Of a DNA stretch of 64,000 nucleotides, positions 1 to 64,000 are shown in pieces. The number at the start of each line of letters is the position of its first letter. Position 1 is the stretch's first letter. The notes beneath the pieces are model-generated. The model was not told the origin of the DNA, did not search any database, and saw only the letters and a program-made list of their open reading frames with translations. Position numbers and translations under genes: made by a program. The DNA is from Arenicellales bacterium. Its GTDB lineage: Bacteria; Pseudomonadota; Gammaproteobacteria; Arenicellales; JAJDZL01. The stretch covers positions 1,280,340 to 1,344,339 of the forward strand of contig OZ246969.1 of assembly GCA_965232345.1 (NCBI GenBank), given 5' to 3'.

Positions 1-1388
1 GCCGCAAGCAGGCCGAGCAACGCAAATGGAAGCCCTGCGAAATAGACCCATCGGGCCACAGACTCGGTTGCCTCTCTGGTGGCATCCAGATCCAGTCCCC
101 TGGCATTCGCGATGATTCCAATATAGGCCGCGCCTAGAGCGAATCCCAATCTGTGGACGGTTGGTATCGATGCCGACACCCGTTCGCGGTCTTCACTATC
201 GACCAGAGAAAGCAGCCGGCGAAGTATGCTCGCCCAGGCAGTGCCGAACCCAGCGCCTTCCAGAAACGTGAGAATAGCCAGCAGATACACCGGGCCTTCG
301 GTGATCGCAAATATGAATCCGATGATCCCGAAAGTCAGCAGCGAAGTGCCCAGCAGAATCGCCTTGGTGTCCTGAGAAGGCAGAATTCCAGAAACAAGAA
401 GAGCGCCAACGCTCCATCCCAGTGCCGTGAAACCGACAACATATCCGGCTTGAATGACGGAAGCCTGGTGAAGCTGGATGATGAACAGCGGCCCATAGAC
501 GGAGATTGCGATCGTCGAGAGTGCAAAGCAGAGAATCATGGTCAATCCCGCGCCGGCTCGATTGCGAAAGCTGATCGGACTTTTTGGCAGCAGGCGGTTT
601 CCCTGCCCTCTGGCATCCATTCGCAGAAACCACACCAGAACAACGATGCCTGCCAGCACGAAAATGGGCGTCTTTACAGCTGAAACATCGATTCCTGCAG
701 CCGCGATGAACAGCACGCCAACAGACAGCAGCAAAAGCCTTCGAATTGGAAAGCGACTGTCTGCCGTACCGAATTCCTGACCTGATCCTTCCGAGATATT
801 CCGTCTGATCAGGATCGTAAGAACCACTGACAGCGCTGAAAAAAACCAAAATGCGCTTTGCCATGAAAGATGCTGCACAAACAGTGCGCCGATCAAGGGT
901 CCCATGAATGCCAGGGCACCCCATATTGCGGATACGACCGCCATCGCTTTCGGCATGAGACGTTCCGGAAAGAACACACCGATTCCAATGAATGAGATGG
1001 CCACCAGCGCGCCGCCGCCGATGCCCTGGAAAAGTCGGCCGATCACGACAACCGGCATGATCGGCGCCAGCGCACAGATCACACTGCCCAAAGCGAAAAG
1101 CAGGGCCGCCAGACTCATCGGGCTGCGCATCCGATAGCGATAGACGAGCAGCCCGCTGCCGATGCCCACCGTTATGGATCCGATCTCGTACAGCGCAAAC
1201 GCCCACGGAGCCAGTGAAATGCCGCCGATATCTGCGACGATGCTCGGCACCATCGTCGACATGGCCGTCACCATGGAGGCGTGCAGCCAGATTGAGAGGC
1301 ATAGCAGCGTCAGCGATCTGCGGTGGTCCTTCTGCAGAATCTCTTTCCAGCTGGAGCCGGTGATGTTCGCTCCGATCTCAGTATTCAT
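1..1388 (-). CDS. MFS-family transporter (partial; C-terminus lies beyond the left edge)
   Basis: Absent from the ORF track because it runs off the window. Reverse frame from ATG (complement of 1386-1388) reads MNTEIGANITGSSWKEILQKDHRRSLTLLCLSIWLHASMVTAMSTMVPSIVADIGG... It shows many hydrophobic helices and an MFS-like GRLFQGIGGGALVA loop. The listed 196..1302(-) ORF is the wrong, Arg-rich frame. Confidence 0.75.
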   Translation of the reverse strand, partial: MNTEIGANITGSSWKEILQKDHRRSLTLLCLSIWLHASMVTAMSTMVPSIVADIGGISLAPWAFALYEIGSITVGIGSGLLVYRYRMRSPMSLAALLFALGSVICALAPIMPVVVIGRLFQGIGGGALVAISFIGIGVFFPERLMPKAMAVVSAIWGALAFMGPLIGALFVQHLSWQSAFWFFSALSVVLTILIRRNISEGSGQEFGTADSRFPIRRLLLLSVGVLFIAAAGIDVSAVKTPIFVLAGIVVLVWFLRMDARGQGNRLLPKSPISFRNRAGAGLTMILCFALSTIAISVYGPLFIIQLHQASVIQAGYVVGFTALGWSVGALLVSGILPSQDTKAILLGTSLLTFGIIGFIFAITEGPVYLLAILTFLEGAGFGTAWASILRRLLSLVDSEDRERVSASIPTVHRLGFALGAAYIGIIANARGLDLDATREATESVARWVYFAGLPFALLGLLA

Positions 1389-1412
1389 GCCCTCGGCCTG
1401 CAAGGAGAGTGT

Positions 1413-2288
1413 TCACTGGCGAGTGGTGGATTGTTCGGTTCTCTGACCTGCAAGCATCGCCCATTGTCCCATGACTTCAGCATAGAATTCGAACTGGTCC
1501 GCGTAAGCCTCTTCAATGCGCTCAATCTGCGACTGGAGTATGCCTGAAAGAATCAGCCAGCCGCCGGGCCGCGTCAGTCGTATCAGCCTCTCTGCAAGAT
1601 CGATCAATGCGTCGGCCTGTATGTTCGCCACCACAACGTCCGCCTGCAGTTCACTCGGCACCTGGTCCGGAAGACAGCTGGCATAAGAATGTTCAACATC
1701 ATTCAGAGCGGCGTTTTTCCGGCTGTCGACCAGCGCTTGCGGGTCAACATCAACACCCCATGCGAATGCCGCACCGAGCCGCAGCGCAGATATCGCCAGT
1801 ACTCCGCTGCCGCAGCCGTAGTCAACAACTGTGCAGCCTTCCAGACTCAAACCGGAAAGAAATCTCGCGCAGAGCAGTGTCGATTCGTGATGCCCGGTAC
1901 CGAAAGCAATGCCGGGATTGATGATGACGGCAGATTTATCGTCGCCCGCGATGTCGTGCCAAGGCGCAACAATCCTCAAGTTCTGACTGACTTCGACAGG
2001 CTCCAGGCTCTTCTGCGATTCAGCAACCCAGTCCCGATCTTCGAGCACCGTCTGGAAGATCTCAAAATTCTCATCTTCGCGGCTGAATTTCTCGAGTTCA
2101 TCCAGAACAGACGCAAGGCCAGCGAATTTCACATCGTACAGAGCCTCAACGCGGGTGCGCCCGTCATCTGAGACATCAACCGATACGGACAGAGCGCCTG
2201 AATCCTCAAGAAAATCGCTGGTCGAATTGATCTGCTCGCGGAGACAATCGACCGATATTTTGAGCCACGCAGTTCCGGCCGATGCCAC
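1413..2288 (-). CDS. prmA: Ribosomal protein L11 methyltransferase
   Basis: 291 aa. AdoMet-binding motif VVDYGCGSGVLAISA and a PrmA-type N-terminal domain. Sits in the conserved position downstream of accB-accC. Confidence 0.9.
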   Translation of the reverse strand: MASAGTAWLKISVDCLREQINSTSDFLEDSGALSVSVDVSDDGRTRVEALYDVKFAGLASVLDELEKFSREDENFEIFQTVLEDRDWVAESQKSLEPVEVSQNLRIVAPWHDIAGDDKSAVIINPGIAFGTGHHESTLLCARFLSGLSLEGCTVVDYGCGSGVLAISALRLGAAFAWGVDVDPQALVDSRKNAALNDVEHSYASCLPDQVPSELQADVVVANIQADALIDLAERLIRLTRPGGWLILSGILQSQIERIEEAYADQFEFYAEVMGQWAMLAGQRTEQSTTRQ

Positions 2289-2290
2289 GG

Positions 2291-3631
2291 TCAGCTTCCC
2301 AGTGAACGCTCCAGGTAATTGATGTCCACAACACCGCGGCGAAATTTCTTCTTCTCCAGAATCCTCTGATGCAATGCGGTTGTCGTGTCAACCCCTTCGA
2401 TGACCAGTTCCTCCAAGGCGCCCTGCATCCTGACAAGCGCCTCGTTTCGATCGCTTCCGTAAGTGACGACTTTCGCGATCAGGGAGTCGTAGTGGGTGGT
2501 GATCTCATAGTTGGAGTAGATGTGTGAATCGATTCTCACACCCGGGCCGCCGGGCGGATGGTAGCGGGTGATCACGCCGGGGGACGGCATCAGAGTTTCA
2601 GGGTGTTCCGCGTTGATCCGGCATTCGATCGAATGTCCGGTTATCCGCACTTCGTCCTGTGTGAACCGCAGCGGTTCAGACGCGGCAATCCGAATCTGCT
2701 CCTTGACAATGTCAATGCCGGTGACAAACTCAGTGACCGTGTGCTCGACCTGCACCCGGGTGTTCATCTCAATAAAGAAGAACTCATCGCCATCGTACAG
2801 AAACTCGAACGTTCCCGCGCCCAGATAGCCAATCTCCTGACAGGCCGCAACGCACTTCTCACCCAATTTGCGCCGCCGGTCGTCCGGAATTCCGAATGCC
2901 GGCGCCTCCTCAATCAGCTTCTGCCGGCGCCGCTGAATGGAGCAGTCCCGATCACCCAGATAGATCGCGCTGCCGAAACTGTCAGCCAGCACCTGGATTT
3001 CGATGTGCCGCGGAGTGCTGAGAAACTTCTCCATGTACAGCGTCGAATCTCCAAACCCGTGACTGGACTCACCCTGTGAGATGGCCAGCGCATTCTCAAG
3101 CTGTGATTCATCCTCAACCAGTCTCAGTCCCTTGCCGCCGCCGCCGGCGGCGGCCTTGATCAGGATCGGATAACCGATACTGCGGGCCTGAGTTCTGACA
3201 TCTTCAAGGTCTTCGCTCAAGGCGCCGCCTGATCCCGGCACACACTGCAGGCCGGATTTTTCCATGGTGTTGATGGCCTCAATCTTGTTTCCCATCAACC
3301 GAATGGAATCTGGTGACGGACCGATGAAGATGAACCCGCTCTGCTGCACGCGTTCTGCGAAATCCGCGTTTTCCGCCAGAAATCCGTATCCAGGGTGGAT
3401 GGCGCTGGCATTGGTGACTTCCGCGGCGGCGATCACCGCGGGGATGTTGAGGTAGCTTTGCGCAGCTGATGCGGGCCCGATGCAGACCGACTCATCGGCG
3501 AGCTTCACATACTTCGCCTCGCTGTCAATCTCCGAATGCAGCGCGACTGTGGCAATGCCGAGATCGCGGCAGGCCCGCAGCACGCGAAGAGCAATCTCGC
3601 CGCGATTGGCGATAACGACTTTTTCGATCAT
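2291..3631 (-). CDS. accC: Acetyl-CoA carboxylase, biotin carboxylase subunit
   Basis: 446 aa starting [29 protein letters not shown]-grasp motifs (GGGGKGLRLV, EMNTRVQVEH). 4-nt overlap with accB. Confidence 0.97.
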   Translation of the reverse strand: MIEKVVIANRGEIALRVLRACRDLGIATVALHSEIDSEAKYVKLADESVCIGPASAAQSYLNIPAVIAAAEVTNASAIHPGYGFLAENADFAERVQQSGFIFIGPSPDSIRLMGNKIEAINTMEKSGLQCVPGSGGALSEDLEDVRTQARSIGYPILIKAAAGGGGKGLRLVEDESQLENALAISQGESSHGFGDSTLYMEKFLSTPRHIEIQVLADSFGSAIYLGDRDCSIQRRRQKLIEEAPAFGIPDDRRRKLGEKCVAACQEIGYLGAGTFEFLYDGDEFFFIEMNTRVQVEHTVTEFVTGIDIVKEQIRIAASEPLRFTQDEVRITGHSIECRINAEHPETLMPSPGVITRYHPPGGPGVRIDSHIYSNYEITTHYDSLIAKVVTYGSDRNEALVRMQGALEELVIEGVDTTTALHQRILEKKKFRRGVVDINYLERSLGS

Positions 3632-4104
3632 TCACTCAATATGAACAGCGGTTCGCCATATTCAACCGGATCGCCGTTGTCCTTCAGAATCTTCACGACG
3701 GTGCCGCTGCGCTCTGCCTCAATCTGGTTGAAGATTTTCATCGCCTCGATCAAACACAGCGGGTGCCCCACCTCAACCGAATCGCCGACTTTCACAAATG
3801 GGTCATCCGCGGGCGAGGGCGAGGAGAAGAATGTGCCAACCATGGGCGAGAGAACCGAAATGCCGCTTTCCTCGTCACCCTCATCTTCCTCGACGATTAT
3901 TTCATCCAGAGAGGGGACACCTTCCATCGGCACCTTCACAACCTGCTGCACCGGTGCGCCGGAGACCTCCGTCAAGGTGCGTGTCAGCCGAATGGACTCC
4001 TCGCCTTCGTGAATCTCAATCTCGCTGAGATTGGAGACGTTGAAAATTTCGATGAGTTTGCGTATTTTGCGAAGATCCATGTCAATCAGCCGCCTGCTGC
4101 TCAC
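3628..4104 (-). CDS. accB: Acetyl-CoA carboxylase, biotin carboxyl carrier protein
   Basis: 158 aa with a C-terminal biotinyl domain carrying the EAMK biotinylation motif ([15 protein letters not shown]). Confidence 0.95.
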
Positions 4105-4540
4105 TGAGATGGGAAATGGCGGTCTGAATGCCGAACTCGTAGCCTTGCGCGCCGAGTCCGCAGATCACACCGACTGCGATATCAGAAAAATAGGAATGAT
4201 GGCGAAAGTCCTCGCGCTTGTAGATGTTGGACAGGTGAACTTCAACGAACGGAATCGCAGCCGCGATCATGGCATCTCTCAGCGCCACGCTGGTGTGCGT
4301 GTAGGCGGCCGGGTTGATGACGATGAATGCGGTGCCATCGGCTGCCGCGGACTGCACCATTTCAACCAGTTCATGCTCGGCGTTGCTCTGCCTGGCGGTC
4401 AGCTCATGTCCCGCTTCCGATGCGATTTGAGAGGCGCGCCGGTTGATCTCGTCAAGTGTGCGCGCGCCATAGTGCTGCGGCTCTCTTGCGCCGAGCAGAT
4501 TCAGATTGGGGCCGTGCAAGAGAAGAATTTTAGCCATCAT
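4082..4540 (-). CDS. aroQ: Type II 3-dehydroquinate dehydratase
   Basis: 152 aa. [24 protein letters not shown] and the HLSNIYKRE motif are typical of AroQ. Standard aroQ-accBC arrangement. Confidence 0.95.
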
Positions 4541-4675
4541 CGCTTCAGGTCAGAAATCACTTGTGAATTATAGCGATTTTAATGGCAGTTCGAATGATTT
4601 TAATCGCAGTTCATTGCATTTTGCGAATTATCGTTTCAAATACAGCGCTTGAAGCCTGTTGAGTCTCGGACCGCT

Positions 4676-5227
4676 CTAGTCAACCAGGCTCTGCAAGTCC
4701 TGTTCAGACAGCGGGCCGGCGCGGGTGAAGAAAAGCTCACCGGATCGGTCGTAGGCGACGGAGTAAGGCAGCACAAGCTCTGTGTTCTCCATGCTCACCA
4801 AGAGGTCAGTGACGCTGCTCTGATTGAACAGCAAGGATGGAAAGCTGATTTCATACTGCGCGAGGAACGATGCGGCGGCCTGCTCTTCATCGACGACGAT
4901 CCCAACGATCTGTATCGCATCATTGTCTGCATTGAACTGATCCAGAAGCGGCATCTCCTCGATACAGGGCGGACACCAGCTGCCCCAGAAATTAAGCAGC
5001 ACGATTTTGTCCGCCCAGTCATCGACTCTGACCGGCCCCGAGTTCAGGACTTTCCAATGATTCTCGAACTGGCGAAGCTGATCGACATGCAGGCCGGGGA
5101 CCTGCGCGTCGTCCATCCACTGGCGCCACACAATGCCAGCGGCAAGCGATGTCAGCGACACACACAGAATGGCGCCGACAAACAGCACCCGCCTTCTGGA
5201 ATTGGATTGATTCGTTTGATCCTGCAA
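4676..5227 (-). CDS. Membrane-anchored TlpA/ResA-like thioredoxin-fold thiol:disulfide oxidoreductase
   Basis: 183 aa. N-terminal hydrophobic anchor followed by a thioredoxin fold with active site WCPPC. Lies directly downstream of the DsbD-like gene. Confidence 0.85.
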   Translation of the reverse strand: MQDQTNQSNSRRRVLFVGAILCVSLTSLAAGIVWRQWMDDAQVPGLHVDQLRQFENHWKVLNSGPVRVDDWADKIVLLNFWGSWCPPCIEEMPLLDQFNADNDAIQIVGIVVDEEQAAASFLAQYEISFPSLLFNQSSVTDLLVSMENTELVLPYSVAYDRSGELFFTRAGPLSEQDLQSLVD

Positions 5228-5269
5228 TGGCAGTCACCCGATCAGGAGCACGCCAGTGACCCGCCTGGA

Positions 5270-7177
5270 TCAGGCAATCGTCGAGATGAAGGGGCTGTAC
5301 GCGGCGATCTGCGGCAGGGGCTGCAATACATCCCGATTGCCGAACATGCCGCCGATCAGACTGAGTACGCCCCATATCAGCAGCACCAGACCGATCCCCT
5401 TGCAGAAGTATCGCCAGCCTCCGGCATCCGCCGGCAGCTCTTGAGAAGCGCCAAGATAGACACCGGACACAATGAACAAGGCGCCCCAGAGAAGGAGAAC
5501 CGGCACTTCGGGCAGATTGCCCAGCAGATAGATCGCCACACCGAGCAGCAGCACGCCGAAGCCCTGTTTCAGACGATCCATCCAGGGACCCGCTTTGGGC
5601 AGGGCGATGCCGATGCCAAAACCGATTGCAATGAGTATGACGCCCATGCCCAGGGCCATTGATGTCATCATGGCCGCACCTAGAATCGGATCGGCCCTGG
5701 CAATTGCAATGCCCAACGCTGAGATCAGAAGCGGCGACACGCAGGCGCTCACAACAAGCGCTGAGAGTATCCCCAATATGAAAACCGCTCCGATCTTGCC
5801 GCCGCCGATGCTCATGCTGCGCTCCTGAATGCGCGATTCCAATGCCACAGGCATCCTGATCTCATAGAGACCGAACAGCGACAGCGACATCAGGACGAAT
5901 ACCGCGCTCATGATGCCGATCGCCCAGGCGTTCTGGAAGTAGGCATTCAGCTGATCGCCGGTCGCACCGGCAACCCCGCCGATGAATGCGTAGGCGACTA
6001 CGGTTCCAAAAACATAAATGATTGACAGCATGCCGCCTCTGATTCGGCTGTCCTGACCCTGTCCGATCACAATGGATGACAGAATTGGGATCAGCGGCAG
6101 CACGCAAGGTGTGAATGTCAGCAGCAGTCCGGTGCCGAATGCGGAGATGATCAGCCACCAGAATCCAAGGTTCTGCCAGCTTGAGGAGCCGGATGGCGGT
6201 ATGGATGATGTCTGGGCCTCGGCGGCGTTTGCAGATCCGATCAGAGCCGGAAGTGCGATATTGAAGGTCTTGGCAACCGGTGGATAGCAGATCAGATCCT
6301 TCGCGCAGCCCTGGAAGTTGACGGTCAATTCAAACTCTGAGGCGCTGGGCGTCGCTCGAACAAAAGGAATGTCAACCTGAAACGGCTCAGGATATATGAC
6401 GACATCACCGAAGTAAATATCGCTATAGGCTTGGCCGGATGGATAGACGGGATCAAGCAGTTTTCCATCGCCGGCAGCCTCAAAGATCAGTTTGTCCTGA
6501 TACAGATAGTAGCCTTTGGTAACCTCGACTGACGCCAGCAGCAGCGATTCCTCGACCTGAGAAACTTCGAATTTAAACGCCTGATCAACCTCAAGCAGGC
6601 TGTCCGCGGTGACACTGGGCAGGTCTGAGAGCAGATCCGACAAGGAGCCAAATGAATCATCCGATTGCGTCAGTGAGGATGGGGTCTCGCTCTGCGCTTC
6701 AGCGGCGGCGATGAATGCCAGCGGACTGGAAACCTCATTCTTGGTGGGCGGATAGCAGATGCCGATGGGCTCGTTGCAGCCCTGCCCCCAGACCGCCAGC
6801 GATACACCCGTGACTGAAGACTTCGCCTTGAGGGGAATCTGCACTTCAGCATACTCCTCATAAATAACAACCTCACCGAAGAACTGATCGGTCTTCGGTT
6901 TGCCTGGCGACATGACCAGGTCTCCGACCTCAACACCCTCGGTTAGCGACTCGACTGCGAACTTGTCCTGATACATGTAATAGCCGTCGGCGATCTGCCA
7001 GCGCGCGATCAGTGTGCTGTCGGCCCATTCGCTGGAGAATGCGAATGCTTCCTCGGGCGGCAGCAACTCTTCGTCGCTCTGGGCGAACGCGGCGAAGGCG
7101 CCGAAACACGCAAGCATCAATGCCAGCGTGCCGGTCATCCATCGAGCAATCAATTTCTTGGTAACTGTCTTTAGCAT
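5270..7177 (-). CDS. dsbD: DsbD-like thiol:disulfide interchange protein (two alpha domains plus membrane beta domain, no gamma domain)
   Basis: 635 aa with a signal peptide. Two tandem DsbD-alpha-like modules end in GQGCNEPIGICYPP and FQGCAKDLICYPP. The multi-TM core has FTPCVLP and SACVSPLL cysteines. The protein stops after the last TM helix. Confidence 0.85.
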   Translation of the reverse strand: MLKTVTKKLIARWMTGTLALMLACFGAFAAFAQSDEELLPPEEAFAFSSEWADSTLIARWQIADGYYMYQDKFAVESLTEGVEVGDLVMSPGKPKTDQFFGEVVIYEEYAEVQIPLKAKSSVTGVSLAVWGQGCNEPIGICYPPTKNEVSSPLAFIAAAEAQSETPSSLTQSDDSFGSLSDLLSDLPSVTADSLLEVDQAFKFEVSQVEESLLLASVEVTKGYYLYQDKLIFEAAGDGKLLDPVYPSGQAYSDIYFGDVVIYPEPFQVDIPFVRATPSASEFELTVNFQGCAKDLICYPPVAKTFNIALPALIGSANAAEAQTSSIPPSGSSSWQNLGFWWLIISAFGTGLLLTFTPCVLPLIPILSSIVIGQGQDSRIRGGMLSIIYVFGTVVAYAFIGGVAGATGDQLNAYFQNAWAIGIMSAVFVLMSLSLFGLYEIRMPVALESRIQERSMSIGGGKIGAVFILGILSALVVSACVSPLLISALGIAIARADPILGAAMMTSMALGMGVILIAIGFGIGIALPKAGPWMDRLKQGFGVLLLGVAIYLLGNLPEVPVLLLWGALFIVSGVYLGASQELPADAGGWRYFCKGIGLVLLIWGVLSLIGGMFGNRDVLQPLPQIAAYSPFISTIA

Positions 7178-7407
7178 GCTTGATGTGGATAGGGAGTCAG
7201 AGTCGAAAATCTTCCGAACCGTTGCGTTAACTTTGATTCGAAAAATTCAATCGGGTTTCATTTTATTGAAAACCTGCCGGCATGAACAGGCATATCAGTT
7301 GTGCACATCGGCACTCCGGTGCATCAATCTTTCACAGCAAGCACGCGCATCCGCTGAAACGGTTCATTTTTTTTCAATGTCGCTGAACAAAAAAATAAAA
7401 CAATATT

Positions 7408-7422
7408 GATAATGATTATCAT
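7408..7422. promoter_or_regulatory. Fur box upstream of the Fe3+ ABC importer
   Basis: GATAATGATTATCAT closely matches the Fur consensus GATAATGATAATCATTATC. It lies ~57-70 nt upstream of the fbpA-like start, in an AT-rich divergent intergenic region. Confidence 0.6.
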
Positions 7423-7478
7423 ATTCGTTATACTTATCACCACCTACAATTCAATATTGGCTTCAAGGAGCGAGTCAC

Positions 7479-8531
7479 ATGAAATTTGCAAGTCCACTGA
7501 AGTTCTTTGCCGCTCAGTTTGTTTGCGGCATCGCCCTCTTTTCAATGACCGCATTCGCCGTCGCTGCCGATGACAACGTCGTCAACATTTACTCGGCAAG
7601 GAAGGAAGCGCTGATACTGCCGCTTCTCGAGCGATTCAAGGCGGAGTCCGGCATTGGATTCAATCTGGTCACCGGCAAGGCGGATGAACTCCTGAAGCGC
7701 ATTGAGCTTGAAGGTGATGCGACACCCGCTGATGTATTCATCACCGTGGATGCTGGACGGCTTCATCGCGCCAAAACTGCCGGTGTGCTGCAGTCGATCA
7801 GCAGCGACGCCGTGTTTTCGGCAGTGCCGGAAAATCTGCGGGACCCGGATGGACTTTGGATCGGCCTCTCCATGCGAGCTCGAACCATCATGTACGCCAG
7901 CGAGCGCGTCAGTTCACAGGAGCTCAGCACATACGAACAGCTTGGCGACAACAGCTGGCACGGCCGGATTTGCATTCGCTCATCATCAAACATCTACAAC
8001 CAGTCGCTGCTCGCATCAATGATTGAATCGATGGGAGCGGAAGCAACCGAAGAGTGGGCCGCCAAAATCGTCCATCACATGGCAAGGCCGCCATCCGGCG
8101 GTGATACAGACCAGATCAAAGCCGTTGCGGCCGGGCTCTGTGATATTGCGATTGCAAACACCTACTACTACGGAAGACTGGCAGGAAGCGACGACAGTGA
8201 GAATCAGGCAATCGCCGCCAAGGTCAATGTATTCTGGCCGAATCAAGGCGAAGGCGATCGGGGCGTGCATGTCAATGTCAGCGGCGCCGGCATTACAAAG
8301 CATTCCAGAAACCATGACAATGCCGTTCGACTGATTGAGTACCTGGTGACCCCGGAATCCCAGATCTGGTATGCGCAGGTCAATCACGAATATCCGGTTG
8401 TGCCGGGCACGCCGATCTCCGAAGTTCTTGCAGCTCTTGGCAGTTTCAGAGCAGATGCCGCGAACATGTCTGTGCTGGGGGGGAACAACCGGCAGGCAGT
8501 GGAACTGATGGACAAGGCGGGTTGGAAATAA
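7479..8531 (+). CDS. fbpA: Fe(3+) ABC transporter periplasmic substrate-binding protein (FbpA/AfuA family)
   Basis: 350 aa with a signal peptide. Family pattern VNIYSARKE...FITVDAGRL...ANTYYYGRL. Followed by a 12-TM permease and an ATPase. Confidence 0.85.
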   Translation: MKFASPLKFFAAQFVCGIALFSMTAFAVAADDNVVNIYSARKEALILPLLERFKAESGIGFNLVTGKADELLKRIELEGDATPADVFITVDAGRLHRAKTAGVLQSISSDAVFSAVPENLRDPDGLWIGLSMRARTIMYASERVSSQELSTYEQLGDNSWHGRICIRSSSNIYNQSLLASMIESMGAEATEEWAAKIVHHMARPPSGGDTDQIKAVAAGLCDIAIANTYYYGRLAGSDDSENQAIAAKVNVFWPNQGEGDRGVHVNVSGAGITKHSRNHDNAVRLIEYLVTPESQIWYAQVNHEYPVVPGTPISEVLAALGSFRADAANMSVLGGNNRQAVELMDKAGWK

Positions 8532-8573
8532 CCCTCAGAAAAGATGACTTGCGGCGCAGCGGCATTCTGCAGG

Positions 8574-8616
8574 ATTCAGGCACCGGCACGCCGGGTTCAG
8601 CCGGCGCCTGAATTTT
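8574..8616 (+). terminator. Intercistronic GC-rich hairpin plus T-run (attenuator/partial terminator after fbpA)
   Basis: ATTCAGGCACCGGC...GCCGGCGCCTGAAT forms a 14-bp stem with one mismatch, followed by TTTT. It lies 43 nt after the fbpA stop, within a 347-bp gap before the permease gene. Confidence 0.45.
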
Positions 8617-8878
8617 GCGCATTCACTGCCAGATTGAAATCCAAAGGTCGACCGGACATTCAGGTCCAGACAATTTCAGTCGCCTTGAATAAGGGACTGC
8701 ACCGCTATGCGGCATCATCAAGGGCGCTCGGCAAGAGGCCATCGGAAGACAGGCGCTCATGGAATTTGCATATTGAGTCCGCCGGTATAATCTGTGAGCG
8801 ATTTGGGCTTGGCCACCATTCACAACTAGCCATTGAAATCGGCGATTCCCCATCCCTCCAAAACTGACGCATCAACCT

Positions 8879-10528
8879 TTGCCACTGTTTCGCAACTCAA
8901 GAATCAGCGGACTGGGCATCGCCGCACCGCTGACTGCCCTTCTCGTTATTTCGCCCCTCGCTATGATTGCGGGCTCGGTTTTCGTTGCAGACAGCAGCGA
9001 GACACTTGCGCATTTATGGAATACTGTCCTTGCAGAATACGTGCTGAACTCTTTTCTGCTGGCAGTGGGTGTGGCTTTTCTGACATTGCTGCTGGGTGTC
9101 CCGGCCGCATGGTTTACCAGTGTCTGCTCATTTCCGGGATGCCGCGCATTCGTCTGGATGCTGCTGCTGCCTTTGGCATTTCCCGCCTACATCATTGCTT
9201 ACACCTACACGGGTGTCTTGGATTACGCGGGCCCGGTCTATTCTTTCTTTCGAGAAGTCGCCGGCAAAGAGCTGGCCGACGCCTGGTATTTTTCGATCCG
9301 AACCGTTTCCGGCGCCATTCTCATGCTGGGGCTGGTTCTCTATCCCTATGTGTATCTGCTGACGCGCACAGCATTTCTCGAGCAGTCTGTCAGCTTCATT
9401 GAAATCAACCGGATGCTGGGTTACAGCATCACTCAGGGGTTTTTCAGGCTTGCCATCCCGCTCGCCCGCCCGGCCATCGTAACCGGACTCTCGCTGGCGC
9501 TGATGGAAACTCTGGCCGACTATGGAACAGTCGCCTACTTCAGCATCAGCACATTCACCACCGGGATTTTCCGCACCTTCTACGCTTTCGGCGACCTGAC
9601 GGCGGCAGCCCAATTGTCCACGATGCTGATGCTGTTCGTTGCCTTGCTGATCTTCTCTGAGAGATATGCTCGGCGGCAGGCGGTGTTTCACGAGACCGCG
9701 GGACGCAAAACGCATCAATCGCGCATTGTTCTACGCGGCAGGAATGTCTTCTGGGCCTGGCTTTTCTGCCTGACGCCGGTGCTTTTCGGCTTCGTTGTTC
9801 CAGCGCTGATTCTGCTGAAATGGGCGCTGTTCGATTCTGAATGGGCGCTGACTGCCTTTGTCGACCTGGTTTGGAATTCGTTTCAGCTGGCGATCATGGC
9901 GGCGCTGATCGCCTGCGCGATCGCCATCCTGCTGGCTTACGCCAAGCGGCAGACCGAGCAGAAGCTGGTTCATGGATTCATCAACGTTGCCAGCCTGGGG
10001 TATGCAATTCCGGGCGCCATTATCGCGGTTGGCGTGATTGTCCCGCTGGCATGGCTGGATCATCGTCTGATCGGGCTGTTCAGAGGTCTGTTTGAAGTGG
10101 AGATCGGACTGGTGCTGTCTGGATCGATTTTCGCGCTGCTGTTTGCCTATACGGTGCGATTTCTGGCCATATCGCTTGGAACAGTGCAGTCGGGACTCGA
10201 CAAGATAAAGCCCGCCATGGATCAGACCGCCCGCAGCCTGGGCTATCGGAAAATGGAGGTGCTGCGCAAGGTGCATATCCCGCTGATGAGCACTTCGCTG
10301 ATCACTGCGCTGCTAATCGTGTTCGTTGATGTGCTGAAAGAGCTGCCAGCCACGCTGATTCTGCGGCCCTTCAACTTCAATACCCTGGCAGTCAAAGCCT
10401 ACGAGCTGGCTTCAGATGAAAGGCTGTATGACGCCGCGCTGCCATCCATTCTCATTGTGGTGACGGGCATCATCCCCGTTATACTTCTGAGTCGAACCAT
10501 TTCTTCGCCGCATCAAAAGAATGTCTGA
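8879..10528 (+). CDS. fbpB: Fe(3+) ABC transporter permease (fused double permease, FbpB family)
   Basis: 549 aa (TTG start) with ~12 TM helices in two BPD-type permease repeats. 8-nt overlap with the ATPase gene. Confidence 0.85.
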   Translation: MPLFRNSRISGLGIAAPLTALLVISPLAMIAGSVFVADSSETLAHLWNTVLAEYVLNSFLLAVGVAFLTLLLGVPAAWFTSVCSFPGCRAFVWMLLLPLAFPAYIIAYTYTGVLDYAGPVYSFFREVAGKELADAWYFSIRTVSGAILMLGLVLYPYVYLLTRTAFLEQSVSFIEINRMLGYSITQGFFRLAIPLARPAIVTGLSLALMETLADYGTVAYFSISTFTTGIFRTFYAFGDLTAAAQLSTMLMLFVALLIFSERYARRQAVFHETAGRKTHQSRIVLRGRNVFWAWLFCLTPVLFGFVVPALILLKWALFDSEWALTAFVDLVWNSFQLAIMAALIACAIAILLAYAKRQTEQKLVHGFINVASLGYAIPGAIIAVGVIVPLAWLDHRLIGLFRGLFEVEIGLVLSGSIFALLFAYTVRFLAISLGTVQSGLDKIKPAMDQTARSLGYRKMEVLRKVHIPLMSTSLITALLIVFVDVLKELPATLILRPFNFNTLAVKAYELASDERLYDAALPSILIVVTGIIPVILLSRTISSPHQKNV

Positions 10529-11630
10529 GTTTGAATTTTCCGCCACTGAATCGGCAATGCAGAATCGTCCGCCATTGCTGGATATTCAAAATGCCTCGTT
10601 CGCGCACAAAGACTCGACAGTGGTGCATGACATCACCCTGAGACTTGAAGAGGGAGAGATCGGCGCGATTGTCGGTCCCAGCGGCTGCGGCAAGTCCACA
10701 CTGATGCGCGGCATTGCAGGATTCGAGACGCCGATCTGCGGAAGCATTGCGATGAACGGCGAGATGCTCTCAACGCCGGACTGGATCGTCGAGCCGGAAA
10801 ACCGCGGCGTTGGCATGGTGTTTCAGGAAGTCACGCTGTTCCCGCATCTCAACGTGGCGCGGAACATCAGCTTCGGTATTCGCAAGTGGCACCCGGAAGC
10901 GCAGACACAAAGGATCAAGGAACTGCTGGAACTGCTGGGCCTCTCCGGATTTGAGAATCGTCATCCCCACTCTCTGTCGGGCGGTGAGAAGCAGCGCATC
11001 GCAATCGCCCGCGCGCTGGCGCGAAAACCGGATCTGCTGTTGATGGATGAGGCATTTTCCGGCATTGATACCGAACATCGTCACTCACTTCTGCCACAGG
11101 TGCGAGCGGTGCTGAAAGCGGAGAATATCGGTGCGATTCTGGTCACACACGATCAGAATGAGGCATTCGCACTCGCTGACCAGGTTGGGGTGATGGAAAA
11201 AGGGCGTCTGCAGCAGTGGGACACACCTTTCAACATCTATCACAAGCCGCGCGATCGATTCACGGCTCTGTTCATCGGTGAAGGCGCGTTGATTCCTGCA
11301 ACCGTTGCTGGAGCAAGGCTCCTGGAGTCTGCGGTTGGCTCCCACATCATCCAGCAGAGCGACAAGCTGGAAGTTGGCGAGACGGTCGAGATCATGCTGC
11401 GTCCCGACGACATACTGCACGATGACGAAAGCCAGCTGAGAGGCGAGGTCATGCAGAAATCATTTCGCGGCTCGCATTTTCTGTATCGGATTCGGCTTCA
11501 ATCCGAGGAAATTCTCTATTGTCTGGCCGATTCGCATCACAATCACAATGTCGGAGAATGGATCGGAATCAGTCCGAATGTCGAGCATGTTGTCATTTTC
11601 AACAAGCGCAATGGAGAGCAGCTTGAATGA
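10521..11630 (+). CDS. fbpC: Fe(3+) ABC transporter ATP-binding protein (FbpC family)
   Basis: 369 aa. Walker A GPSGCGKST, signature LSGGEKQR, Walker B LLLMDEAFS, and a C-terminal TOBE-like regulatory domain. Confidence 0.9.
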   Translation: MSEFEFSATESAMQNRPPLLDIQNASFAHKDSTVVHDITLRLEEGEIGAIVGPSGCGKSTLMRGIAGFETPICGSIAMNGEMLSTPDWIVEPENRGVGMVFQEVTLFPHLNVARNISFGIRKWHPEAQTQRIKELLELLGLSGFENRHPHSLSGGEKQRIAIARALARKPDLLLMDEAFSGIDTEHRHSLLPQVRAVLKAENIGAILVTHDQNEAFALADQVGVMEKGRLQQWDTPFNIYHKPRDRFTALFIGEGALIPATVAGARLLESAVGSHIIQQSDKLEVGETVEIMLRPDDILHDDESQLRGEVMQKSFRGSHFLYRIRLQSEEILYCLADSHHNHNVGEWIGISPNVEHVVIFNKRNGEQLE

Positions 11631-11663
11631 ATGATCCGGGCAACGCCTGACTCTGTTGCGAGT

Positions 11664-11729
11664 GTTCAGATAACGCAGGATTCGCGTTCAGATAAAACAG
11701 GAATCGCGTTCAAATTAGGCAGGATTATG
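11664..11729. repeat. Three tandem 22-bp direct repeats
   Basis: GTTCAGATAACGCAGGATTCGC / GTTCAGATAAAACAGGAATCGC / GTTCAAATTAGGCAGGATTATG, head to tail. Located in the convergent intergenic region after fbpC. Confidence 0.6.
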
Positions 11730-11881
11730 CAACGCGCCTCAGCCGATTGCCGGTCGATCAGCCGCATAAACTTTTCTGATCCGCAATCCATTCGGGCTGG
11801 AGCACGGCCTCAGCCCGAACAGATTGCCGTATAGAGCACCATCAATTTCGGAAAGAAATTGACAGCGCTTCAATCCATCAG

Positions 11882-12328
11882 TTATTCAAACGCTTGCATG
11901 TATGGATTTTCTGTGCTGCGGTCGACGATTTTGATGTAGCCGTGATCGGTTACCAAATGACAGGCATTGCATGCATTGATCATCTGAGTATAGGCTTCAA
12001 ATGCCCCCTCCATATTTCCAGCGTCAAGATTGCTCCCAACGCTTTCCACAGCTGGCGTCAGCATTCCAATTGACAGCTGACCCACTGGAAACCCATCGTA
12101 TTCCTCAATCTTTCCGGTGGCTTCCAGGTTCTCTTCAATTTCGTGCATGTAGAAATCGGCCAGCTCGGCATTTCCAGCGCGAATCGAGAGCCCTGCCTTA
12201 TGTGCGAACTTCTGAAAATTCCCCATCAGGTCAATCAGTCCCACATCACCGTCAGACTGACTTGCGATTGGAGTGACAAAGAAAATGCCTGCTACAATTG
12301 AAGGCAGCAAAATCTTACTGATTCTCAT
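11882..12328 (-). CDS. Class II cytochrome c (cytochrome c'/c556-like four-helix-bundle haem protein)
   Basis: Signal peptide MRISKILLPSIVAGIFFVTPIASQ from the internal ATG at 12328. A single CNACH haem-binding motif near the C-terminus is typical of class II cytochromes c. The ORF track extends the frame to 12382. Confidence 0.7.
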   Translation of the reverse strand: MRISKILLPSIVAGIFFVTPIASQSDGDVGLIDLMGNFQKFAHKAGLSIRAGNAELADFYMHEIEENLEATGKIEEYDGFPVGQLSIGMLTPAVESVGSNLDAGNMEGAFEAYTQMINACNACHLVTDHGYIKIVDRSTENPYMQAFE

Positions 12329-12580
12329 ACGAATTACCTCCTGAAGCTTTTTGTAAGCTAATGAATCGTAACAATATGACAATTCAAAGAAGATTTCAAT
12401 CGGCTTTTGGTTTCAGCCGGTTAACAAACGTTATAAAAGAGATGCTGTTTGCAGGGTGACCGGGCGGAACCTGCCGCAATTCCAAGACTGGCTTGTCAGA
12501 TTTCGAGTGATTATGAATGACTTGCTCGTTGTGCAAGCCGTACAATTGGAAGCAACGAGCAACGGAAAATGAATGGCCAA

Positions 12581-12730
12581 TTGAAATTGGAGCACACGCT
12601 GTTCGGGGAAACTCTCTGTTCCCCGGCCGTTTCGCATCACCATCACCAGATTGGAGAACGGCTCGGAATCAGTCCGAAAGCCGAGCATGCTGTCATTTTC
12701 TACAGACTCATCGGTGAGCAGATTGAATGA
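12581..12730 (+). pseudogene. Relic copy of the last ~50 codons of fbpC
   Basis: Roughly three quarters of the bases over its best-aligned ~125 nt match 11481-11630, judged by eye. The homologous frame reads ...ETLCSPAVSHHHHQIGERLGISPKAEHAVIFYRLIGEQIE* versus fbpC ...EILYCLADSHHNHNVGEWIGISPNVEHVVIFNKRNGEQLE*. The stop codon position is conserved and stops lie upstream. Confidence 0.65.
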
Positions 12731-12784
12731 ATTTCGCTTGAAATTGCCGCGGTTTGCCCCAAATGGTTAATTGAGGAGCCGCTT

Positions 12785-13558
12785 TTGGACGCAACAACGA
12801 AATCTTTCGCGCTGCCTGCTTCGGATGGGCAGCTGATCCGCGGAATCAGCCGCGACAGCGGCTCCGGTCCGGTGGGCGTGTTTCTGCATGGGCTTCTGTC
12901 AGACGCTGAAGGCGACAAGTCCATGACACTTTGGAACGAAGCCATAAGACTGGGTCGATCCTGGGTCCGATTTGACATGCGGGCGCATGGCAAGTCCGAC
13001 GGCACGTTTGACGAGTTCGCCATTTCCCGCGCGCTTGAGGATGTCAGGCTGGTTTTTCAGCTTTTTCCAAACCGCCCTAAGATTCTGATCGGCTCCAGCA
13101 TGGGCGGATGGGTTGCCGCACAGCTGGCAACCGAAAATAAATTGAACATTGCCGGCACTGTTCTGATCGCGCCTGCCTTTTCGTTCATGATGCAGCTCTT
13201 CCACAGCGTCAGTCCGGAGCAGCGGCAACAGTGGACTGATCAAGGCTCGTGGACCTTCGAGGGGGATGGACTCGAGGACGATTTTGCACTTTCGTACGAA
13301 GCGGTGGTGGATTCGAAGCAGTACCACCTGCTGGGACGGGCTGTAGATTTTCGATGTCCGGTCCGAATCCTGCATGGCAAGCTGGATGATGTCGTGCCCG
13401 CAAGCCAGAGTGTTGAATTCCTGAACCGCATGCCGGCTCACACGGACGTTGAGCTCGAGATTCTGCCAAACGCCGATCACCGCCTGACCGGCCACATTGA
13501 AGACATCGTGAACAAGGTCAATGAGATTTGGCCGCTTGCAGTAGAATCTGAAACTTGA
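12785..13558 (+). CDS. Alpha/beta-fold hydrolase
   Basis: 257 aa (TTG start). Nucleophile elbow GSSMGG and a C-terminal His (NADHRL), consistent with a Ser-Asp-His hydrolase. Confidence 0.8.
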   Translation: MDATTKSFALPASDGQLIRGISRDSGSGPVGVFLHGLLSDAEGDKSMTLWNEAIRLGRSWVRFDMRAHGKSDGTFDEFAISRALEDVRLVFQLFPNRPKILIGSSMGGWVAAQLATENKLNIAGTVLIAPAFSFMMQLFHSVSPEQRQQWTDQGSWTFEGDGLEDDFALSYEAVVDSKQYHLLGRAVDFRCPVRILHGKLDDVVPASQSVEFLNRMPAHTDVELEILPNADHRLTGHIEDIVNKVNEIWPLAVESET

Positions 13559-13562
13559 GGCT

Positions 13563-14000
13563 ATGAAACCGCTCGCGATCATTTTTCTCTGCTTTCTGAT
13601 CATTCCGACAGCAGAAATCTACCTGCTGATTCAGATCGGACAGGTGATCGGAGCTGGCTGGACGATTTTCGGCGTTGTCGCGACCGCAGTAGTCGGTGCG
13701 TGGCTGATCAGAATCCAGGGCATTCTGACACTGCACAGAGGTCTTGAGACACTGCGCAGAAAGGAAGTGCCGGCGATCGAGCTGATCGAGGGTCTGTTTC
13801 TCCTGATTTGTGCGGCGCTGCTCATCACACCCGGATTCGTCACGGACTCAATCGGATTCCTGTGTCTGATCACCAGTGTGCGGCGGGCCTTGGCGGCAGT
13901 GGTGCTTCGCCATGTCATTGTTCACGTCAAGACAAAACAAAGCGCTCAGGGCGGTCCGAAGACCTACGACGCCCGCTTCAGAGAAATCAACAACGATTAG
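13563..14000 (+). CDS. fxsA: FxsA-family inner-membrane protein
   Basis: 145 aa. Family pattern EIYLLIQIGQVIG...ALLITPGFVTDSIGFLCLI. Confidence 0.8.
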   Translation: MKPLAIIFLCFLIIPTAEIYLLIQIGQVIGAGWTIFGVVATAVVGAWLIRIQGILTLHRGLETLRRKEVPAIELIEGLFLLICAALLITPGFVTDSIGFLCLITSVRRALAAVVLRHVIVHVKTKQSAQGGPKTYDARFREINND

Positions 14001-14211
14001 AGATTTTTCTGAATTTCCGAGGCTCGCGTCTGGGAAGCAGGGATGAACTTCGGCTGCCGCGTCTATTTTCTTAGTCTGACTTCCGCAAGTCAGCTGTGCC
14101 GGTGGCTGCGGTCTCGCGGCGGCATTCCTGTCGCACCTTTGTTTCAAGTCCAGCAGATTCACAGTCTGCGCGATCAGACTGAAATCGCATCCTTCTCAGT
14201 CAGCATTTGAA

Positions 14212-14877
14212 ATGTCTGCAGCCCTGTCCATCCGCGGACTCAGCAAGTCCTATCTGGAAGGCGGGCATCAGCGCATGGTGCTCAATGATGCGAACGGAGA
14301 GTTTGAAGCAGGTCTGATGCATGCCATAACCGGACCCAGTGGCTCGGGAAAGTCCACACTGCTGAACCTTGTGGCCGGCATTGACCTGCCGGACCGCGGC
14401 ACGATTTCAGTGGCTGGACAAAGCATCACAGAGCTGAGCGAAAGGCAGCGGACGTTTCTGAGGCGCCGGAAGATCGGGATCGTTTTTCAGTTTTTCAATT
14501 TGATTGAATCACTGACAAGTCTAGAAAACGTGATGCTGCCCTTGGAACTGAACGGCGAATCGGATAGGGAGCCGCGTGCCCGAGACGCGCTTGATCGCGT
14601 CGGACTTGGAGACCGGCTCGAGAGTTTCCCTTCCAGCCTGTCCGGCGGAGAGCAGCAGCGTGTCGCAATCGCGCGGGCGATTGTTCATCAGCCCGATTTG
14701 ATTCTGGCGGATGAACCGACTGGAAATCTGGATGAGCGCGCCGCTCAAAGGGTTCTCGCGACGCTGGCTGAGACGCGCGGTGAATCGACGGTTGTCCTCG
14801 TAACCCACAGCATGGAACTGGCTGAGCAGTGTGACCGCCGGTGGCAGCTGCGTTCCGGCTCGATTGAAATGCACTGA
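14212..14877 (+). CDS. ABC transporter ATP-binding protein (LolD/MacB/YbbA type)
   Basis: 221 aa. Walker [10 protein letters not shown], signature LSGGEQQR, Walker [13 protein letters not shown]. Confidence 0.9.
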
Positions 14878-14884
14878 CCTCAAC

Positions 14885-17389
14885 GTGAAGATCGTTTTAC
14901 TTGCCTGGATGCGCGAGATCGTACGCGCACCATTGCAGTCATCGCTGTCCATTGTCGGTGTGGCGCTGGGCATCACCGCATTCACGGCAGTCAACGTTGC
15001 CAATCACAGCGCGAGCGAGAGTTTCCTTGCGGCAAGCGCGGCGATGACAGAATCTGCCACCCACACGATTGCCGGCGGGCCGGGCGATCAGCTCTATCGT
15101 CAGATCAGACTGACGACTGGCTTTTCTGCACAGCCGATCGTTCAGGGACGGGTTCGAGTGGCCGATGCAGACAGCGCTTCCGCCATCATCTACGGGATCG
15201 ATCCCGTCGCTTATTTTCAGTTTGATGATGGCTCAGGCGCAGCCGCCGCGGGTTCGCAGAACTTCAGCCAGCTTCTCGCTGAATCGTTCAGCGCTTTCGC
15301 GACAGCCGATACGCTTCATCGCTTGGGCGCGGATGTCGGTGACAGAATCAGAGTGCGGCACGGGCAGAAACACTTCGAGCTTCACATCACAGGACTTCTG
15401 GAGACGAGCACACCGCTGCAGGAACAGTCCTATCGGCTGCTTTTTCTGACGGATATCGCGACCGCGCAAACCGTGCTCGGAATGCGCGGCCGGCTCTCGT
15501 CAATTCAGCTGCAGCTGCCGCAAGACGAACAGGCGGTGCAGCAGATTGAAAACCTGCTGCCCAGAGGGGTTGAACTGGAAGGCAATGTGAACCGACAGCG
15601 GTCGATGGCTTCCATCACGGAGGCATTTCAGACCAATCTGACGGCGATGAGCCTGCTTGCGCTGCTGGTTGCGATTTTTCTCATTTACAACACGATGACC
15701 TATCTGGTGATGAGACGCAGACCAACCATTGAAATTCTGCGAGCGCTGGGTGTCTCGAGTCCCGGAATTACGATCTGTCTGATTCTGGAAGCGGCATTCA
15801 TCGGTCTGGCGGCATCGGTGATCGGATATTTCGCCGGCGCTCAGCTTGCCAAAATTCTGCTGACGCTGGTTGAGCGATCGATCAACAACCTCTACTTCCC
15901 AATTGATGCGGGAATCACCATCCTGTCGCCATCGGCCTTCCTGCTGGCGCTGGCTCTCGGCATCGGTTCAACTCTGCTTGCCACACTGCCCGCGCTGAGA
16001 GAGGCGCTGCTCACAAAACCGGCATTCGGCACGACACATCGGCGCACACTTCGCGGAAGACGCAGGCGCACAGCGATTTTTCTGATTGCGAGCGCGGTGT
16101 TTGTTTTGCTGGGGATCGCGATGATGCGGCTTCACCCGACCAGCGTTGTTCTTGGATTCGCGAGCATTTATCTGATTGTCGCCGGATGCTTCTGTCTTGT
16201 TCCGATACTGTGCAGGATTCTGGGCCGATTCCTGCGCGCGGCATCCAAACAGCTGTTCGGCGTTCGCGGCGTTCTGGCAAGCCGGGGCCTGGCAATGGCT
16301 GGCGGCAGAACATCAATCGCGATCTGCGCGCTGTGCATTGCCATTTCAGCAACCATTGGCGTCGGTGTCATGATCAGCAGCTTTCGGACCGCAGTGGACG
16401 GCTGGCTGAGTGACCGCATCAGCGCAGACGTTTACGTCTCGACACAGGGGCACGGTGATCAGTTGAGCGGGCCGGAGATTGACCGCCTGAAGGAGATCAG
16501 CGGAGTCGAGTCCGTCGGCGTTGCGAACTGGACCTGGCTGCAGGGCCCAGAAGGCCGATCGCGATTATTTGCGGTCGACTACGGTGAGCAAGCCTTCCGA
16601 GGTTACCGATTTATTTCGCAGGCGCCCGATGTCTGGGAGCGATTTCAGGAAGATGGCGTCATCATCAGTGAGCCGTATGCCTGGAAGCATGGTGTGACTG
16701 TCGGAGACCCGCTTGAGTTCTGGCGAGGCGCTGACGCGATCCGAATGCCGGTTCTCGGTGTCTTTGTCGATTACAGTTCCGATCGCGGTGTTGTTATGAT
16801 GCATCGGGAGGTCTTTGTTTCTAAATTCGAAGATCAGACGATCACAACCGCCGCTCTCTTCGGTCAGACTGGCAGCGACACACAGGCGATTCTGAGCGCG
16901 GCAGAAGAATTGATTGCGTCACCTGGAGCGAATTTATGGAGCGCGAGCGGACTGCATGAGGCATCGATGGAAGTGTTTGATCAGACCTTCGCGATCACTG
17001 CGGTTCTGAGAAGTCTTGCTGTGGTTGTTGCCATCATTGCGGTTGTCTCAATACTGGCAATGATTCAGATTGACCGCGGATCGGAGCTTCGCGTGCAGAA
17101 CGCAATTGGATACACCGCCCGAGAAATCTGGGCTTCAGCGTGCATTGAATCTGGAGTTCTGGGCTTCATTGCAGGAGTCTTGTCGATTCCAGTGGGTCTG
17201 ATCCTGACCTGGCTGCTGATCTGGGTGGTGAATCAGCGATCATTCGGCTGGACCATGCAAATGCTGGTCGACAGTTCCATTCTGATCGAAGCGGTTATGC
17301 TTGCTGTGATTGCCGCGCTGCTGGCTGGCATTGTTCCGGCCTGGTGGCTGGCATCGAAAGCCCCGCGACAAACGCTTGCGGTGGAATAG
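14885..17389 (+). CDS. FtsX/MacB-type ABC transporter permease (double module, YbbP-like)
   Basis: ~835 aa with two 4-TM FtsX-type modules and large periplasmic loops. GTG 14885 follows the ATPase stop at 14877. The longer track ORF from 14831 overlaps the ATPase gene. Confidence 0.85.
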   Translation: MKIVLLAWMREIVRAPLQSSLSIVGVALGITAFTAVNVANHSASESFLAASAAMTESATHTIAGGPGDQLYRQIRLTTGFSAQPIVQGRVRVADADSASAIIYGIDPVAYFQFDDGSGAAAAGSQNFSQLLAESFSAFATADTLHRLGADVGDRIRVRHGQKHFELHITGLLETSTPLQEQSYRLLFLTDIATAQTVLGMRGRLSSIQLQLPQDEQAVQQIENLLPRGVELEGNVNRQRSMASITEAFQTNLTAMSLLALLVAIFLIYNTMTYLVMRRRPTIEILRALGVSSPGITICLILEAAFIGLAASVIGYFAGAQLAKILLTLVERSINNLYFPIDAGITILSPSAFLLALALGIGSTLLATLPALREALLTKPAFGTTHRRTLRGRRRRTAIFLIASAVFVLLGIAMMRLHPTSVVLGFASIYLIVAGCFCLVPILCRILGRFLRAASKQLFGVRGVLASRGLAMAGGRTSIAICALCIAISATIGVGVMISSFRTAVDGWLSDRISADVYVSTQGHGDQLSGPEIDRLKEISGVESVGVANWTWLQGPEGRSRLFAVDYGEQAFRGYRFISQAPDVWERFQEDGVIISEPYAWKHGVTVGDPLEFWRGADAIRMPVLGVFVDYSSDRGVVMMHREVFVSKFEDQTITTAALFGQTGSDTQAILSAAEELIASPGANLWSASGLHEASMEVFDQTFAITAVLRSLAVVVAIIAVVSILAMIQIDRGSELRVQNAIGYTAREIWASACIESGVLGFIAGVLSIPVGLILTWLLIWVVNQRSFGWTMQMLVDSSILIEAVMLAVIAALLAGIVPAWWLASKAPRQTLAVE

Positions 17390-18559
17390 ATGCGGGTAAG
17401 TCGAACCGGAATGATTGCTGCCGCATCAGTTGCCGCTGCCGTCGCTTTATTCGGAAGCTATCTGTATTTTTCCAGCGCTCCTCCGGTGGCGACAGAAGCT
17501 TCCCAAGCGCCGCCTTTGGGAACCATGCTTCAAGGCAATGCTGACAACCGGTTTGAACCGGTTGTCGAAGTCGCGGAGTTTGAATTTCCGCGCGACCACG
17601 GGCCGCACCCTGAGTTCCAGACGGAATGGTGGTACTTCACTGGCAACCTGAGCAACGACCGCGGCGAGCGATTCGGCTATCAGTTCACGATATTCCGCCG
17701 CGCCGTTGCCGCCCGACAGCCGAATCTTGATTCTGACTGGGCGGGCAACCAGGTGTATCTGGCGCAGGCAGGCGTTACTGATGTGCAGTCGCAAGACTAT
17801 CTGATCGACGAGATCTACAGCCGCGAGGCGCTCAGCCTGGCAGGCGCGCAAGCGGAGCCGTTTTCGGTCTGGGTCGAAGACTGGGTTGTCGAAGGTTCTG
17901 CAGGACATTGCGAAGGATGCCTCAATCTCAGCATCCGCATGGAGTCGGATGAGTTCACGTTTGACCTGTCACTCAGCAGTGTGAAACCCGTCGTACTGCA
18001 TGGTGATCGCGGTTTTAGCCGCAAGGGTGAAATTCGGGGCAATGCATCCTATTACTATTCGCTGCCGCGACTTCGAACAACCGGCACACTGACCATCCGC
18101 GGCGAATCGCGGCAGGTTTCGGGCGACAGCTGGATGGATCATGAGTGGTTTTCTTCAGTGCTTGACGAAGAGCAGTCTGGCTGGGACTGGGTTTCGCTGC
18201 AGCTGGATGACCAGCGCGAGCTGATGCTGTTCCAGATTCGGCCGCGGGATGCCGCTGCAGAATCATTCAAGTACGGAATTCTGATTGACCAATCTGGCAC
18301 ATCCGCGCTGATTCCGCCAAGCGAAGTCCATCTAAGTCCATCAAGAACATGGCGGAGCAGCTTCAGTGAAATTGAATATCCGGTTGACTGGAAAATCGAA
18401 ATCCCTCCGCTGGACATGCAGCTCGATGTCGAAGCGCTGCTCGACGGGCAGGAACGCGTTGACTCGTTTCGCTACTGGGAAGGCGCGGTCAAGGTGAGCG
18501 GCATGGAAGGCGCAAGCTCGATCGCCGGCCTGGGGTATCTGGAGATGACCGGATATTGA
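17390..18559 (+). CDS. AttH/CrtC-like lipocalin-fold protein associated with the ABC pair
   Basis: 389 aa with an N-terminal anchor. The motif FPRDHGPHPEFQTEWWYFTGNL is typical of AttH/hydroxyneurosporene-synthase-like proteins. Its ATG directly abuts the permease stop. Confidence 0.7.
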   Translation: MRVSRTGMIAAASVAAAVALFGSYLYFSSAPPVATEASQAPPLGTMLQGNADNRFEPVVEVAEFEFPRDHGPHPEFQTEWWYFTGNLSNDRGERFGYQFTIFRRAVAARQPNLDSDWAGNQVYLAQAGVTDVQSQDYLIDEIYSREALSLAGAQAEPFSVWVEDWVVEGSAGHCEGCLNLSIRMESDEFTFDLSLSSVKPVVLHGDRGFSRKGEIRGNASYYYSLPRLRTTGTLTIRGESRQVSGDSWMDHEWFSSVLDEEQSGWDWVSLQLDDQRELMLFQIRPRDAAAESFKYGILIDQSGTSALIPPSEVHLSPSRTWRSSFSEIEYPVDWKIEIPPLDMQLDVEALLDGQERVDSFRYWEGAVKVSGMEGASSIAGLGYLEMTGY

Positions 18560-18785
18560 GTTTTACAGGCTGAAGTCGTCAGGTCGCGGGTTGGGAATCA
18601 TTCGCAACGCCGTTCCGGACGATTTCGATTCAGGTGATGAACCTGCTATCATCAAACCTGCAGGTGCTGAATTGAATGCCGCTTCCGATCGTATATTCTT
18701 GGATTTCGCGACTCACCTGAAATCTGCACTGCATGAGATGATCTGCTGAATAAGTTCAAGAGCAACTTCTGAACAAACACAGGAA

Positions 18786-19700
18786 ATGGACAGTTTCGTA
18801 TACCGTAAGAATCTGCTGGACCCAGGGCTGGTGCGGCAGCTGTGCCAGCGGTCAAATCGACCGGGGATGCTGCGTCTTTGCATTCATCTCGCGATCATTG
18901 GCGCTGGCGCCGCGCTGGTCTGGATCGCAGGTTTCAGCTGGTGGCTGCTGCCGGCATGGACTGTGTATGGAACTGTGCTTGTGTTCCTGTTCGCACCGCT
19001 GCATGAATGCATCCATAGAACTGCATTCCGAAGCCGCAAGCTGAATGAAGCCGTTGCCACCGCAGTCGGATTTCTGCTGTTGCTGCCGGCGAACTATTTC
19101 CGCGCTTTCCACTTCGCGCATCATCGCTACACCAATGATCCGGAAAAGGACCCGGAGCTGCTGACTGCCAAGCCCGCGAGTGCCCAGCAATATGTTTGGG
19201 CGATGTGCGGACTCGCTTCCTACTGGTGGCCGCAGATTCGAACGATTCTGCTCCACGCCCGGGGGCGGGTGGACGAAGCATTCATTCCAGAATCAGATCA
19301 CAAAAAGATCATTCTTGAAGCGCGCCTTCATCTCATTGCCTATGGAACAGTTTTCGGCATCTCAATCGCATCAGAAACGATTATTTTCCTCATGTACTGG
19401 GTTGTGCCAGTCATGCTAGGCATGGTTGCGCTGCGCCTTTTCCTGCTCGCGGAGCACGCCGGCTGCGAGCTGTCAGACAACATGCTGAAAAACACGCGCA
19501 CAACACTGACCAATCCAGCGGTGAATCTACTAACCTGGAACATGCCCTACCACTGTGAGCATCACGTATTTCCAGCCGTGCCCTTTCATCAGCTTCCTGC
19601 GCTGCACCAGCACCTGAAACCTCGATTGGCTGTTGTGTCAGATGGCTACCGTCGGTTTCACGGAGAGTTTCTCGAGTCAGTCAAGACGGGTCAGGCGTAG
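18786..19700 (+). CDS. Membrane fatty-acid desaturase family protein
   Basis: 304 aa with three His boxes (HECIH, HFAHHRY, HCEHH) and hydrophobic segments. Confidence 0.85.
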   Translation: MDSFVYRKNLLDPGLVRQLCQRSNRPGMLRLCIHLAIIGAGAALVWIAGFSWWLLPAWTVYGTVLVFLFAPLHECIHRTAFRSRKLNEAVATAVGFLLLLPANYFRAFHFAHHRYTNDPEKDPELLTAKPASAQQYVWAMCGLASYWWPQIRTILLHARGRVDEAFIPESDHKKIILEARLHLIAYGTVFGISIASETIIFLMYWVVPVMLGMVALRLFLLAEHAGCELSDNMLKNTRTTLTNPAVNLLTWNMPYHCEHHVFPAVPFHQLPALHQHLKPRLAVVSDGYRRFHGEFLESVKTGQA

Positions 19701-21169
19701 TTCGCATCTTTCAGCAGCGCATCGATATCCAGCGCGCTTTCCAGCTGATCGGCCAGTTCATCGAGCGCCATTTCGACTTTGTCTCGATAGGCCAGATCGG
19801 AACTCGCGCCCTGCCGCATCTGGTTCAGCCAAGCGCTTCGAAATGAATCGCTCCAGAAAAGACCATGAGCATAGCAGCCCACCACATTGCCATCTGCGCT
19901 GACCGCGCCGTCCTCTCCATTTTCAGTTCGAATGTACCGGCGGCGCGTATCGCTACCAGTCGTTCTGCCCATGTGAATCTCATATCCTTCAACCGGCTGT
20001 CCGTTTTCCAGGCAGACGCCTTGAAGCGGCCGCACCGTTTTTTCGGTCAGCATTTCGGTTTCGACATCCAGAAGACCCAGGCCATCCGCTTCCTCCGGCG
20101 GTCCCTCGACTCCATGCGAGTCTGAAATCTTGCGCCCCAATAACTGGTATCCGCCGCAAAGTCCGACGACTCTGCCGCCCGCCCTTGCATGAGCGATGAT
20201 ATCGTGGTCCCAGCCCTGCTCTCTCAGATACCGAAGGTCTCCCAATGTTGATTTGCTGCCCGGCAGAATGATGACATCTGTGTCTCGGGGTATCGGTGTG
20301 CCCGGCGCCACGTAATTCAAGTGGACATTGCTCTCAAGGCGCAAAGCATCGAAGTCATCAGAATTCGCAATTCGGGACAGCATCGGCACTGCGATCTTCA
20401 ACTGACCGCCTTCAGCGGGCGATGTGTTTTTCGAAATCACCTCCATTGAGACTGAATCCTCATGCGGCAGCTGGCTGGCAATTCCCAGAAAGGGAATGAC
20501 GCCGCGGCATGGCCAGGAAGTCCGCTTCTCTATATCGCGCCGGCCGCTGTCGAACAGCGAAACATCGCCGCGGAACTTGTTGACGATGAAGCTCCTGATG
20601 AGGGCTGAATCAGCTGAATCCAGGACGGCTTTGGTGCCAACCACGGATGCAATCACACCGCCGCGCTCAATGTCCGCCAAGAGGCAGACAGGCACCTGCG
20701 CCTGTCTGGCAAAACCCATATTCGCGATATCTTTAGCGCGCAGATTGATTTCTGCGGAGCTGCCGGCGCCTTCAACCAGAACCAGGTCAAACTGCTCAGT
20801 CAATTTCCGAAAACTCTGCAGGACGGGTTCCATCAGCGATTGCCGCTGAACGAAATATTCTTTCGCACCCAGGTTGGATACCGCTTCGCCGTGAACAACG
20901 ACCTGCGACTCCCGATCAGTCTGAGGCTTGAGCAGAACTGGATTCAGATCAACGGACGGCTCGATTCCTGCGGCTTGGGCCTGCAGCGCCTGGGCTCGCC
21001 CGATCTCGCCGCCGCTCGGACACGCGGCGGCATTGTTCGACATGTTCTGGGGTTTGAAAGGCGCAACGCGGATGCCGCGTTTCACGGCCGCGCGGCAAAG
21101 CCCGGCGACGATCACGGACTTGCCGACATCCGAGCCCGTGCCCTGAATCATTAGAGCTGCTGTATTCAA
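19691..21169 (-). CDS. cobQ: Cobyric acid synthase
   Basis: N-terminal CobQ/CobB ATPase domain (LMIQGTGSDVGKS) and a C-terminal GATase domain (GLCGGYQLLG ... HGLF). Start is uncertain: a TTG at 21169 gives MNTAALMIQG, while the track ORF starts at TTG 21217. Confidence 0.9.
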   Translation of the reverse strand: MNTAALMIQGTGSDVGKSVIVAGLCRAAVKRGIRVAPFKPQNMSNNAAACPSGGEIGRAQALQAQAAGIEPSVDLNPVLLKPQTDRESQVVVHGEAVSNLGAKEYFVQRQSLMEPVLQSFRKLTEQFDLVLVEGAGSSAEINLRAKDIANMGFARQAQVPVCLLADIERGGVIASVVGTKAVLDSADSALIRSFIVNKFRGDVSLFDSGRRDIEKRTSWPCRGVIPFLGIASQLPHEDSVSMEVISKNTSPAEGGQLKIAVPMLSRIANSDDFDALRLESNVHLNYVAPGTPIPRDTDVIILPGSKSTLGDLRYLREQGWDHDIIAHARAGGRVVGLCGGYQLLGRKISDSHGVEGPPEEADGLGLLDVETEMLTEKTVRPLQGVCLENGQPVEGYEIHMGRTTGSDTRRRYIRTENGEDGAVSADGNVVGCYAHGLFWSDSFRSAWLNQMRQGASSDLAYRDKVEMALDELADQLESALDIDALLKDANYA

Positions 21170-21466
21170 TTTCGCGGGCCGAGCTTCATGTAAGTGACGA
21201 AGAGCGGTGCAGCACAATTTTTTCGAAGATTTCCATGCAGACGAAAGACTGATTCGACTCTTTGTGTGACTTCAGCAGGCTGAGTTTTGGAAAGTGAATA
21301 AACACAGACAGATTCGGCCGCAGCCGCATCATTCCTGTGAATTTTAATTCGAACACAATACTGTGTGGGTTATTGAAATTCGTATAATTCACTCACAATC
21401 AGGGAATTGATGAGTCGATCCCACATTTATTTCAACACTGGAAATCGTATCACAGGAGAAGTGAAA

Positions 21467-21745
21467 ATGACCACCGCAGACGAATTTCGAAGTCAAATTC
21501 TCGATAAAGCCTCAGAAGACGATGACTTTCGCACCCAACTTCTGGGTAATCCAACCGCCGCAATCAGCGCTGAGCTTGACATTGCCATGCCGAATGGTTT
21601 AACTGTTGAAGTCCATGAAGATACCCAATCGGTCGTTCATCTCGTACTGCCGCCGAAAGTTCAATTGGATGCCGGCGAATTGGAGCAAGCCACCGGCGGA
21701 GTGACTCCAGCCGACCCAAATGAACAAATAGGAAGCGGTTGGTAA
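21467..21745 (+). CDS. NHLP (nitrile-hydratase-like leader peptide) family RiPP precursor
   Basis: 92 aa from ATG 21467, with AGGAGA 7 nt upstream. Leader MTTADEFRSQILDKASEDDDFRTQLLGNPTAAISAELDIAMPNGLTVEVHEDTQSVVHLVLPPKVQLDAGELEQATGG, then the 14-aa core VTPADPNEQIGSGW. The track ORF starts 20 codons earlier. Confidence 0.75.
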   Translation: MTTADEFRSQILDKASEDDDFRTQLLGNPTAAISAELDIAMPNGLTVEVHEDTQSVVHLVLPPKVQLDAGELEQATGGVTPADPNEQIGSGW

Positions 21746-22016
21746 CCGATTGAATTTCTGAGACCGGGCATTTGAGAATCGATCTCAAGTGCCCGCCGAA
21801 TTGGGGCAGACTTGAATCTGACTCGACATCAATCCGCCGCTTGTCTCTGAAGCGGCTCCTGTTCGCTTGAAGGAGTTTCAGACCTTGTCAATTGAGAGAA
21901 TTGATTGAAGCGGCGCCGAACAGCCAATGCGGCAAATCTGCAAACACTCGCAGTGTCTTTTGTCACACTGACCCAAAGATAAGATCAATCTCACCTCCTG
22001 ATCGGATTCAATAATC

Positions 22017-22044
22017 TTGATTCGATCTGACTCCTCTATATAAT
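22017..22044 (+). promoter_or_regulatory. Putative sigma70 promoter for the riboswitch-tonB transcript
   Basis: TTGATT (22017-22022), a 16-nt spacer, then TATAAT (22039-22044). It sits ~12 nt upstream of the first riboswitch helix. Confidence 0.4.
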
Positions 22045-22055
22045 CGCTGACAGCA

Positions 22056-22216
22056 GTGGTTCCCGAATCCGGGAAGCAATATGGAACAAGGTAAGACAAT
22101 CCAATGCCTTGGCTGCCCCCGCAACTGTGTGCGGTAGTGACTGCTCATTGATGCCACTGGGAAACTGGGAAGGCTGAGCAGGAACCTAGACCCGCGAGCC
22201 AGGAAACCTGCCATTG
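22056..22216 (+). promoter_or_regulatory. Cobalamin riboswitch (classical AdoCbl type)
   Basis: Contains GGTTCC...GGGAAGC, GGTAAGACAATCC, GCTGCCCCCGCAACTGT, GCCACTGGGAAACTGGGAAGGC and the B12 box AGCCAGGAAACCTGCC, in the canonical order. Confidence 0.8.
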
Positions 22217-22479
22217 CCAGCGTTGCCCAACCGCCAAACGGGGTGTTTCGGCGGGACGGAAGCCCGTTATCGGTGGCGCGCCGAATTTTGCTGGAATTTT
22301 GCGACCGTACATCGAGATATGGGATTCTGTTCTTATACTGCCATCAAATTGGCTTCTGCGGATTGCCTGCAAGAGCTGAGCTCAACGCTAAAGTTCATCT
22401 TGATCAGACTATGCCGTATTGACGCGCAGTGTGTTCTATCGTAAAAATTCCTTGAACTTCATGTCGACCTGCAGTACCT

Positions 22480-25377
22480 GTGAACCACACCCGCAAAAGT
22501 AACATCATTTACTGCCTGCTGCTGTCTCTAGTCGTGCATGCGGGGCTCTTGGCCACTTTCGTGCATGCGGTGAAACGCCCGCCCGAGCCAATTGCACTGA
22601 TCACGCCGATACAGGTCGCGTTGGTACATGAAATTTCCGATTCACTGGGAAATTCCCAATCTGAATTCGGCGGCATTGATACAGACAACACCTTAAGTGG
22701 GCAGGAAGCGAAAAAAGCACTGGAGAAATCCGCGGCATTATCCCAACCCTCAGTATCAGATCAGTACGTTGCCGAGTCTGAAAATCTCCAGGTTTCGGAA
22801 ACTGCGCCGGTTGACCAGACAGTCCAACCCGCTGAACCACAGCCGGAACCTGTTCTAGAAACGAGTGATCCGATTGTCCCTGAAACCGAGATAACCAATG
22901 ACGAGAATGCAGGCAGCATTCAAGCGAAAAACTCAATTTCAGAGTTGGAAACTGAGCCCGCTCATAACGATGACATTGAGATTAGTGTATCGAATCGAGA
23001 GTTTATCAGTGAGCCAGTTGCAGTAGAGGAATTGAGTCAAGAACCGCAAGACATGCCAGATTCGGTTCCAGTTGATCAGAAATTGGAATTTGTGCAGGCA
23101 CCGCAGGATTTTGATGTTCCTGCCGATTTGCCGACTGAAGTTGCTTCATTGGCTGAGCCGGAGAACCTCGATCGATTGGAGAATGTTCCAGAACCGATTG
23201 CAATGCCAGTTCGCACGTCACCGAGTGCGCTAGAGGCGGTGAAGACTGCTGTTGAGAGCAGTGAACCACCGCCTGCATTGGAGAATGCTATCGAATCTGA
23301 GTCGATCGCCGCGAAACAAGCACTGCCGAAAGAAGAATCAGCAATCTTGGAAAACCCCTCTGCTTCACCCACGGAGAGCTTGCCTGTTGAAATTCCGTTG
23401 GAAGCCGAAACTGACTGGGATCAGATGACAGTTGAGCTGGCTTCATCAATCGATGAATTGAATGACTCCGCTGAATTTGAATCCAATGCCCCACCAGAGT
23501 CGGTTGCTGACCTGGCTTCTGCCTCTCCCATTCAGTTGACCGCACTTGATATAGACAGTCAGTACTTCAGCTCGAACAGCACTTTGACTGACATTAAAGA
23601 AGTCGCCGCGACAGAACCGGATTCTACTACCGAAGAATTTCAGGACCAGACACTGGAAGTTCCTCTTTCAAGCGATTATCCGCAGTCGGTTGTTTCAGAT
23701 GAATACGAGTCTGAATCAATTGCCTCAGTTCAGCCGCTGCAGGAAGAAAAGCTGGAGTTGCCGGATAGCCCTTCGGTTTCGCCCGAAGAGAGCATAGCGG
23801 TCGAAGTTCTACCAGAACCCGAAACAGACTGGGACCAGAGGACAGTCGCGTTGGTTACGTCGCTGGAAGTGCTGGATGACTTGGTTGAGCCCAGTATCGG
23901 TCCCTCTCCGGAACCGGCTCCTGACCTGATTCCCGCTCCTTCCATTCAATTGACGGCGCTCGATATCGACAGCCAGTACATCAGCATGACCAGTGCTTTG
24001 ACTGAGATTGAAGATATTGCCGCGCCCGCATCGGCGCCTGCTCTTGAACACTTTCAAGACAATAATGTAGAAGTCTCTGTTGAGAGCAATGCGCTGCCAC
24101 CCGTCCTTTTCAATGACCGCGAATCTGAGTTGATCGCTGCTATTCAGACAACGCCGCAGAATACAGAACCGGAGATTCCGGAAATTCCCTCTGTTTCACA
24201 AGAACAGAGCTCAGCTGTCGAAGTTGTGCCAGAACGTGAAACCGACTGGGATCAGCGAAGAGTGGCATTGACTTCGTCGACAGACGAATTGGATGGTCCG
24301 ATTGAGTTTGTAGTCAGTTCTTCTCCAGAACCTGTTGCTGACTTGATTCCCGAATCCCCGATTCAGTTGAGCGCGCTTGATATTGACAGTCAATACCTGA
24401 GCATGACGCATGCTTTGACCGAGATTGCAGAAGTTGCTGCGACAGAGTTGGAATCGAATGTCGAGAGCGTTCGAGAGGATGAAGTCATTCTTGATGCAGA
24501 GGATGCCGATCAATTCGCAGGCATTCTTCCTGATTTCGAACTGAATGAAGACTCATCTAGAATTATCGAATTTTCGATTGATGAAGTTGAGACTGAAACG
24601 CTTTCTGCAGATGAGCTTGATACTCAGTTTGTGAGCATAGCGGACTTTGATACATACATTGTGGCGAGAACTCTTCCCGAAGTGGATTCAATTGCTGTAG
24701 CTGAACTGGAAGCCATCCAGAGTGATAGACCTGTTGAACAACCGCAAACTGAATCAAGTGAATTGTCTGCATCAGTCGCAGAATCAGCACCTGAACCCAT
24801 AGAAGAAGAGCTTGCTAAAACAGTTGAATCGGAACCGGCTTCTGCTCAGGTGGAAAAGTCGCCCGTACCTGTTGTTTCCTCTGATGAACAGCTAGCCGCG
24901 ATGGAAGAACAACCACCTCTAGAGGCCGATAAGGAATCGGCTTTGCCTGAATCTGTCCAAAAGGAACAACCGAAGTTACCAAAACAGTTCTTTGCAGCCA
25001 AACAGTCTGAACTTGCACAACCCTCTGCATCGGAATTGAAGATTGATACAAGCGCTGCGCAGCAGGCTTCGCTCGGCAGGGCAGCAGGTGAATCACTGCC
25101 CAAATACGGAGTGAAAGGTCTGCCAAATCCAACTCCGAAGTACCCTCGCCGCTCGCGTGCGAAAGGAGAGCAGGGGAAAGTCATTCTTCAGGTGGTTGTC
25201 AATCAGAAAGGCCGCGCTGATGAAGTTACGGTTTTCAAATCGAGCGGCTACTCAAGACTTGACAAGGCGGCAAGAAAAGCGGTCAGGAAGTGGAGGTTCA
25301 AGCCCGCTCAAAAAGACGGACGATCAATTCAAGGAATTGTTCAGGTGCCGATATCTTTCGTGCTTGAACAGTCTTGA
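22480..25377 (+). CDS. tonB: TonB-family energy transducer with a very long acidic repeat-containing spacer
   Basis: 965 aa (GTG start). N-terminal anchor IIYCLLLSLVVHAGLLATFVHA. C-terminal TonB domain YPRRSRAKGEQGKVILQVVVNQKGRADEVTVFKSSGYSRLDKAARKAVRKWRFKPA. About 800 aa of Glu/Asp/Ser/Pro-rich sequence lies between them. Confidence 0.75.
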   Translation: MNHTRKSNIIYCLLLSLVVHAGLLATFVHAVKRPPEPIALITPIQVALVHEISDSLGNSQSEFGGIDTDNTLSGQEAKKALEKSAALSQPSVSDQYVAESENLQVSETAPVDQTVQPAEPQPEPVLETSDPIVPETEITNDENAGSIQAKNSISELETEPAHNDDIEISVSNREFISEPVAVEELSQEPQDMPDSVPVDQKLEFVQAPQDFDVPADLPTEVASLAEPENLDRLENVPEPIAMPVRTSPSALEAVKTAVESSEPPPALENAIESESIAAKQALPKEESAILENPSASPTESLPVEIPLEAETDWDQMTVELASSIDELNDSAEFESNAPPESVADLASASPIQLTALDIDSQYFSSNSTLTDIKEVAATEPDSTTEEFQDQTLEVPLSSDYPQSVVSDEYESESIASVQPLQEEKLELPDSPSVSPEESIAVEVLPEPETDWDQRTVALVTSLEVLDDLVEPSIGPSPEPAPDLIPAPSIQLTALDIDSQYISMTSALTEIEDIAAPASAPALEHFQDNNVEVSVESNALPPVLFNDRESELIAAIQTTPQNTEPEIPEIPSVSQEQSSAVEVVPERETDWDQRRVALTSSTDELDGPIEFVVSSSPEPVADLIPESPIQLSALDIDSQYLSMTHALTEIAEVAATELESNVESVREDEVILDAEDADQFAGILPDFELNEDSSRIIEFSIDEVETETLSADELDTQFVSIADFDTYIVARTLPEVDSIAVAELEAIQSDRPVEQPQTESSELSASVAESAPEPIEEELAKTVESEPASAQVEKSPVPVVSSDEQLAAMEEQPPLEADKESALPESVQKEQPKLPKQFFAAKQSELAQPSASELKIDTSAAQQASLGRAAGESLPKYGVKGLPNPTPKYPRRSRAKGEQGKVILQVVVNQKGRADEVTVFKSSGYSRLDKAARKAVRKWRFKPAQKDGRSIQGIVQVPISFVLEQS
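23293..24534 (+). repeat. Three diverged tandem ~414-bp (138-aa) repeats inside the tonB-like gene
   Basis: Repeat units start near 23293, 23707 and 24121. Each contains ...ETDWDQ(M/R)(T/R)V(E/A)L...P(S/I)IQL(T/S)ALDIDSQY(F/I/L)S...LT(D/E)I. Landmark ATTCA(G/A)TTGA occurs at 23530, 23944 and 24361 (offsets 414 and 417). Confidence 0.85.
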
Positions 25378-25476
25378 AATGCCGATGCTTTATCGTGCAG
25401 CAAACAAGTTGCAATGAAAACGTCGGTACAGTTCTCCGATGATGCTGGACACCCTTCAGTAATCAGTACGTAAATC

Positions 25477-26730
25477 ATGCCATTCCTGTCTCTTCTTGAT
25501 GATCGGGCCAAACCTAAAGGTTCCAGAGACCCGCTTGGCTTTGAAATGATTTGGACACATTATGGGCGGCAGGTAATCGGCAATCTTACGACGATCACAA
25601 ATTCGTTGACGAATTTCGCTGTTGCCATTCTCGGATTCCATTGGGCAAATGAAATTTGCAAAGATCTGCCGGATTCAGATCGGCACACCAAAGTTCGAGA
25701 TACCTTTCTTCGCTACGAGCAGGTGGTTGCTTATCTGCGCTTTCTGTCTGAAGATACTGGCAGCATCATGGGCATTACACGGGTCATTCGACGCATGAAG
25801 GATGATCAATCACAAGTCAAGCTTGGCATTGGAAATGAAGAGCAGATTCTCAGTGACCAAGTCAGCTACGGACTGTGGGGCTTGTATTCCTCAGCGATGG
25901 ATGCCACCAGATTGATCAAGGGAAATGATAGGATTCCTATAGATCAGGGACTGGTTATCGCGAAAAGAATTGAAGCTAAGCTGGAAAAAAAACAATTGAC
26001 TGATCTGATTAAGAGTAAGAAACCAGTGTCGAAGAGTGAATTGAATGAGTTGGCAACTGCTTTTCGCGACGCCATCAAATCCGAAAAGGTAAGAGAAAGT
26101 CTACGAGATGCCTTGCTGAAAGGAACGGAGAATACTCAACTGCAGCAAGCGCTCTGGTCTTGTACTCAAGAAATAGCTGAACGCAAAGAGGCGGTCAACA
26201 GTGTTGCAGACTTTATCGATAAAGTAAAGAGTTGTGATCCTGATTCAGAGTTGGCTGAGCGGCTTTCCGAAATTGAACGGGTTGAGCGAGTGCTGGTTGC
26301 AGCTAACAACATCTTCAACTATTGTCGTCGGAAGGATGGCTCAAGGATTGATGAAATAGTGGGTGCCTTGAAGCAACATTACAGCCATCATCACATGTCG
26401 GAATTACCGAGACTCGATGGTTTCCCAAAATCACTTGGTAATCAGCAAATCAATCTCCTGAATAAACTAATGGAGACATTGAGGCAGTGTGATTACGCCG
26501 ACGTTATTCGATGGCTCCTCGAACTGAATCAGTTCGTAATGAAACGGCGAGACGGCGCGCCTTGGGTACATTTGGAGAACGACAAAATTCTCCGAGTCAA
26601 AGTGCCAAGTGAAACGGCGTCTTTGCTTGATCCGCACGAACTTGAGAGCCAGTGGGACTACGACTATTTCATCGGATCTTACATCACAGTCGCAAATCAG
26701 GGATTCAAGCTGGGATGGAAAACGCGGTAG
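25477..26730 (+). CDS. Hypothetical protein, ORF-A of the PLD/SNF2 operon (no recognisable domain)
   Basis: 417 aa. N-terminus MPFLSLLDDRAKPKGSRDPLGFEMIWTHYGRQVIGNLTTITNSLTNFAV. The remainder looks predominantly helical and charged. The 3' end overlaps the ORF-B start. Confidence 0.7.
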   Translation: MPFLSLLDDRAKPKGSRDPLGFEMIWTHYGRQVIGNLTTITNSLTNFAVAILGFHWANEICKDLPDSDRHTKVRDTFLRYEQVVAYLRFLSEDTGSIMGITRVIRRMKDDQSQVKLGIGNEEQILSDQVSYGLWGLYSSAMDATRLIKGNDRIPIDQGLVIAKRIEAKLEKKQLTDLIKSKKPVSKSELNELATAFRDAIKSEKVRESLRDALLKGTENTQLQQALWSCTQEIAERKEAVNSVADFIDKVKSCDPDSELAERLSEIERVERVLVAANNIFNYCRRKDGSRIDEIVGALKQHYSHHHMSELPRLDGFPKSLGNQQINLLNKLMETLRQCDYADVIRWLLELNQFVMKRRDGAPWVHLENDKILRVKVPSETASLLDPHELESQWDYDYFIGSYITVANQGFKLGWKTR

Positions 26731-28760
26731 TATCAGATCAGTTGATTCAACGGCTGGCTGACCGAAAGGTAAAGGCGGCAGTATTCACTACATTCAATTT
26801 CGAGCCGGAGTTTTTCGATCTTGAGGTGGTTCCGCTCCTGCTGCCTGGAAAGAATCAATTCTCCTCTCATGCGCCAATCAAACTGTTCCAGGTACGCGAA
26901 ACCTTGCGGGAATCGTCGATCGCTTTGGAGGTATTTTTCGACCTGAAGATATTTCGTAAATCTACCTGTACCTCACCTGGAATGGAATACCTGTCTCATG
27001 GTGTTCATCGCGGAAATAGCGCCTTTCATCCTAAACTTGCATTCATTCTCGTTGACGACGAAACAACAGAACGTGAAGTTCTTTTGGTCGGGGCCGGTTC
27101 CAACAACCTTACGATGGCAGGCTGGTGGGACAATATTGAATGCGCGCACTGGGAAACGGTTGATCCCCAGAGTGTCGATACTAAATTCCTTGAGCAACTG
27201 AAAGCTGATGTGCAGTGGTTGAAAAACGAGCGGATGTTGTCGTCCGAAGACGATCGCTCAGCATTGGATCAGGTGGACAGATTTCTGAACGAATGTTCTG
27301 GCAGCCAGGCTTCTGGGGCTGACATAGATTTCTTTTACTACGGCATAGCGGACAGCAATCAGTCCGGCAGATTTGTTGGATACGCAGAAAACGAAATGAA
27401 AAGAATTCTTTCGCGGCACAGAAACTGGACGCTGGAGATCATATCTCCGTTCTTTTCAGAGGATAAGCATAGTGATTTGCATACACGGTTTTTTGACTTG
27501 GGTGTGCGCGAAATTCATATTTTTCTCCCAAAAAATCAGGAAAACGAAGCCGTATGCCACCGGGATTACTATGACTTTATCAATGAGCAGTCAAATATCC
27601 ATTGGGCAGAGTGGGAAAATTCCGTAGCTAGTTCAATCGGTCTCAGTGGAAGAGCGTTTCGTCATCTGCATGCGAAAATCTATCACTTTTACAACCAGAC
27701 TGAATCGTGGGTATTTGTGGGCTCTGTAAATTTCACGTACAAGGCGTTTAACGAAAATATCGAGGCTGGATTTTTTGTGAAACTGCCCAATCCGAATCCG
27801 CTTTTGACAGCGATAGCAGATACCAGTGCCATAGACAATTTCGATCCGCGACAGGAAGAGACTCATGTTGGTGAAGAGGAGGCATCAGCGGAACCAATTC
27901 CGATCATCGACCTGTCCTACGACTGGTTGAAAAAGTCGTTGGCCGGCATAACCGAACCAGAAAAGAATTACAGGATCAGCATACTTTCACCGGAAAGCAA
28001 TAGCGTAGTCAGTGACTGGCTGATCACTGGAAGCCGATGTCAATATGATGGAGACACGACTCAGTTGGAGTTGCTTCTGAAAGGCGGTTCGTTTGTGACA
28101 GTACGCGGGTATGACAGTCAAACCAAAGAACCATTTCCTGATCACTTGCTGATGATCAAACAGACGAACTGGAGCCATAAACCATTGGAGCTGCCGAATA
28201 TATCCCCTCAACAAATTTTGGCGATCTATACTGGCATGTCACATGAACAACGTCAGATGCTGCTCATGGACGCTCAAATGCGTCACTTGATATTGAATGG
28301 GGAGGGAGGTGAAATTACCTTGTCAGCTGAACCATTTACGGAGTACCAATTCTTCAGTGAGTACGCGGAGATATTTCACTCACTGAAACGCTTACGCCAC
28401 CGAATGATTGAAGCGAAAAGAGCTGGCGATGAAAGTTCGTTCAATTATTACCTCACCGGTACAGGCATTGACAGTCTGCCAACTTTTTTGGACAGAATTC
28501 AAGATGAGAATTTCAAAATCAGCAAGGTGTCTGCCTACCTCATTTTGTTGTGCGCCAAGGAAATTTATCAAGAACCCGCGCTTTCCGATTGTCATGGAGT
28601 GGCGAAAGAATTGATTAAAACGGAAGTGAACATCACGAAAATCAAGAATTCTGATGCGATACAGCTTGAGGGGCTAGAAACTGAACAACGAGCAAATTTC
28701 TTTACTTGGTTCGAAACACAGTTTTTCAGAGACTATAAGCCGGTCAGGGAGTCACCATGA
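26715..28760 (+). CDS. Phospholipase-D/HKD superfamily nuclease-like protein, ORF-B
   Basis: 681 aa from ATG 26715 (track ORF starts at 26652). Two HKD-type motifs: FHPKLAFILV...VGAGSNNLT (about aa 105) and HLHAKIYHF...FVGSVNFTYKAF (about aa 317). The C-terminal ~300 aa has no motif I recognise. Confidence 0.8.
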   Translation: MENAVVSDQLIQRLADRKVKAAVFTTFNFEPEFFDLEVVPLLLPGKNQFSSHAPIKLFQVRETLRESSIALEVFFDLKIFRKSTCTSPGMEYLSHGVHRGNSAFHPKLAFILVDDETTEREVLLVGAGSNNLTMAGWWDNIECAHWETVDPQSVDTKFLEQLKADVQWLKNERMLSSEDDRSALDQVDRFLNECSGSQASGADIDFFYYGIADSNQSGRFVGYAENEMKRILSRHRNWTLEIISPFFSEDKHSDLHTRFFDLGVREIHIFLPKNQENEAVCHRDYYDFINEQSNIHWAEWENSVASSIGLSGRAFRHLHAKIYHFYNQTESWVFVGSVNFTYKAFNENIEAGFFVKLPNPNPLLTAIADTSAIDNFDPRQEETHVGEEEASAEPIPIIDLSYDWLKKSLAGITEPEKNYRISILSPESNSVVSDWLITGSRCQYDGDTTQLELLLKGGSFVTVRGYDSQTKEPFPDHLLMIKQTNWSHKPLELPNISPQQILAIYTGMSHEQRQMLLMDAQMRHLILNGEGGEITLSAEPFTEYQFFSEYAEIFHSLKRLRHRMIEAKRAGDESSFNYYLTGTGIDSLPTFLDRIQDENFKISKVSAYLILLCAKEIYQEPALSDCHGVAKELIKTEVNITKIKNSDAIQLEGLETEQRANFFTWFETQFFRDYKPVRESP

Positions 28761-31700
28761 GCATTAGACCGATCGATCTGGATACAGCGCGAGAATTGCT
28801 TGATTTCTCAGGTGGTGACCAGGATTTGATCAATCTGGGAGAGCAGCAGCTCAAAGGCACCGTCGCACTTCACAACATGATCGCACACCCAGAAATAGGT
28901 GTGGGGTATCTCGCTGATGAAGTCGGGATGGGCAAGACCTATATGGCACTCGGTGTTGTTGCATTGATGCGCTATTTCAATCCGGCTTTACGGGTCCTCT
29001 ATATCTGCCCGAGTCGAAACGTACAGGAAAAATGGTATTCAAGAGAGTACCTGAATTTCTGCAAGCACAATGTCAAAGTAAGCCACTTCCGAATCAGAGG
29101 CCCTGACGGAAAACCGGCAGCACCAGCCATCAGCTGCCGCAGTGTCACCGAATTGATCCACCACGCAACGACTGGTTTTCACGCAGATTTTTTTGTTCGC
29201 ATGAGCGCTTTCAGCATAGCGTTGAGCAAGGATGATGAAAAAGCATGGAAAGCCAAGTTGGAAGAATTGCATGAGTTGTGGCCTGCATTCAAGGTTCCGA
29301 AAACTCGCGTAACATCTAGGTCAGTCAAAAATCGCTATGCATTGGCACTCAACGAGGTGTTGCCGGAATTTGACCTGGTGGTGATTGATGAAGCTCACAA
29401 TTTCAAGCATGACCTTGAGAGCAGCGACAGGAACCGCGTACTGTCGACTGCGCTGGGTTTTCGGAAAGCCGAAAACTGTGTAAGCCGCGTCAAGAATGCG
29501 CTCCTGTTGTCAGCCACACCTTACGACAGAGTTATCAACCAATTGTGCAATCAGCTGAAGCTTGTTGGGAAGGGTGACTTACTGCCTGAAGATATCACTC
29601 AGAAAGATAGGGACAGGCTTGAACAGTGCTTGTCAAAATTCATGGTGCGTCGATTGAACGTCCTTGATATTGCTGGCGAGCCACACACGCGCAACATGTA
29701 CCGAAAGGAATGGCGCTCTGGAGAGAAAGCTGAAATAAATCTTGATTCCGATCTTCAGAAGTTGGTGACAGCGCTTGTTCAGAAAAAAGTGGGCGAGACG
29801 CTTGCGAAAGACGGAGGTTTGCCAAGTTTTCAAACCGGATTGCTCGCGTCTTTCGAAAGTTATGCAGAAACCACCAAATCCGATGATCCTGTAGAGTTTG
29901 ACGGCGACATAGCAGACAAAGGCGGAGTGCATGATGCCCGGGACAAGAATGTAATTGGCGCTATATCAGACAGCTTTATTCAAGCGGACTTGGGAAGAAG
30001 AACTCTGCCGCACCCGAAAATGGATTCGGTATCGGAACAGTTGGCCAAGGAGCTTTTTCAGCGAGGGCGAAAGCAACTTGTTTTTGTGCGTCGAGTAAAG
30101 AGTGTGAAGGAGATTAAGCGGAAACTGGATGATCTTTACAATAGTGATCTTGCTGAATATATCCGCAGTGAGTTGAAGTCGTTCCCCGAAGAATTGAGTT
30201 TACTTGAAGAAGTAGTCGAAAATTATTGGCGAATTAGCCATTCCCAGGATGAAGATATTTCGGGTGGTGAATTTATCGCTGATTACTTTGAAGAAGGCAC
30301 AGACGAGGTGGATGACAAACAGCCCCCCAAGAAAGATACATTGTTCGCTTGGTTCTTTAGAGGAGAATTACCACCTGAGTTAAGCCAACTATTCAAAAAC
30401 AAACGAGGAGGTTTCGCTGAACCTAATTCGATGCGGAAAGGACTGGTTGCAAAAAATCAAAGTAGTTCTCTGCTGATGGAGATCAACTGGGTGAACCTGT
30501 TGGTTCAGTGTCAGGGCGAGGACATCGACCAATTGCTCAACGACTACGGGGATAAGGTGGCGGATATTGCGAGAGATTTCATTAGCGCTTCTGACAAAAG
30601 CAACTGGTTTGTGGAATTCAATGCTTGTCAATATGCATTCGTGCACTGGTACTCCGAGTATAAACAGTTACCAAAGCTTGAGACACTAGCGAATTATTTG
30701 AAGCCAAAATCCGCCTCTGACAAGAAAAATTCATATTCTGCTCAACGATGCGGTGCCTTGCTGCAAACCTATACGTTCTATTGCGCCTTGCACAAATCCA
30801 ACCTGCTGGATTCACTGTTTCCTCACCTGAAATCAATTCTAACTGACCTGTTGAATAATGGAAAAGAAATCTCTGAGGAACAGTTGCAGAAGCTGAGTAT
30901 TCACGGTGCCCTTTTGTCATTGTGCCTTAGAACCGGACATGGTTTGATCGACTTGTATCTTGCACGAATTAGACAGGGTGCGGACAAACCAACCGCCGAA
31001 TCTGGCGGTGCATGGATGGATGATTTGGTTTCAGTATTGAATCGGCAGTCGACCCAAAATGACTTCAACACATATTGGGAGTGTCTGAAGTTATCTGAAA
31101 ATCTTGACTTGATCATCAAGACTAATTTTCCCGAAATCTACGACAAATCACCCCAAGAATATCGACTGTTTCTGGCACGAGCCTTGAGTCCTCTTGTTCC
31201 CATAATGGGGGCGACAGGCGATACAGCATCGACACGGTCGGCTCAGGCGCGCAAGTTTCGAATGCCAGGTTATCCTCTGGCGCTCATCAGTACGGATGTA
31301 TTTCAAGAAGGAGAGGACCTGCATACATTTTGTGATTCTGTAATGCACTACGGATTATCTGGAACACCAGTGAGCATAGAGCAGAAGATCGGTCGAGTTG
31401 ATCGAGTGGGATCACAAGCCGAACGTCGGCTGTTGAAAATCAAAACAGGTGCGGCATCAACAGACGATTTGATTCAGGTTTACTTTCCCCATGTCAAAGA
31501 AAGCATTGAAGTTTTTCAGGTGCGCCAACTGTGCCACAACATCAATGACTTCTTAAAATCTCTGAATTCAGTCGGTTCAATGGCCAGCGCGAATCAGGAC
31601 CGGGTCAACCCTGACGAGGAGATCATCAATCGGTCGGCTGTCCCAGATCAAATCGACAGTCTTCTGAAATCTCCCTTTGAACCAAAAGTGCTGAAAAGTG

Positions 31701-32599
31701 AGCCGCAATTCAACCAAATTGAATGCATCCGAGCTGCAGAACAACGCACTCAGAGCGTAACCAGAAATATTGATCAGCGATTGAAAGAGATTCTCGACGA
31801 AGAAGAGGTATTGGATGCGGAAGACATTGAGTTAGTGAGAGATGATGGCACGAAAATTCCAGTACGGATCAGCTTGAAGTCCGCGCGTGCCAGCGGTGAA
31901 ATTCTGCTCCATGTTCTTTGGAAAGGCGAAACTGTCTCGTTGCGCGAAATGAATCGAGCTGAGTTGAATGAACATATGCAATCTGCTCGCAGGCGGATTT
32001 ACCGGACACACGCGAGCGAAATCGGGAATGGTGAAATTCAGCTTGGTTATGACTCCGAACTGCTTGTGGGTGATGAAACTGCGACTAGTTTCGATGAGAT
32101 AAAGACGTTTTTGAATCGATTTGAGCGAACCGAATATTTCGAACATTACCTTAAACCCACATCCGAGTTAATCCGGCAGTATTGGGAAAAAGCCCAAACT
32201 GATGGGCAAAAAGAATTTGATCAGGGCCTCGTACTAATGGAAGGACTCGAAACGGACGGGGCATTAGAACTGACGTTTCTGTTTGGTTCGCAAAATTATG
32301 TACGTACTCATCAAGTGCGAATATATGAGTTGGACGGGCGCTGTGTTTTTTTCGCTGAGGCAGCTTCTGCGGAAAGGGTAAATGATTTAACTTGCCAGCA
32401 AATTATTAAGCTCACCTGGCTCTACAATCGGAATGTCGATCTTGCGGAGTTCATGCTTGATGACAAAGGAACTCTGGTTGGCAGAGTAGTCCACCCAGTC
32501 CGCGGACTCGACTACAAAGAATTTGCCTATTGCGCTTATACGCTGGCCGTAGCTACAGATCGTCTTGAGTATCTCATTGATAATCGCGACAGATATTGA
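28757..32599 (+). CDS. SNF2/SF2-type helicase-like ATPase with a large inter-lobe insertion and a ~390-aa C-terminal extension, ORF-C
   Basis: 1280 aa. Walker A DEVGMGKT (aa 54-61), DEAH box VIDEAHNF (aa ~209-216), LSATPY (~251-256), TDVFQEGEDLH (~846-856), QKIGRVDRVGS (~876-886). ATGA overlap with the ORF-B stop. Confidence 0.85.
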   Translation: MSIRPIDLDTARELLDFSGGDQDLINLGEQQLKGTVALHNMIAHPEIGVGYLADEVGMGKTYMALGVVALMRYFNPALRVLYICPSRNVQEKWYSREYLNFCKHNVKVSHFRIRGPDGKPAAPAISCRSVTELIHHATTGFHADFFVRMSAFSIALSKDDEKAWKAKLEELHELWPAFKVPKTRVTSRSVKNRYALALNEVLPEFDLVVIDEAHNFKHDLESSDRNRVLSTALGFRKAENCVSRVKNALLLSATPYDRVINQLCNQLKLVGKGDLLPEDITQKDRDRLEQCLSKFMVRRLNVLDIAGEPHTRNMYRKEWRSGEKAEINLDSDLQKLVTALVQKKVGETLAKDGGLPSFQTGLLASFESYAETTKSDDPVEFDGDIADKGGVHDARDKNVIGAISDSFIQADLGRRTLPHPKMDSVSEQLAKELFQRGRKQLVFVRRVKSVKEIKRKLDDLYNSDLAEYIRSELKSFPEELSLLEEVVENYWRISHSQDEDISGGEFIADYFEEGTDEVDDKQPPKKDTLFAWFFRGELPPELSQLFKNKRGGFAEPNSMRKGLVAKNQSSSLLMEINWVNLLVQCQGEDIDQLLNDYGDKVADIARDFISASDKSNWFVEFNACQYAFVHWYSEYKQLPKLETLANYLKPKSASDKKNSYSAQRCGALLQTYTFYCALHKSNLLDSLFPHLKSILTDLLNNGKEISEEQLQKLSIHGALLSLCLRTGHGLIDLYLARIRQGADKPTAESGGAWMDDLVSVLNRQSTQNDFNTYWECLKLSENLDLIIKTNFPEIYDKSPQEYRLFLARALSPLVPIMGATGDTASTRSAQARKFRMPGYPLALISTDVFQEGEDLHTFCDSVMHYGLSGTPVSIEQKIGRVDRVGSQAERRLLKIKTGAASTDDLIQVYFPHVKESIEVFQVRQLCHNINDFLKSLNSVGSMASANQDRVNPDEEIINRSAVPDQIDSLLKSPFEPKVLKSEPQFNQIECIRAAEQRTQSVTRNIDQRLKEILDEEEVLDAEDIELVRDDGTKIPVRISLKSARASGEILLHVLWKGETVSLREMNRAELNEHMQSARRRIYRTHASEIGNGEIQLGYDSELLVGDETATSFDEIKTFLNRFERTEYFEHYLKPTSELIRQYWEKAQTDGQKEFDQGLVLMEGLETDGALELTFLFGSQNYVRTHQVRIYELDGRCVFFAEAASAERVNDLTCQQIIKLTWLYNRNVDLAEFMLDDKGTLVGRVVHPVRGLDYKEFAYCAYTLAVATDRLEYLIDNRDRY

Positions 32600-32895
32600 G
32601 ACGATAAGGCTTCGATATTGACAATGATGTATACACAACTGTGCCAAAAAAAATTAATCGACAGGAGCGCACCATACCTAATCCGGAAATGTGAAGACCC
32701 TGCAATTTCAGGAAAGTTTTAAAGGGTTATTTGCCCAACTGAACCAATGAATTTCATGGGATACTGGGAACAAAACCACCAAAGCAACAGATTAAACGCA
32801 ACTGAAACAGCACAGTCCTGCATTTTGAATGGAGGCATTTGTGATTTTGTGATTTTGCAGATTTTTTTACACGAGATTAGCTTGAGGCAGGACGC

Positions 32896-33723
32896 ATGCG
32901 AACACTATTTCGATTAGTAACGTTACCTTTGATCGCACTCTGCTTGACGGTCACTGCAACTACGTTCAGTGATGAGGCTCTGGCAGCCAGAAAATTTAAT
33001 GATGTGAAACAAGGCTGGTCTTTCAATAAGGGCTTGCCAGCAAACTTCAAGAAATATGGATACAGAATTGTGAAAAAAGCAGATGGCCATCCAGTGCGCG
33101 ATGGAAAAAAATCCATGCGGTTTGAGGTGCGAGCAGGCGATTGCAGCTGGTCGTCTGGATGGAGTGACTGCAAGAATGATCGGGAGCGACACGAGCTTCA
33201 AAGCCGAAAAAGGTGGAGCGGGGGTGAGTACTGGTATCACTGGTCTATCTTTCTGCCGGAAAACTACCCTGTAATCTACCCTGTCAAGGTTGCTTTAGCG
33301 CAGTTCCATCAGAAAGATGCGCATGTTGTGTGGATGTTTCAAAATGGAAATGGTGGCTATTTCGTCGACAATCAAACGGTTGGTCATACTATTGATAATC
33401 CAAGAATTCTGTCGGACGGGGAAATGCGGGGCAAGTGGTTTGACATACTCGTGCATGTTCGCTGGACGCACAAGAAAGAAGGATTTTTCCGCGTCTATGT
33501 GAATGGTGAAACCAAACCGCGTTACAAATGGACTGGACAGACCAAAACAAAAGGTAAAAAAGTCTATTACAAGTTTGGGATCTACCGCACGTATGTCAGC
33601 TGGAAGCCTGGCGGACCTCCAACGCAAGTCGTTTACTACGATCATGTCAATCGGGCGAAAAAGTGCGAGAGAGCCACCCGATATTTCGACTGCGACGCAA
33701 TCGTGGCCAACGAAAGCAAATAA
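32896..33723 (+). CDS. Secreted concanavalin-like/polysaccharide-lyase-family protein (tentative)
   Basis: 275 aa with signal peptide MRTLFRLVTLPLIALCLTVTATTFS. The pattern RHELQS...YWYHWSIFLP...LAQFHQ...W...YKFGIYR recalls Pfam Polysacc_lyase-type beta-sandwich proteins. Assignment is by pattern only. Confidence 0.5.
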   Translation: MRTLFRLVTLPLIALCLTVTATTFSDEALAARKFNDVKQGWSFNKGLPANFKKYGYRIVKKADGHPVRDGKKSMRFEVRAGDCSWSSGWSDCKNDRERHELQSRKRWSGGEYWYHWSIFLPENYPVIYPVKVALAQFHQKDAHVVWMFQNGNGGYFVDNQTVGHTIDNPRILSDGEMRGKWFDILVHVRWTHKKEGFFRVYVNGETKPRYKWTGQTKTKGKKVYYKFGIYRTYVSWKPGGPPTQVVYYDHVNRAKKCERATRYFDCDAIVANESK

Positions 33724-33990
33724 CCTAGCAATAGTTTACCGAGTTCAGCGAAATCACTGCGGAACGGCTCTCTTTGTGATTTCGACAGATTGATTGTAAC
33801 TCATTGACTCAATGGATTTATGACCTGCACGACCCGAGCGGGTCAGGCTTCGTGATGGGGCGGATGCGCGTGTGACCTAACTCGCCCGCCCAACGCTTCA
33901 GATCCAGCGTCTTGTACAGCTTATTCTGGACGCCGGACCGGCTCAAGAGTGTCATCTGCATCTTCGGCGCGCCGTTCCTGCGCGATAAAT

Positions 33991-35241
33991 CTACAGCCAA
34001 AACGATGCGATCGGTAGTGCGAAAAACTGATTGCTGAACTGAACAGCTTTCTTTCCTGGATGGACCACGATTCCGCATTTGAATTTCTTCCCAATGTCGC
34101 CTTTCAGCGCTTCCAGACTCCGGAAGTTTCTTGAAGAGATATTGCTTGTGGATTTCACCTCGATTCCAACAATTTCGCCGCGCTGTGACTCAAGCACGAA
34201 ATCAACCTCCTGCCCCGAGCTTGTCCGATAGTGATACAAACGAGTGCGCGTTGACGAGAATGTTGCTTGTTTGGCCAGTTCCACCGCCGCGAAGTTTTCC
34301 ATCACCCTGCCCATCTGCGTCCGATCTGCAGACTGAACAAACCCCAGCTCAGCATTCAGCAGGTGCAGCAGAAGATTGAGATCGCAAAGGTAGACCTTCG
34401 GTGTCTTGATCAGCCGTTTGCCGAGATTGGGTGTCCAAGCCGGCACCGAAAGTGTCAGGAACAGACTTTCCAGCAATATCCGATACTTCTTGACGGTTAT
34501 GTGATTCAGAGCCAAATCCCGCGCCAGAGATGATTCGTTCAGCAGTCCGCCGGCGCGCGCGGCCAGCAGACTCAGCATATCCGGCAGACTCGCCAATTTC
34601 TGCACTTCCAGCAAAGAGTGAACATCCCGATACAGAACAGTCTGAAGGTAGCTGTCGCACCACTCCTGCCGCAGCGCTCTGTCTCCGATCGTCAGCAATT
34701 CAGGAAATGTCGCGTCTGCCAGAACCTGCTCCAGATCAGACTCAGACGCATCGCCAAAGTGAAGTTCGCTGCAGAAGACTCTGTCAATAAAGCTCCCCTC
34801 TCTATTCTTGTCCAGCTCGCGCGCCGACAATGGCAGGAGCGTATGCGTGGACATTCTTCCAGCCAGCGCGTCAGAAAGCTGTGGCAATGCCATCACATTG
34901 GCGGACCCTGTGAGCAGAAATTTTCCGCGCCCGCCGCCATCAGTCTGACGATTTTCATCAACGATAATTTTCAGCGGTCGAAATAGCTCAGGCACCAGCT
35001 GAATCTCATCCAGCACCGCATTGCCTCTCAGACTGCGGAGGAAGGCTTCGGGGTCATGCTGTGCGGCGGACCGAGTCTGCAGGTTGTCGAAAGTGAAGTA
35101 ATTCGCCTTGTGTCGGCTTTCCGAAATTCGCATGACCAAAGTTGTTTTGCCAGATTGCCGGGGTCCGGCAACATAAACCGATGGAAATGCTGAGAGTGAA
35201 GCAACAATCCTGTCCTCGATCAGGCGGTCGATGTACTGCAT
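33991..35241 (-). CDS. AAA-family ATPase (AAA_14 + DUF4143 architecture)
   Basis: 416 aa. Walker A GPRQSGKTT near the N-terminus and LLTGSA further on. The C-terminal region is typical of DUF4143 proteins. Confidence 0.8.
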   Translation of the reverse strand: MQYIDRLIEDRIVASLSAFPSVYVAGPRQSGKTTLVMRISESRHKANYFTFDNLQTRSAAQHDPEAFLRSLRGNAVLDEIQLVPELFRPLKIIVDENRQTDGGGRGKFLLTGSANVMALPQLSDALAGRMSTHTLLPLSARELDKNREGSFIDRVFCSELHFGDASESDLEQVLADATFPELLTIGDRALRQEWCDSYLQTVLYRDVHSLLEVQKLASLPDMLSLLAARAGGLLNESSLARDLALNHITVKKYRILLESLFLTLSVPAWTPNLGKRLIKTPKVYLCDLNLLLHLLNAELGFVQSADRTQMGRVMENFAAVELAKQATFSSTRTRLYHYRTSSGQEVDFVLESQRGEIVGIEVKSTSNISSRNFRSLEALKGDIGKKFKCGIVVHPGKKAVQFSNQFFALPIASFWL

Positions 35242-35763
35242 TGAATTGGTAAATTCGTTAACTTGATATAAGATAATCTTATACTATACTGTAATATTAT
35301 CTGACCTGATCAAGATTTCGAAACTTTATCCAGAACGCTTGGACTGACACCAATATTGACTCAGACATCAAAAAAAATCGTAACTTATTCTCCGTTTTCC
35401 GGATTGCAAAGACAGATCGAATTTCCACGACCCACTTTATCCAATTGCACACTACTGAAGAATCTAACCACTTGTGGCTGTCGGAGCTTGTTCTGTCAAA
35501 GGTGGTTTTTGGCTCCGGATGGCGCAGCATCCACGCGGGTGAACAACTGAACAAAAAGTATGACTTGATCGTTGAGAAATTCGTGAGGTGCTAGTGCCAA
35601 ACATGGCACTGTCTGAACAATCTCTTGCTCATGCGGAGCTGTTGCTTCCAGTTGACCTGAAGACTGCTCCTAAGGCGAAACTATGAGCATGGGAACAGCG
35701 AAGAAAAGAGCTCTTTTGGTGTTTCCGCAAAATTCAGTTGCTGAAATCTGCTCTCATATCAGC

Positions 35764-36183
35764 CTATGCGGTCCAAGGATTGATAGTGGCCAATCCGGCC
35801 GTCTCGAACGGCAATGTGTCCCGCGTCGCAACGATCATGGAATTAGCCGCGGCGGTTGCCGCGATGAATCCATCGGATACTGAAATTGCCTGCCCAGCTG
35901 ATCGCGCTTTCGCCATCAGTTCAGCATAAGCTTGAGACTCAACCAGAGTGAACGATAGCACACGACCGGCGAATCTCGGAATCATAACCTTCTCCAGATT
36001 GTCGTGCAACAGCTCTCGGCGACGACCTTCCGGAAGAGTCTGTACACCAGATCGAAGCTCAGCGACTGAAACAGCAGAAATGTACAACGTTTCTAACGCC
36101 TGTGCGTCAAGCCATTGGATAACCCGCGGTTCTGGAACGAGGCGCAACGGTTCTGAAACCACGTTCGTATCAACCAGAATCAT
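35764..36183 (-). CDS. vapC: Type II toxin, PIN-domain ribonuclease VapC/FitB
   Basis: 139 aa starting MILVDTNVVSE with a PIN acidic-residue pattern. 4-nt overlap with the upstream antitoxin gene. Confidence 0.9.
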   Translation of the reverse strand: MILVDTNVVSEPLRLVPEPRVIQWLDAQALETLYISAVSVAELRSGVQTLPEGRRRELLHDNLEKVMIPRFAGRVLSFTLVESQAYAELMAKARSAGQAISVSDGFIAATAAANSMIVATRDTLPFETAGLATINPWTA

Positions 36184-36431
36184 TCGAAATCAATCGGTTT
36201 GACTGACTCTCTATCGCGTCTGGTAAAGGTTTCGAATTCCTCGTCAGTCAATTCAATTTGACGGCCAGCATCAAATAGCAGCGACCCCAGCCCAATTCGG
36301 TCTTTCGACAAAACCGCGGCTTCCAGGATGGCGCGCACCTCAGCTTCAGTGCTGCGGTTGCGCTTTGCTGCACGCACACGAAGTGCGCGATGCACCTCGT
36401 CAGGTACATTGCGAACGGTAAGAACAGCCAT
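36180..36431 (-). CDS. vapB: Type II antitoxin, ribbon-helix-helix (FitA/VapB/Arc type)
   Basis: 83 aa. MAVLTVRNVPDEVHRALRVRAAKRNRSTEAEVRAILE is a typical RHH antitoxin N-terminus. Confidence 0.85.
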   Translation of the reverse strand: MAVLTVRNVPDEVHRALRVRAAKRNRSTEAEVRAILEAAVLSKDRIGLGSLLFDAGRQIELTDEEFETFTRRDRESVKPIDFE

Positions 36432-37082
36432 AATTCAACAGTCATAGTTGCTTTCAGTGCATGCATAATATCACAATGACAGCATTCTATGTGTTTGAAT
36501 TCAGACTCCCTGACCTCGGCTGAGTTGCCATGTTGGTGTTTTCGGCATAGATCGAGTGACGGTGTCCGCTTGGGGGCGGATTCTTGGTTGCCAACAGCGA
36601 TCGACAGTTGCATGACGAGGCTCGAATGACTGTTTTGCATAACATGCATTTTCAGCCTATCGCGAAATAGATCAAGACTGATTTGCGAAGTTTCTTCCAA
36701 ATCAAGTCAATAGAATGAATGCTTTGAGAAAATCAGCCGAAATCTCTCAATTTATCGAGGTCAGGAAGTCTCAATGCACTGCAGGTTTGGGAACAAGACA
36801 GAATTATTCCGGCGTCCAGTGATGGGGTTGGAACTCGGACATCTGAACTGATCTCATTGACCGAATCTGCTGCTTGACTCCAAGCGCCTCGCCAGACACT
36901 GTCAGCCAGGCTTATTGGGCCGCTCTAAGTTGGCTGTCAATTTGCTGCACATCATGCAATATCAGGAAAGTATAGCAACCAATCGATAACGCACCGCCTG
37001 ATCACAATTCGGATGACCGCGCGAAAATTGCGAAAAAAATGTTGGATCAGAAAAATTGCACTAAAATACGGTTTCGCTGTCT

Positions 37083-37269
37083 GAGGTGTTTGTTGCCGAA
37101 TCGATCCGAATTTCCGGCAACACTTTAAATGGGAAGTCTGGTGAGTGAGGTCATATAACCGGATCAACTCTCGCAATTCCAGCGCTGCCCCCGCAACGGT
37201 GATCAGCATTCATGCTGTCAGTCCGAAACCGCCCTCTTTCAGGCCAAGAATTTCGTTTTAGCGGAGGGC
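37083..37269 (+). promoter_or_regulatory. Cobalamin riboswitch, short variant type (cassette copy 1)
   Basis: Contains AATGGGAAGTCTGGTGAG...CAATTCCAGCGCTGCCCCCGCAACGGTGATCAGC...GCTGTCAGTCCGAAACCGCCC, followed by hairpin GCCCTC...GAGGGC. It lacks the GCCACTG...GGGAAGGC extension. Upstream of cobO. Confidence 0.75.
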
Positions 37270-37558
37270 TTCAACGTGGCATCAAGAATTCCCACCGCCT
37301 GAACTTCTCCCAACGCAGCGCAGATTCCAGCTGAGAGGTTTTCTTGCATTCACTCGGAAAAGTTTACGCCGCAGCCCGGCGAACGCGAAATTCTCTCACT
37401 CGTGTGCTGTCGCTGATTTCGATACCAGCCGCAATTGCCCCCAGCACACCACTGAATGCAACCATTGCCGCCTTGCGGCACCGGAATCACCGCGCCCGCG
37501 TGAATCGCTCGCAACGGTTCTGAGATGGACGCGATTGACATGACAGCCGTGGACAGCA

Positions 37559-38167
37559 ATGATGGATGATGAAGCAAAACAGCAGCACAGCGTCACCATG
37601 AAGCGCAAGAAGCAGGCGATCGATGAGCAGATCGCCCTCGCACAGGAAAAACGCGGGGTGCTTGTCTTGATCACCGGCGACGGCAAGGGCAAGACCACCT
37701 CCGCCTTCGGCACCGCAATCCGCGCTCTGGGACACGGAATGCGGGTTGGAATCATCCAGTTCATCAAAGGCACTCAGGCAACAGGCGAAGTCATCTATCT
37801 GACACAGCAGCATCCGCAGCTGGCCTACCATGCCATGGCAACTGGCTTCACCTGGGACAGCCGAGACTGGGACAAGGACAAAGCCGCCGCTGAGGAGACT
37901 TGGGTTTATGCCACACGCATGCTGGCGGACCCCGAAATCCAGCTGGTAGTGCTGGACGAACTGACCTATATGCTTACGTACGAATACCTGAGCATGGCCG
38001 ATGTGATTGAGGCTGTCCGCCAGCGCCCGGCAGGACAGAATGTGATTATTACGGGCCGCGGCGCGAAGCCGGAACTGATTGCAGTCGCTGATACCGTCAG
38101 CGAGATCGCTGCGGTCAAGCACGCATTCAAAGACGGTGTGAAAGCCCAGCCCGGTGTGGATTTCTGA
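37559..38167 (+). CDS. cobO: Cob(I)yrinic acid a,c-diamide adenosyltransferase (copy 1)
   Basis: 202 aa. GDGKGKTTSAFG P-loop and the QFIKG...DELTY pattern of the CobA/CobO/BtuR family. Confidence 0.92.
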   Translation: MMDDEAKQQHSVTMKRKKQAIDEQIALAQEKRGVLVLITGDGKGKTTSAFGTAIRALGHGMRVGIIQFIKGTQATGEVIYLTQQHPQLAYHAMATGFTWDSRDWDKDKAAAEETWVYATRMLADPEIQLVVLDELTYMLTYEYLSMADVIEAVRQRPAGQNVIITGRGAKPELIAVADTVSEIAAVKHAFKDGVKAQPGVDF

Positions 38168-39033
38168 TGCCCAGGTGGTTGTTTCGAGCCGGATTGGCAT
38201 GCTGTTTTCTGAGCGCGGTTGCGAGCGCCGAGCAGACAGCCGCGTTGCCAACCATCGTCTCGACTCACCTTTGCGCTGACCAGATGGCTCTCAGCCTGGC
38301 GGCGCCGGAACAGATTCTTTCGCTCAGCTACAAGAGCCAGGACCCACTTCGGTCCCCCCATGCCGCGCGTGCGCTGGCCTATCCCGCCAATCGCGGCAGC
38401 AGCGAAGAAGTGATCCAGTTCAAACCGGATATCGTGCTGGCCTCGCGGCGCTGGCGAAACCACCCGCAGCAGCGGCAGTTCACTATGCTGGACATACGAG
38501 TGGTGGTGGTCCCCCTGTCCAACAGCTGGCCGGAGATATTCGCCAACACCCAGTGGCTGGCCGATCAGATCGGGCAGCCGGAACGCGGTCAGACCCTGAT
38601 TTCGGATGTGCGGCGGCGCTTGCAGGTCTTGCAGGAATCGGTGAGAGTGTCAGGCGAACCCGAGCAGAGCCTGCTGTACCTGCGCCCCAATGGCGGCAGC
38701 AGCGGCGAGGGCACCTACATTGACATGCTGATCCGCGCGCTGGGCTTTCGCAATCATGCGGCGGCGCTGGGGCTCAAAGGCTGGGGGCAGCTGTCACTGG
38801 AGAATATCGTGATGCATCCGCCGGATTATTTTCTGCTCAGCGGACATGTCCGCGACAGCACACGCGGCAACAGCCGGCTGTCGCGTCATCCGCTGCTGCA
38901 GCTGCTGCTGGACGAGCGGACGGTTCTGGTGCTGCCAGCCGACACAGGCTATTGTGCCGACTGGCAGATTATCGACACCGCAGAGTACCTTGCCGAACAG
39001 TTGGCGGCAGCAGCGAACGGAGCTGGCCGATGA
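38167..39033 (+). CDS. Periplasmic binding protein of a BtuF/FecB-type ABC importer
   Basis: 288 aa with a signal peptide. Class III periplasmic-binding-protein-like sequence. TGATG overlap with cobO, followed by a FecCD permease and an ATPase. Confidence 0.75.
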   Translation: MPRWLFRAGLACCFLSAVASAEQTAALPTIVSTHLCADQMALSLAAPEQILSLSYKSQDPLRSPHAARALAYPANRGSSEEVIQFKPDIVLASRRWRNHPQQRQFTMLDIRVVVVPLSNSWPEIFANTQWLADQIGQPERGQTLISDVRRRLQVLQESVRVSGEPEQSLLYLRPNGGSSGEGTYIDMLIRALGFRNHAAALGLKGWGQLSLENIVMHPPDYFLLSGHVRDSTRGNSRLSRHPLLQLLLDERTVLVLPADTGYCADWQIIDTAEYLAEQLAAAANGAGR

Positions 39034-40052
39034 TCGGACAGGCAGCTCATCGACGCTATCTTCTCTTGAACAGCGGCCTGCTCATCCTGTTGCTGCTGTT
39101 GGCGCTGATCTCACTTCGTATCGGTCCCGTGCCGATACTCACCAGTGAGCTGATCGACGCCCTGATGTACAGTGACCGTTCCGACCAGGCGTTGCGCCAT
39201 GGCATGATTCTCACCGAGCTGCGCCTTCCGCGGCTGCTGCTGGCGATACTGGTGGGCGCCTCTCTGGGGGTTTCGGGCGCCGCGTTGCAGGGGCTGCTGC
39301 GCAACCCGCTGGCCGAGCCGGGCCTGCTCGGCGTATCATCGTGTGCTGGGCTGGGCGCGGTGATCTGCCTCTACTTCGGACTCAGTGCGCTGAGCATCTG
39401 GCTGCTGCCGGTCATGGCCATGACCGGCGCCGCGCTGGCCACCCTGCTGCTCTACTGGATCGGTCGTCGCCGTGCCGGCAACCTGACCCTGATCCTCAGC
39501 GGCATCGCGCTGTCATCACTGGCCGCGGCGCTGACTTCGCTGGCCCTGAATCTGGCGCCCAGCCCGGCTGATGTGCGGGATATGGTGCTGTGGCTGCTGG
39601 GATCACTCAACTACCGCAGTTTCACCGACATTCAATTGTGCCTGCCTTTTGTGATCGCGGGCCTTGCTCTGCTGCTGAGCTGCGGGACCAAGCTGGATGC
39701 ATTGACCTTGGGCGAGGGCGAGGCGCAGAGTCTCGGTGTCAATCTGCCCGCCCTGCAACGACGGATCATACTCGGCACCGCCCTGTCCGTCGGCTCCTGT
39801 GTTGCAGTGACCGGGGCGATCGGTTTTGTCGGGCTCGTGGTGCCCCACCTTTTGCGCCGCTGGGTGGACTACCATCCGTCGCGGCTGCTGCTGAGCAGCG
39901 CGGTGGGCGGCGCAGTGCTGCTGCTGACTGCCGATATCGCCCTGCGTTTGCTCAGCAGCACGCAGGAAATCATGCTCGGTGTGGTCACCGCGCTGATCGG
40001 CGCGCCGTTCTTTCTGCTGCTGGTGCTGCAGCAGAAGCGGGAGGCATTATGA
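39030..40052 (+). CDS. FecCD/BtuC-family ABC permease
   Basis: 340 aa from ATG 39030 (overlaps the binding-protein stop). Typical LRLPRLLLAILVGASLGVSGAALQGLLRNPLAEPGLLGVS pattern. The track ORF begins upstream at 38952. Confidence 0.9.
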   Translation: MIGQAAHRRYLLLNSGLLILLLLLALISLRIGPVPILTSELIDALMYSDRSDQALRHGMILTELRLPRLLLAILVGASLGVSGAALQGLLRNPLAEPGLLGVSSCAGLGAVICLYFGLSALSIWLLPVMAMTGAALATLLLYWIGRRRAGNLTLILSGIALSSLAAALTSLALNLAPSPADVRDMVLWLLGSLNYRSFTDIQLCLPFVIAGLALLLSCGTKLDALTLGEGEAQSLGVNLPALQRRIILGTALSVGSCVAVTGAIGFVGLVVPHLLRRWVDYHPSRLLLSSAVGGAVLLLTADIALRLLSSTQEIMLGVVTALIGAPFFLLLVLQQKREAL

Positions 40053-40876
40053 GCGCGAAGCCACTCTTGAGCGCCAGCAAGGTGAGCGTGGAGCGGCGGC
40101 AGCGCACGCTGCTCGGAGACATCTCGCTGCGTCTCCAGCAGGGAGAGCTGCTGGGGCTGCTGGGTCCCAATGGCGCCGGCAAGAGCACACTGATGAAAGC
40201 CTTGGCTCAATTGCTGCCCTATCGCGGGGAGATTCGCTGTCAGGGAAAGCCGCTGCAGCAGGTTTCTGCCGCCGAGCGCGCCCGATTGATTGCCTATCTG
40301 GAACAGTCGGTCCAGAAAGGCTGGCCGATCGCGGTGCGCGACTATGTGGCGCTGGGGCGCCTGCCCCACCGCCCGTCCTGGTATCGCACCGCGCATCAGC
40401 ATCGCGACCGGAAGGCGGTTGAAACAGCCATTGCGCATGCCGGCCTCGGCAGTCTGGACGACCGGCCCGTGACAGAACTCTCCGGCGGCGAATTTGCGCG
40501 TGTGCGTCTGGCGCGGGCGCTGGCTGTGCAAGCTCCCCTGCTGCTGGCTGATGAGCCGGTGTCGATGCTCGACCCCTTCCATCAGCTGCAGGTGATGGAA
40601 TTGCTCCGGCAGCAGTGCCGCGAAGGCAAGGCGGGTATCGTCGTGCTGCATGACCTGACCCTGGCCAGCCGTTTCTGTGACCGCCTCATGCTGCTGGACA
40701 AGGGCCGCGCGGTCGCGGCAGGCGCGCCGCAGCAGGTTCTCACCCCAGCCAATCTGCAGCAGGTCTATCAGGTGCAGGCCATGGTGGGCGAGCACCAGCA
40801 GCAGCCCTACATATTGCCCTGGGCCTGCCACACCACCGAGTCGCCGGGCAAATTGAGAAGTCGATTCCAGCCATGA
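40049..40876 (+). CDS. BtuD/FecE-type ABC ATP-binding protein
   Basis: 275 aa from ATG 40049. Walker A GPNGAGKST, signature LSGGEFAR, Walker B LLLADEPVSMLD. The N-terminal 150 aa of the 39590 track ORF read through the permease gene in another frame and are not part of this protein. Confidence 0.9.
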   Translation: MSAKPLLSASKVSVERRQRTLLGDISLRLQQGELLGLLGPNGAGKSTLMKALAQLLPYRGEIRCQGKPLQQVSAAERARLIAYLEQSVQKGWPIAVRDYVALGRLPHRPSWYRTAHQHRDRKAVETAIAHAGLGSLDDRPVTELSGGEFARVRLARALAVQAPLLLADEPVSMLDPFHQLQVMELLRQQCREGKAGIVVLHDLTLASRFCDRLMLLDKGRAVAAGAPQQVLTPANLQQVYQVQAMVGEHQQQPYILPWACHTTESPGKLRSRFQP

Positions 40877-41210
40877 TCGCTTGTGAGAACCTGTGAGGAT
40901 GACACACATCACTTCCAAGCCGCCTGCCTGGCGCCGCAATGGAATCGACTCAATGCATAGATTGACTGTTCTGCATGACTCGATGCAGATTCATGCGGAA
41001 AAATGACCGGAATTTCAACGATGTTCTGGAAAATCACAGGATTTACAGCCTTTGGAGGACTGCAAATGAATATAGTTAACACCGTTGCGGGGCATCGGAG
41101 CTCCGTCACCGGCCGGGTGTATCCGCGCCGCGGCCGGATTCCGTGCAGAACAAATGCACCGCCCGTTTTCCGTCACCTTGTTCCTGAACTCTATTCGAAG
41201 GAGCCTGACC

Positions 41211-42296
41211 ATGCTCAGTAAAAACCATCGCAAAATTCCGGCAACAGTGATCACCGGCTTTCTCGGCAGCGGCAAGACCACATTGCTGAGAAACCTGCTC
41301 AATCATGCCGAGGGCAGACGCATTGCGGTCATTGTCAATGAGTTCGGCGAACTCGGCATCGATGGCGAAATTCTCAAGGGCTGCGGAATCGGCTGCGAGG
41401 AAGAAGGCGGTGAGGCCGGCAGCCTGTACGAGCTGGCCAACGGCTGTCTTTGCTGCACGGTGCAGGAAGAGTTTTTTCCGGTGATGCAGGAACTGATCGA
41501 GCGCCGCGATCAGATTGACCATATTCTGATTGAGACTTCCGGACTGGCGCTGCCCAAACCGCTGGTGCAGGCTTTCCGCTGGCCGGAGATCAAGAATGCC
41601 TGCACCGTGGATGCGGTAATCTGCGTGGTCGACACCCCAGCGGTGGCGGCCGGCCGGTTTGCCGCCAACCCTGATGCTGTGCAGCTGCAGCGCGAGGCCG
41701 ATGACAACCTGGACCACCAGTCGTCATTGCATGAGCTGTTCGAAGATCAGCTCAGCGCCGCGGACCTGGTCATACTGAGCAAAACCGACCTGGCGGATGA
41801 AGCGGCCATCACCGCAGTCGCGGCGGAAGTCGAAAGGGAAGTGCCGGAACAGGTGAAGCTCATTCACAGCACTGCCGACGGCGTCGACATGAGCCTGCTG
41901 CTGGGGCTGGACCATTCCTCTGAAGAGAGCATTCATCTGCGTGCGAGCCACCACGATCACGCGCATGGCGACGATGACGCCGATCACGATCATGATCACG
42001 GTCACGACCAGTTCGACTCGATTGTGGTTGAGCTGGCGGCGGTGGAGAAAGCCCCGCTGTTCGCAGCTTTGGAGAATTTGGTTAAAGAGAACGCCCTTTA
42101 CCGCATCAAAGGCTTCGTCGCCCTGCCGGACAAGCCGATGCGGCTGGTGGTGCACGGTGTCGGCACCCGCTTCGACAGTTATTTCGATCAACACTGGCCG
42201 GCCGATTCGGCGCCCAGCACCCGTCTGGTGCTGATCGGCAGAGATCTCAACCCCGCTGACATGCAGCAACGGCTCGAATCTGAACTGGGTTGCTGA
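41211..42296 (+). CDS. cobW: Cobalamin-biosynthesis G3E GTPase CobW
   Basis: 361 aa from ATG 41211 (AAGGAG upstream). P-loop GFLGSGKTTLL, GCLCCT motif, and the His/Asp-rich stretch HHDHAHGDDDADHDHDHGHD. Directly upstream of cobN. Confidence 0.9.
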   Translation: MLSKNHRKIPATVITGFLGSGKTTLLRNLLNHAEGRRIAVIVNEFGELGIDGEILKGCGIGCEEEGGEAGSLYELANGCLCCTVQEEFFPVMQELIERRDQIDHILIETSGLALPKPLVQAFRWPEIKNACTVDAVICVVDTPAVAAGRFAANPDAVQLQREADDNLDHQSSLHELFEDQLSAADLVILSKTDLADEAAITAVAAEVEREVPEQVKLIHSTADGVDMSLLLGLDHSSEESIHLRASHHDHAHGDDDADHDHDHGHDQFDSIVVELAAVEKAPLFAALENLVKENALYRIKGFVALPDKPMRLVVHGVGTRFDSYFDQHWPADSAPSTRLVLIGRDLNPADMQQRLESELGC

Positions 42297-42307
42297 GGGC
42301 GATCGGG

Positions 42308-45300
42308 ATGCATATGCTCGCCGCGCAGCCGGGTGGCTTTGTCGATGATGACTCGATCATCACGCGCCTGGATCAGACCCCCGCTGAGCTCGTAATTCTC
42401 AGCACCGCTGACACCACCCTTGCCCTGCTTGCCGCCCAGCACCCGCGCGTGAGCGGTGACTTGGCGCTGCAGGACTATCCTGAAGTGCGCCTGGCCAACC
42501 TGCTGCACCTGCGCCAGCATGCGTCCATCGACCTGTACATTGATGAAGTGCTTCAGCACGCCGAAGTGATCGTGATTGATCTCCTCGGCGGGGAAAGCTA
42601 CTGGCCCTATGGCACCGAGGGCGTTGTCGAGCTTTGCCGCAGCCGCGGGATCGCGCTGCTGATGTTCTCCGGTGACAACAGCGAGGACCTCAGCCTGCTG
42701 CAGAGAAGCACCGCGGCGATGGATGTTTGCCGCCAATGCTGGCGTTACCTGCGCGAAGGCGGCGCCGACAACGCACAGCAGCTGTACCGTTATCTGGCGC
42801 AGCAGTTTTTCAATCGGGACATCCCTGTGCTGCCGCCGAAACCGATCCCGGCAATCACCGTTTTTCATCCACACAAATCCATAGCCGCCATTGATGAATG
42901 GCGCGCAGACTGGGACGACGCGCATGCTGTCATCGCGGTCGTATTCTATCGTTCCCATCTGCAGGCCGGCAACACCAAAGCTTTCAGTGCATTGTGTGAT
43001 GAACTGCTTGAGCAGGGATTCAATCCGCTGCCGGTGGCGCTGAGCTCGCTGAAAGACGAGCTATGCCTGGAAACCCTGCGACAGCTCTGCCGCGAGCACA
43101 AGGCCCAGCTGCTGTTGAATACCACCGCCTTCGCACTCTCTTCGGTGAATGCGGCGGACAGCTCGCAGCCGTCACTGGTGGATGACCTGCCAGTGCTGCA
43201 GCTGATCATGAGCGGCGACAACCAGCAACGGTGGCAAGAGGATGCCCATGGTCTGCGCCCCCGGGATATCGCCATGCACGTGGCCCTGCCCGAGGTGGAC
43301 GGGCGCATCATCAGCCGCGCGATCAGTTTCAAGGGGCTCAACTACCATTGCGAACAGACTCAGACCGATGTGGTGCAGTATCAGCCGCATCGCGAGCGCA
43401 TCGCTTTTGTCGCGCAGCTGGCAGCCGCCTGGTGCCGGCTGCGGGCCAAGGCCAACAGCGAGAAGCGGATCGCCCTCATTCTCGCCAACTACCCAACGCG
43501 CGAGGGGCGGCTCGGCAATGGCGTCGGGCTGGATACACCGGCTTCGGTGATTACGATACTGCACGCGCTGCAGCAGCAGGGCTATTTGATCGACAATCCG
43601 CCGCCGGATGGCGATGCGCTGATGCATGCGCTGCAGCAGGGCATCACCAACGACCCGAGCAACTGGACGGTGCGCGCCGCATGGCAGAGCCTGGCGATGG
43701 CTGACTACATGGCCTTCTTCGCGCAGTTGCCTGCGGCAAGCCGCGAAGCGGTCAATGCCCGCTGGGGGGCGCCGCACCGCGATCCGATGCTGAGACAGAA
43801 CCGCTTCATGATCGCCGGCCTGCGCTGTGGTCAGGTTTTCATTGGCATCCAGCCGGCGCGAGGCTATCACCTCGACCCGATGGCCAGTTATCACGACCCG
43901 GATCTAATCCCGCCGCACTGCTATCTGGCTTTCTACTGCTGGCTGCGCCGGCGCTACCGCTGTGACGCCATGGTGCATGTCGGCAAGCACGGCAATCTCG
44001 AATGGCTGCCGGGCAAGAGTGTGGCGCTCAGTGCGGAATGCTGGCCGGACCTGGTTTTCGGCCCCATGCCGCATCTCTACCCGTTCATTGTCAATGACCC
44101 CGGTGAGGGCGCTCAGGCCAAACGCCGCGCACAGGCAGTGATCATCGACCACCTGATGCCGCCGCTGACGCGCGCGGAAAACTATGGTGAACTGCAGGAT
44201 TTGGAGCGGCTGCTGGATGAATTCTACGAAGCGCGAACAATGGACCCCAAACGCGAGAAGCTGCTGCGCAAGGAGCTTCTTAAGCACATTCTGACGCAGG
44301 ACCTGCACCGCGACCTGGGCATTGGCCAGCCGCAGAATGAAGCAGAAGAACAGGCGTTGCTGAACAGCACCGATGCCTATCTTTGTGAGCTGAAAGAAAG
44401 CCAGATCCGCGATGGACTGCATGTCTTCGGTCATTCTCCGGCCGGACAGCAGGCCAGCGACACCCTGGTGGCGCTGGCGCGATTCCCAGTCGGCCGGGGC
44501 GAAGGAGCAGACAACAGCCTGATTCGCGCTCTGGCGGAGGATCTGCTGAAAACTGGGGAGGCCGGCGAAACGGACGAATTCGATCCTCTGGATTCCGACT
44601 GGCAGCAGAACTGGCAGGGTCCTCGCCCGGCCCGCCTGCAGCAACTGAGCGAGGAACCTTGGCGCAGCCATGGTGACACCCGCGAGCGACTCGAGTGGCT
44701 GGCTCTGGATCTGCTGCAGCAACGCCTCACGACAGATGCGTTGCGGCAGCAGGGGCTGCCATCTGCCGCCCTTGTGATGTCGCGCGTCTATGACGATCTG
44801 CAGCTGCGGCTGGCTGCCTGTGGAGAACAGGAAATCCATCAACTGATGCAGGGGCTGAACGGACGCTTTGTTCCTCCCGGCCCCAGCGGCGCGCCTTCGC
44901 GCGGCCGCCCCGATGTCCTGCCGACGGGAAGAAATTTCTTTTCCGTCGACACCCGGAGCATTCCCACCCACACCAGCTGGTCTCTGGGCTGGCGCTCGGC
45001 GGAGCTGCTGGTGGAAAAATACCTGCTTGAGGAGGGGGATTATCCCAGCTCGATCGGCTTGTCGGTCTGGGGCACCGCAACCATGCGTACCGGCGGTGAT
45101 GATATCGCCCAGGCGTTTGCCCTGATTGGTGTGAGGCCGAAATGGGCGGATGGCAGCCATCGGGTCACCGATTTCGAGATTCTGCCGCTGGGTTTTCTCA
45201 ACCGTCCCCGGGTGGATGTCACGCTGCGAGTTTCCGGTTTTTTTCGCGACGCGTTCCAAGGTTTGATTCATCTCTTTGATGCGGCGGTGCAGGCCGTCGC

Positions 45301-46126
45301 CGAACTGGATGAACCCGCCGACATGAATCCGATCGGCGCCCGAGTCCGGCGCGAGACTCAGACTCTGGTGGAACAGGGGCATGGTGCGGAGCAGGCGCGG
45401 CAGCTGGCGGGCTACCGAATCTTCGGTTCCAAGCCCGGCGCATACGGCGCGGGTCTTCAGGGGCTGATCGACGGCGGACACTGGCAGGACGATGCGGACC
45501 TGGCGACGGCGTACCGCAATTGGGGCGGCTATGCATACGGCCAGCAGACCTATGGCGAAGCGGCCCGCGAACAATTCAGCGAACGGCTCACCCAAGTGGA
45601 GCTGGTGGTGCAGAATCAGGACAACCGCGAGCACGATCTGCTCGATTCCGATGACTACTATCAGTTCCAAGGCGGAATGACCGCCGCCGCGCGTCACTAT
45701 GGCGGACGGCAGCCGATCGTCTATTTCGGGGATCACAGCAATCCGCAGTCGCCGAAAATGCGCAGTCTGGAACAGGAGATCAGCCGTGTGCTGCGCGCTC
45801 GGGTGACCAACCCGAAATGGATCGACGGCGTCAAGCGCCACGGCTACAAAGGCGCTTTCGAGATGGCGGCAACCGTGGACTACCTGTTTGCTTATGACGC
45901 CACCGCACGCGTGGTGCGCGATGACCAGTATGCGCAGCTTGCGGATGCCTACCTGCACAACGCGGACCGCCGCGAATTCCTGCAGCAGCACAATCCCGCG
46001 GCGCTGCATGACATCTGCGAGCGGCTGCTGGAAGCCATGCAGCGCGGACTGTGGCAGAAGCCCGCGGATCACCAGCCGCGGATTGAAGAATACCTGCTCG
46101 ACAACGAACAGCGGATGGAGGGTTAG
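42308..46126 (+). CDS. cobN: Cobaltochelatase large subunit CobN
   Basis: ~1272 aa of the CobN/Mg-chelatase-H family, recognisable along its full length (...GKHGNLEWLPGK..., ...RVTNPKWI...). Confidence 0.95.
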   Translation: MHMLAAQPGGFVDDDSIITRLDQTPAELVILSTADTTLALLAAQHPRVSGDLALQDYPEVRLANLLHLRQHASIDLYIDEVLQHAEVIVIDLLGGESYWPYGTEGVVELCRSRGIALLMFSGDNSEDLSLLQRSTAAMDVCRQCWRYLREGGADNAQQLYRYLAQQFFNRDIPVLPPKPIPAITVFHPHKSIAAIDEWRADWDDAHAVIAVVFYRSHLQAGNTKAFSALCDELLEQGFNPLPVALSSLKDELCLETLRQLCREHKAQLLLNTTAFALSSVNAADSSQPSLVDDLPVLQLIMSGDNQQRWQEDAHGLRPRDIAMHVALPEVDGRIISRAISFKGLNYHCEQTQTDVVQYQPHRERIAFVAQLAAAWCRLRAKANSEKRIALILANYPTREGRLGNGVGLDTPASVITILHALQQQGYLIDNPPPDGDALMHALQQGITNDPSNWTVRAAWQSLAMADYMAFFAQLPAASREAVNARWGAPHRDPMLRQNRFMIAGLRCGQVFIGIQPARGYHLDPMASYHDPDLIPPHCYLAFYCWLRRRYRCDAMVHVGKHGNLEWLPGKSVALSAECWPDLVFGPMPHLYPFIVNDPGEGAQAKRRAQAVIIDHLMPPLTRAENYGELQDLERLLDEFYEARTMDPKREKLLRKELLKHILTQDLHRDLGIGQPQNEAEEQALLNSTDAYLCELKESQIRDGLHVFGHSPAGQQASDTLVALARFPVGRGEGADNSLIRALAEDLLKTGEAGETDEFDPLDSDWQQNWQGPRPARLQQLSEEPWRSHGDTRERLEWLALDLLQQRLTTDALRQQGLPSAALVMSRVYDDLQLRLAACGEQEIHQLMQGLNGRFVPPGPSGAPSRGRPDVLPTGRNFFSVDTRSIPTHTSWSLGWRSAELLVEKYLLEEGDYPSSIGLSVWGTATMRTGGDDIAQAFALIGVRPKWADGSHRVTDFEILPLGFLNRPRVDVTLRVSGFFRDAFQGLIHLFDAAVQAVAELDEPADMNPIGARVRRETQTLVEQGHGAEQARQLAGYRIFGSKPGAYGAGLQGLIDGGHWQDDADLATAYRNWGGYAYGQQTYGEAAREQFSERLTQVELVVQNQDNREHDLLDSDDYYQFQGGMTAAARHYGGRQPIVYFGDHSNPQSPKMRSLEQEISRVLRARVTNPKWIDGVKRHGYKGAFEMAATVDYLFAYDATARVVRDDQYAQLADAYLHNADRREFLQQHNPAALHDICERLLEAMQRGLWQKPADHQPRIEEYLLDNEQRMEG

Positions 46127-46181
46127 CCATCATGCCTGCCGACATGGCAATCCGAGAATCCTCAAGGAGACAAGACCCATC

Positions 46182-47255
46182 ATGAATCAAGTCAAGGAAA
46201 TCCATTTTCCATTCAGTGCGCTGGAAGGCCAGCAATCATTGCAGACCGCCCTGCTGCTGAGTGCGATCGACCCGCTGATCGGGGGTGTGCTGATCGACGG
46301 TCCGCGCGGCACAGCCAAATCCACGGCGGCGCGCGGGCTGGCGGACCTGCTGGACGGAGCCAGGCTGGTGAACCTGCCGCTGGCGGCCAGCGAGGAACAG
46401 CTGATCGGCTCGCTGAACATCGAATCGGCACTGCAGGATGGCCGCGTGGACTTCAAGCCCGGACTGCTGGCGGCAGCCGATAACGGCGTGCTTTACGTGG
46501 ACGAGATCAACCTGCTGCCAGATCATCTGGTGGATGCCCTGCTGGATGTGTGCGCCAGCGGCATCAACCGGATTGAGCGCGATGGCATTTCCCATCAGCA
46601 TCCGGCGCGTTTTGTCCTGATTGGCACCATGAACCCCGAAGAAGGTCATCTGCGTCCGCAGCTGCTGGACCGATTCGGCCTCTATCTGCAGCTGCCGGCC
46701 CGCATTGAACCTTCTGTTCGCCGGCGCATTGTCGAGATTCGGCTGGCTTTCGATCACGACCCGGAGGCTTTCACTGTCCGATTCCAGGCCGCGCAGCAGG
46801 CGCTGCGGCAGCGTCTGCGAAAGGCGCGCGAGCGATTGGCGGAGATCGATTTTTCCGAGACGCTTGCAAGCAGGGTGGCCGCGATCTGTTACGAGGCTCA
46901 TGTGGAAGGCGTGCGCGCCGATCTGACACTGCTGCGAGCGGCGCGGGCCCATGCCGCCTGGCAGGAGCGTTTTGACATCATCGATGAGGATTTGACGGCG
47001 GTGAAAGACTGGGTGCTGGCGCACCGTCTGCGGGCGCCGGAGACGGCTCCGTCAGATGCCGCATCCCCAACATTCCCTGTTTTCGGTTCCGCACATCAAT
47101 CAGACTCAGGAGACTTTTCTGATTCAGGCCAGCCCGGTCAAAACCATGCAGAACCGGACGGAGATCAGGACTGGGGGGCAATGCCACCGCAAACACCGGA
47201 TATTGCCGCGGTGAAACCGGCAAAGCCGCTTTGGAAAAGCAAAGCAAAAAAGTGA
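46182..47255 (+). CDS. chlI: ChlI/MoxR-type AAA+ ATPase subunit of the chelatase
   Basis: 357 aa from ATG 46182. Walker A GPRGTAKST, Walker B VLYVDEINLL. The track ORF from 45888 overlaps the cobN 3' end. Confidence 0.9.
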   Translation: MNQVKEIHFPFSALEGQQSLQTALLLSAIDPLIGGVLIDGPRGTAKSTAARGLADLLDGARLVNLPLAASEEQLIGSLNIESALQDGRVDFKPGLLAAADNGVLYVDEINLLPDHLVDALLDVCASGINRIERDGISHQHPARFVLIGTMNPEEGHLRPQLLDRFGLYLQLPARIEPSVRRRIVEIRLAFDHDPEAFTVRFQAAQQALRQRLRKARERLAEIDFSETLASRVAAICYEAHVEGVRADLTLLRAARAHAAWQERFDIIDEDLTAVKDWVLAHRLRAPETAPSDAASPTFPVFGSAHQSDSGDFSDSGQPGQNHAEPDGDQDWGAMPPQTPDIAAVKPAKPLWKSKAKK

Positions 47256-47995
47256 CCGGCCGGCAGCACGGCCAGATAAAACAAACTGCTGCACGAAGAA
47301 CTGCGAAGCACGGTGCGACGAACGCGACCCGCGTCTCCCCCGCGACAGCCAGCTCAGCCAGCGCGCCTTATGGCCAGCTCAGCCGGACAGTGCGCTGGCC
47401 GCGGACCTTGATGCAAAAAGGCAACCAGCCATTGTCAGCAGAACATCTGAGTTATCAGTTCCGCCGGCCAGCGGCGAATCGGCTCTGCTGCCTGCTGCTC
47501 GATTGCTCTGCATCCATGCTGCGGCAGCGCAAGCTGTCTCTGGCCAAGGGATTTATCCTGCAGCTCGCGCGGCAGATTCATCAGCAAGGCGGGCAGCTGG
47601 CAGTGATCGGATTTCGCGGTGATCAGGCCAGCATCCTGAAACAGCCGGATCAACTCACCGGCAACAATGAGCGCTGGATTCGAAGCATTCAGGGCGGCGG
47701 CGGCACACCGCTTCGCCAAGGCATCGCGTCCGCCGAGCGATTCCTGCAACGCTATCAGCGGCAGTTTCCGGGGTCGTCGGCTGATTGCTGGCTGCTGACC
47801 GATGGACGATTTCGCGAGTTGCCCGAAGCTCCGCACGGGGCAATACATTACACCGTGATCGATTTTGAGGACGGGCGGCTGCGGCTGGCCAGAGCGCGGC
47901 AGCTGGCACAGCGATGGCGCGCGGACTACCTGCAGGCGATCGATGTGCTGGGGGCGAATGAGCATTCCGGATCGCCCGCCGCTGATCGCCAATGA
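47252..47995 (+). CDS. VWA-domain chelatase subunit (ChlD/CobT-like, VWA-only)
   Basis: ~247 aa. GTG 47252 overlaps the chlI stop (GTGA). MIDAS-like DCSASM ... GGGGTPL motifs. A TTG at 47231 is an alternative start. Confidence 0.75.
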   Translation: MTGRQHGQIKQTAARRTAKHGATNATRVSPATASSASAPYGQLSRTVRWPRTLMQKGNQPLSAEHLSYQFRRPAANRLCCLLLDCSASMLRQRKLSLAKGFILQLARQIHQQGGQLAVIGFRGDQASILKQPDQLTGNNERWIRSIQGGGGTPLRQGIASAERFLQRYQRQFPGSSADCWLLTDGRFRELPEAPHGAIHYTVIDFEDGRLRLARARQLAQRWRADYLQAIDVLGANEHSGSPAADRQ

Positions 47996-48318
47996 TCCGG
48001 CAGTCAGCATGAAAGGCATGTGAAGGCCAGTGGACATCGCGGCTGATGAGTCTGCGAATTTCGATCTGCAAGACCGTATCCTTACGCGTTTCGCCGGCTG
48101 CTGACTGACAGGCGGTCGTGTGCAGAATTCGTTTCAATCGCCGCATGGTGATTGCGTGTTGGACTTCTGCCCTCTCATTCAGCGTCAGTCAGGCGCATGG
48201 AGTCGACAGTTCTGTTCGCTGACAGAATCAGGATCATGGCGCGCTCCTGCGACTGACAGCACCCGGGCAATCCAGGCATCGGTGTCACCATGGCCTCATT
48301 TTTTCGCCGAAATGCGCT

Positions 48319-48339
48319 GAATGTTATAATATAACATTC
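48319..48339. promoter_or_regulatory. Zur box
   Basis: GAATGTTATAATATAACATTC is a perfect 10-1-10 palindrome matching the gammaproteobacterial Zur operator core TGTTATAWTATAACA. It lies ~100 nt upstream of the COG0523 GTPase start. Confidence 0.7.
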
Positions 48340-48680
48340 ATTGACTGAGGCAGCCGCGCGCGCCCTGAACACCGGATTGCCGCCTCAACCCCAACGTTCC
48401 GAAGCATAGCTTTTCTGAACGAATCAGACGAGAATTTCGATGACCCTGAATAAACAGACCATTTCTGACCATCCGCGCCTCCCGGTAACCGTTCTGTCTG
48501 GCTTCCTCGGGGCTGGCAAGACCACGCTTCTCAACCGAGTGCTCAACAATCGAGAAGGGCGGCGAGTCGCGGTCATTGTGAACGACATGAGCGAGATAAA
48601 CATCGATGCGGCGCTCGTGGAGCGCGGCGGTTCGGAACTCTCGCGAACCGAGGAGAAGCTGGTTGAGATGTCGAATGGGT

Positions 48681-51028
48681 CTATCAACACCCCACACTTG
48701 ACAAAGCGTTCTGACTGTCATTTTCGGTTTTCTGTCTCTCTCTTGCCTTGTAGCTGTTGATCGCCTGCACGGTGTGCATCAGTTTCTGAGTCGCTCTCCA
48801 TAAGATCTTGGTGCCCGGCACCGGCTGTCTTCTCGTCGGTCTGAACCCGACCGCCCGGCCGAGTCCGACCACGTACTCGCGGACCGTGAGGTCCGGCGGC
48901 GCGCGCGGCGGGCTATGGCGGTCGATCTCGTACAGCATCACCTGGCGCGCCTCCAGTTCGTCGGCGGGCACCGCCCCGGCCGCGGGCCGGTCCGGCTCGC
49001 ATTTCGCCAGCCGCTGCAGGTCGAACACCCGCCAGGCGGTGATGGCGTCGAAGGCCAGGCACTTGAGCAGGTCCTCCGCGTCGTCGAAGCGGCGCGCCTC
49101 CGACTGGCAGCCGCTCTTGAGCACCCGGAAGAACTCCTCGATCCCCCAGCGCGCCTCGTACCACTCGCAGATGCGCACCGCGTTGTCCGCGTCGGCGCCG
49201 CCCTCGGAGCACAGCAGGAACCAGTTCAGCGGCTCTTTCACCCCGGCCGGCGGCGACTCCTCCAGCACCGACACCGCGGTCACCGGCACACTGTCGGTGC
49301 TGGCGCCCGGCGCCTTCAGCTGAACCTCGGCGATGCGCAGCGTCACCTTGGCGGTGCGCGCGTCGCGGGCCCGCCTGCCGCCCTGCGCGCCGATCTTGAT
49401 GGTGCGCGTGGCCGCGGCCGGCAGCGACTCCACATGCGCGCGAAGGTCCTCCGCATGGCCGTCCTCATCGACCACCTTGCGCCGCCGCGAGCCGTTGCGC
49501 CGCACCAGCAGACCGACTTGGCCGCGCAGCGCCCGCTGGCGCTCGAACAGCCCCCAGATGTCGGACTCGCGGTCGCCCACGCTGATCACCCGGGTCTTGG
49601 CGCCGCAGGCCGCCGACAGCTCGGCCGCGGTCTCAAGCCCCTCCACCCAGCGCCGCGACTCCTTCAGATCGTCGTCGGCCGCGCAGCGCGGCCGGAAGCT
49701 GCCGTCGATGTCCAGCACGCCCAGCACCCGGCCGCCCGGCGAGAATGCCACATTGGCGTGCGCGTAGATGCCCTGGGCGGTGCCGCCGATCTTCATCAGG
49801 CCCTGGGTGGTGCCCTTCAGCGTGTCGTAGTTGAGGCCCGTGGTGTCCTGCACCGCCAGCACCACCTCGTGCAGCTGGCCGCGCGACACCGTCGCCTGGC
49901 GGTGCGATTCCAGAATGTCGTCCATGGTCACATTATCGCTCGAAAGCAGTCGGTAGGCGGCCTTGCGGCCGGCCTCGGTGGCGAACACCTGCGGTGTGCG
50001 GGCGCCCGGCTCGCGTTGCCAGGCGCGGCCCATCGCGCGGATCCTTTTGCCCACCCGGCCGTCCGGATGCGTCGAGGCGCCGTACTCCACGTCGGTCCAG
50101 TGCGCGTCGTCCGCCAGATGCGGCTCGCGCGCCGGCCGGAAGCGCGCCGCCGCCTGCGCGCACAGCCCCTCCCGCCAGCCTTCCGCCAGCGGCCGGACGA
50201 ACACCTGCTTGCGCTCGCCCCCGGCACAGCGCCGGCCGGAGGTCTCGCCGACCAGCTCCCAGCCGGCCGCGCGGTAGCTCTCGCCGCTGTGGGACCGGTC
50301 GATGTGGGTGTACGCCAGCAGCGGCTCCGCGCCGTACGCCCGCAGCCAGTCGCCGGGCAGACGCTCAAGCGCCGCGGTCAGCGCCGCCGACGCCAGCCCG
50401 CGCACCCGCACCTCGGGCAGGATCAGGAAGCGCGCGTTGTTGACCACCAGAGACAGATTCTCGGCGCGCTGGCGCTGGCTCCAGCCGATGAAATCGTCGC
50501 GCGCCCGCTCATGCCAGCTGGCGGCATGGAATGACAGCCCGCCCACGCGCCCGCAATGCTCGCTCACAATCCAGTACTTGATCGCCGCGCCTGGCAGCCG
50601 CGGCTCGCCGCGCGGATGATGCGTCTGCATCATCGCCCGCCACTGCCGGCTCTCCTGCGGCGCCACCGGCTCGATGGAGACCGCGCCCAGCCGGGCCAGA
50701 CCGCCGCGCAGCCGGATGGCGTCGGCAAACACCGGAAGCGGCGCCTCGGCCGGCCGCGCGCCGCGCAGCTCCGGCAGCGAGACGCCGCACTCCGCGGCCA
50801 GCTTCGGCAATGCCACAAACGCCTGCGTGACGCACAGATCCCCGCCGGCGTTCAGCCAGCCGGTCTGATCGCAAAGAGCTTTCGCCAGCGCATAGCGGCT
50901 GTACCGGCCGCTTTCAGCCGCCTCCCGAAACCACTCGACCTCCTCACTGCCGAATTGTCGAAGACCAATCTGCATGCGGAGAATTAAATCATCACTGCTA
51001 CCCTTTTGTCAAGTGTGTCTGTTTGATA
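48681..51028 (-). mobile_element. IS4-family (IS50/Tn5-like) insertion sequence
   Basis: Imperfect ~25-bp terminal inverted repeats (CTATCAACACCCCACACTTGACAAA / CTATCAAACAGACACACTTGACAAA). 9-bp target duplication CGAATGGGT at 48672-48680 and 51029-51037. Single transposase ORF. Far more GC-rich than the flanks. Confidence 0.88.
48684..50975 (-). CDS. Tn5/IS50-like DDE transposase with a ~290-aa N-terminal extra domain
   Basis: 763 aa. DDE region [42 protein letters not shown] (Tn5-type YREK signature). The N-terminal part (…[21 protein letters not shown]…NNARFLILP…) resembles what I recall as a DUF4338-like domain. Confidence 0.85.
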
Positions 51029-52170
51029 GCGAATGGGTGCATCTGCTGCACCCTTCGCGATGATCTGCTCGCGGAGGTTTCACGTCTTGCTCAGGAGCGG
51101 CGTTTCGATTACCTGCTCATCGAGTCCACGGGAATCTCGGAACCAATCCCTGTGGCGCAGACTTTCACCTTTGAGGATGAGAACGGGGTGAGTTTGAGCC
51201 AGGTGTCGCGCCTTGATACAATGATTACGGTTGTGGACGCGGCGAACTTCCTGCGGGATTACAACGCCGCCGAGGACCTCCAGGATCGCGGCGAGTCGCT
51301 GGGCGAAGAGGACGACCGCACAGTCACACATCTGCTCATCGACCAGATCGAGTTTGCCGATATCATCGTGCTGAACAAGCTTGATCTCGTCAGCAAAGAA
51401 CATGCGCTTGAGGTTGAGGCCATCGTCAAGGCGCTCAACCCCGGCGCGAAAATCCTCATGGCGACTCGCGGTCAGGTGCCGCTGGATAGCGTATTCGACA
51501 CGGGCCTGTTCGACTACGACAAGGCGGCGAGCTCCGCCGGCTGGATTCGGGAGCTTCAGAATGAGCACACGCCGGAGACTGAAGAGTACGGGATTTCGAG
51601 CTTCACCTACCGCACCTCACAGCCCTTCGACGCTGCGAAACTGTGGACCTATCTGCACCGCAGCGAGAATTGGCGCGGCGTGCTCCGCTCGAAGGGCTTT
51701 TTCTGGGTCGCGGCTGACCATCGAATCGTCTACGAGTGGGCCCAAGCTGGCGGCGTCAGCAATGTGAGCCCCATGGGAGTGTGGTGGGCATCCGTGCCCC
51801 GCGAACACTGGGGGCATCCCGATGGTCAGCGGCCTGACCAGCGCCCTGGCTGGCATCCTCGCTTCGGTGATCGCGCGCAGCAGCTTGTGTTCATTGGCCA
51901 GCAGATGAACGAGGCGAAGATGCGAGCCCGCCTAGACGCGTGCCTGCTCGACAGGCGCTTGGCCGATGCCGGCAGTGAAGCTTGGGAGAATCTGCAAAAT
52001 CCGTTTCCAGAACTTGAGATGATTGAGGGGTCAGCATGACCGATGCCGCCTTATGTGCAGCAGCCTGTCAATAACGCAGCGCTTTTCCAGATGTGCTCGG
52101 TTGACCGCATTCGGATCGCAAAAATAAATTCTGGATCAAAAAATTGCACTAAAATACAAACTTGCTGTTT

Positions 52171-52358
52171 GAGGTGTCTGTTGCCGAATCCGTCCGAATT
52201 CCCAGCAACACTTTAAATGGGAAGTCTGGTGAGCGAAGCCATTCAATCGGATTAACGCCTCGCAATTCCAGCGCTGCCCCCGCAACGGTGATCAGTGTTT
52301 GCGCTGTCAGCCCGGAACCGCCCTCTTTCAGGCCAAGAATTTCGTTTTAGCGGAGGGC
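52171..52358 (+). promoter_or_regulatory. Cobalamin riboswitch, short variant type (cassette copy 2)
   Basis: Near-identical to 37083-37269 and 55596-55783 (AATGGGAAGTCTGGTGAG...GCGCTGCCCCCGCAACGGTGATCAG...GTCAGCCCGGAACCGCCC). Upstream of an ABC importer operon. Confidence 0.75.
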
Positions 52359-52686
52359 TTCAACGTGGCAACTAGATTTCCCACCACCTGAACCCCTCCC
52401 GATGCAGTGCTGATTCCAGCTGAGAGGGTTCCTTGCGCCTATTCGAAAAAGTTCACGCTTCAGCCCGGCAAAGCAGAGGGAGCTGGAGCGCATCCGATCT
52501 TGTCGCCTCATTTGAAGCGGTGTTTGCGCACTCTGCGCGCTCCGCTCGAAACTGAATGCAACGCGCGCCTCGAAAAAGGAAATCCTGCTCTTGAAAAAAT
52601 CTGCCACCATTGAGCCAGCCCGGCGCCCACTGACGGAATCTCCGCAAGGAGCGGATGCCCTGTCCGCGACGCGGGCAAAGGGGCAG

Positions 52687-53487
52687 ATGAGCGGCCAGCC
52701 GTTCCTTGTCGTCGAAAAGCTGCGTTTTGATTCGGCAGGCGGCGCCGCCTTGGTGCAGGACGTATCCTTCAGTGTGGATGAGGGCACCATTCTAGCCATC
52801 GCCGGACCGAACGGCGCCGGAAAAACCACGCTGCTTCGGCTTTTGAGCGGCTCCATTGCGCCGACAGGCGGCGATGTGCGGATCAACGGGCGCAATCTGA
52901 AAAGCCTTTCCGCGACGGAGCGCGCCCGCATCATCGCCGTAGTCAGCCAGCAGGAGATGCCCGATGGGCGGCTTTTCCTGCGCGATTACGTGGCCTTGGG
53001 ACAGATTCCGATTCTGGCAGACCGGTCAAGCCAGGCGCATGCGGAAGAAGTGCATCGAATACTGCGCCTCACAAGCCTCACTGACTTGGCCGATAAGCGG
53101 ATGGCCGTGCTGTCGGGCGGCGAACGCCAGCGAGCGCATATCGCACGCGCCCTGGCGCAGAACCCGTCGCTTCTGTTTCTCGACGAGCCTACCAACCACC
53201 TCGATCCGGATGCCAAGGGCCGCATGCTGTCATTGGTTACAGAACTGGGAATCACGGTGGTGATGGTGGTCCACGACCTGGTGATGATTCCCGAGTTCGC
53301 CAGCCATGTCGCCCTGATGAACTCAGCCCGGATAACCGGATTCGGCCCTGTCAACGAGGTGCTGACTCCCGCCCGGGTCCAAGAAATTTTCGGCGTCACC
53401 TACCTGCATTTCGCACATCGGGGCCGACTGATTCCCGCGCTGGATATTCGAAAAAATGCAATCTCAAATGAAAGGAGAAACCTATGA
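52687..53487 (+). CDS. BtuD/FecE-type ABC ATP-binding protein
   Basis: Walker A GPNGAGKTT, signature LSGGERQR, Walker B LLFLDEPTNHLD. Start is uncertain: ATG 52687 gives MSGQPFLVVEKL, while the track ORF starts at TTG 52591. Confidence 0.85.
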   Translation: MSGQPFLVVEKLRFDSAGGAALVQDVSFSVDEGTILAIAGPNGAGKTTLLRLLSGSIAPTGGDVRINGRNLKSLSATERARIIAVVSQQEMPDGRLFLRDYVALGQIPILADRSSQAHAEEVHRILRLTSLTDLADKRMAVLSGGERQRAHIARALAQNPSLLFLDEPTNHLDPDAKGRMLSLVTELGITVVMVVHDLVMIPEFASHVALMNSARITGFGPVNEVLTPARVQEIFGVTYLHFAHRGRLIPALDIRKNAISNERRNL

Positions 53488-54431
53488 TACGCTCCATCTT
53501 TGCGGCAGTCCTGTCTGCTGTCTTTGGCAGTGCCGCCGTCGCCGACATCAGTGTCGACAATTGCGGTGAGCCGCTGGTTTTCGATACCGCACCCGAGCGG
53601 CTGGTGGTGCACGACATGAACATGACCGACATGGCCTTTGCGCTGGAACTGCAGGACAAGATTGTCGGCCTGACAGGCATCACCGGCTGGTACAAGACCA
53701 GTCCTGAATTTGACACTCTGCGCGGCGACATACCCGAGCTGGCGCCGAAGTATCCAACCATTGAAAACCTGGTTTCAGTCGATCCGGATCTGTTCTTTGC
53801 CGGATGGTACTATGGCATGCGCCCCGGCGGCGATGTCACACCCGACACGCTTGCGGAGTTCGGCATCAAGACCATGATTCTGACAGAAAGCTGCGTGCAT
53901 CTCGACAAGAACCGCCCCGTCGCCAGCATGGACCTGCTGTTTGACGACATTCTGCGCCTTGGCAGAGTCATGCAGGTTGAGGACCGGGCCGAAATGCTCG
54001 TGGCTGGCTGGAAGGCGGAGCTTGCCGCCATTGAATCTCAGACCACCAGCTTGGAACGACTCCGCGTCTTCCTGCTGGACGGCCCGGCCGATGCGCCTTT
54101 CACCTCCGGCAAGTTCGCCATTCCGGATGCAATGATCGCAGCTGCGGGCGGCGTGAATGTCACCCATGATCTTGATATGAGCTGGGGCCGCACTTCATGG
54201 GAGAAGGTGGCTGCGGCTGATCCGCAGTTTCTGGTGCTGCTTGACTATCAGACCGGAAACGGCGCGGTCGACACCTTCAATTTCCTGCAGGAGCACCCGG
54301 TGATGTCTCAGACCGACGCGGTCAGGAACGAACGCTGGATCGGGTTGAGGTATGAGGAACTGACACCCGGCCCGGCAAACATACGCGCCATCGTGAAAAT
54401 GGCGCAGGCGATGCATTCAGGATTGAACTGA
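53484..54431 (+). CDS. Periplasmic binding protein of a BtuF/FecB-type ABC importer
   Basis: 315 aa with a signal peptide. Class III PBP-like sequence. 4-nt overlap with the ATPase gene. Confidence 0.8.
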   Translation: MIRSIFAAVLSAVFGSAAVADISVDNCGEPLVFDTAPERLVVHDMNMTDMAFALELQDKIVGLTGITGWYKTSPEFDTLRGDIPELAPKYPTIENLVSVDPDLFFAGWYYGMRPGGDVTPDTLAEFGIKTMILTESCVHLDKNRPVASMDLLFDDILRLGRVMQVEDRAEMLVAGWKAELAAIESQTTSLERLRVFLLDGPADAPFTSGKFAIPDAMIAAAGGVNVTHDLDMSWGRTSWEKVAAADPQFLVLLDYQTGNGAVDTFNFLQEHPVMSQTDAVRNERWIGLRYEELTPGPANIRAIVKMAQAMHSGLN

Positions 54432-54432
54432 C

Positions 54433-55446
54433 TTGACCCGATTGGATCTAGCCAATTTCACGGGGCTGGTTGTTTTAGTCGCCCTTTTGCTGGTATCGAC
54501 ACTTTATGGCACAACGCCAATCCCGCTTTCCGACGTTGTCGAGGCGATTGCACTGAGCAGCGGGCTCGTCGAGGGCGACGCGTCTCCGCTGCATCGGATT
54601 GTGTTCGAGCTACGCTTGCCGCGCGCGTTGTTCGCAGCCTTGATCGGCGCCGGGCTGGGCATCGTCGGTGTGGTTCTGCAGACTACCACGCGCAATGATC
54701 TGGCCGATCCGTTCCTGTTCGGACTGTCATCAGGCGCGGCTGCGGGCGCTGTCTTCGTCATCACGGTGACGGGTGACATTCTGGGCATCTGGACACTTCC
54801 GCTGGCGGCGTTCTGCGGTGGCCTCGTCGCCTCCGGCATAGTGCTGGCGCTGGTCCACAGTCTTCGCACCAGCGCGCCGGAAAAGCTGATCCTTGCCGGA
54901 TTGGCAGTGTCCTTTCTCTTTGCGGCAATCGTCAACTATCTCATTTTCGCCGGCGACAGCCGCGCCGCGCATTCGGTGATCTTCTGGATGCTGGGCGGTC
55001 TTGGTCTGGCCCGATGGGAAACCTTCCCGCTGGTCTGCACCGGACTGGTTCTCATCTTGGCCTATTCTTTGTATCGGAGCCGCTGGATGGACGCGCTTCT
55101 GACCGGCGATCTCACCGCATCGACCCTCGGTGTGCCGGTGCAGGGGCTGCGGTTCAGCATGTTCTTCGTGGCCGCGCTGGCCACGGCCGTGTTTGTGTCT
55201 GTCGCCGGCGTGATCGGCTTCGTGGGCTTGATGGTGCCGCATCTGGCGCGCGGAATTGCGGGGCCGCTGCACCGCCAGCTTCTGCCGACGGCAGCCATCG
55301 TAGGCGCCGTTCTGCTCACCGTCTCGGACTTGCTGTGCAGGCTTCTTCTTGCGCCGCAGGAACTGCCGGTGGGTATTGTGACTACGTCGATCGGCTCCGT
55401 CTTTGTATTCCTGCTGCTGATCAGAACGCGGAATCTGCAGCGATAG
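54433..55446 (+). CDS. FecCD/BtuC-family ABC permease
   Basis: 337 aa (TTG start). ELRLPRALFAALIGAGLGIVGVVLQTTTRNDLADPFLFGLSSGA pattern with ~9-10 TM helices. Confidence 0.9.
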   Translation: MTRLDLANFTGLVVLVALLLVSTLYGTTPIPLSDVVEAIALSSGLVEGDASPLHRIVFELRLPRALFAALIGAGLGIVGVVLQTTTRNDLADPFLFGLSSGAAAGAVFVITVTGDILGIWTLPLAAFCGGLVASGIVLALVHSLRTSAPEKLILAGLAVSFLFAAIVNYLIFAGDSRAAHSVIFWMLGGLGLARWETFPLVCTGLVLILAYSLYRSRWMDALLTGDLTASTLGVPVQGLRFSMFFVAALATAVFVSVAGVIGFVGLMVPHLARGIAGPLHRQLLPTAAIVGAVLLTVSDLLCRLLLAPQELPVGIVTTSIGSVFVFLLLIRTRNLQR

Positions 55447-55595
55447 CGGAGCATGAAATCAGGCGAATTATCAAGACCCGCCTGTCGCAGCCTATCAAAA
55501 ATGCAACGCTTGCCCAGATCTCGGATGACCGCGTGCGGATTTCGAAAAAACTGCTGGATGCAAACAAACTGCACTAAAATACGATTTCGCTGTTT

Positions 55596-55783
55596 GAGGT
55601 GTTTGTTGCCGAATCGATCCGAATTCCCGGCAACACTTTAAATGGGAAGTCTGGTGAGCGAGGCCATTCAATCGGATTCGCGCCTCGCAATTCCAGCGCT
55701 GCCCCCGCAACGGTGATCAGCGTTCGCGCTGTCAGTCCGGAACCGCCCTCTTTCAGGCCAAGAATTTCGTTTTAGCGGAGGGC
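55596..55783 (+). promoter_or_regulatory. Cobalamin riboswitch, short variant type (cassette copy 3)
   Basis: Same conserved blocks as copies 1 and 2. Lies ~225 nt upstream of the TonB-dependent receptor gene. Confidence 0.75.
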
Positions 55784-56007
55784 TTCAACGTGGCATCAAG
55801 AATATCCAGCCGCCTGAACTCCTCCCGATGCAGCGCTGATTCCAGCTGAGAGGGTTTCTTGCATTCATTCGAAAAATTTTGCGCCGCAGCCGAGCAACTG
55901 CGCGGTTTTTTCATTTGTGTGCTGATGCTGATTTCAGCTCCCTTCGCTGCAACTCACAAAAAATTCATGTTGTCGCATTGAATTCAAGAGACTCCGAGGA
56001 ACATTCA

Positions 56008-57894
56008 ATGTACCGAGCTTTAGCTATTCTCAGCGCATTTGCGGTTTTGATTCCGATCCATGCCGTGTCTGCCCAGCAAAATGACAGTGAAAATGTGCTG
56101 GAAGAAATTGTCGTCACCGCGACGCGGATTCCCACACCCTTTTCCGATACATTGCCTTCAACAGCAATCATCACAGCGGAAGACATCGAACGACTCAAGC
56201 CGCAGGACCTCGGTGATCTGCTGACTCGAAAAAGCGGCATCAGCTTCAGAGACAGCGGCGGCATGGGGTCTGCCGGCGGATTTTTCGTTCGCGGCGCGGA
56301 AGACTCCCAGGTTCTGATATTGATTGACGGCATCCGTACCGCAAGCGCGACCAATGGCGCCACCGCAATTGAGCGAATTCCACTCGATTCGATTGAGCGC
56401 ATTGAGATCATCAAGGGTCCGATGTCCGGTATCTATGGATCAGATGCGATAGGCGGTGTGATTCAGATCTTCACCAAGCAAGCCGATCAGGACGAGGCAT
56501 ACGGGTCTGTCGAAACCACTGTCGGCAGCAGCCAGTTTCGGAAAGTTCACACCTATGGCGGTGTCGGGACCGATGCCTATTCTTTGCATGCCTCTCTGAC
56601 AGAGGAAAGAACAGACGGCATTGATCGCACCGCATTTCAGGGCGGCGGCAACGAGGACCGCGACGGACTGGAGCGCACATCCGGCAATTTTTCATTTTCA
56701 ATGGAACCCACAGAGGATCTGTCCATCAGGATCGGGCATGTGTCAAGTTCTGGACGAGTGGATTACGACAACACATCCACTTCCTCAAACGCCACCAGAG
56801 GAAGGGCTTTCAGGGGAGTCGGCTGGCATCAGCGACTCAAGTTGAACACCAGCTCTGTACGGGTGGACTACGAGCACTCTGATATCCTGGATATCGTCGG
56901 AATATTGGGAGCGACTTCAGACAGGCGCAGAAATCACGAACCGGACCGAAATCGAGTGACCCGCTTCTATTCCGATACGACTGAAGCGTCTTTGCAGGCA
57001 AACCTCAGCTTCTCTTCAAAAAATCAGGTTTCAATCGGCGTCGACGGTCAGAAAGATGAGATCGAGTCAACAGACACATACTCAGCGACTGATCGGAAGA
57101 ACAAGGGGTTTTTCGCACTGTGGCAGTATCAGGGCGATCGCTATGGATCGGTCATCAATGCGCGGCACGACAACAACGACACCTACGGTTCAATTTCAAA
57201 TTACAGCGCGCAGCAATCCATCGAACTGACTGATGAATACGAACTGGTTGTCAGTTATGGCACCGCATTCAAAGCGCCGACTCTGAACTCGCTCTTCTAT
57301 ACGGATGGATTTTTCTTTTTCGGCAATCCTGACCTGAGTCCGGAGGAAAGTCAGTCCTATGAAGTGTCACTGCGTGCGGACTTCGATGACCTCTACTGGC
57401 AGATCAACACCTACAGGACTGAAGTCGAAAACCTGATTGAGTGGCAGTTCGATGCGGCGGCGAGCCGATTCAATGCTGTCAATATTGCCAGAGCCAATCT
57501 GAAAGGCACTGAGATTGAATTGAGCCGAGAGTGGGGCGACTACACCCTGAATGCGAATCTGGACTATCTTGACGCTGAAGACGGGTCAACCGGACAATTT
57601 CTGGACGACCGGGCGCGGGCATCCGGATCGATTGAATTGGGACGGCAGCTCGATAACCTGTATATAGGCGTTGAGGGATTCTTCGAGCACTCTCGCCATG
57701 ACCGAGGAACTCCACTGCCTGGTTACACACTTTGGGGTGTGCATGCCAGTTACAACATTTCAGACACATTGTCTCTATCGGGTCATCTGGACAACATTTT
57801 CGACAAGGAATACATCACCAACTTGGCAAGTAACGACAACCCCTACCAGAATGAGGGACGAACCTTGGAAGTGACATTGGCGTACAAATTCTAG
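56008..57894 (+). CDS. btuB: TonB-dependent outer-membrane receptor, vitamin B12 transporter type
   Basis: 628 aa from ATG 56008. Signal peptide, TonB-box-like EEIVVTATR, plug plus beta-barrel, and a C-terminal TLAYKF. Preceded by a B12 riboswitch. The track ORF starts at 55879. Confidence 0.88.
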   Translation: MYRALAILSAFAVLIPIHAVSAQQNDSENVLEEIVVTATRIPTPFSDTLPSTAIITAEDIERLKPQDLGDLLTRKSGISFRDSGGMGSAGGFFVRGAEDSQVLILIDGIRTASATNGATAIERIPLDSIERIEIIKGPMSGIYGSDAIGGVIQIFTKQADQDEAYGSVETTVGSSQFRKVHTYGGVGTDAYSLHASLTEERTDGIDRTAFQGGGNEDRDGLERTSGNFSFSMEPTEDLSIRIGHVSSSGRVDYDNTSTSSNATRGRAFRGVGWHQRLKLNTSSVRVDYEHSDILDIVGILGATSDRRRNHEPDRNRVTRFYSDTTEASLQANLSFSSKNQVSIGVDGQKDEIESTDTYSATDRKNKGFFALWQYQGDRYGSVINARHDNNDTYGSISNYSAQQSIELTDEYELVVSYGTAFKAPTLNSLFYTDGFFFFGNPDLSPEESQSYEVSLRADFDDLYWQINTYRTEVENLIEWQFDAAASRFNAVNIARANLKGTEIELSREWGDYTLNANLDYLDAEDGSTGQFLDDRARASGSIELGRQLDNLYIGVEGFFEHSRHDRGTPLPGYTLWGVHASYNISDTLSLSGHLDNIFDKEYITNLASNDNPYQNEGRTLEVTLAYKF

Positions 57895-57994
57895 CCATGC
57901 ATTTGTATGAAACAGCAGTGTCGCATACAATCAAGAGGCAACCTGAACCAAACAGTCAAGACAAATCAATCAAGTCCCGCTAGAGGCCGACGCA

Positions 57995-58597
57995 ATGAAT
58001 GACATCAACAAAAAGCACAAGATCAAGATGCAGAAACAGAAGGCCAAGGTTGATGCGCGGATAAAGGAAGCGCAGATTGAAAAAGGTGTCTTCGTATTGC
58101 TGACCGGCAGCGGCAAAGGAAAAAGCAGCTCGGCCTTCGGGATGATGCTGCGAGCCTTGGGCTACGGACAGAATGTTGGGGTTGTGCAGTTCATCAAGGG
58201 CCACCGCACCACGGGCGAGTCGCTGTTCTTGAGTGAGCTGCATCCGGAAGTCGACCACTGTCAGATGGGCACCGGATTCACTTGGGATACTCAGGATCGA
58301 GTTCGCGATATCACAGCGGCAGAGAAGGCTTGGGAGGCTGCCAGCCGAATGCTGTCGGACGATTCTTATGATCTCGTCATTCTGGATGAATTGACTTATA
58401 TGCTTGGCTACAAGTACCTTGATTTGGAAAAGGTGCTGGATGCCATTGCAAACCGACCAGAGGAGCAGAGCGTCATCGTCACAGGCCGCGGTGGCGGGGC
58501 CAGGCTGAAGGAGCTGGCGGACACCGTTTCGGAAGTGAAGGAAATCAAGCATGCATTCAAGTCCGGCATCAAGGCGCGCCGCGGGGTCGATCTGTGA
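57995..58597 (+). CDS. cobO: Cob(I)yrinic acid a,c-diamide adenosyltransferase (copy 2)
   Basis: 200 aa. GSGKGKSSSAFG P-loop and QFIKG...DELTYML. A clear paralog of 37559-38167. Confidence 0.9.
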   Translation: MNDINKKHKIKMQKQKAKVDARIKEAQIEKGVFVLLTGSGKGKSSSAFGMMLRALGYGQNVGVVQFIKGHRTTGESLFLSELHPEVDHCQMGTGFTWDTQDRVRDITAAEKAWEAASRMLSDDSYDLVILDELTYMLGYKYLDLEKVLDAIANRPEEQSVIVTGRGGGARLKELADTVSEVKEIKHAFKSGIKARRGVDL

Positions 58598-58766
58598 TGC
58601 TGTCCAAATGGAATGGCGCGCTTTTCGTTTCTGGCGCCGCCCACCTGCAATATTGATTGCTGAACTCAGCCAATTCGGGGATTGTCGCTGACTCAATTTC
58701 AGGCTTGACCAGCGCCACCGCGGGTACTCCACTCCACATCAGCTTCAAATTGCCCGAACTAGCCCA

Positions 58767-59789
58767 ATGCGACTGATGCTGCCCAAACCCTGCTTCGCGC
58801 TGCTGGCTGTATTGTCGATTGCAGCGGGAATTGCTGGACTTCTGGTCGGTCCCGTTCATATCTCACCTGCTGTTCTGCTTGACATGCTGATGTCTGACAA
58901 TGCCCAGACTCGCGATCAGATGATCATCGAGGCCATACGACTGCCGCGCATGCTGCTGAGTTTCCTGATCGGAACAGTCCTGGCCATCTGCGGGGCGGTG
59001 ATGCAGGGGCTGTTCAGAAACTCACTGGCAGACCCGTCCTTGATCGGCGTGTCTGCCGGTGCGTCAGCTGGCGCGAGTTTCGTCATTGTATTCGGCGCAC
59101 TGCTTTTCCCAGCTTCAGTACTGGGTCTGCCGGTGGTCTCAATCGGTGCGTTTGTTGGCGGACTGGCGGCAGCCTGGATTGTCTATCGGCTGGCAAGCGG
59201 CAGCGAGGGCACATCGGTTGCCACCATGCTTCTGGCTGGAATCGCCATCAGCGCGCTGGCAGGCGCCTTGAATCAACTGTTCAGCTTCCTGGCTGACAAT
59301 GACATGCTGAGACGGATCAGCCTGTGGCAGATGGGCTCGCTGGAGTCGGCTGACTGGCAGCAGATCGGGTACTGCGCGCTGGCAACCGCGCTGCTGCTGA
59401 TTGTGCTGCCGCGCGAGAGCCGGGCGCTGAATGCCATGCTGCTCGGCGAATCGGAGGCCCGGCACTTGGGAATCGGAGTCGAATGGCTGAAACGACGCCT
59501 GATCATCTATACATCGCTGGGTGTCGGCATCGCGGTGTCCGTCGCTGGAACGATCGCATTTGTGGGTCTCGTCGTTCCCCACCTGATACGGCTCCTGATC
59601 GGACCCGATCATCGATTCCTGCTGCCGGCGTCAGCTCTGCTAGGCGGACTGTTATTGGTTTCAGCGGATGCTGTCGCCCGGGTTGCGGTTGCGCCGGCCG
59701 AGCTTCCAATCGGTGTGGTTACCGCGATTCTGGGGGTGCCGTTCTTCATTTCCATTCTGATTCGACAGCGGAACAGGGTCTATGCTTAG
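58767..59789 (+). CDS. FecCD/BtuC-family ABC permease
   Basis: 340 aa with the AIRLPRMLLSFLIGTVLAICGAVMQGLFRNSLADPSLIGVSAGA pattern. Confidence 0.9.
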   Translation: MRLMLPKPCFALLAVLSIAAGIAGLLVGPVHISPAVLLDMLMSDNAQTRDQMIIEAIRLPRMLLSFLIGTVLAICGAVMQGLFRNSLADPSLIGVSAGASAGASFVIVFGALLFPASVLGLPVVSIGAFVGGLAAAWIVYRLASGSEGTSVATMLLAGIAISALAGALNQLFSFLADNDMLRRISLWQMGSLESADWQQIGYCALATALLLIVLPRESRALNAMLLGESEARHLGIGVEWLKRRLIIYTSLGVGIAVSVAGTIAFVGLVVPHLIRLLIGPDHRFLLPASALLGGLLLVSADAVARVAVAPAELPIGVVTAILGVPFFISILIRQRNRVYA

Positions 59790-60567
59790 CGCAGATTCAG
59801 CATCTTTGTCCAGCGGAAAAATTCTGCGGGTTGAGGACTTCAGCGTCAACTGCGAGCCGGGCCGCGTAACCGCCCTGCTGGGTCCGAATGGCGCCGGCAA
59901 AACCAGCCTGCTGAAGCTGCTGTCCGGCGAACTTAAGGCGGACTCCGGCAAGCTGAGACTGAACGGGCGGCAGATTCACGATTGGAAACCCATCGAACGG
60001 GCGAAGATGCTCGCATGCCTGCCCCAGCATTCAACCTTGAACTTTCCATTCACGGTAGAAGAGGTGGTGCTCATGGGCCGGATCCCTTACGATACCGGCA
60101 CCGTCAATGACCTTGAGATTGTCCGCCAGACACTGGAAGCGGTGGATGCCTGGCACCTGGTTCATCGAAACTACACGGAGCTTTCCGGCGGAGAGAAGCA
60201 GCGCGTGCAGCTGGCCCGGGTGCTGGCACAAGTTTGGCGGCCGTCGGAAGTCGGCGGGGAAACAAAAAGCCGAGTTCTGCTGCTGGACGAGCCATCGTCA
60301 TCACTGGATATCGCGCACCAGCAGCTGCTTCAGGGCATCGTTCTGAAAATGGCGCAGCAAGGCGTGGTCGTTGTCATGGTCGTCCACGACCTAAATTTTG
60401 CCTTCTACTGCGCGAATCAGTTAATATTGATGTCGGAGGGTAAGCTGATCGCACAGGGCACACCTGCTGAAATGATGCAAAATCATCTGCTGCAGAAGGT
60501 TTTCGGTGTCGAACTGGAATTCATCGCGCATCCCTTGACCGGCAAACCTGTCGTATTATTGAAATGA
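59782..60567 (+). CDS. BtuD/HmuV-type ABC ATP-binding protein
   Basis: 261 aa. Walker A GPNGAGKTS, signature LSGGEKQR, Walker B VLLLDEPSSSLD. 8-nt overlap with the permease gene. Confidence 0.9.
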   Translation: MLSADSASLSSGKILRVEDFSVNCEPGRVTALLGPNGAGKTSLLKLLSGELKADSGKLRLNGRQIHDWKPIERAKMLACLPQHSTLNFPFTVEEVVLMGRIPYDTGTVNDLEIVRQTLEAVDAWHLVHRNYTELSGGEKQRVQLARVLAQVWRPSEVGGETKSRVLLLDEPSSSLDIAHQQLLQGIVLKMAQQGVVVVMVVHDLNFAFYCANQLILMSEGKLIAQGTPAEMMQNHLLQKVFGVELEFIAHPLTGKPVVLLK

Positions 60568-60577
60568 GGACAGTTGG

Positions 60578-61123
60578 TTGACTGCGCAATTGGAACTCAT
60601 TCTCGGCGGCGCCCGCTCAGGGAAAAGCCGGCTGGCGGAACAGCGCGTGCTCGACAGCGGAATGAAGAAAGTCTGTATTGTCACTGCGACCGCTGAAGAC
60701 CAGGAAATGGCAGCGCGGATCGAGCAGCATCGGCAGCGTCGCGAAAAATCAGCAGGCGGTGAGGCTTGGCATCTGATTGAGGAGCCCATTCATCTGTCAA
60801 GCGCGTTGCAGACAGCCCAAGAATCGGATGCCTGCATCCTGGTGGACTGCCTGACATTGTGGGTCAGCAACTGCCTTTTCAAACAGCGCTGGACATCTGA
60901 GCGAGACGCCTTTCTCACAGTCCTGCCGGACTTGAGAGGCAGAATAATTTTTGTCAGCAACGAAGTTGGATCGGGCATTGTTCCGTTGGGCGAGGTGACG
61001 CGTCAGTTCGTCGATGCCGCTGGCGAGCTGCATCAGGACCTTGCCGAACGCTGCCGCCGCGTGACGCTGACAGTTGCAGGCATGAGCATCGAACTCAAGT
61101 CAGAAAATCCGCAGACCAGTTGA
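60578..61123 (+). CDS. cobU: Adenosylcobinamide kinase / adenosylcobinamide-phosphate guanylyltransferase
   Basis: 181 aa (TTG start). P-loop LILGGARSGKS and CobU/CobP family length and pattern. Confidence 0.9.
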   Translation: MTAQLELILGGARSGKSRLAEQRVLDSGMKKVCIVTATAEDQEMAARIEQHRQRREKSAGGEAWHLIEEPIHLSSALQTAQESDACILVDCLTLWVSNCLFKQRWTSERDAFLTVLPDLRGRIIFVSNEVGSGIVPLGEVTRQFVDAAGELHQDLAERCRRVTLTVAGMSIELKSENPQTS

Positions 61124-61136
61124 ACAGGAAGGATAG

Positions 61137-62177
61137 ATGAATTGGTGGGCTGAACCAGCAAAATCTGTATGCCAGAAAAGTCGCGATGAGGCCGCTATGC
61201 GGCAGCTCCAGCTGACCAAACCGCCGGGCTCGCTGGGTGAATTGGAAGATGTTGCCATCGCGTTTGCCGGGTGGCAGGGTCAGCCGATCCCGAAGCTCGA
61301 TTCGGCAAGCGTTCGAATATTCGCCGGTGACCACGGCGTGGTTGAGGAAGGGGTTTCGGCGTTTCCTCAAGCCGTCACCGGTGAGATGGTTCGGAATTTC
61401 GCCGCGGGCGGCGCCGCGATCTGCGTGCTTTCAAAAATGCACGGTGCGGATTTTTCGGTGGTGAATGTCGGCACGGTGACGCCGCTGGAAGACTTGCCGG
61501 GTGTGGCGAATGTTCAGCTGGCAAACGGAACCGCCAACTTCTGCAAAGAACCAGCCATGTCCAATGAAACCGTGCAACGCGCACTGCAAGCCGGCCGCGA
61601 CCACAGCCCGCAGAATTCGGATCTGTTTATCGGCGGTGAAATGGGAATTGGCAATACAACATCGGCAACGGCGATATTCTCCGCCTTGCTGGATACAACA
61701 GTCGATGCGATGACAGGCCGCGGCACTGGTGTTGATGATGCTGGACTCAAGCGTAAAACTGCCGCGGTTCAAACTGCGCTGGCTTTGCACCGCGAAACCA
61801 TCGCCAGCGGCGCATTGGGCACTCTGCAATGTGTCGGCGGACTGGAAATCGCCGCGCTGACGGGCGCGTATATTGCCTGCGCGCAGCGGGGCATTCCAAG
61901 CCTGGTTGACGGATTCATTTCAACTGCTGCGGCATTGGCCGCAATCAATCTCAATGAGGGTGTGCGAGACTGGCTGGTGTTTGCCCATTGCTCAGATGAG
62001 CAGGGTCACCAGAAAGCCCTGTCGCTGATGAACGTCACACCGCTATTGAGTATAGGAATGCGGCTCGGTGAAGGCAGCGGCGCGGCAGTTGTGTATCCGA
62101 TCCTGCAGAGTGCGTTGAAGCTTCACGCCGAAATGGCGACATTCGAACAGGCCAGTGTCAGCAACAAGCCAATCTGA
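61137..62177 (+). CDS. cobT: Nicotinate-nucleotide--dimethylbenzimidazole phosphoribosyltransferase
   Basis: 346 aa. LTKPPGSLGELE and GEMGIGNTT motifs typical of CobT. Confidence 0.92.
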   Translation: MNWWAEPAKSVCQKSRDEAAMRQLQLTKPPGSLGELEDVAIAFAGWQGQPIPKLDSASVRIFAGDHGVVEEGVSAFPQAVTGEMVRNFAAGGAAICVLSKMHGADFSVVNVGTVTPLEDLPGVANVQLANGTANFCKEPAMSNETVQRALQAGRDHSPQNSDLFIGGEMGIGNTTSATAIFSALLDTTVDAMTGRGTGVDDAGLKRKTAAVQTALALHRETIASGALGTLQCVGGLEIAALTGAYIACAQRGIPSLVDGFISTAAALAAINLNEGVRDWLVFAHCSDEQGHQKALSLMNVTPLLSIGMRLGEGSGAAVVYPILQSALKLHAEMATFEQASVSNKPI

Positions 62178-62802
62178 TTCACTCAGTTGCACCACCATTG
62201 ATCTCCTTCGCCATGGCGTCTGCGAAGGTGGTGACATTCTGCGAGGCTCAACCGATGTCGCTCTCCTTCCTGAAGGGATGGCTCAGATGGATGACGCCAT
62301 CCGTCACCAGCCGGACTGGAACCGAGTCATATCCTCGCCGCTGAAGCGCTGCCGCGAATTCGCCGAGCGCATCGCTGAGCAGCGCGGCCTTGCTGTTCAC
62401 GTCGACAAAAAGTGGCGCGAGATTGATTTCGGTGAGTGGGACGGGCTGAAGATTGAGTCGATCCAGGCGAATTTTCCGAAGGAGTCTCAGCTGTATTACT
62501 CACAGCCCACCGAGTTCACACCGCCGGGAGCAGAATCGATGCTGGATTTTCAGGAGCGGGTGATCATTGCATTCAATGCGCTGGTTGAACAGTATCGGGG
62601 TGAGCGCCTGCTCGTCATCCAGCACGGCGGCACGATCCGAGTGATTCTGGCGCATATTCTGGATATACCGCTATCTCATTCCAATCGAGTAGTCATACCC
62701 TACGCCTGTCTGACTCGGATTCGCGTCTATCACTCAGCGGATGGAAATTATCCAGTTCTCATTGCCCATATTCCGGGCCCGCCTGCGAACGATGAAATCT
62801 GA
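62155..62802 (+). CDS. cobC: Alpha-ribazole phosphatase (histidine phosphatase family)
   Basis: 215 aa (GTG start, uncertain). Catalytic LLRHG motif and a downstream QHGG His. Positioned between cobT and cobS. Confidence 0.8.
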   Translation: MSATSQSDSLSCTTIDLLRHGVCEGGDILRGSTDVALLPEGMAQMDDAIRHQPDWNRVISSPLKRCREFAERIAEQRGLAVHVDKKWREIDFGEWDGLKIESIQANFPKESQLYYSQPTEFTPPGAESMLDFQERVIIAFNALVEQYRGERLLVIQHGGTIRVILAHILDIPLSHSNRVVIPYACLTRIRVYHSADGNYPVLIAHIPGPPANDEI

Positions 62803-63562
62803 CCTCACTCATCATTTTCAGTCGTTTCGGGCCGCGGTGCAGTTCATGACTTGCATTCCCGCCGGTTCTGTGGCTGACATCTCGCCCGCGGCCCGCAACG
62901 ACATGCTGATTTGGTACCCGGCAGTGGGGGCTGTTATCGGAGTTATTCTGATTCTGGGTGAGTGGCTGTCGTCACCATTGCCTGACTTCCTGCAGGCCGC
63001 CTTGATCTTGACACTGTGGGTGGTTGTCACCGGCGGACTGCATCTGGATGGACTGGCGGACTGGGCAGATGCCTGGGTGGGTGGATTGGGCAGTCGGGAG
63101 AAGACCCTGAAAATCATGGACGACCCCCGATGCGGAACCATTGCGGTTATTGCTGTGACCCTGACTTTGATTCTGAAATTCTCAGCCCTGATCTCATTTC
63201 ACAACTGGATCATGCTGCTGCTGATCCCATTGCTGGCCAGGCTGATGATCATCCCGGCATTCTTGTGGGTGTCATACGCCAGAGAATCCGGGTTGGGCGG
63301 TGAGATTCAGCAGGCGCTTTCAGAAAGGAAGCGGAATATCTGCAAGGGCATTGTTGCAACCGCAGGCGTTTCTTCGCTGGTTCTGGTTTCGTTTCAGCTG
63401 TGGATTTTGCTGGTGATTGCGCTGGCCGCTACGTTCTTGCTCTGGCGTTCCGCGATGGTCAGGCGGCTGCAGGGGTTCACCGGCGATTGCATCGGGCTGC
63501 TGATTGAGCTGTCAGAGGTTGTGCTGGCAGTGGTTTTCGTCGCGTTTGTGTGGACGACTTGA
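62792..63562 (+). CDS. cobS: Adenosylcobinamide-GDP ribazoletransferase (cobalamin synthase)
   Basis: 256 aa from ATG 62792 (overlaps the cobC stop). Polytopic membrane protein with the GGLHLDGLADWADA motif. The track ORF starts at 62741. Confidence 0.88.
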   Translation: MKSDLTHHFQSFRAAVQFMTCIPAGSVADISPAARNDMLIWYPAVGAVIGVILILGEWLSSPLPDFLQAALILTLWVVVTGGLHLDGLADWADAWVGGLGSREKTLKIMDDPRCGTIAVIAVTLTLILKFSALISFHNWIMLLLIPLLARLMIIPAFLWVSYARESGLGGEIQQALSERKRNICKGIVATAGVSSLVLVSFQLWILLVIALAATFLLWRSAMVRRLQGFTGDCIGLLIELSEVVLAVVFVAFVWTT

Positions 63563-64000
63563 CTGCGCTGAGTGTCATTGCCGCGGCGGTCGCGCTCGAC
63601 TGGGTCCTCGGCGAACCCAAACAATTTCACCCGTTGATCTGGTTTGGAAGTGTTGCAGACCGTATTGAAGCAGTCAGCGAACGGCCCGTCTTTGAACGAA
63701 TTCCACCTGTCTCGCGCGGATTTTGCTGTTGGCTGATTCTAGTTCTGCCACCTGCGCTGGCGGTATGGCTGCTGCTTGTCAGGCTGCCACCTGCCGGGCA
63801 GTTGGTGCTGGAGTGTCTCGTCTTGTACTTCTCCATCGGCTGGAAAAGCATGCAGGAGCATGCCAGCGAGGTGCATCAGCAGCTGATGGAAAAGAATCTG
63901 GACAAGGCGCGGATGTCAGTCAGCAAAATTGTGAGCCGCAAAACAGACGAGCTCGACGAGCGCGGCGTTGCAAAAGGCGCCATTGAGGCAGTGATCGAGA
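63559..64000 (+). CDS. cbiB: Adenosylcobinamide-phosphate synthase CbiB/CobD (partial; continues beyond the right edge)
   Basis: Absent from the ORF track because it is open at the edge. TTG 63559 overlaps the cobS stop. Reads LTALSVIAAAVALDWVLGEPKQFHPLIWFGSVADRIE..., the typical CbiB N-terminus. Confidence 0.85.
   Translation, partial: MTALSVIAAAVALDWVLGEPKQFHPLIWFGSVADRIEAVSERPVFERIPPVSRGFCCWLILVLPPALAVWLLLVRLPPAGQLVLECLVLYFSIGWKSMQEHASEVHQQLMEKNLDKARMSVSKIVSRKTDELDERGVAKGAIEAVIE

Follow-up and report, generated by a model that had tools for sequence, protein, structure and literature searches.

A YbjN/type III secretion chaperone-like domain and a helical insertion within RecA lobe 2 in the Snf2-type helicase of an Azaca-like candidate defence operon

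The last unit of ORF-C, a 1280-aa Snf2-type ATPase from an Arenicellales bacterium, is, judged from profile comparisons and an AlphaFold model, a diverged member of the YbjN/type III secretion system (T3SS) chaperone superfamily, the TY-chaperones. By alignment and model, the excess length of the enzyme is a conserved helical insertion of ~335 aa inside RecA lobe 2 and not an interlobe segment. The gene was found in a window of 64,000 nucleotides (GCA_965232345.1 OZ246969.1:1280340-1344339), from whose first letter all positions are counted; all features described here are on the plus strand. Two aspects are added here: a separable YbjN/T3SS-chaperone-like module accompanying an Azaca-like helicase, fused to it here and encoded by its own gene in many phyla, and the precise place of the large helical insertion, in lobe 2 after motif IV. 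In the literature searched, no paper linking a YbjN/T3SS-chaperone-like domain with ZacC-like helicases was found. To our knowledge, neither a structure nor a mechanism of infection recognition has been described for Azaca-type systems.

ORF-C (28757..32599) closes an operon of three translationally coupled genes, A-B-C, on one strand. ORF-A (25477..26730, 417 aa) occupies the ZacA position and is PDC-M27A-like (PADLOC PDC-M27A, 7.3e-19); it has nothing credible in Pfam at E<=10, no DUF6361 match and no ZacA match in PADLOC. A gene of its size stands in the matching position in Vibrio splendidus (locus L001), where the same A-B-C operon adjoins bpMoxR/VWA/HEPN genes, and in a further locus, L007. 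ORF-B (26715..28760) encodes a ZacB-like, PLD-family (HKD) nuclease (Pfam PLDc_2, 7.8e-10; PADLOC ZacB, 3.3e-20, and PDC-M27B, 6.9e-18). It probably starts at ATG 26715 (681 aa) and not at the mechanically listed GTG 26652; this ATG is in frame and gives an overlap of 16 nt with the ORF-A stop, and most ORF-B homologues align only from about residue 10-27 on. Between the ORF-B stop and the ORF-C start there is in turn an overlap of 4 nt. The extent and the length of 1280 aa given for ORF-C in the initial annotation were confirmed. It is not a chance open reading frame, because 2068 homologues are found at E <= 0.001, the best 120 of them mostly full-length and with 45-64% identity. Among PADLOC models ORF-C fits PDC-M27C (5.4e-71) better than ZacC (3.6e-30, a match in three stretches), and the PDC-M27A, B and C models are all matched by adjacent genes in order (7.3e-19, 6.9e-18 and 5.4e-71). 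The operon lies within a low-GC island in which PDC-S01 and a PIN toxin are also present. Because gene A, PLD nuclease B and Snf2 ATPase C follow each other in this order with PDC-M27 and Zac matches, we regard the operon as an Azaca-like candidate anti-phage system.

By motifs I-VI and by modelled fold ORF-C is a Snf2-family (SF2) ATPase, for which ATP-driven translocation along dsDNA is predicted. RecA lobe 1 (motifs at 28916..29521; Pfam ResIII aa 50-255; pLDDT ~80-92) carries motif I DEVGMGKT (aa 54-61, 28916-28939), motif II DEAH (aa 211-214, in VIDEAH aa 209-214, 29381-29398) and motif III SATP (aa 252-255, 29510-29521), all invariant across 38 homologues and located, as initially annotated, inside aa 54-256. 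Motifs V and VI, which had been placed at aa ~846-886, were recovered at aa 843-855 (LISTDVFQEGEDL) and aa 876-885 (QKIGRVDRVG), both covered by Pfam Helicase_C (aa 823-885). They belong to the remainder of lobe 2 with the post-VI helix (aa 812-935, 31190..31561), which comprises GATGDT...R...F, motif V, motif VI and IQVxFPxVxESIE; no other block of ORF-C is as conserved (mean identity of 0.92 over aa 841-880), and the lobe-2 core (aa 811-960) has low confidence in the AlphaFold model. In Pfam, ResIII (32.9 bits) and Helicase_C (29.1 bits) score above the cutoff and SNF2-rel_dom just below it (23.4 versus 24.9 bits). Nearly all of the top 50 PDB structures retrieved with Foldseek are Snf2 ATPases, two RIG-I chains excepted; the top matches of the core are ALC1, Chd1, SsoRad54, ISWI, SWR1, ZorD 8qy7, RapA 8spg and INO80 (E 7e-7 to 2e-4). 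In a PDB sequence search, RapA was the sole match.

The initial annotation had described a single gap of ~590 aa between the two RecA lobes. Such a gap is contradicted by motif IV, which had been missed, and by an in silico excision test. Motif IV (HPKMD...GRKQLVFVRRVKSVKEIKRKL, aa 439-446, LVFVRR) is modelled as a strand (aa 439-443) between the helices 420-435 and 447-472, and its residues K439, F443, V444, R445 and R446 are invariant in the 38 homologues. It is part of the first beta-alpha unit of lobe 2 (aa 429-476, 30041..30184), delimited by the excision test, the model and conservation. The Helicase_C match spans profile positions 50-110 with 29.3 bits in the full protein and positions 6-110 with 37.5 bits once aa 477-811 are excised; only after joining aa 429-476 to aa 812 onwards does it reach position 6. 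Because motif IV is present and the profile match lengthens without aa 477-811, aa 256-438 constitute the usual Snf2 span between motifs III and IV, and the excess lies in lobe 2. From motif III to the motif IV strand there are ~183 aa, modelled as helical with parts of low confidence, a spacing that is ordinary for Snf2 enzymes (criterion >~160 aa). The extended, Snf2-typical span itself (aa 256-428, 29522..30040) is helical in the model, with pLDDT <50 at aa 310-327 and 348-398, and alignments of PDC-M27C HMMs run through aa 27-471 without a break.

The insertion (aa 477-811, 30185..31189), between motif IV and GxTG/motif V, is modelled as helices only, mostly at pLDDT 80-95, and is all-alpha at aa 529-810. 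It has no sequence match in Pfam, PADLOC or PDB, but a colinear, conserved counterpart is present in the L007 helicase, which is 33% identical. The initial annotation proposed that it may dock ORF-A or ORF-B. Motifs III and V are 588 aa apart in ORF-C and ~544 positions apart in the ZacC HMM, as compared to ~240-290 in RapA and DrmD. Because motif coordinates in the HMMs have comparable spacing, an insert of similar size is implied for ZacC and PDC-M27C, whereas DrmD and RapA lack it. By HMM coordinates, the length is normal for the closest helicase subfamily, ZacC/PDC-M27C, an outcome that the initial annotation had itself named as refuting its view of an unusually long inter-lobe region. Relative to DrmD and RapA the excess is ~300-345 aa.

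Downstream of motif VI 394 aa remain, close to the ~390 aa originally counted. A poorly conserved, low-confidence stretch of ~50 residues is followed by ~290 aa in two alpha/beta units, with pLDDT >90 from ~aa 989. The alternating beta/alpha pattern read from the last ~110 aa, a stretch present verbatim at aa 1171-1275, is reproduced in the model, and the proposed likeness of the C-terminus to YbjN and T3SS chaperones is supported by structure as well as by profile comparison. In the model, at least one unit has the fold expected of the superfamily, a five-stranded sheet flanked by helices, and most resembles T3SS chaperones/YbjN. The top 26 PDB matches in Foldseek, which apply to at least one of the two units, all belong to the T3SS-chaperone or YbjN family, including 2plg, ExsC, PA14_16140, YbjN 6vu7, SycE, SycH, SpcU and SycN-YscB, with modest scores (E 3.8e-4 to 2e-2; target TM 0.46-0.68, query TM 0.2-0.27). 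At the sequence level, a direct Pfam scan of the tail gives no match, with none to PF10722, PF05932 or PF22551 for aa 890-1280 at E<=10, and the tail has no direct PDB sequence match. The tail profile does find stand-alone proteins of ~133 aa with E down to ~1e-16, and hhalign aligns unit 2 (aa 1137-1275, 32165..32581) with this family at a probability of 99.8% (E 2e-29). Of 53 stand-alone proteins, 25 match PF10722 (YbjN), 12 PF22551 (TY-Chap1) and four CesT; the best YbjN match (P0179) has an E value of 5.2e-6 and scores 27.2 bits, above the cutoff of 22. Because these homologues match Pfam YbjN, unit 2 is placed in the superfamily by transitive homology; the expected link to PF10722 is found through them and not in the tail directly.

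Unit 2 has a motif of its own, W-x-R-N ... G-R ... D-R-x-E-Y, and, the ATPase motifs aside, few parts of ORF-C are as conserved. N1224, D1268, E1271 and other invariant polar residues are common to unit 2 and the stand-alone family, and the same invariant residues recur in unit 2 from gammaproteobacteria to Acidobacteriota and Myxococcota. The weaker unit suspected to precede it (unit 1, aa 988-1122, 31718..32122) has a fitting predicted topology, alpha-beta-beta-beta-alpha-beta-beta-alpha (DSSP of the model, pLDDT ~85-95), and gave no hhalign signal when compared with unit 2 and with the stand-alone family; on the model, it is possibly a second chaperone-like domain in tandem. Up to aa 1052, its first half can be aligned with the L007 helicase, which is of the split type and continues for ~100 residues more.

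Genes for stand-alone unit 2 proteins (~133 aa) lie immediately downstream of the helicase in many other phyla. At L007, the operon encodes a protein of 433 aa, a PLD protein, an Snf2 protein of 1180 aa and a YbjN-like protein of 133 aa, with an overlap of 14 nt. Among 52 loci/genomes from GTDB, the small gene is found directly 3' of an intact ORF-C-like helicase in 27 and fused in four. No PADLOC model matched the fourth-gene (YbjN-like) variant. Gene order and profile matches are evidence that many genomes encode a fourth, unannotated component of the PDC-M27 candidate system, with consequences for the detection and cloning of such systems.

It is probable, in our judgement, that the operon is a three-gene nuclease-helicase system of the Azaca type, acting against phages, in which ORF-C is an ATP-driven motor and its tail an assembly or auto-regulatory adaptor with a conserved ligand. 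The ATPase is probably required for the cutting of phage DNA by the PLD nuclease ORF-B, as in Bacillus Azaca, where all three proteins and the Walker A motif of ZacC are needed for cleavage of T4 DNA in vitro (bioRxiv 10.1101/2025.07.10.664194). Peptide binding is described for TY-chaperones, among which TY-Chap2 has two copies of the domain (PMC9503650); by analogy, the chaperone-like domain points to a control module predicted to bind a peptide. The two C-terminal units would probably pair like a chaperone dimer, within one molecule here and between helicase and small subunit where the genes are split, and would clamp an extended peptide. The favoured ligand is a conserved segment, either of the helicase or of its partners ORF-A and ORF-B, because unit 2 is highly conserved and keeps its invariant polar residues across phyla. 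Since the ligand would be conserved, the module may act as an adaptor coupling the state of the motor to licensing of the nuclease, and not as a receptor for fast-evolving phage proteins. N1224, D1268 and E1271 are specific targets for mutation, and fused and split systems are natural pairs to compare.

Alternatively, the tail might be an infection sensor, in line with the trigger or sensor role proposed in the initial annotation: by binding a phage protein through an extended segment, it would release the Snf2 motor and the PLD nuclease or activate them, a possibility that we consider doubtful. T3SS chaperones and ExsC, both among the top structural matches, bind extended peptides and switch partners, and TY-chaperone domains recur in conflict systems (PMC9503650). 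The module can also be detached as its own gene, and the ZacC and short PDC-M27C HMMs end ~60-100 positions past motif VI, as expected of an add-on. However, retention of the invariant residues of unit 2 from gammaproteobacteria to Acidobacteriota/Myxococcota is unusual for receptors of diversifying phage proteins, and Bacillus ZacABC, whose ZacC probably lacks the tail, cuts T4 DNA in vitro without a phage protein (bioRxiv 10.1101/2025.07.10.664194). Extended by analogy, tail or free fourth protein would serve as infection receptor in a widespread Azaca-like family of four modules that has so far gone unrecognised. It would seize an unfolded or extended segment of a phage protein, much as T3SS chaperones hold effectors, and so switch on the Snf2 motor, whose lobe-2 insertion would hold the PLD nuclease. 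We think this unlikely; if true, no defence helicase gated by a peptide clamp of the secretion-chaperone type would have preceded it.

It is less likely still that the tail is purely structural, dimerising or stabilising the helicase without ligand or regulation. T3SS chaperones are obligate dimers, the SycN-YscB heterodimer is among the top matches, and the small protein of split systems could complete a dimer with unit 1. Yet N1224, D1268, E1271 and others are of a polar, surface type and common to the stand-alone family, which argues for a specific, putative binding site, and the module has no place in the ZacC HMM or in the shortest PDC-M27C model and is hence not needed for basic folding of the motor. 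That the YbjN likeness is a coincidence of a generic alpha/beta sandwich in a tail of unrelated function, such as DNA binding, appears most improbable. The missing direct Pfam and PDB sequence matches of the tail, Foldseek E values of only ~1e-3 with a query TM of 0.2-0.27 and an alignment of only 38 sequences would fit such a coincidence; against it stand the uniform superfamily membership of the top 26 PDB matches, the sequence link to the stand-alone proteins (~1e-16; hhalign 99.8%) and the independent matches of these proteins to Pfam YbjN (27.2 bits, cutoff 22), TY-Chap1 and CesT.

Among the closest described systems, Azaca (ZacABC; Millman et al. 2022) likewise has three genes in the same order, for a protein of no known function, a nuclease of the PLD family and a large helicase of the SF2/Snf2 type. 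ORF-B and ORF-C match the ZacB and ZacC HMMs (3.3e-20 and 3.6e-30), and the ZacC HMM has an equally long spacing of motifs III-V (~544 positions). Unlike in Azaca, ORF-A has no DUF6361/ZacA match, ORF-C fits PDC-M27C better, and the ZacC HMM ends ~100 positions past motif VI, with no room for a two-unit tail of ~290 aa. The candidate system PDC-M27 of PADLOC is matched by ORF-A, ORF-B and ORF-C in its A, B and C models, adjacent and in order, but the insertion (aa 477-811) and the tail (aa 940-1280) are unmatched by any PDC-M27C HMM, even by the 1217-position model with ~370 positions past motif VI. RapA, ZorD (Zorya) and DrmD (DISARM) share Snf2 fold and motifs with ORF-C, DrmD HMMs matching the motif blocks, but they lack the helical lobe-2 insertion and the chaperone-like tail.

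In split Snf2 ATPases of the Ino80/Swr1 type, a large insertion in the ATPase region is the docking platform for partner subunits (Rvb1/2); it is found between motifs III and IV, at the 'major insertion site' that is classical for such enzymes. Compared by description, the insertion of ORF-C differs in lying after motif IV, within lobe 2, and no homology between the two was detected. The TY-chaperone superfamily comprises YbjN (PF10722; 6vu7, AmyR 5fr7), class I T3SS chaperones (SycE, SycH, ExsC, SpcU, CesT, SycN-YscB) and TY-Chap1-3, of which TY-Chap2 is a precedent for the two-copy arrangement proposed in the ORF-C tail (PMC9503650). Unit 2 resembles these proteins in predicted fold, in the order of strands and helices and, through the ~133-aa family, in transitive sequence homology; its divergence is too great for Pfam to match it directly, and its peptide binding is predicted. 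While the known members are free chaperones, unit 2 is fused to, or encoded just after, an Snf2 defence helicase.

ORF-C (28757-32599, plus strand), the Snf2-type ATPase considered here, is a real open reading frame of 1280 amino acids. Among 5.8 billion proteins, a word-indexed search identified 2068 homologues (E <= 0.001). Of these, the top 120 share 45-64% identity with ORF-C and are mostly full-length (about 1255-1335 aa, few shorter), which together with their number indicates that ORF-C is no chance frame. They come mostly from marine gammaproteobacteria, e.g. Microbulbifer, Dasania, Mangrovimicrobium and Vibrio splendidus. Motif conservation was read from an alignment of 38 sequences (A1), in which motif I (DEVGMGKT, aa 54-61), motif II (DEAH, aa 211-214), motif III (SATP, aa 252-255), motif V (LISTDVFQEGEDL, aa 843-855) and motif VI (QKIGRVDRVG, aa 876-885) are invariant or nearly so. 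Pfam matches comprise ResIII (aa 50-255), Helicase_C (aa 823-885) and a borderline SNF2-rel_dom. Alignment and Pfam bear out the positions that the initial annotation had given for motifs I-III and V-VI. Its estimate of about 390 residues past motif VI is likewise accurate, since 394 were counted, and the terminal sequence it quoted was found. A search of PDB sequences with the full-length profile gave a marginal match to Fft3 alone (E 0.17). With the modelled core, nearly all of the top 50 Foldseek matches in the PDB are Snf2 ATPases (among them ALC1, Chd1, SsoRad54, ISWI, SWR1, INO80, ZorD 8qy7 and RapA 8spg), the exception being two RIG-I chains; the predicted fold of the core is thus that of Snf2 enzymes. 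Residues 811-960 form the most conserved block of the sequence, yet have low confidence in the AlphaFold model.

ORF-C is the final gene of the operon ORF-A, ORF-B, ORF-C. ORF-A (25477-26730, 417 aa) matches only PDC-M27A among the PADLOC models (7.3e-19), ORF-B contains a PLD domain, with matches to ZacB (3.3e-20) and PDC-M27B (6.9e-18), and ORF-C matches PDC-M27C (5.4e-71) and ZacC (3.6e-30). A mechanical listing starts ORF-B at a GTG at 26652, overlapping ORF-A by 79 nt. The in-frame ATG at 26715, which yields 681 aa (homologues have 667-672 aa) and an overlap of 16 nt with the ORF-A stop, is most likely the start. The start of ORF-C likewise overlaps the stop of ORF-B, by 4 nt. Promoter and terminator scans of the operon found sites no more numerous than in shuffled sequence. 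The prefix Zac refers to Azaca. In the sole biochemical study of Azaca that we found, Bacillus ZacA, ZacB and ZacC were all required for cutting of T4 DNA in vitro, as was the Walker A motif of ZacC (bioRxiv 10.1101/2025.07.10.664194). A direct Pfam scan of ORF-A gave noise only, and the DUF6361 signature reported for ZacA was not found; on sequence grounds we therefore file the locus under the Azaca-like PADLOC candidate PDC-M27 rather than under canonical Azaca. The same operon (417 + 667 + 1258 aa) is present in Vibrio splendidus, where genes for bpMoxR, VWA and HEPN RiboL-PSP proteins, a MoxR-vWA type conflict system, lie directly upstream (1129-4750 of that locus, L001) and so place the family in a defence island of a second genus. 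In Ectothiorhodospiraceae bacterium BW-2 (CP032507.1, locus L004), the homologous operon is broken by IS elements (rve, DDE_Tnp_1 transposases) between the ORF-A-like gene and the helicase, and the PLD gene region is split.

The operon lies within an island of low GC content (44-51%, about 21000-37000 of the window), which interrupts cobalamin-biosynthesis genes in flanks of 55-65% GC: a cobQ-like gene (19691-21217, minus strand) on one side and Peripla_BP_2/CobW/CobN genes (38167-46126) on the other. This context, together with the PLD partner and the PADLOC matches, rules out a housekeeping RapA-like enzyme. The window holds no tRNAs, and no integrase was seen in the scanned parts of the island region. 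The island also holds, at 33991-35241 (minus strand) and 1.4 kb downstream of ORF-C, a putative second defence gene; its product, a 416-aa ATPase with AAA_14 and DUF4143, matches PDC-S01, a single-gene candidate of PADLOC (1.8e-135). Further on in the island, a PIN-domain protein (35764-36183, minus strand; 1.1e-13) and a small ORF overlapping its start (36180-36431, minus strand) are probably a toxin-antitoxin pair of the VapBC type. Directly upstream of ORF-A, a 965-aa ORF (22480-25377, plus strand) has as its sole domain a C-terminal TonB_C (aa 885-962, 2.1e-25) and has a length uncommon among TonB-like proteins.

Concerning the helicase itself, motifs III and V (aa 252-255 and aa 843) are separated by 588 aa. 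This spacing is about 240 in E. coli RapA and about 270-290 in the DrmD HMM (1040 positions; II/III block 211-296, V/VI block 565-656), so that ORF-C is about 300-345 aa longer between III and V than these other bacterial Snf2 enzymes. The ZacC HMM (1019 positions; II/III block 231-292, V/VI block 836-915) has a spacing of about 544, and the PDC-M27C HMM (1217 positions), which aligns to position 456 and resumes at 746, is comparably long. The inter-lobe length that had been called unusual is therefore, by the HMM coordinates, normal for the closest subfamily, although greater than in DrmD and RapA, and the long spacing points to the insertion as a hallmark of the ZacC/PDC-M27C clade. As for its location, the initial annotation had described a gap of about 590 aa between the RecA lobes, having overlooked motif IV. 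Residues 417-457 (LPHPKMDSVSEQLAKELFQRGRKQLVFVRRVKSVKEIKRKL), which hold motif IV, are arranged as is typical of Snf2 enzymes, with a helix, a buried strand and a second helix. The AlphaFold model of aa 1-960 flanks the strand 439-443 with helices 420-435 and 447-472, and K439, F443, V444, R445 and R446 are invariant in the 38-sequence alignment. On intact ORF-C the Helicase_C match covers profile positions 50-110 (29.3 bits, E 1.1e-6); after in-silico excision of aa 477-811 it extends to positions 6-110 (37.5 bits, E 3.1e-9), covering aa 429-476 joined to aa 812-885. This excision test rules out a single inter-lobe linker of 590 aa. Since the motif IV strand is found and excision extends the match, aa 256-438 (183 aa) are the usual long Snf2 III-IV span, and the excess length is an insertion of about 335 aa inside RecA lobe 2, between its first beta-alpha unit and the part carrying GATGDT...R...F and motif V. 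Within the insertion, aa 529-810 are modelled as all-helical, mostly at pLDDT 80-95, and W532, F533, R535, G536, R725, H728 and D732 are invariant across the 38 sequences. It matched nothing among Pfam (noise only), PADLOC and PDB sequences. A role as docking platform is speculation.

The C-terminal tail (aa 890-1280) gave no credible match, YbjN included, in a direct Pfam scan, nor did it match PADLOC models or, as a profile, PDB sequences. Its AlphaFold model, built with 38 homologues (mean pLDDT 81, pTM 0.72, pLDDT >90 from about aa 989), predicts two units: unit 1 (aa 988-1122), alpha-beta-beta-beta-alpha-beta-beta-alpha, and unit 2 (aa 1137-1275), with a helix, five strands, two helices, two strands and a long helix. 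Foldseek against the PDB gave a list whose first 26 entries all belong to the type III secretion chaperones or the YbjN family, namely 2plg, ExsC 3kxy, PA14_16140 8q8o, YbjN 6vu7, SycE, SycH, SpcU and SycN-YscB 1xkp. AmyR, DR_1245 and CesT follow below these 26, and the E values of the matches run from 3.8e-4 to 2e-2 at target TM-scores of 0.46-0.68. A comparison with viral structures (BFVD) yielded nothing credible. When 1.84 billion representatives were searched with a profile of aa 1000-1280, 275 proteins were retrieved: ORF-C-like helicases, fragments and many stand-alone proteins of 123-146 aa, which align to the last ~100 residues of ORF-C (E about 1e-16 to 1e-8). When the profile of the tail was compared with that of 53 stand-alone proteins (hhalign), the probability was 99.8% (E 2e-29). 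Pfam YbjN is hit by 25 of the 53 (5.2e-6 for the best one, which exceeds the gathering score), TY-Chap1 ('T3SS and YbjN peptide-binding chaperone') by 12 and CesT by four. The YbjN/chaperone-like C-terminus suspected in the initial annotation is thus correct for unit 2. For a second, weaker unit before it, which the annotation gave as a possibility, the predicted topology of unit 1 is the one point in favour; hhalign gave a probability of <1% for unit 1 against both unit 2 and the stand-alone family. Few parts of ORF-C outside the ATPase motifs are as well conserved as unit 2. Within aa 1220-1278 (window 32414-32590), T1220, W1221, N1224, D1228, G1242, R1243, H1246, E1255, D1268, E1271 and D1278 are invariant, and N1224, D1268 and E1271 are so in the stand-alone family across phyla as well (N77, D121 and E124 in one member, P0179). 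Such dense invariant polar residues, unusual for a chaperone-type fold, suggest a specific binding or even catalytic site.

The small stand-alone proteins turn out not to be free-living. At locus L007, a 433-aa PDC-M27A-like gene, a PLD gene and a 1180-aa Snf2 gene are followed by a 133-aa YbjN-like gene (9001-9402) overlapping the Snf2 end by 14 nt. This Snf2 protein is only 33% identical to ORF-C and is colinear with it from aa 3 to aa 1052, a stretch that takes in the insertion and the beginning of unit 1. In four short metagenomic contigs, the small gene likewise overlaps the 3' end of the preceding ORF, itself cut by the contig edge. A scan of GTDB (one genome per species; query, a 7-sequence subset of the 53-sequence alignment) found 52 loci in Myxococcota, Acidobacteriota, Planctomycetota, Verrucomicrobiota, Eisenbacteria and others. 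At 27 of them, the small ORF starts -80 to +34 nt from the end of an intact ORF-C-like frame of ~1170-1270 aa, with ORF-B-like and ORF-A-like genes 5' of it; at four, helicase and small ORF form one frame (1319-1416 aa). About eight loci have a broken or truncated motor, and at about 12 no motor is recognisable within 6 kb upstream. Fused in four of the 52 loci and separate in 27, the terminal chaperone-like unit is a self-contained module that different lineages have either joined to the helicase or detached from it. The four-gene version (A, PLD, ~1180-1210-aa Snf2, ~133-aa YbjN-like) occurs in many genomes (L012-L059, around position 6000). YbjN-like genes lacking an ORF-C-like motor within 6 kb upstream are seen e.g. 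at L028, L032, L034, L041, L057, L060, L062 and L063; L034 has different large ORFs upstream, and L030 and L031, with motor fragments only, look like decayed systems. The L007 133-aa protein matches no PADLOC HMM, and the three-gene PDC-M27 model therefore misses a fourth component.

The analysis establishes the Snf2 core, the lobe-2 insertion, the TY-chaperone-type last domain, the tight linkage to the PLD gene and the fused or split relationship. By analogy to Azaca biochemistry, ATP hydrolysis by ORF-C would license DNA cleavage by ORF-B inside a three-protein complex. Type III secretion chaperones are dimeric and wrap extended effector segments. Both they and YbjN proteins have been described as peptide-binding chaperones (PMC9503650). 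By analogy, units 1 and 2 probably come together as the two halves of a chaperone dimer do and would hold an extended peptide between them, within one chain in ORF-C and between helicase and small subunit in the split systems. That the clamped ligand is a phage protein, with the tail as its sensor, we consider rather improbable. We favour a conserved ligand, in the form of a segment of ORF-A, ORF-B or the helicase, since unit 2 is highly conserved and shares N1224, D1268 and E1271 with the stand-alone family; the module would then be an assembly or auto-regulatory adaptor.

Literature searches on PDC-M27 and on YbjN in defence or helicases, within what was searchable, found no paper that connects such a module with ZacC-like helicases. 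As compared with known systems, only about 60-100 positions remain after motif VI in the ZacC HMM and in the shortest of the PDC-M27C HMMs, and the 1217-position PDC-M27C model does not match the ORF-C tail; the profiles therefore indicate that the chaperone-like module is an add-on of one branch. The locus is an Azaca-like nuclease-helicase defence system, of a kind that PADLOC already lists among its candidates. Within the searchable literature, three points appear to be new: that the tail is a YbjN/T3SS-chaperone-type module, that many phyla encode this module by a fourth gene of its own, and that the large insertion lies inside lobe 2.

Follow-up and report, generated by a model that had tools for sequence, protein, structure and literature searches.

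A predicted hybrid cobalamin riboswitch in three copies of a leader cassette from an Arenicellales bacterium

[quoted passage not shown] What defines class II RNAs is that they lack the P2 module; they have J1/3 only (Chan & Mondragon 2020, PMC7367189). The yvrC riboswitch of Bacillus subtilis is an atypical hybrid that joins a P2 module to a small hairpin extension of P6 (PMC7367189). In vitro this RNA binds AdoCbl, MeCbl and HyCbl, and its P2 arm buttresses the ligand pocket via a P2-P6 base pair (Chan & Mondragon 2020, PMC7367189). In Mycobacterium tuberculosis, the ppe2 B12 riboswitch has been described as controlling an upstream open reading frame (uORF) that downstream expression requires (Kipkorir et al. 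2024, PMC11260477).

The window analysed here is a stretch of 64,000 nucleotides from an Arenicellales bacterium (contig OZ246969.1, positions 1,280,340 to 1,344,339 of the forward strand). It carries three copies of a riboswitch cassette, designated c1, c2 and c3, ahead of three B12 operons. The best explanation for the locus combines a riboswitch of hybrid architecture, a predicted kissing contact (KL2) that involves the P2 loop, an origin in the leader of a CobN-like operon, spread of the cassette alone, and gene control that is relayed through a uORF. Taken as a whole, this account is reasonably probable.

Extent and context of the cassette copies

Homologous segments of approximately 410 bp are located at 36972-37383 (c1), 52057-52472 (c2) and 55484-55898 (c3), all on the plus strand. 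In a repeat search of the window they form the largest repeat families (D1 and D2). Copy c1 comprises a putative promoter, the riboswitch, its platform and the start of a vestigial uORF. It resides 5' of cobO-ABC-cobW-cobN, while c2 precedes an ABC importer operon and c3 precedes btuB-cobO-ABC-cobUTCS.

The original prediction described these segments as near-identical, almost base for base. Alignment confirms homology over about 380 bp, from TCGG(A/T)TGACCGC to GCAGCC(C/G)(G/A)GCAA. 'Near-identical' is not apt, because the pairwise identities are 307/378, 333/378 and 325/380 (81%, 88% and 86%). 'Almost base for base' likewise overstates the likeness of the whole cassette, but it does suit the aptamer with P13, at 90-95% identity, and an invariant block of 52 nt. 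Identity drops to ~20-40% past the 3' end of the cassette. Upstream, weaker homology reaches to ~36972, 52057 and 55484, which places the 5' edge about 35 nt beyond the one first proposed. The sequence motifs on which the prediction was built are all present: the -10-like TAAAAT, the aptamer strings, the complementarity between GCCCTC and GAGGGC, and the GAGAGG(G)TT end. The main variable part, previously described as one internal hairpin, comprises the short P6 hairpin and the loop of the L4-inserted hairpin.

The first gene downstream of c1 is cobO (ATG at 37559), followed by genes for PBP, FecCD and ATPase components, cobW, cobN, a chlI-like gene and a VWA gene. An ATPase gene (start at 52591) and PBP and FecCD genes follow c2. 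Copy c3 is followed by btuB (ATG at 56008), cobO, FecCD and ATPase genes, cobU, cobT, cobC and cobS. These operons have the composition initially listed, with the exception of cbiB, which does not occur in the c3 operon inside the window. The presence of btuB, cobO, an ABC importer, cobN and cobUTCS leads to the prediction that the RNAs bind cobalamin and repress the genes downstream.

Aptamer architecture and loop-loop contacts

With both strands of P1 included, the aptamers span 37077-37242 (c1), 52165-52331 (c2) and 55590-55756 (c3) on the plus strand. In c1, the P1 strands are 37077-37086 and 37233-37242, P5/L5 is 37186-37195, a short P6 hairpin occupies 37197-37225, and J6/3 with the P3 3' strand follows at 37226-37231; P3 and P4 lie within the same interval. 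The three copies match RF00174 across model positions 1-189 at 37.2, 41.2 and 40.1 bits (gathering score 31.5), and the c1 match spans 37067-37251. RF00174 is the best Rfam family within clan CL00101 for each copy in a cmscan listing that shows the top-scoring family per clan only and does not display the RF01689 score itself. The conserved core strings GCUGCCCCCGCAAC and AGYCCGRAACCGCC are both present.

Pair counts across 22 homologues favor this fold. In total, 90% of cells are paired and 25 pairs have double changes, a level reached by 0 of 500 shuffles, and slid controls give only 33-43%. P3, P4, P5 and P6 are paired in 95-100% of cases, as anticipated for the P3-P6 four-way junction. Among the three window copies, which differ at 29 of 226 columns, 7 of the 10 varying pairs are canonical in all three and 1 is fully compensatory. 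The P2 arm with its extension (37091-37122 in c1; 32 nt, 12 pairs) has 7 compensatory pairs, consistent with the P2 arm of class I, and terminates in the conserved distal loop GAUCCG (37103-37108). The hairpin that interrupts the L4 T-loop (37145-37174) presents a CGGAU loop (37160-37164) on a stem with double changes at 4 of 7 pairs in the same homologues.

The P6 region departs from class I. In all three copies 60-62 model positions of RF00174 are replaced by 6-8 nt, leaving P6 as a 29-nt hairpin in place of a large P7-P11 extension. As first reported, the element GCCACTG...GGGAAGGC is missing from all three, and cmscan confirms that it is kept in a classical Cbl-I riboswitch with a full P6 extension located 5' of a TonB_C protein in the same window (22040-22229, plus strand). 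This classical copy matches RF00174 at 101 bits, compared to 37-41 bits for the cassettes. The expectation that the locus uses two riboswitch classes thus holds in the sense of two structural types, with the classical type represented once, at 22040, and the shortened type in triplicate.

Class I riboswitches (RF00174), such as those of E. coli btuB and T. tengcongensis, resemble the window RNAs in their full-length model match to this best-scoring family, their P2 arm, B12-box core and L5-L13 kissing loop, and their control of btuB and cob genes. In addition to the 6-8-nt loop that stands for the P7-P11 extension, the window RNAs differ in their extra L4 hairpin and in J6/3, where one nucleotide of the RF00174 consensus is missing (GGA-ACC versus GGAGACC). 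Class II RNAs (Cbl-IIa env8 and Cbl-IIb; RF01689 and RF01482) share the short P6 without a peripheral extension and the L5-L13 kissing loop, but they have J1/3 only where the window RNAs have a long, covarying P2.

The closest architecture is that of yvrC. Its P2 loop-stem-loop arm likewise occurs with no more than a small hairpin extending P6, it shares the conserved P3-P6 four-way junction and an L5-L13 kissing loop with the window RNAs, and it also controls a B12 ABC importer. In contrast to yvrC, with its GAAA-type L2A loop and compact L4, the window RNAs have a longer P2 and a 30-nt hairpin inserted in L4, and the loops of the two are complementary. They lack the P8-P9 linker hairpin and have ~12 nt between P1 and P13. 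Their platform appears to be translational, whereas that of yvrC is a Rho-independent terminator, and the P2-P6 base pair of yvrC has its counterpart in a predicted contact between P2 and the L4 insert. The likeness is architectural; yvrC comes from Firmicutes, and the window RNAs are gammaproteobacterial. On the evidence of model matches and covariation, the predicted cassette aptamer is a cobalamin riboswitch (RF00174) of hybrid architecture, with a P2 arm and a short P6. This combination matches the yvrC type in architecture, with an L4-inserted hairpin and a conserved P2 loop as additions.

Two loop-loop contacts are predicted. The first, KL1, is the kissing loop of the superfamily: L5 (CCCCCG) is complementary to L13 (CGG(A)GGG), with 97% of cells paired among the 22 homologues. 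In c1, the P13/L13 hairpin is at 37254-37276 and L13, GCGGAGGGC, at 37261-37269; L13 of c2 and c3 is at 52350-52358 and 55775-55783 (all plus strand). One compensatory variant occurs, in the btuB copy of relative L008, where L5 reads UUCCCG and L13 GCGGAGGAC (C-G to U-A). The complementarity of GCCCTC and GAGGGC, formerly described as a hairpin, is real, but GCCCTC is better read as the 3' strand of P1, and GAGGGC belongs to L13. A platform hairpin made of these halves was rejected because they are better paired with P1 and with L5 (KL1).

The second contact, KL2, is predicted with moderate confidence between the P2 loop (AUCCG) and the L4-insert loop (CGGAU). A complement of 5-7 bp exists in 15 of 18 distinct sequences. 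It is missing in L001b and weak in L005n and L010. Compensatory variants are found in L007 (GCCCGA with UCGGGC) and L014 (AACCCG with CGGGUU), and c2, L001a, L002 and L005 (L005b) have wobble intermediates. In a column test, 70.8% of cells are paired, compared to 17-46% when the strands are slid; the double-change pairs are reached in 16 of 500 shuffles and the paired percentage in 156 of 500. This test is weakened because the CM-based realignment leaves the L4-insert loops of btuB-type copies shifted by 1 nt. The two loops would kiss across the short P6 and might stand in for the missing extension by bracing the core. A limited literature search found no report of an L4 insertion or of a P2-L4 loop-loop contact in cobalamin riboswitches.

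The original prediction placed the cassettes in class II (AdoCbl-variant, RF01689-type) with a preference for MeCbl or HyCbl, such that two classes would sense two cobalamin forms. The deletion of the P6 extension in all three copies, on which the prediction was correct, favors this reading, as do the shortened J6/3 and the occurrence of two structural types side by side here and in relatives. However, RF01689 is not the best family in the clan, and the class II reading fails because a P2 arm, which class II lacks by definition (PMC7367189), is present and supported by covariation at 7 of 12 pairs. Nor does the missing extension tell ligand preference, because AdoCbl, MeCbl and HyCbl are all bound by the yvrC-type hybrid; class IIb RNAs likewise have no extension, yet they are AdoCbl-selective. 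Membership in class II is therefore improbable. A second question is whether KL2 is a tertiary contact at all. The complementarity could be inherited sequence or reflect an alternative unbound secondary structure, and the inserted hairpin could be a neutral or independently acting decoration of a known variable site: AUCCG and CGGAU are common to most copies by descent, the shuffles are indecisive, L001b has no complement, and RF00174 allows insertions in L4, where the copy at 22040 carries 8 extra nt. Against this stand the two loops themselves, which rank with the best-conserved unpaired segments of the variant clade-wide and which change mostly jointly or via G-U (L007, L014, c2, L001a, L002 and L005b). 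Both stems also have independent support, so the loops would be presented for pairing. We consider the absence of KL2 somewhat unlikely. If KL2 does not exist, the finding reduces to an ordinary, if tidy, example of paralogous B12 riboswitches.

Expression platform and origin of the cassette

A -10-like box, TAAAAT, lies ~10 nt 5' of P1 in c1 (37062-37067), and equivalent boxes occur at 52150-52155 in c2 and 55575-55580 in c3 (plus strand). TAAAAT, TATAAT, TACAAT or TAGAAT is found at the same distance from P1 in 11 of 15 aligned copies; the relatives' four btuB-type leaders among these 15 have no such box there. A simple promoter scan of the leaders did not call a promoter at TAAAAT. From the conserved -10 box only, we infer a sigma-70-type promoter at the 5' end of the cassette, with a predicted transcription start ~7 nt past TAAAAT.

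Two elements downstream of P13 would form the expression platform. Element d, CCUGAACUUCUCCCAA, is a pyrimidine-rich anti-Shine-Dalgarno (SD) sequence (37298-37313 in c1; at 52387 in c2 and 55813 in c3). Constrained folds and duplex energies indicate that it can pair with L13/P13 or, alternatively, with element e. Element e (37331-37346; at 52420 and 55846) contains an SD-like GAGAGG and the TTG start codon (37344) of a vestigial uORF. In each of the three copies d and e form 8-9 bp, and differences that set c1 apart from c2/c3 compensate each other. The equivalent of d in relatives pairs with the start region of their CobN-like gene. The energies of the L13/P13:d and d:e duplexes are modest and marginally beat those of shuffles (p 0.015-0.19).

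The c1 uORF (37344-37523, 59 codons in the ORF list) ends 35 nt before the cobO ATG. Those of c2 (52433-52555) and c3 (55859-55981) are similarly placed on the plus strand, and all three stop 26-35 nt ahead of the real gene start. Selection for an open frame was rejected as a claim: the openness of the uORFs by shuffle is 0.24, 0.40 and 0.25 per copy, the product of 0.024 is too weak (combined p ~0.02), and other frames are similarly open.

With B12 bound, L5 would kiss L13. Element d, released in this way, would pair with element e and occlude the TTG at which the vestigial uORF starts. When B12 is absent, L13/P13 would pair with d and the uORF would be translated. In minimum-energy folds computed without constraints, e also finds a partner in the P1 3' strand or in UUUUAGC, and the ON state would therefore depend on co-transcriptional folding. 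The real genes begin 150-215 nt beyond this site, so that they must be controlled indirectly. Loss of leader translation might expose the transcript to Rho or to a terminator in c3, or translational coupling might be lost. In M. tuberculosis ppe2, the riboswitch also occludes the start region of a short uORF rather than that of the main gene, and downstream expression is proposed to depend on translation of the uORF. That relay was shown experimentally, with a uORF that overlaps the ppe2 start (AUGA), whereas the relay proposed here is deduced and the window uORFs, which end ahead of their genes, resemble fossils of a displaced gene.

The identity of the displaced gene is suggested by alignment with relatives. 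In L005, the counterpart of element e in the alignment is GGAAGAGTTTCATG, which holds the SD and the called ATG of the CobN-like gene; GAGAGGGTTTCTTGCA aligns with GGAAGAGTTTCATGCA, where this L005 CobN is called to start. The c1 uORF also runs collinear with the N-terminal part of the CobN-like protein found in relatives, and both have NATIAA at codons 38-44. No similarity to CobN-like proteins was found for the c2 and c3 uORF peptides. These alignments indicate that the three copies probably derive from the leader of a CobN-like operon, RBS and start codon included.

In a tree of the variant copies, c1, c2 and c3 form one clade and are each other's closest relatives, and informative sites are mosaic along the cassette. 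The downstream paralogues of the three operons share only 23-50% protein identity, which indicates that the cassette alone was copied or converted. The original proposal that it was duplicated as a unit or homogenised is supported by these results. The CobN-like-operon version would now head three unrelated operons in this genome, having spread by copying, gene conversion or both, and would have displaced the btuB-type leader, a distinct form present in most relatives. The leaders of L003 and L007 look like replacement intermediates.

Could the copies instead be three independent orthologous riboswitches kept alike by purifying selection on the aptamer? The core is highly conserved across the clade, and cobN-type copies from other genomes share 83-88% identity with those of the window. 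However, their similarity runs through the promoter region and 130 nt of platform, neither of which relatives share, and all three contain a CobN-type start site. Moreover, the btuB leaders of most relatives are a separate subtype (67-74% identical) with a different platform. Together with the single clade, these observations leave independent descent very improbable. As to the mechanism, the riboswitch might act on transcription through RNA structure, by Rho loading or by the c3 terminator, with the TTG frame a silent fossil. The TTG start codon, the weak evidence for a frame kept open and the long leaders beyond the cassette SD all fit this alternative, as does a terminator-like hairpin followed by T6 that a terminator scan and folding place inside the c3 uORF (55885-55912, plus strand). 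The same scan found no intrinsic terminator in the c1 and c2 leaders, and termination was rejected as a general output because it is present in c3 only. A long-range pairing of the P1 5' strand with 37352-37392 and its equivalents, proposed by RNAalifold, could have made an antiterminator; it was rejected because its duplex energies do not surpass those of shuffles (p 0.03, 0.11 and 0.38). The conserved alternative pairings center on the SD-like element, and the uORFs all end at a similar short distance from the genes. Control without the uORF relay is accordingly rated as somewhat unlikely, and the relay is retained as the proposed mechanism.

Occurrence in the clade and implications

The variant is clade-wide, as it is found in the window and in 12 loci of relatives (Arenicellales-like MAGs). 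Together these contain 23 full copies and 1 degenerate remnant. In a genome scan only two MAGs had the variant; a looser pattern scan of metagenomes gave one contig, L010, and a first, stricter pattern scan of metagenomes gave no match. The variant is the predicted standard B12 sensor of an Arenicellales-like gammaproteobacterial clade, where it would control btuB and a CobN-like/ExbB operon.

It is possible, and we suggest it tentatively, that all of these features belong together, in a new subclass with a KL2 brace, two sensing thresholds and a portable cassette that overwrites other leaders. If so, the variant would represent a cobalamin riboswitch subclass of undescribed architecture and a natural relative of the yvrC type, which has a single member. 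The ligand pocket would be braced by kissing between the distal P2 loop and the hairpin in the L4 T-loop, in the role that the P7-P11 extension has elsewhere. The cassette would be a portable unit that has overwritten other leaders three times in the window, and the B12 regulon would gain two sensing thresholds. Every genome of the clade contains the variant together with a classical class I switch, and the two may therefore differ in corrinoid selectivity or sensitivity.

The clade-wide combination of P2 with a short P6 provides a natural sequence series for studying how peripheral elements set corrinoid selectivity, and the apparently new P2-L4 clamp is a further peripheral element to test. 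The window itself offers a clear case of a riboswitch cassette that appears to have been copied or converted onto unrelated operons, with a fossil start site. Its spread bears on the re-use of translational riboswitches through a uORF or polarity relay.

The classical riboswitch 5' of the TonB_C protein has the same arrangement in relatives. A more distant relative, L015, carries a classical riboswitch of 110 bits instead of the variant.

Cassette extent and riboswitch class

Three copies of a putative promoter, cobalamin riboswitch and leader cassette, c1 (36972-37383), c2 (52057-52472) and c3 (55484-55898), head the cobO-ABC-cobW-cobN operon, an ABC importer operon and the btuB-cobO-ABC-cobUTCS operon. 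The original prediction was correct both in proposing a cassette and in describing the genes 3' of each copy. The copies align with almost no gaps from TCGG(A/T)TGACCGC through GCAGCC..GCAA, and in a repeat search they rank as the window's two largest families. Fainter homology reaches about 35 nt further 5' than the start first proposed, and the cassette bounds given here include it. The description 'near-identical' holds for the aptamer plus the P13 hairpin (90-95% identity) and not for the whole unit, where pairwise identities are 307/378, 333/378 and 325/380 (81-88%). Past the 3' end, identity drops to about 20-40%.

Cmscan matches all three RNAs to RF00174 over the full model with 37-41 bits (gathering score 31.5). 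The P6 extension, which covers 60-62 model positions, is swapped for 6-8 nt, bearing out the loss of a peripheral element first noted from the sequence; the RNAs thus belong to the classical family and lack its extension. A classical RF00174 riboswitch at 22040-22229 scores 101 bits and carries the GCCACUG...GGGAAGGC element. Measured against the family model, c1-c3 carry big insertions at two points, the P2 loop and L4, while their J6/3 is 1 nt short of the consensus (GGA-ACC versus GGAGACC; 37226-37231, 52315-52320 and 55740-55745). The sequence CCGGAACC is all but invariant among homologues. Since J6/3 lines the ligand pocket, its shortening may matter for selectivity.

Class I cobalamin riboswitches combine a P2 loop-stem-loop with a large P7-P11 extension, and class II members have no P2 and a small P6 extension (Chan & Mondragon 2020, PMC7367189). 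The B. subtilis yvrC RNA, which binds AdoCbl, MeCbl and HyCbl, is a hybrid that joins a P2 arm to a small P6 hairpin (PMC7367189), and the window RNAs display the same combination. The class II (RF01689) identity originally assigned to them is ruled out by their P2 arm, a feature absent from class II by definition. With this assignment gone, the preference for MeCbl or HyCbl that had been attached to it can no longer be inferred.

Aptamer structure and a predicted loop-loop contact

Our proposed structure was tested on 22 aligned homologues, with slid pairing partners and 500 shuffles as controls. Ninety percent of cells are paired, compared to 33-43% with slid partners, and 25 pairs change on both sides (shuffles 11 +/- 2; 0/500 as high). 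All helices (P1, P2, P3, P4, the L4-insert stem, P5, P6 and P13) find support. P1 is an uninterrupted 10-bp helix in many relatives and has a UUU/UUU interior in the window. Compensatory changes occur in 7 of 12 pairs of the long P2 arm and in 4 of 7 stem pairs of the hairpin that interrupts the L4 T-loop; P6 is a short hairpin. The kissing interaction between L5 (CCCCCG) and L13 (GCGGAGGGC) is paired in 97% of cells, its single compensatory variant being the btuB copy of L008, a relative's locus, where L5 UUCCCG accompanies L13 GCGGAGGAC. Sequence differences among the window copies fall in 29 of 226 columns. Because 7 of their 10 varying pairs are canonical in every copy and one is fully compensatory, all three look functional.

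Among unpaired positions, conservation in the variant is highest in two loops, one at the distal end of P2 (GAUCCG) and one in the L4 insert (..CGGAU..), which are mutually complementary. With loops delimited by supported stems, a complement of 5-7 bp is found in 15 of 18 distinct sequences; it is missing in L001b and weak in L005n and L010. The two loops change together in L007 (GCCCGA with UCGGGC) and L014 (AACCCG with CGGGUU). G-U intermediates are seen in c2 (GUCCGA with UCGGAU), L001a (GGUCCGA with UCGGAUU), L002 (AUCCG with CGGGU) and the btuB copy of L005 (AUUCG with CGGGU). A column test, weakened by a 1-nt register shift in btuB-type loops, gives moderate support: 70.8% of cells are paired compared to 17-46% when slid, and the five double-change pairs are equalled in 16 of 500 shuffles. 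We infer a probable kissing contact that would tie P2 and P4 together over the short P6 and substitute for the missing extension. The literature searched, whose coverage was incomplete, holds no description of a P2-L4 loop contact in cobalamin riboswitches.

Distribution in relatives and origin of the triplication

No relative with a BtuB more than 60% identical to that of the window was found. A pattern scan turned up this aptamer in two MAGs of Arenicellales, and further loci came from contigs with BtuB homologues of 50-60% identity and from one metagenome contig. Low-scoring RF00174 matches in relatives (39-60 bits) lie 5' of btuB and 5' of a CobN-like-ExbB-DUF2149 operon. Classical matches (92-100 bits) precede a TonB_C protein, as does the window riboswitch at 22040. 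L015, whose BtuB is only 45% identical, has a classical 110-bit switch ahead of btuB. A model of the P2-P4 region, R1, yields 24 matches spread over the window and 12 loci of relatives; 23 of them are full copies and the last is a degenerate remnant. The shortened riboswitch is therefore a variant shared across the clade and is nothing special to the window. In architecture it is related to the yvrC hybrid, with a probable extra tertiary clamp.

The remnant (L007:9756-9845) sits immediately beside btuB, retains only the P2-P4 region (30 bits with R1) and has no Rfam match; a full variant riboswitch lies about 850 nt 5' of btuB (L007:8968-9154). This pair is consistent with leader replacement under way. 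In the btuB leader at L003:7228-7520, a cobN-type aptamer precedes two tandem L13-like modules, TGTTGTAGCGGAGGGCTTCAACGAGG before TGTTGTAGCGGAGGGCTTCTATGTG, and the second module is of btuB type. This leader resembles a recombinant offering two alternative kissing partners.

The CobN-like (~1486 aa, with an N-terminal signal/TM segment)-ExbB/MotA-DUF2149 operon is conserved under riboswitch control in L005, L006, L008, L009 and L011-L013, flanked by the TonB_C protein and btuB (for example, L005:4445-9646). It has the look of an uptake-associated system and not of a cobaltochelatase. All that the window has of this operon is a fossil start. An island at 25477-36700 separates the TonB_C gene from c1 and encodes a PLD-family nuclease, a 1280-aa SNF2/ResIII helicase, a polysaccharide lyase, an AAA/DUF4143 ATPase, a PIN-domain protein and ORFs without Pfam matches; in relatives the CobN-like operon directly occupies this position.

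In a distance tree c1, c2 and c3 form one clade that adjoins the relatives' cobN-type copies (83-88% identity) and is distant from the btuB-type copies of most relatives (67-74%). Downstream proteins of the different operons are far less alike (CobO 50%, FecCD 37-40%, ATPases 32-34%, PBP 23%), so the similarity is confined to the cassette; judged by these identities, the proteins are old paralogues. Informative sites are mosaic, with c1 joining c3 at both cassette ends and c2 joining c3 in the L4-P6 part, which suggests gene conversion.

The SD-like GAGAGGG and TTG of the cassette line up with the SD and called ATG of the L005 CobN-like gene, and there is collinearity between the c1 uORF and the N-termini of CobN-like proteins, both having NATIAA at codons 38-44. 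We conclude that the cassette is the leader of the CobN-like operon plus its first codons. The ancestral position is probably c1, whose original gene has since been replaced; we take c2 and c3 for copies, c3 having probably ousted a leader of btuB type. The triplication records a riboswitch cassette copied along with a former gene's fossil start site.

Just 5' of c2, a 763-aa ORF at 48684-50975 (-) matches DruA (Druantia) and a transposase DNA-binding domain. Beside it lies a cobW-like gene, 51023-52039 (+), whose profile match starts at position 57 and which may be N-terminally truncated. Together they hint at a rearrangement at the c2 junction.

Proposed expression platform

A pyrimidine-rich element, d (CCUGAAC(U/C)(U/C)CUCCC), has two possible partners: L13/P13 (GGAGGG..UUCA..GUGG) and the SD-like start region of the vestigial uORF, e. 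The d:e pairing spans 8-9 bp in each copy, with mutually compensating differences between c1 and c2/c3, and the relatives' equivalent of d pairs with the CobN-like gene's start region. The simplest logic for these alternatives is an OFF switch. When ligand is present, L5-L13 kissing would hold L13, leaving d to pair with e and block the uORF start; when it is absent, d would be taken by L13/P13 and e left unpaired. The real gene starts lie 150-215 nt past e and the uORFs end 26-35 nt before those genes, so control must be relayed. Rho-dependent polarity, a terminator-like hairpin inside the c3 uORF or translational coupling could serve as the relay. A B12 riboswitch that works via a required uORF is known from M. 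tuberculosis ppe2 (PMC11260477). The pairing energies of d are modest, e is also paired in unconstrained folds, the uORF begins with TTG and signs that it is kept open are weak. At L001:760-830 an L13-d hairpin followed by TTTTTT, a T run found in this copy only, resembles an intrinsic terminator and would run opposite to the proposed logic.

A short patch, ACTGAATGCAAC (ATTGAATTCAAG in c3), recurs 3' of the cassettes in leaders that are otherwise unrelated (37449-37462, 52547-52560 and 55972-55983). The c1 patch falls where the leader is collinear with CobN-like coding sequence, and the uORFs of c2 and c3 stop at the TGA of the patch. Elsewhere in the window, a 129-nt direct repeat (11504-11632 and 12604-12732; 81% identical, about 165 nt in alignment), where no tRNA was found, probably represents the 3' ends of two paralogous genes.
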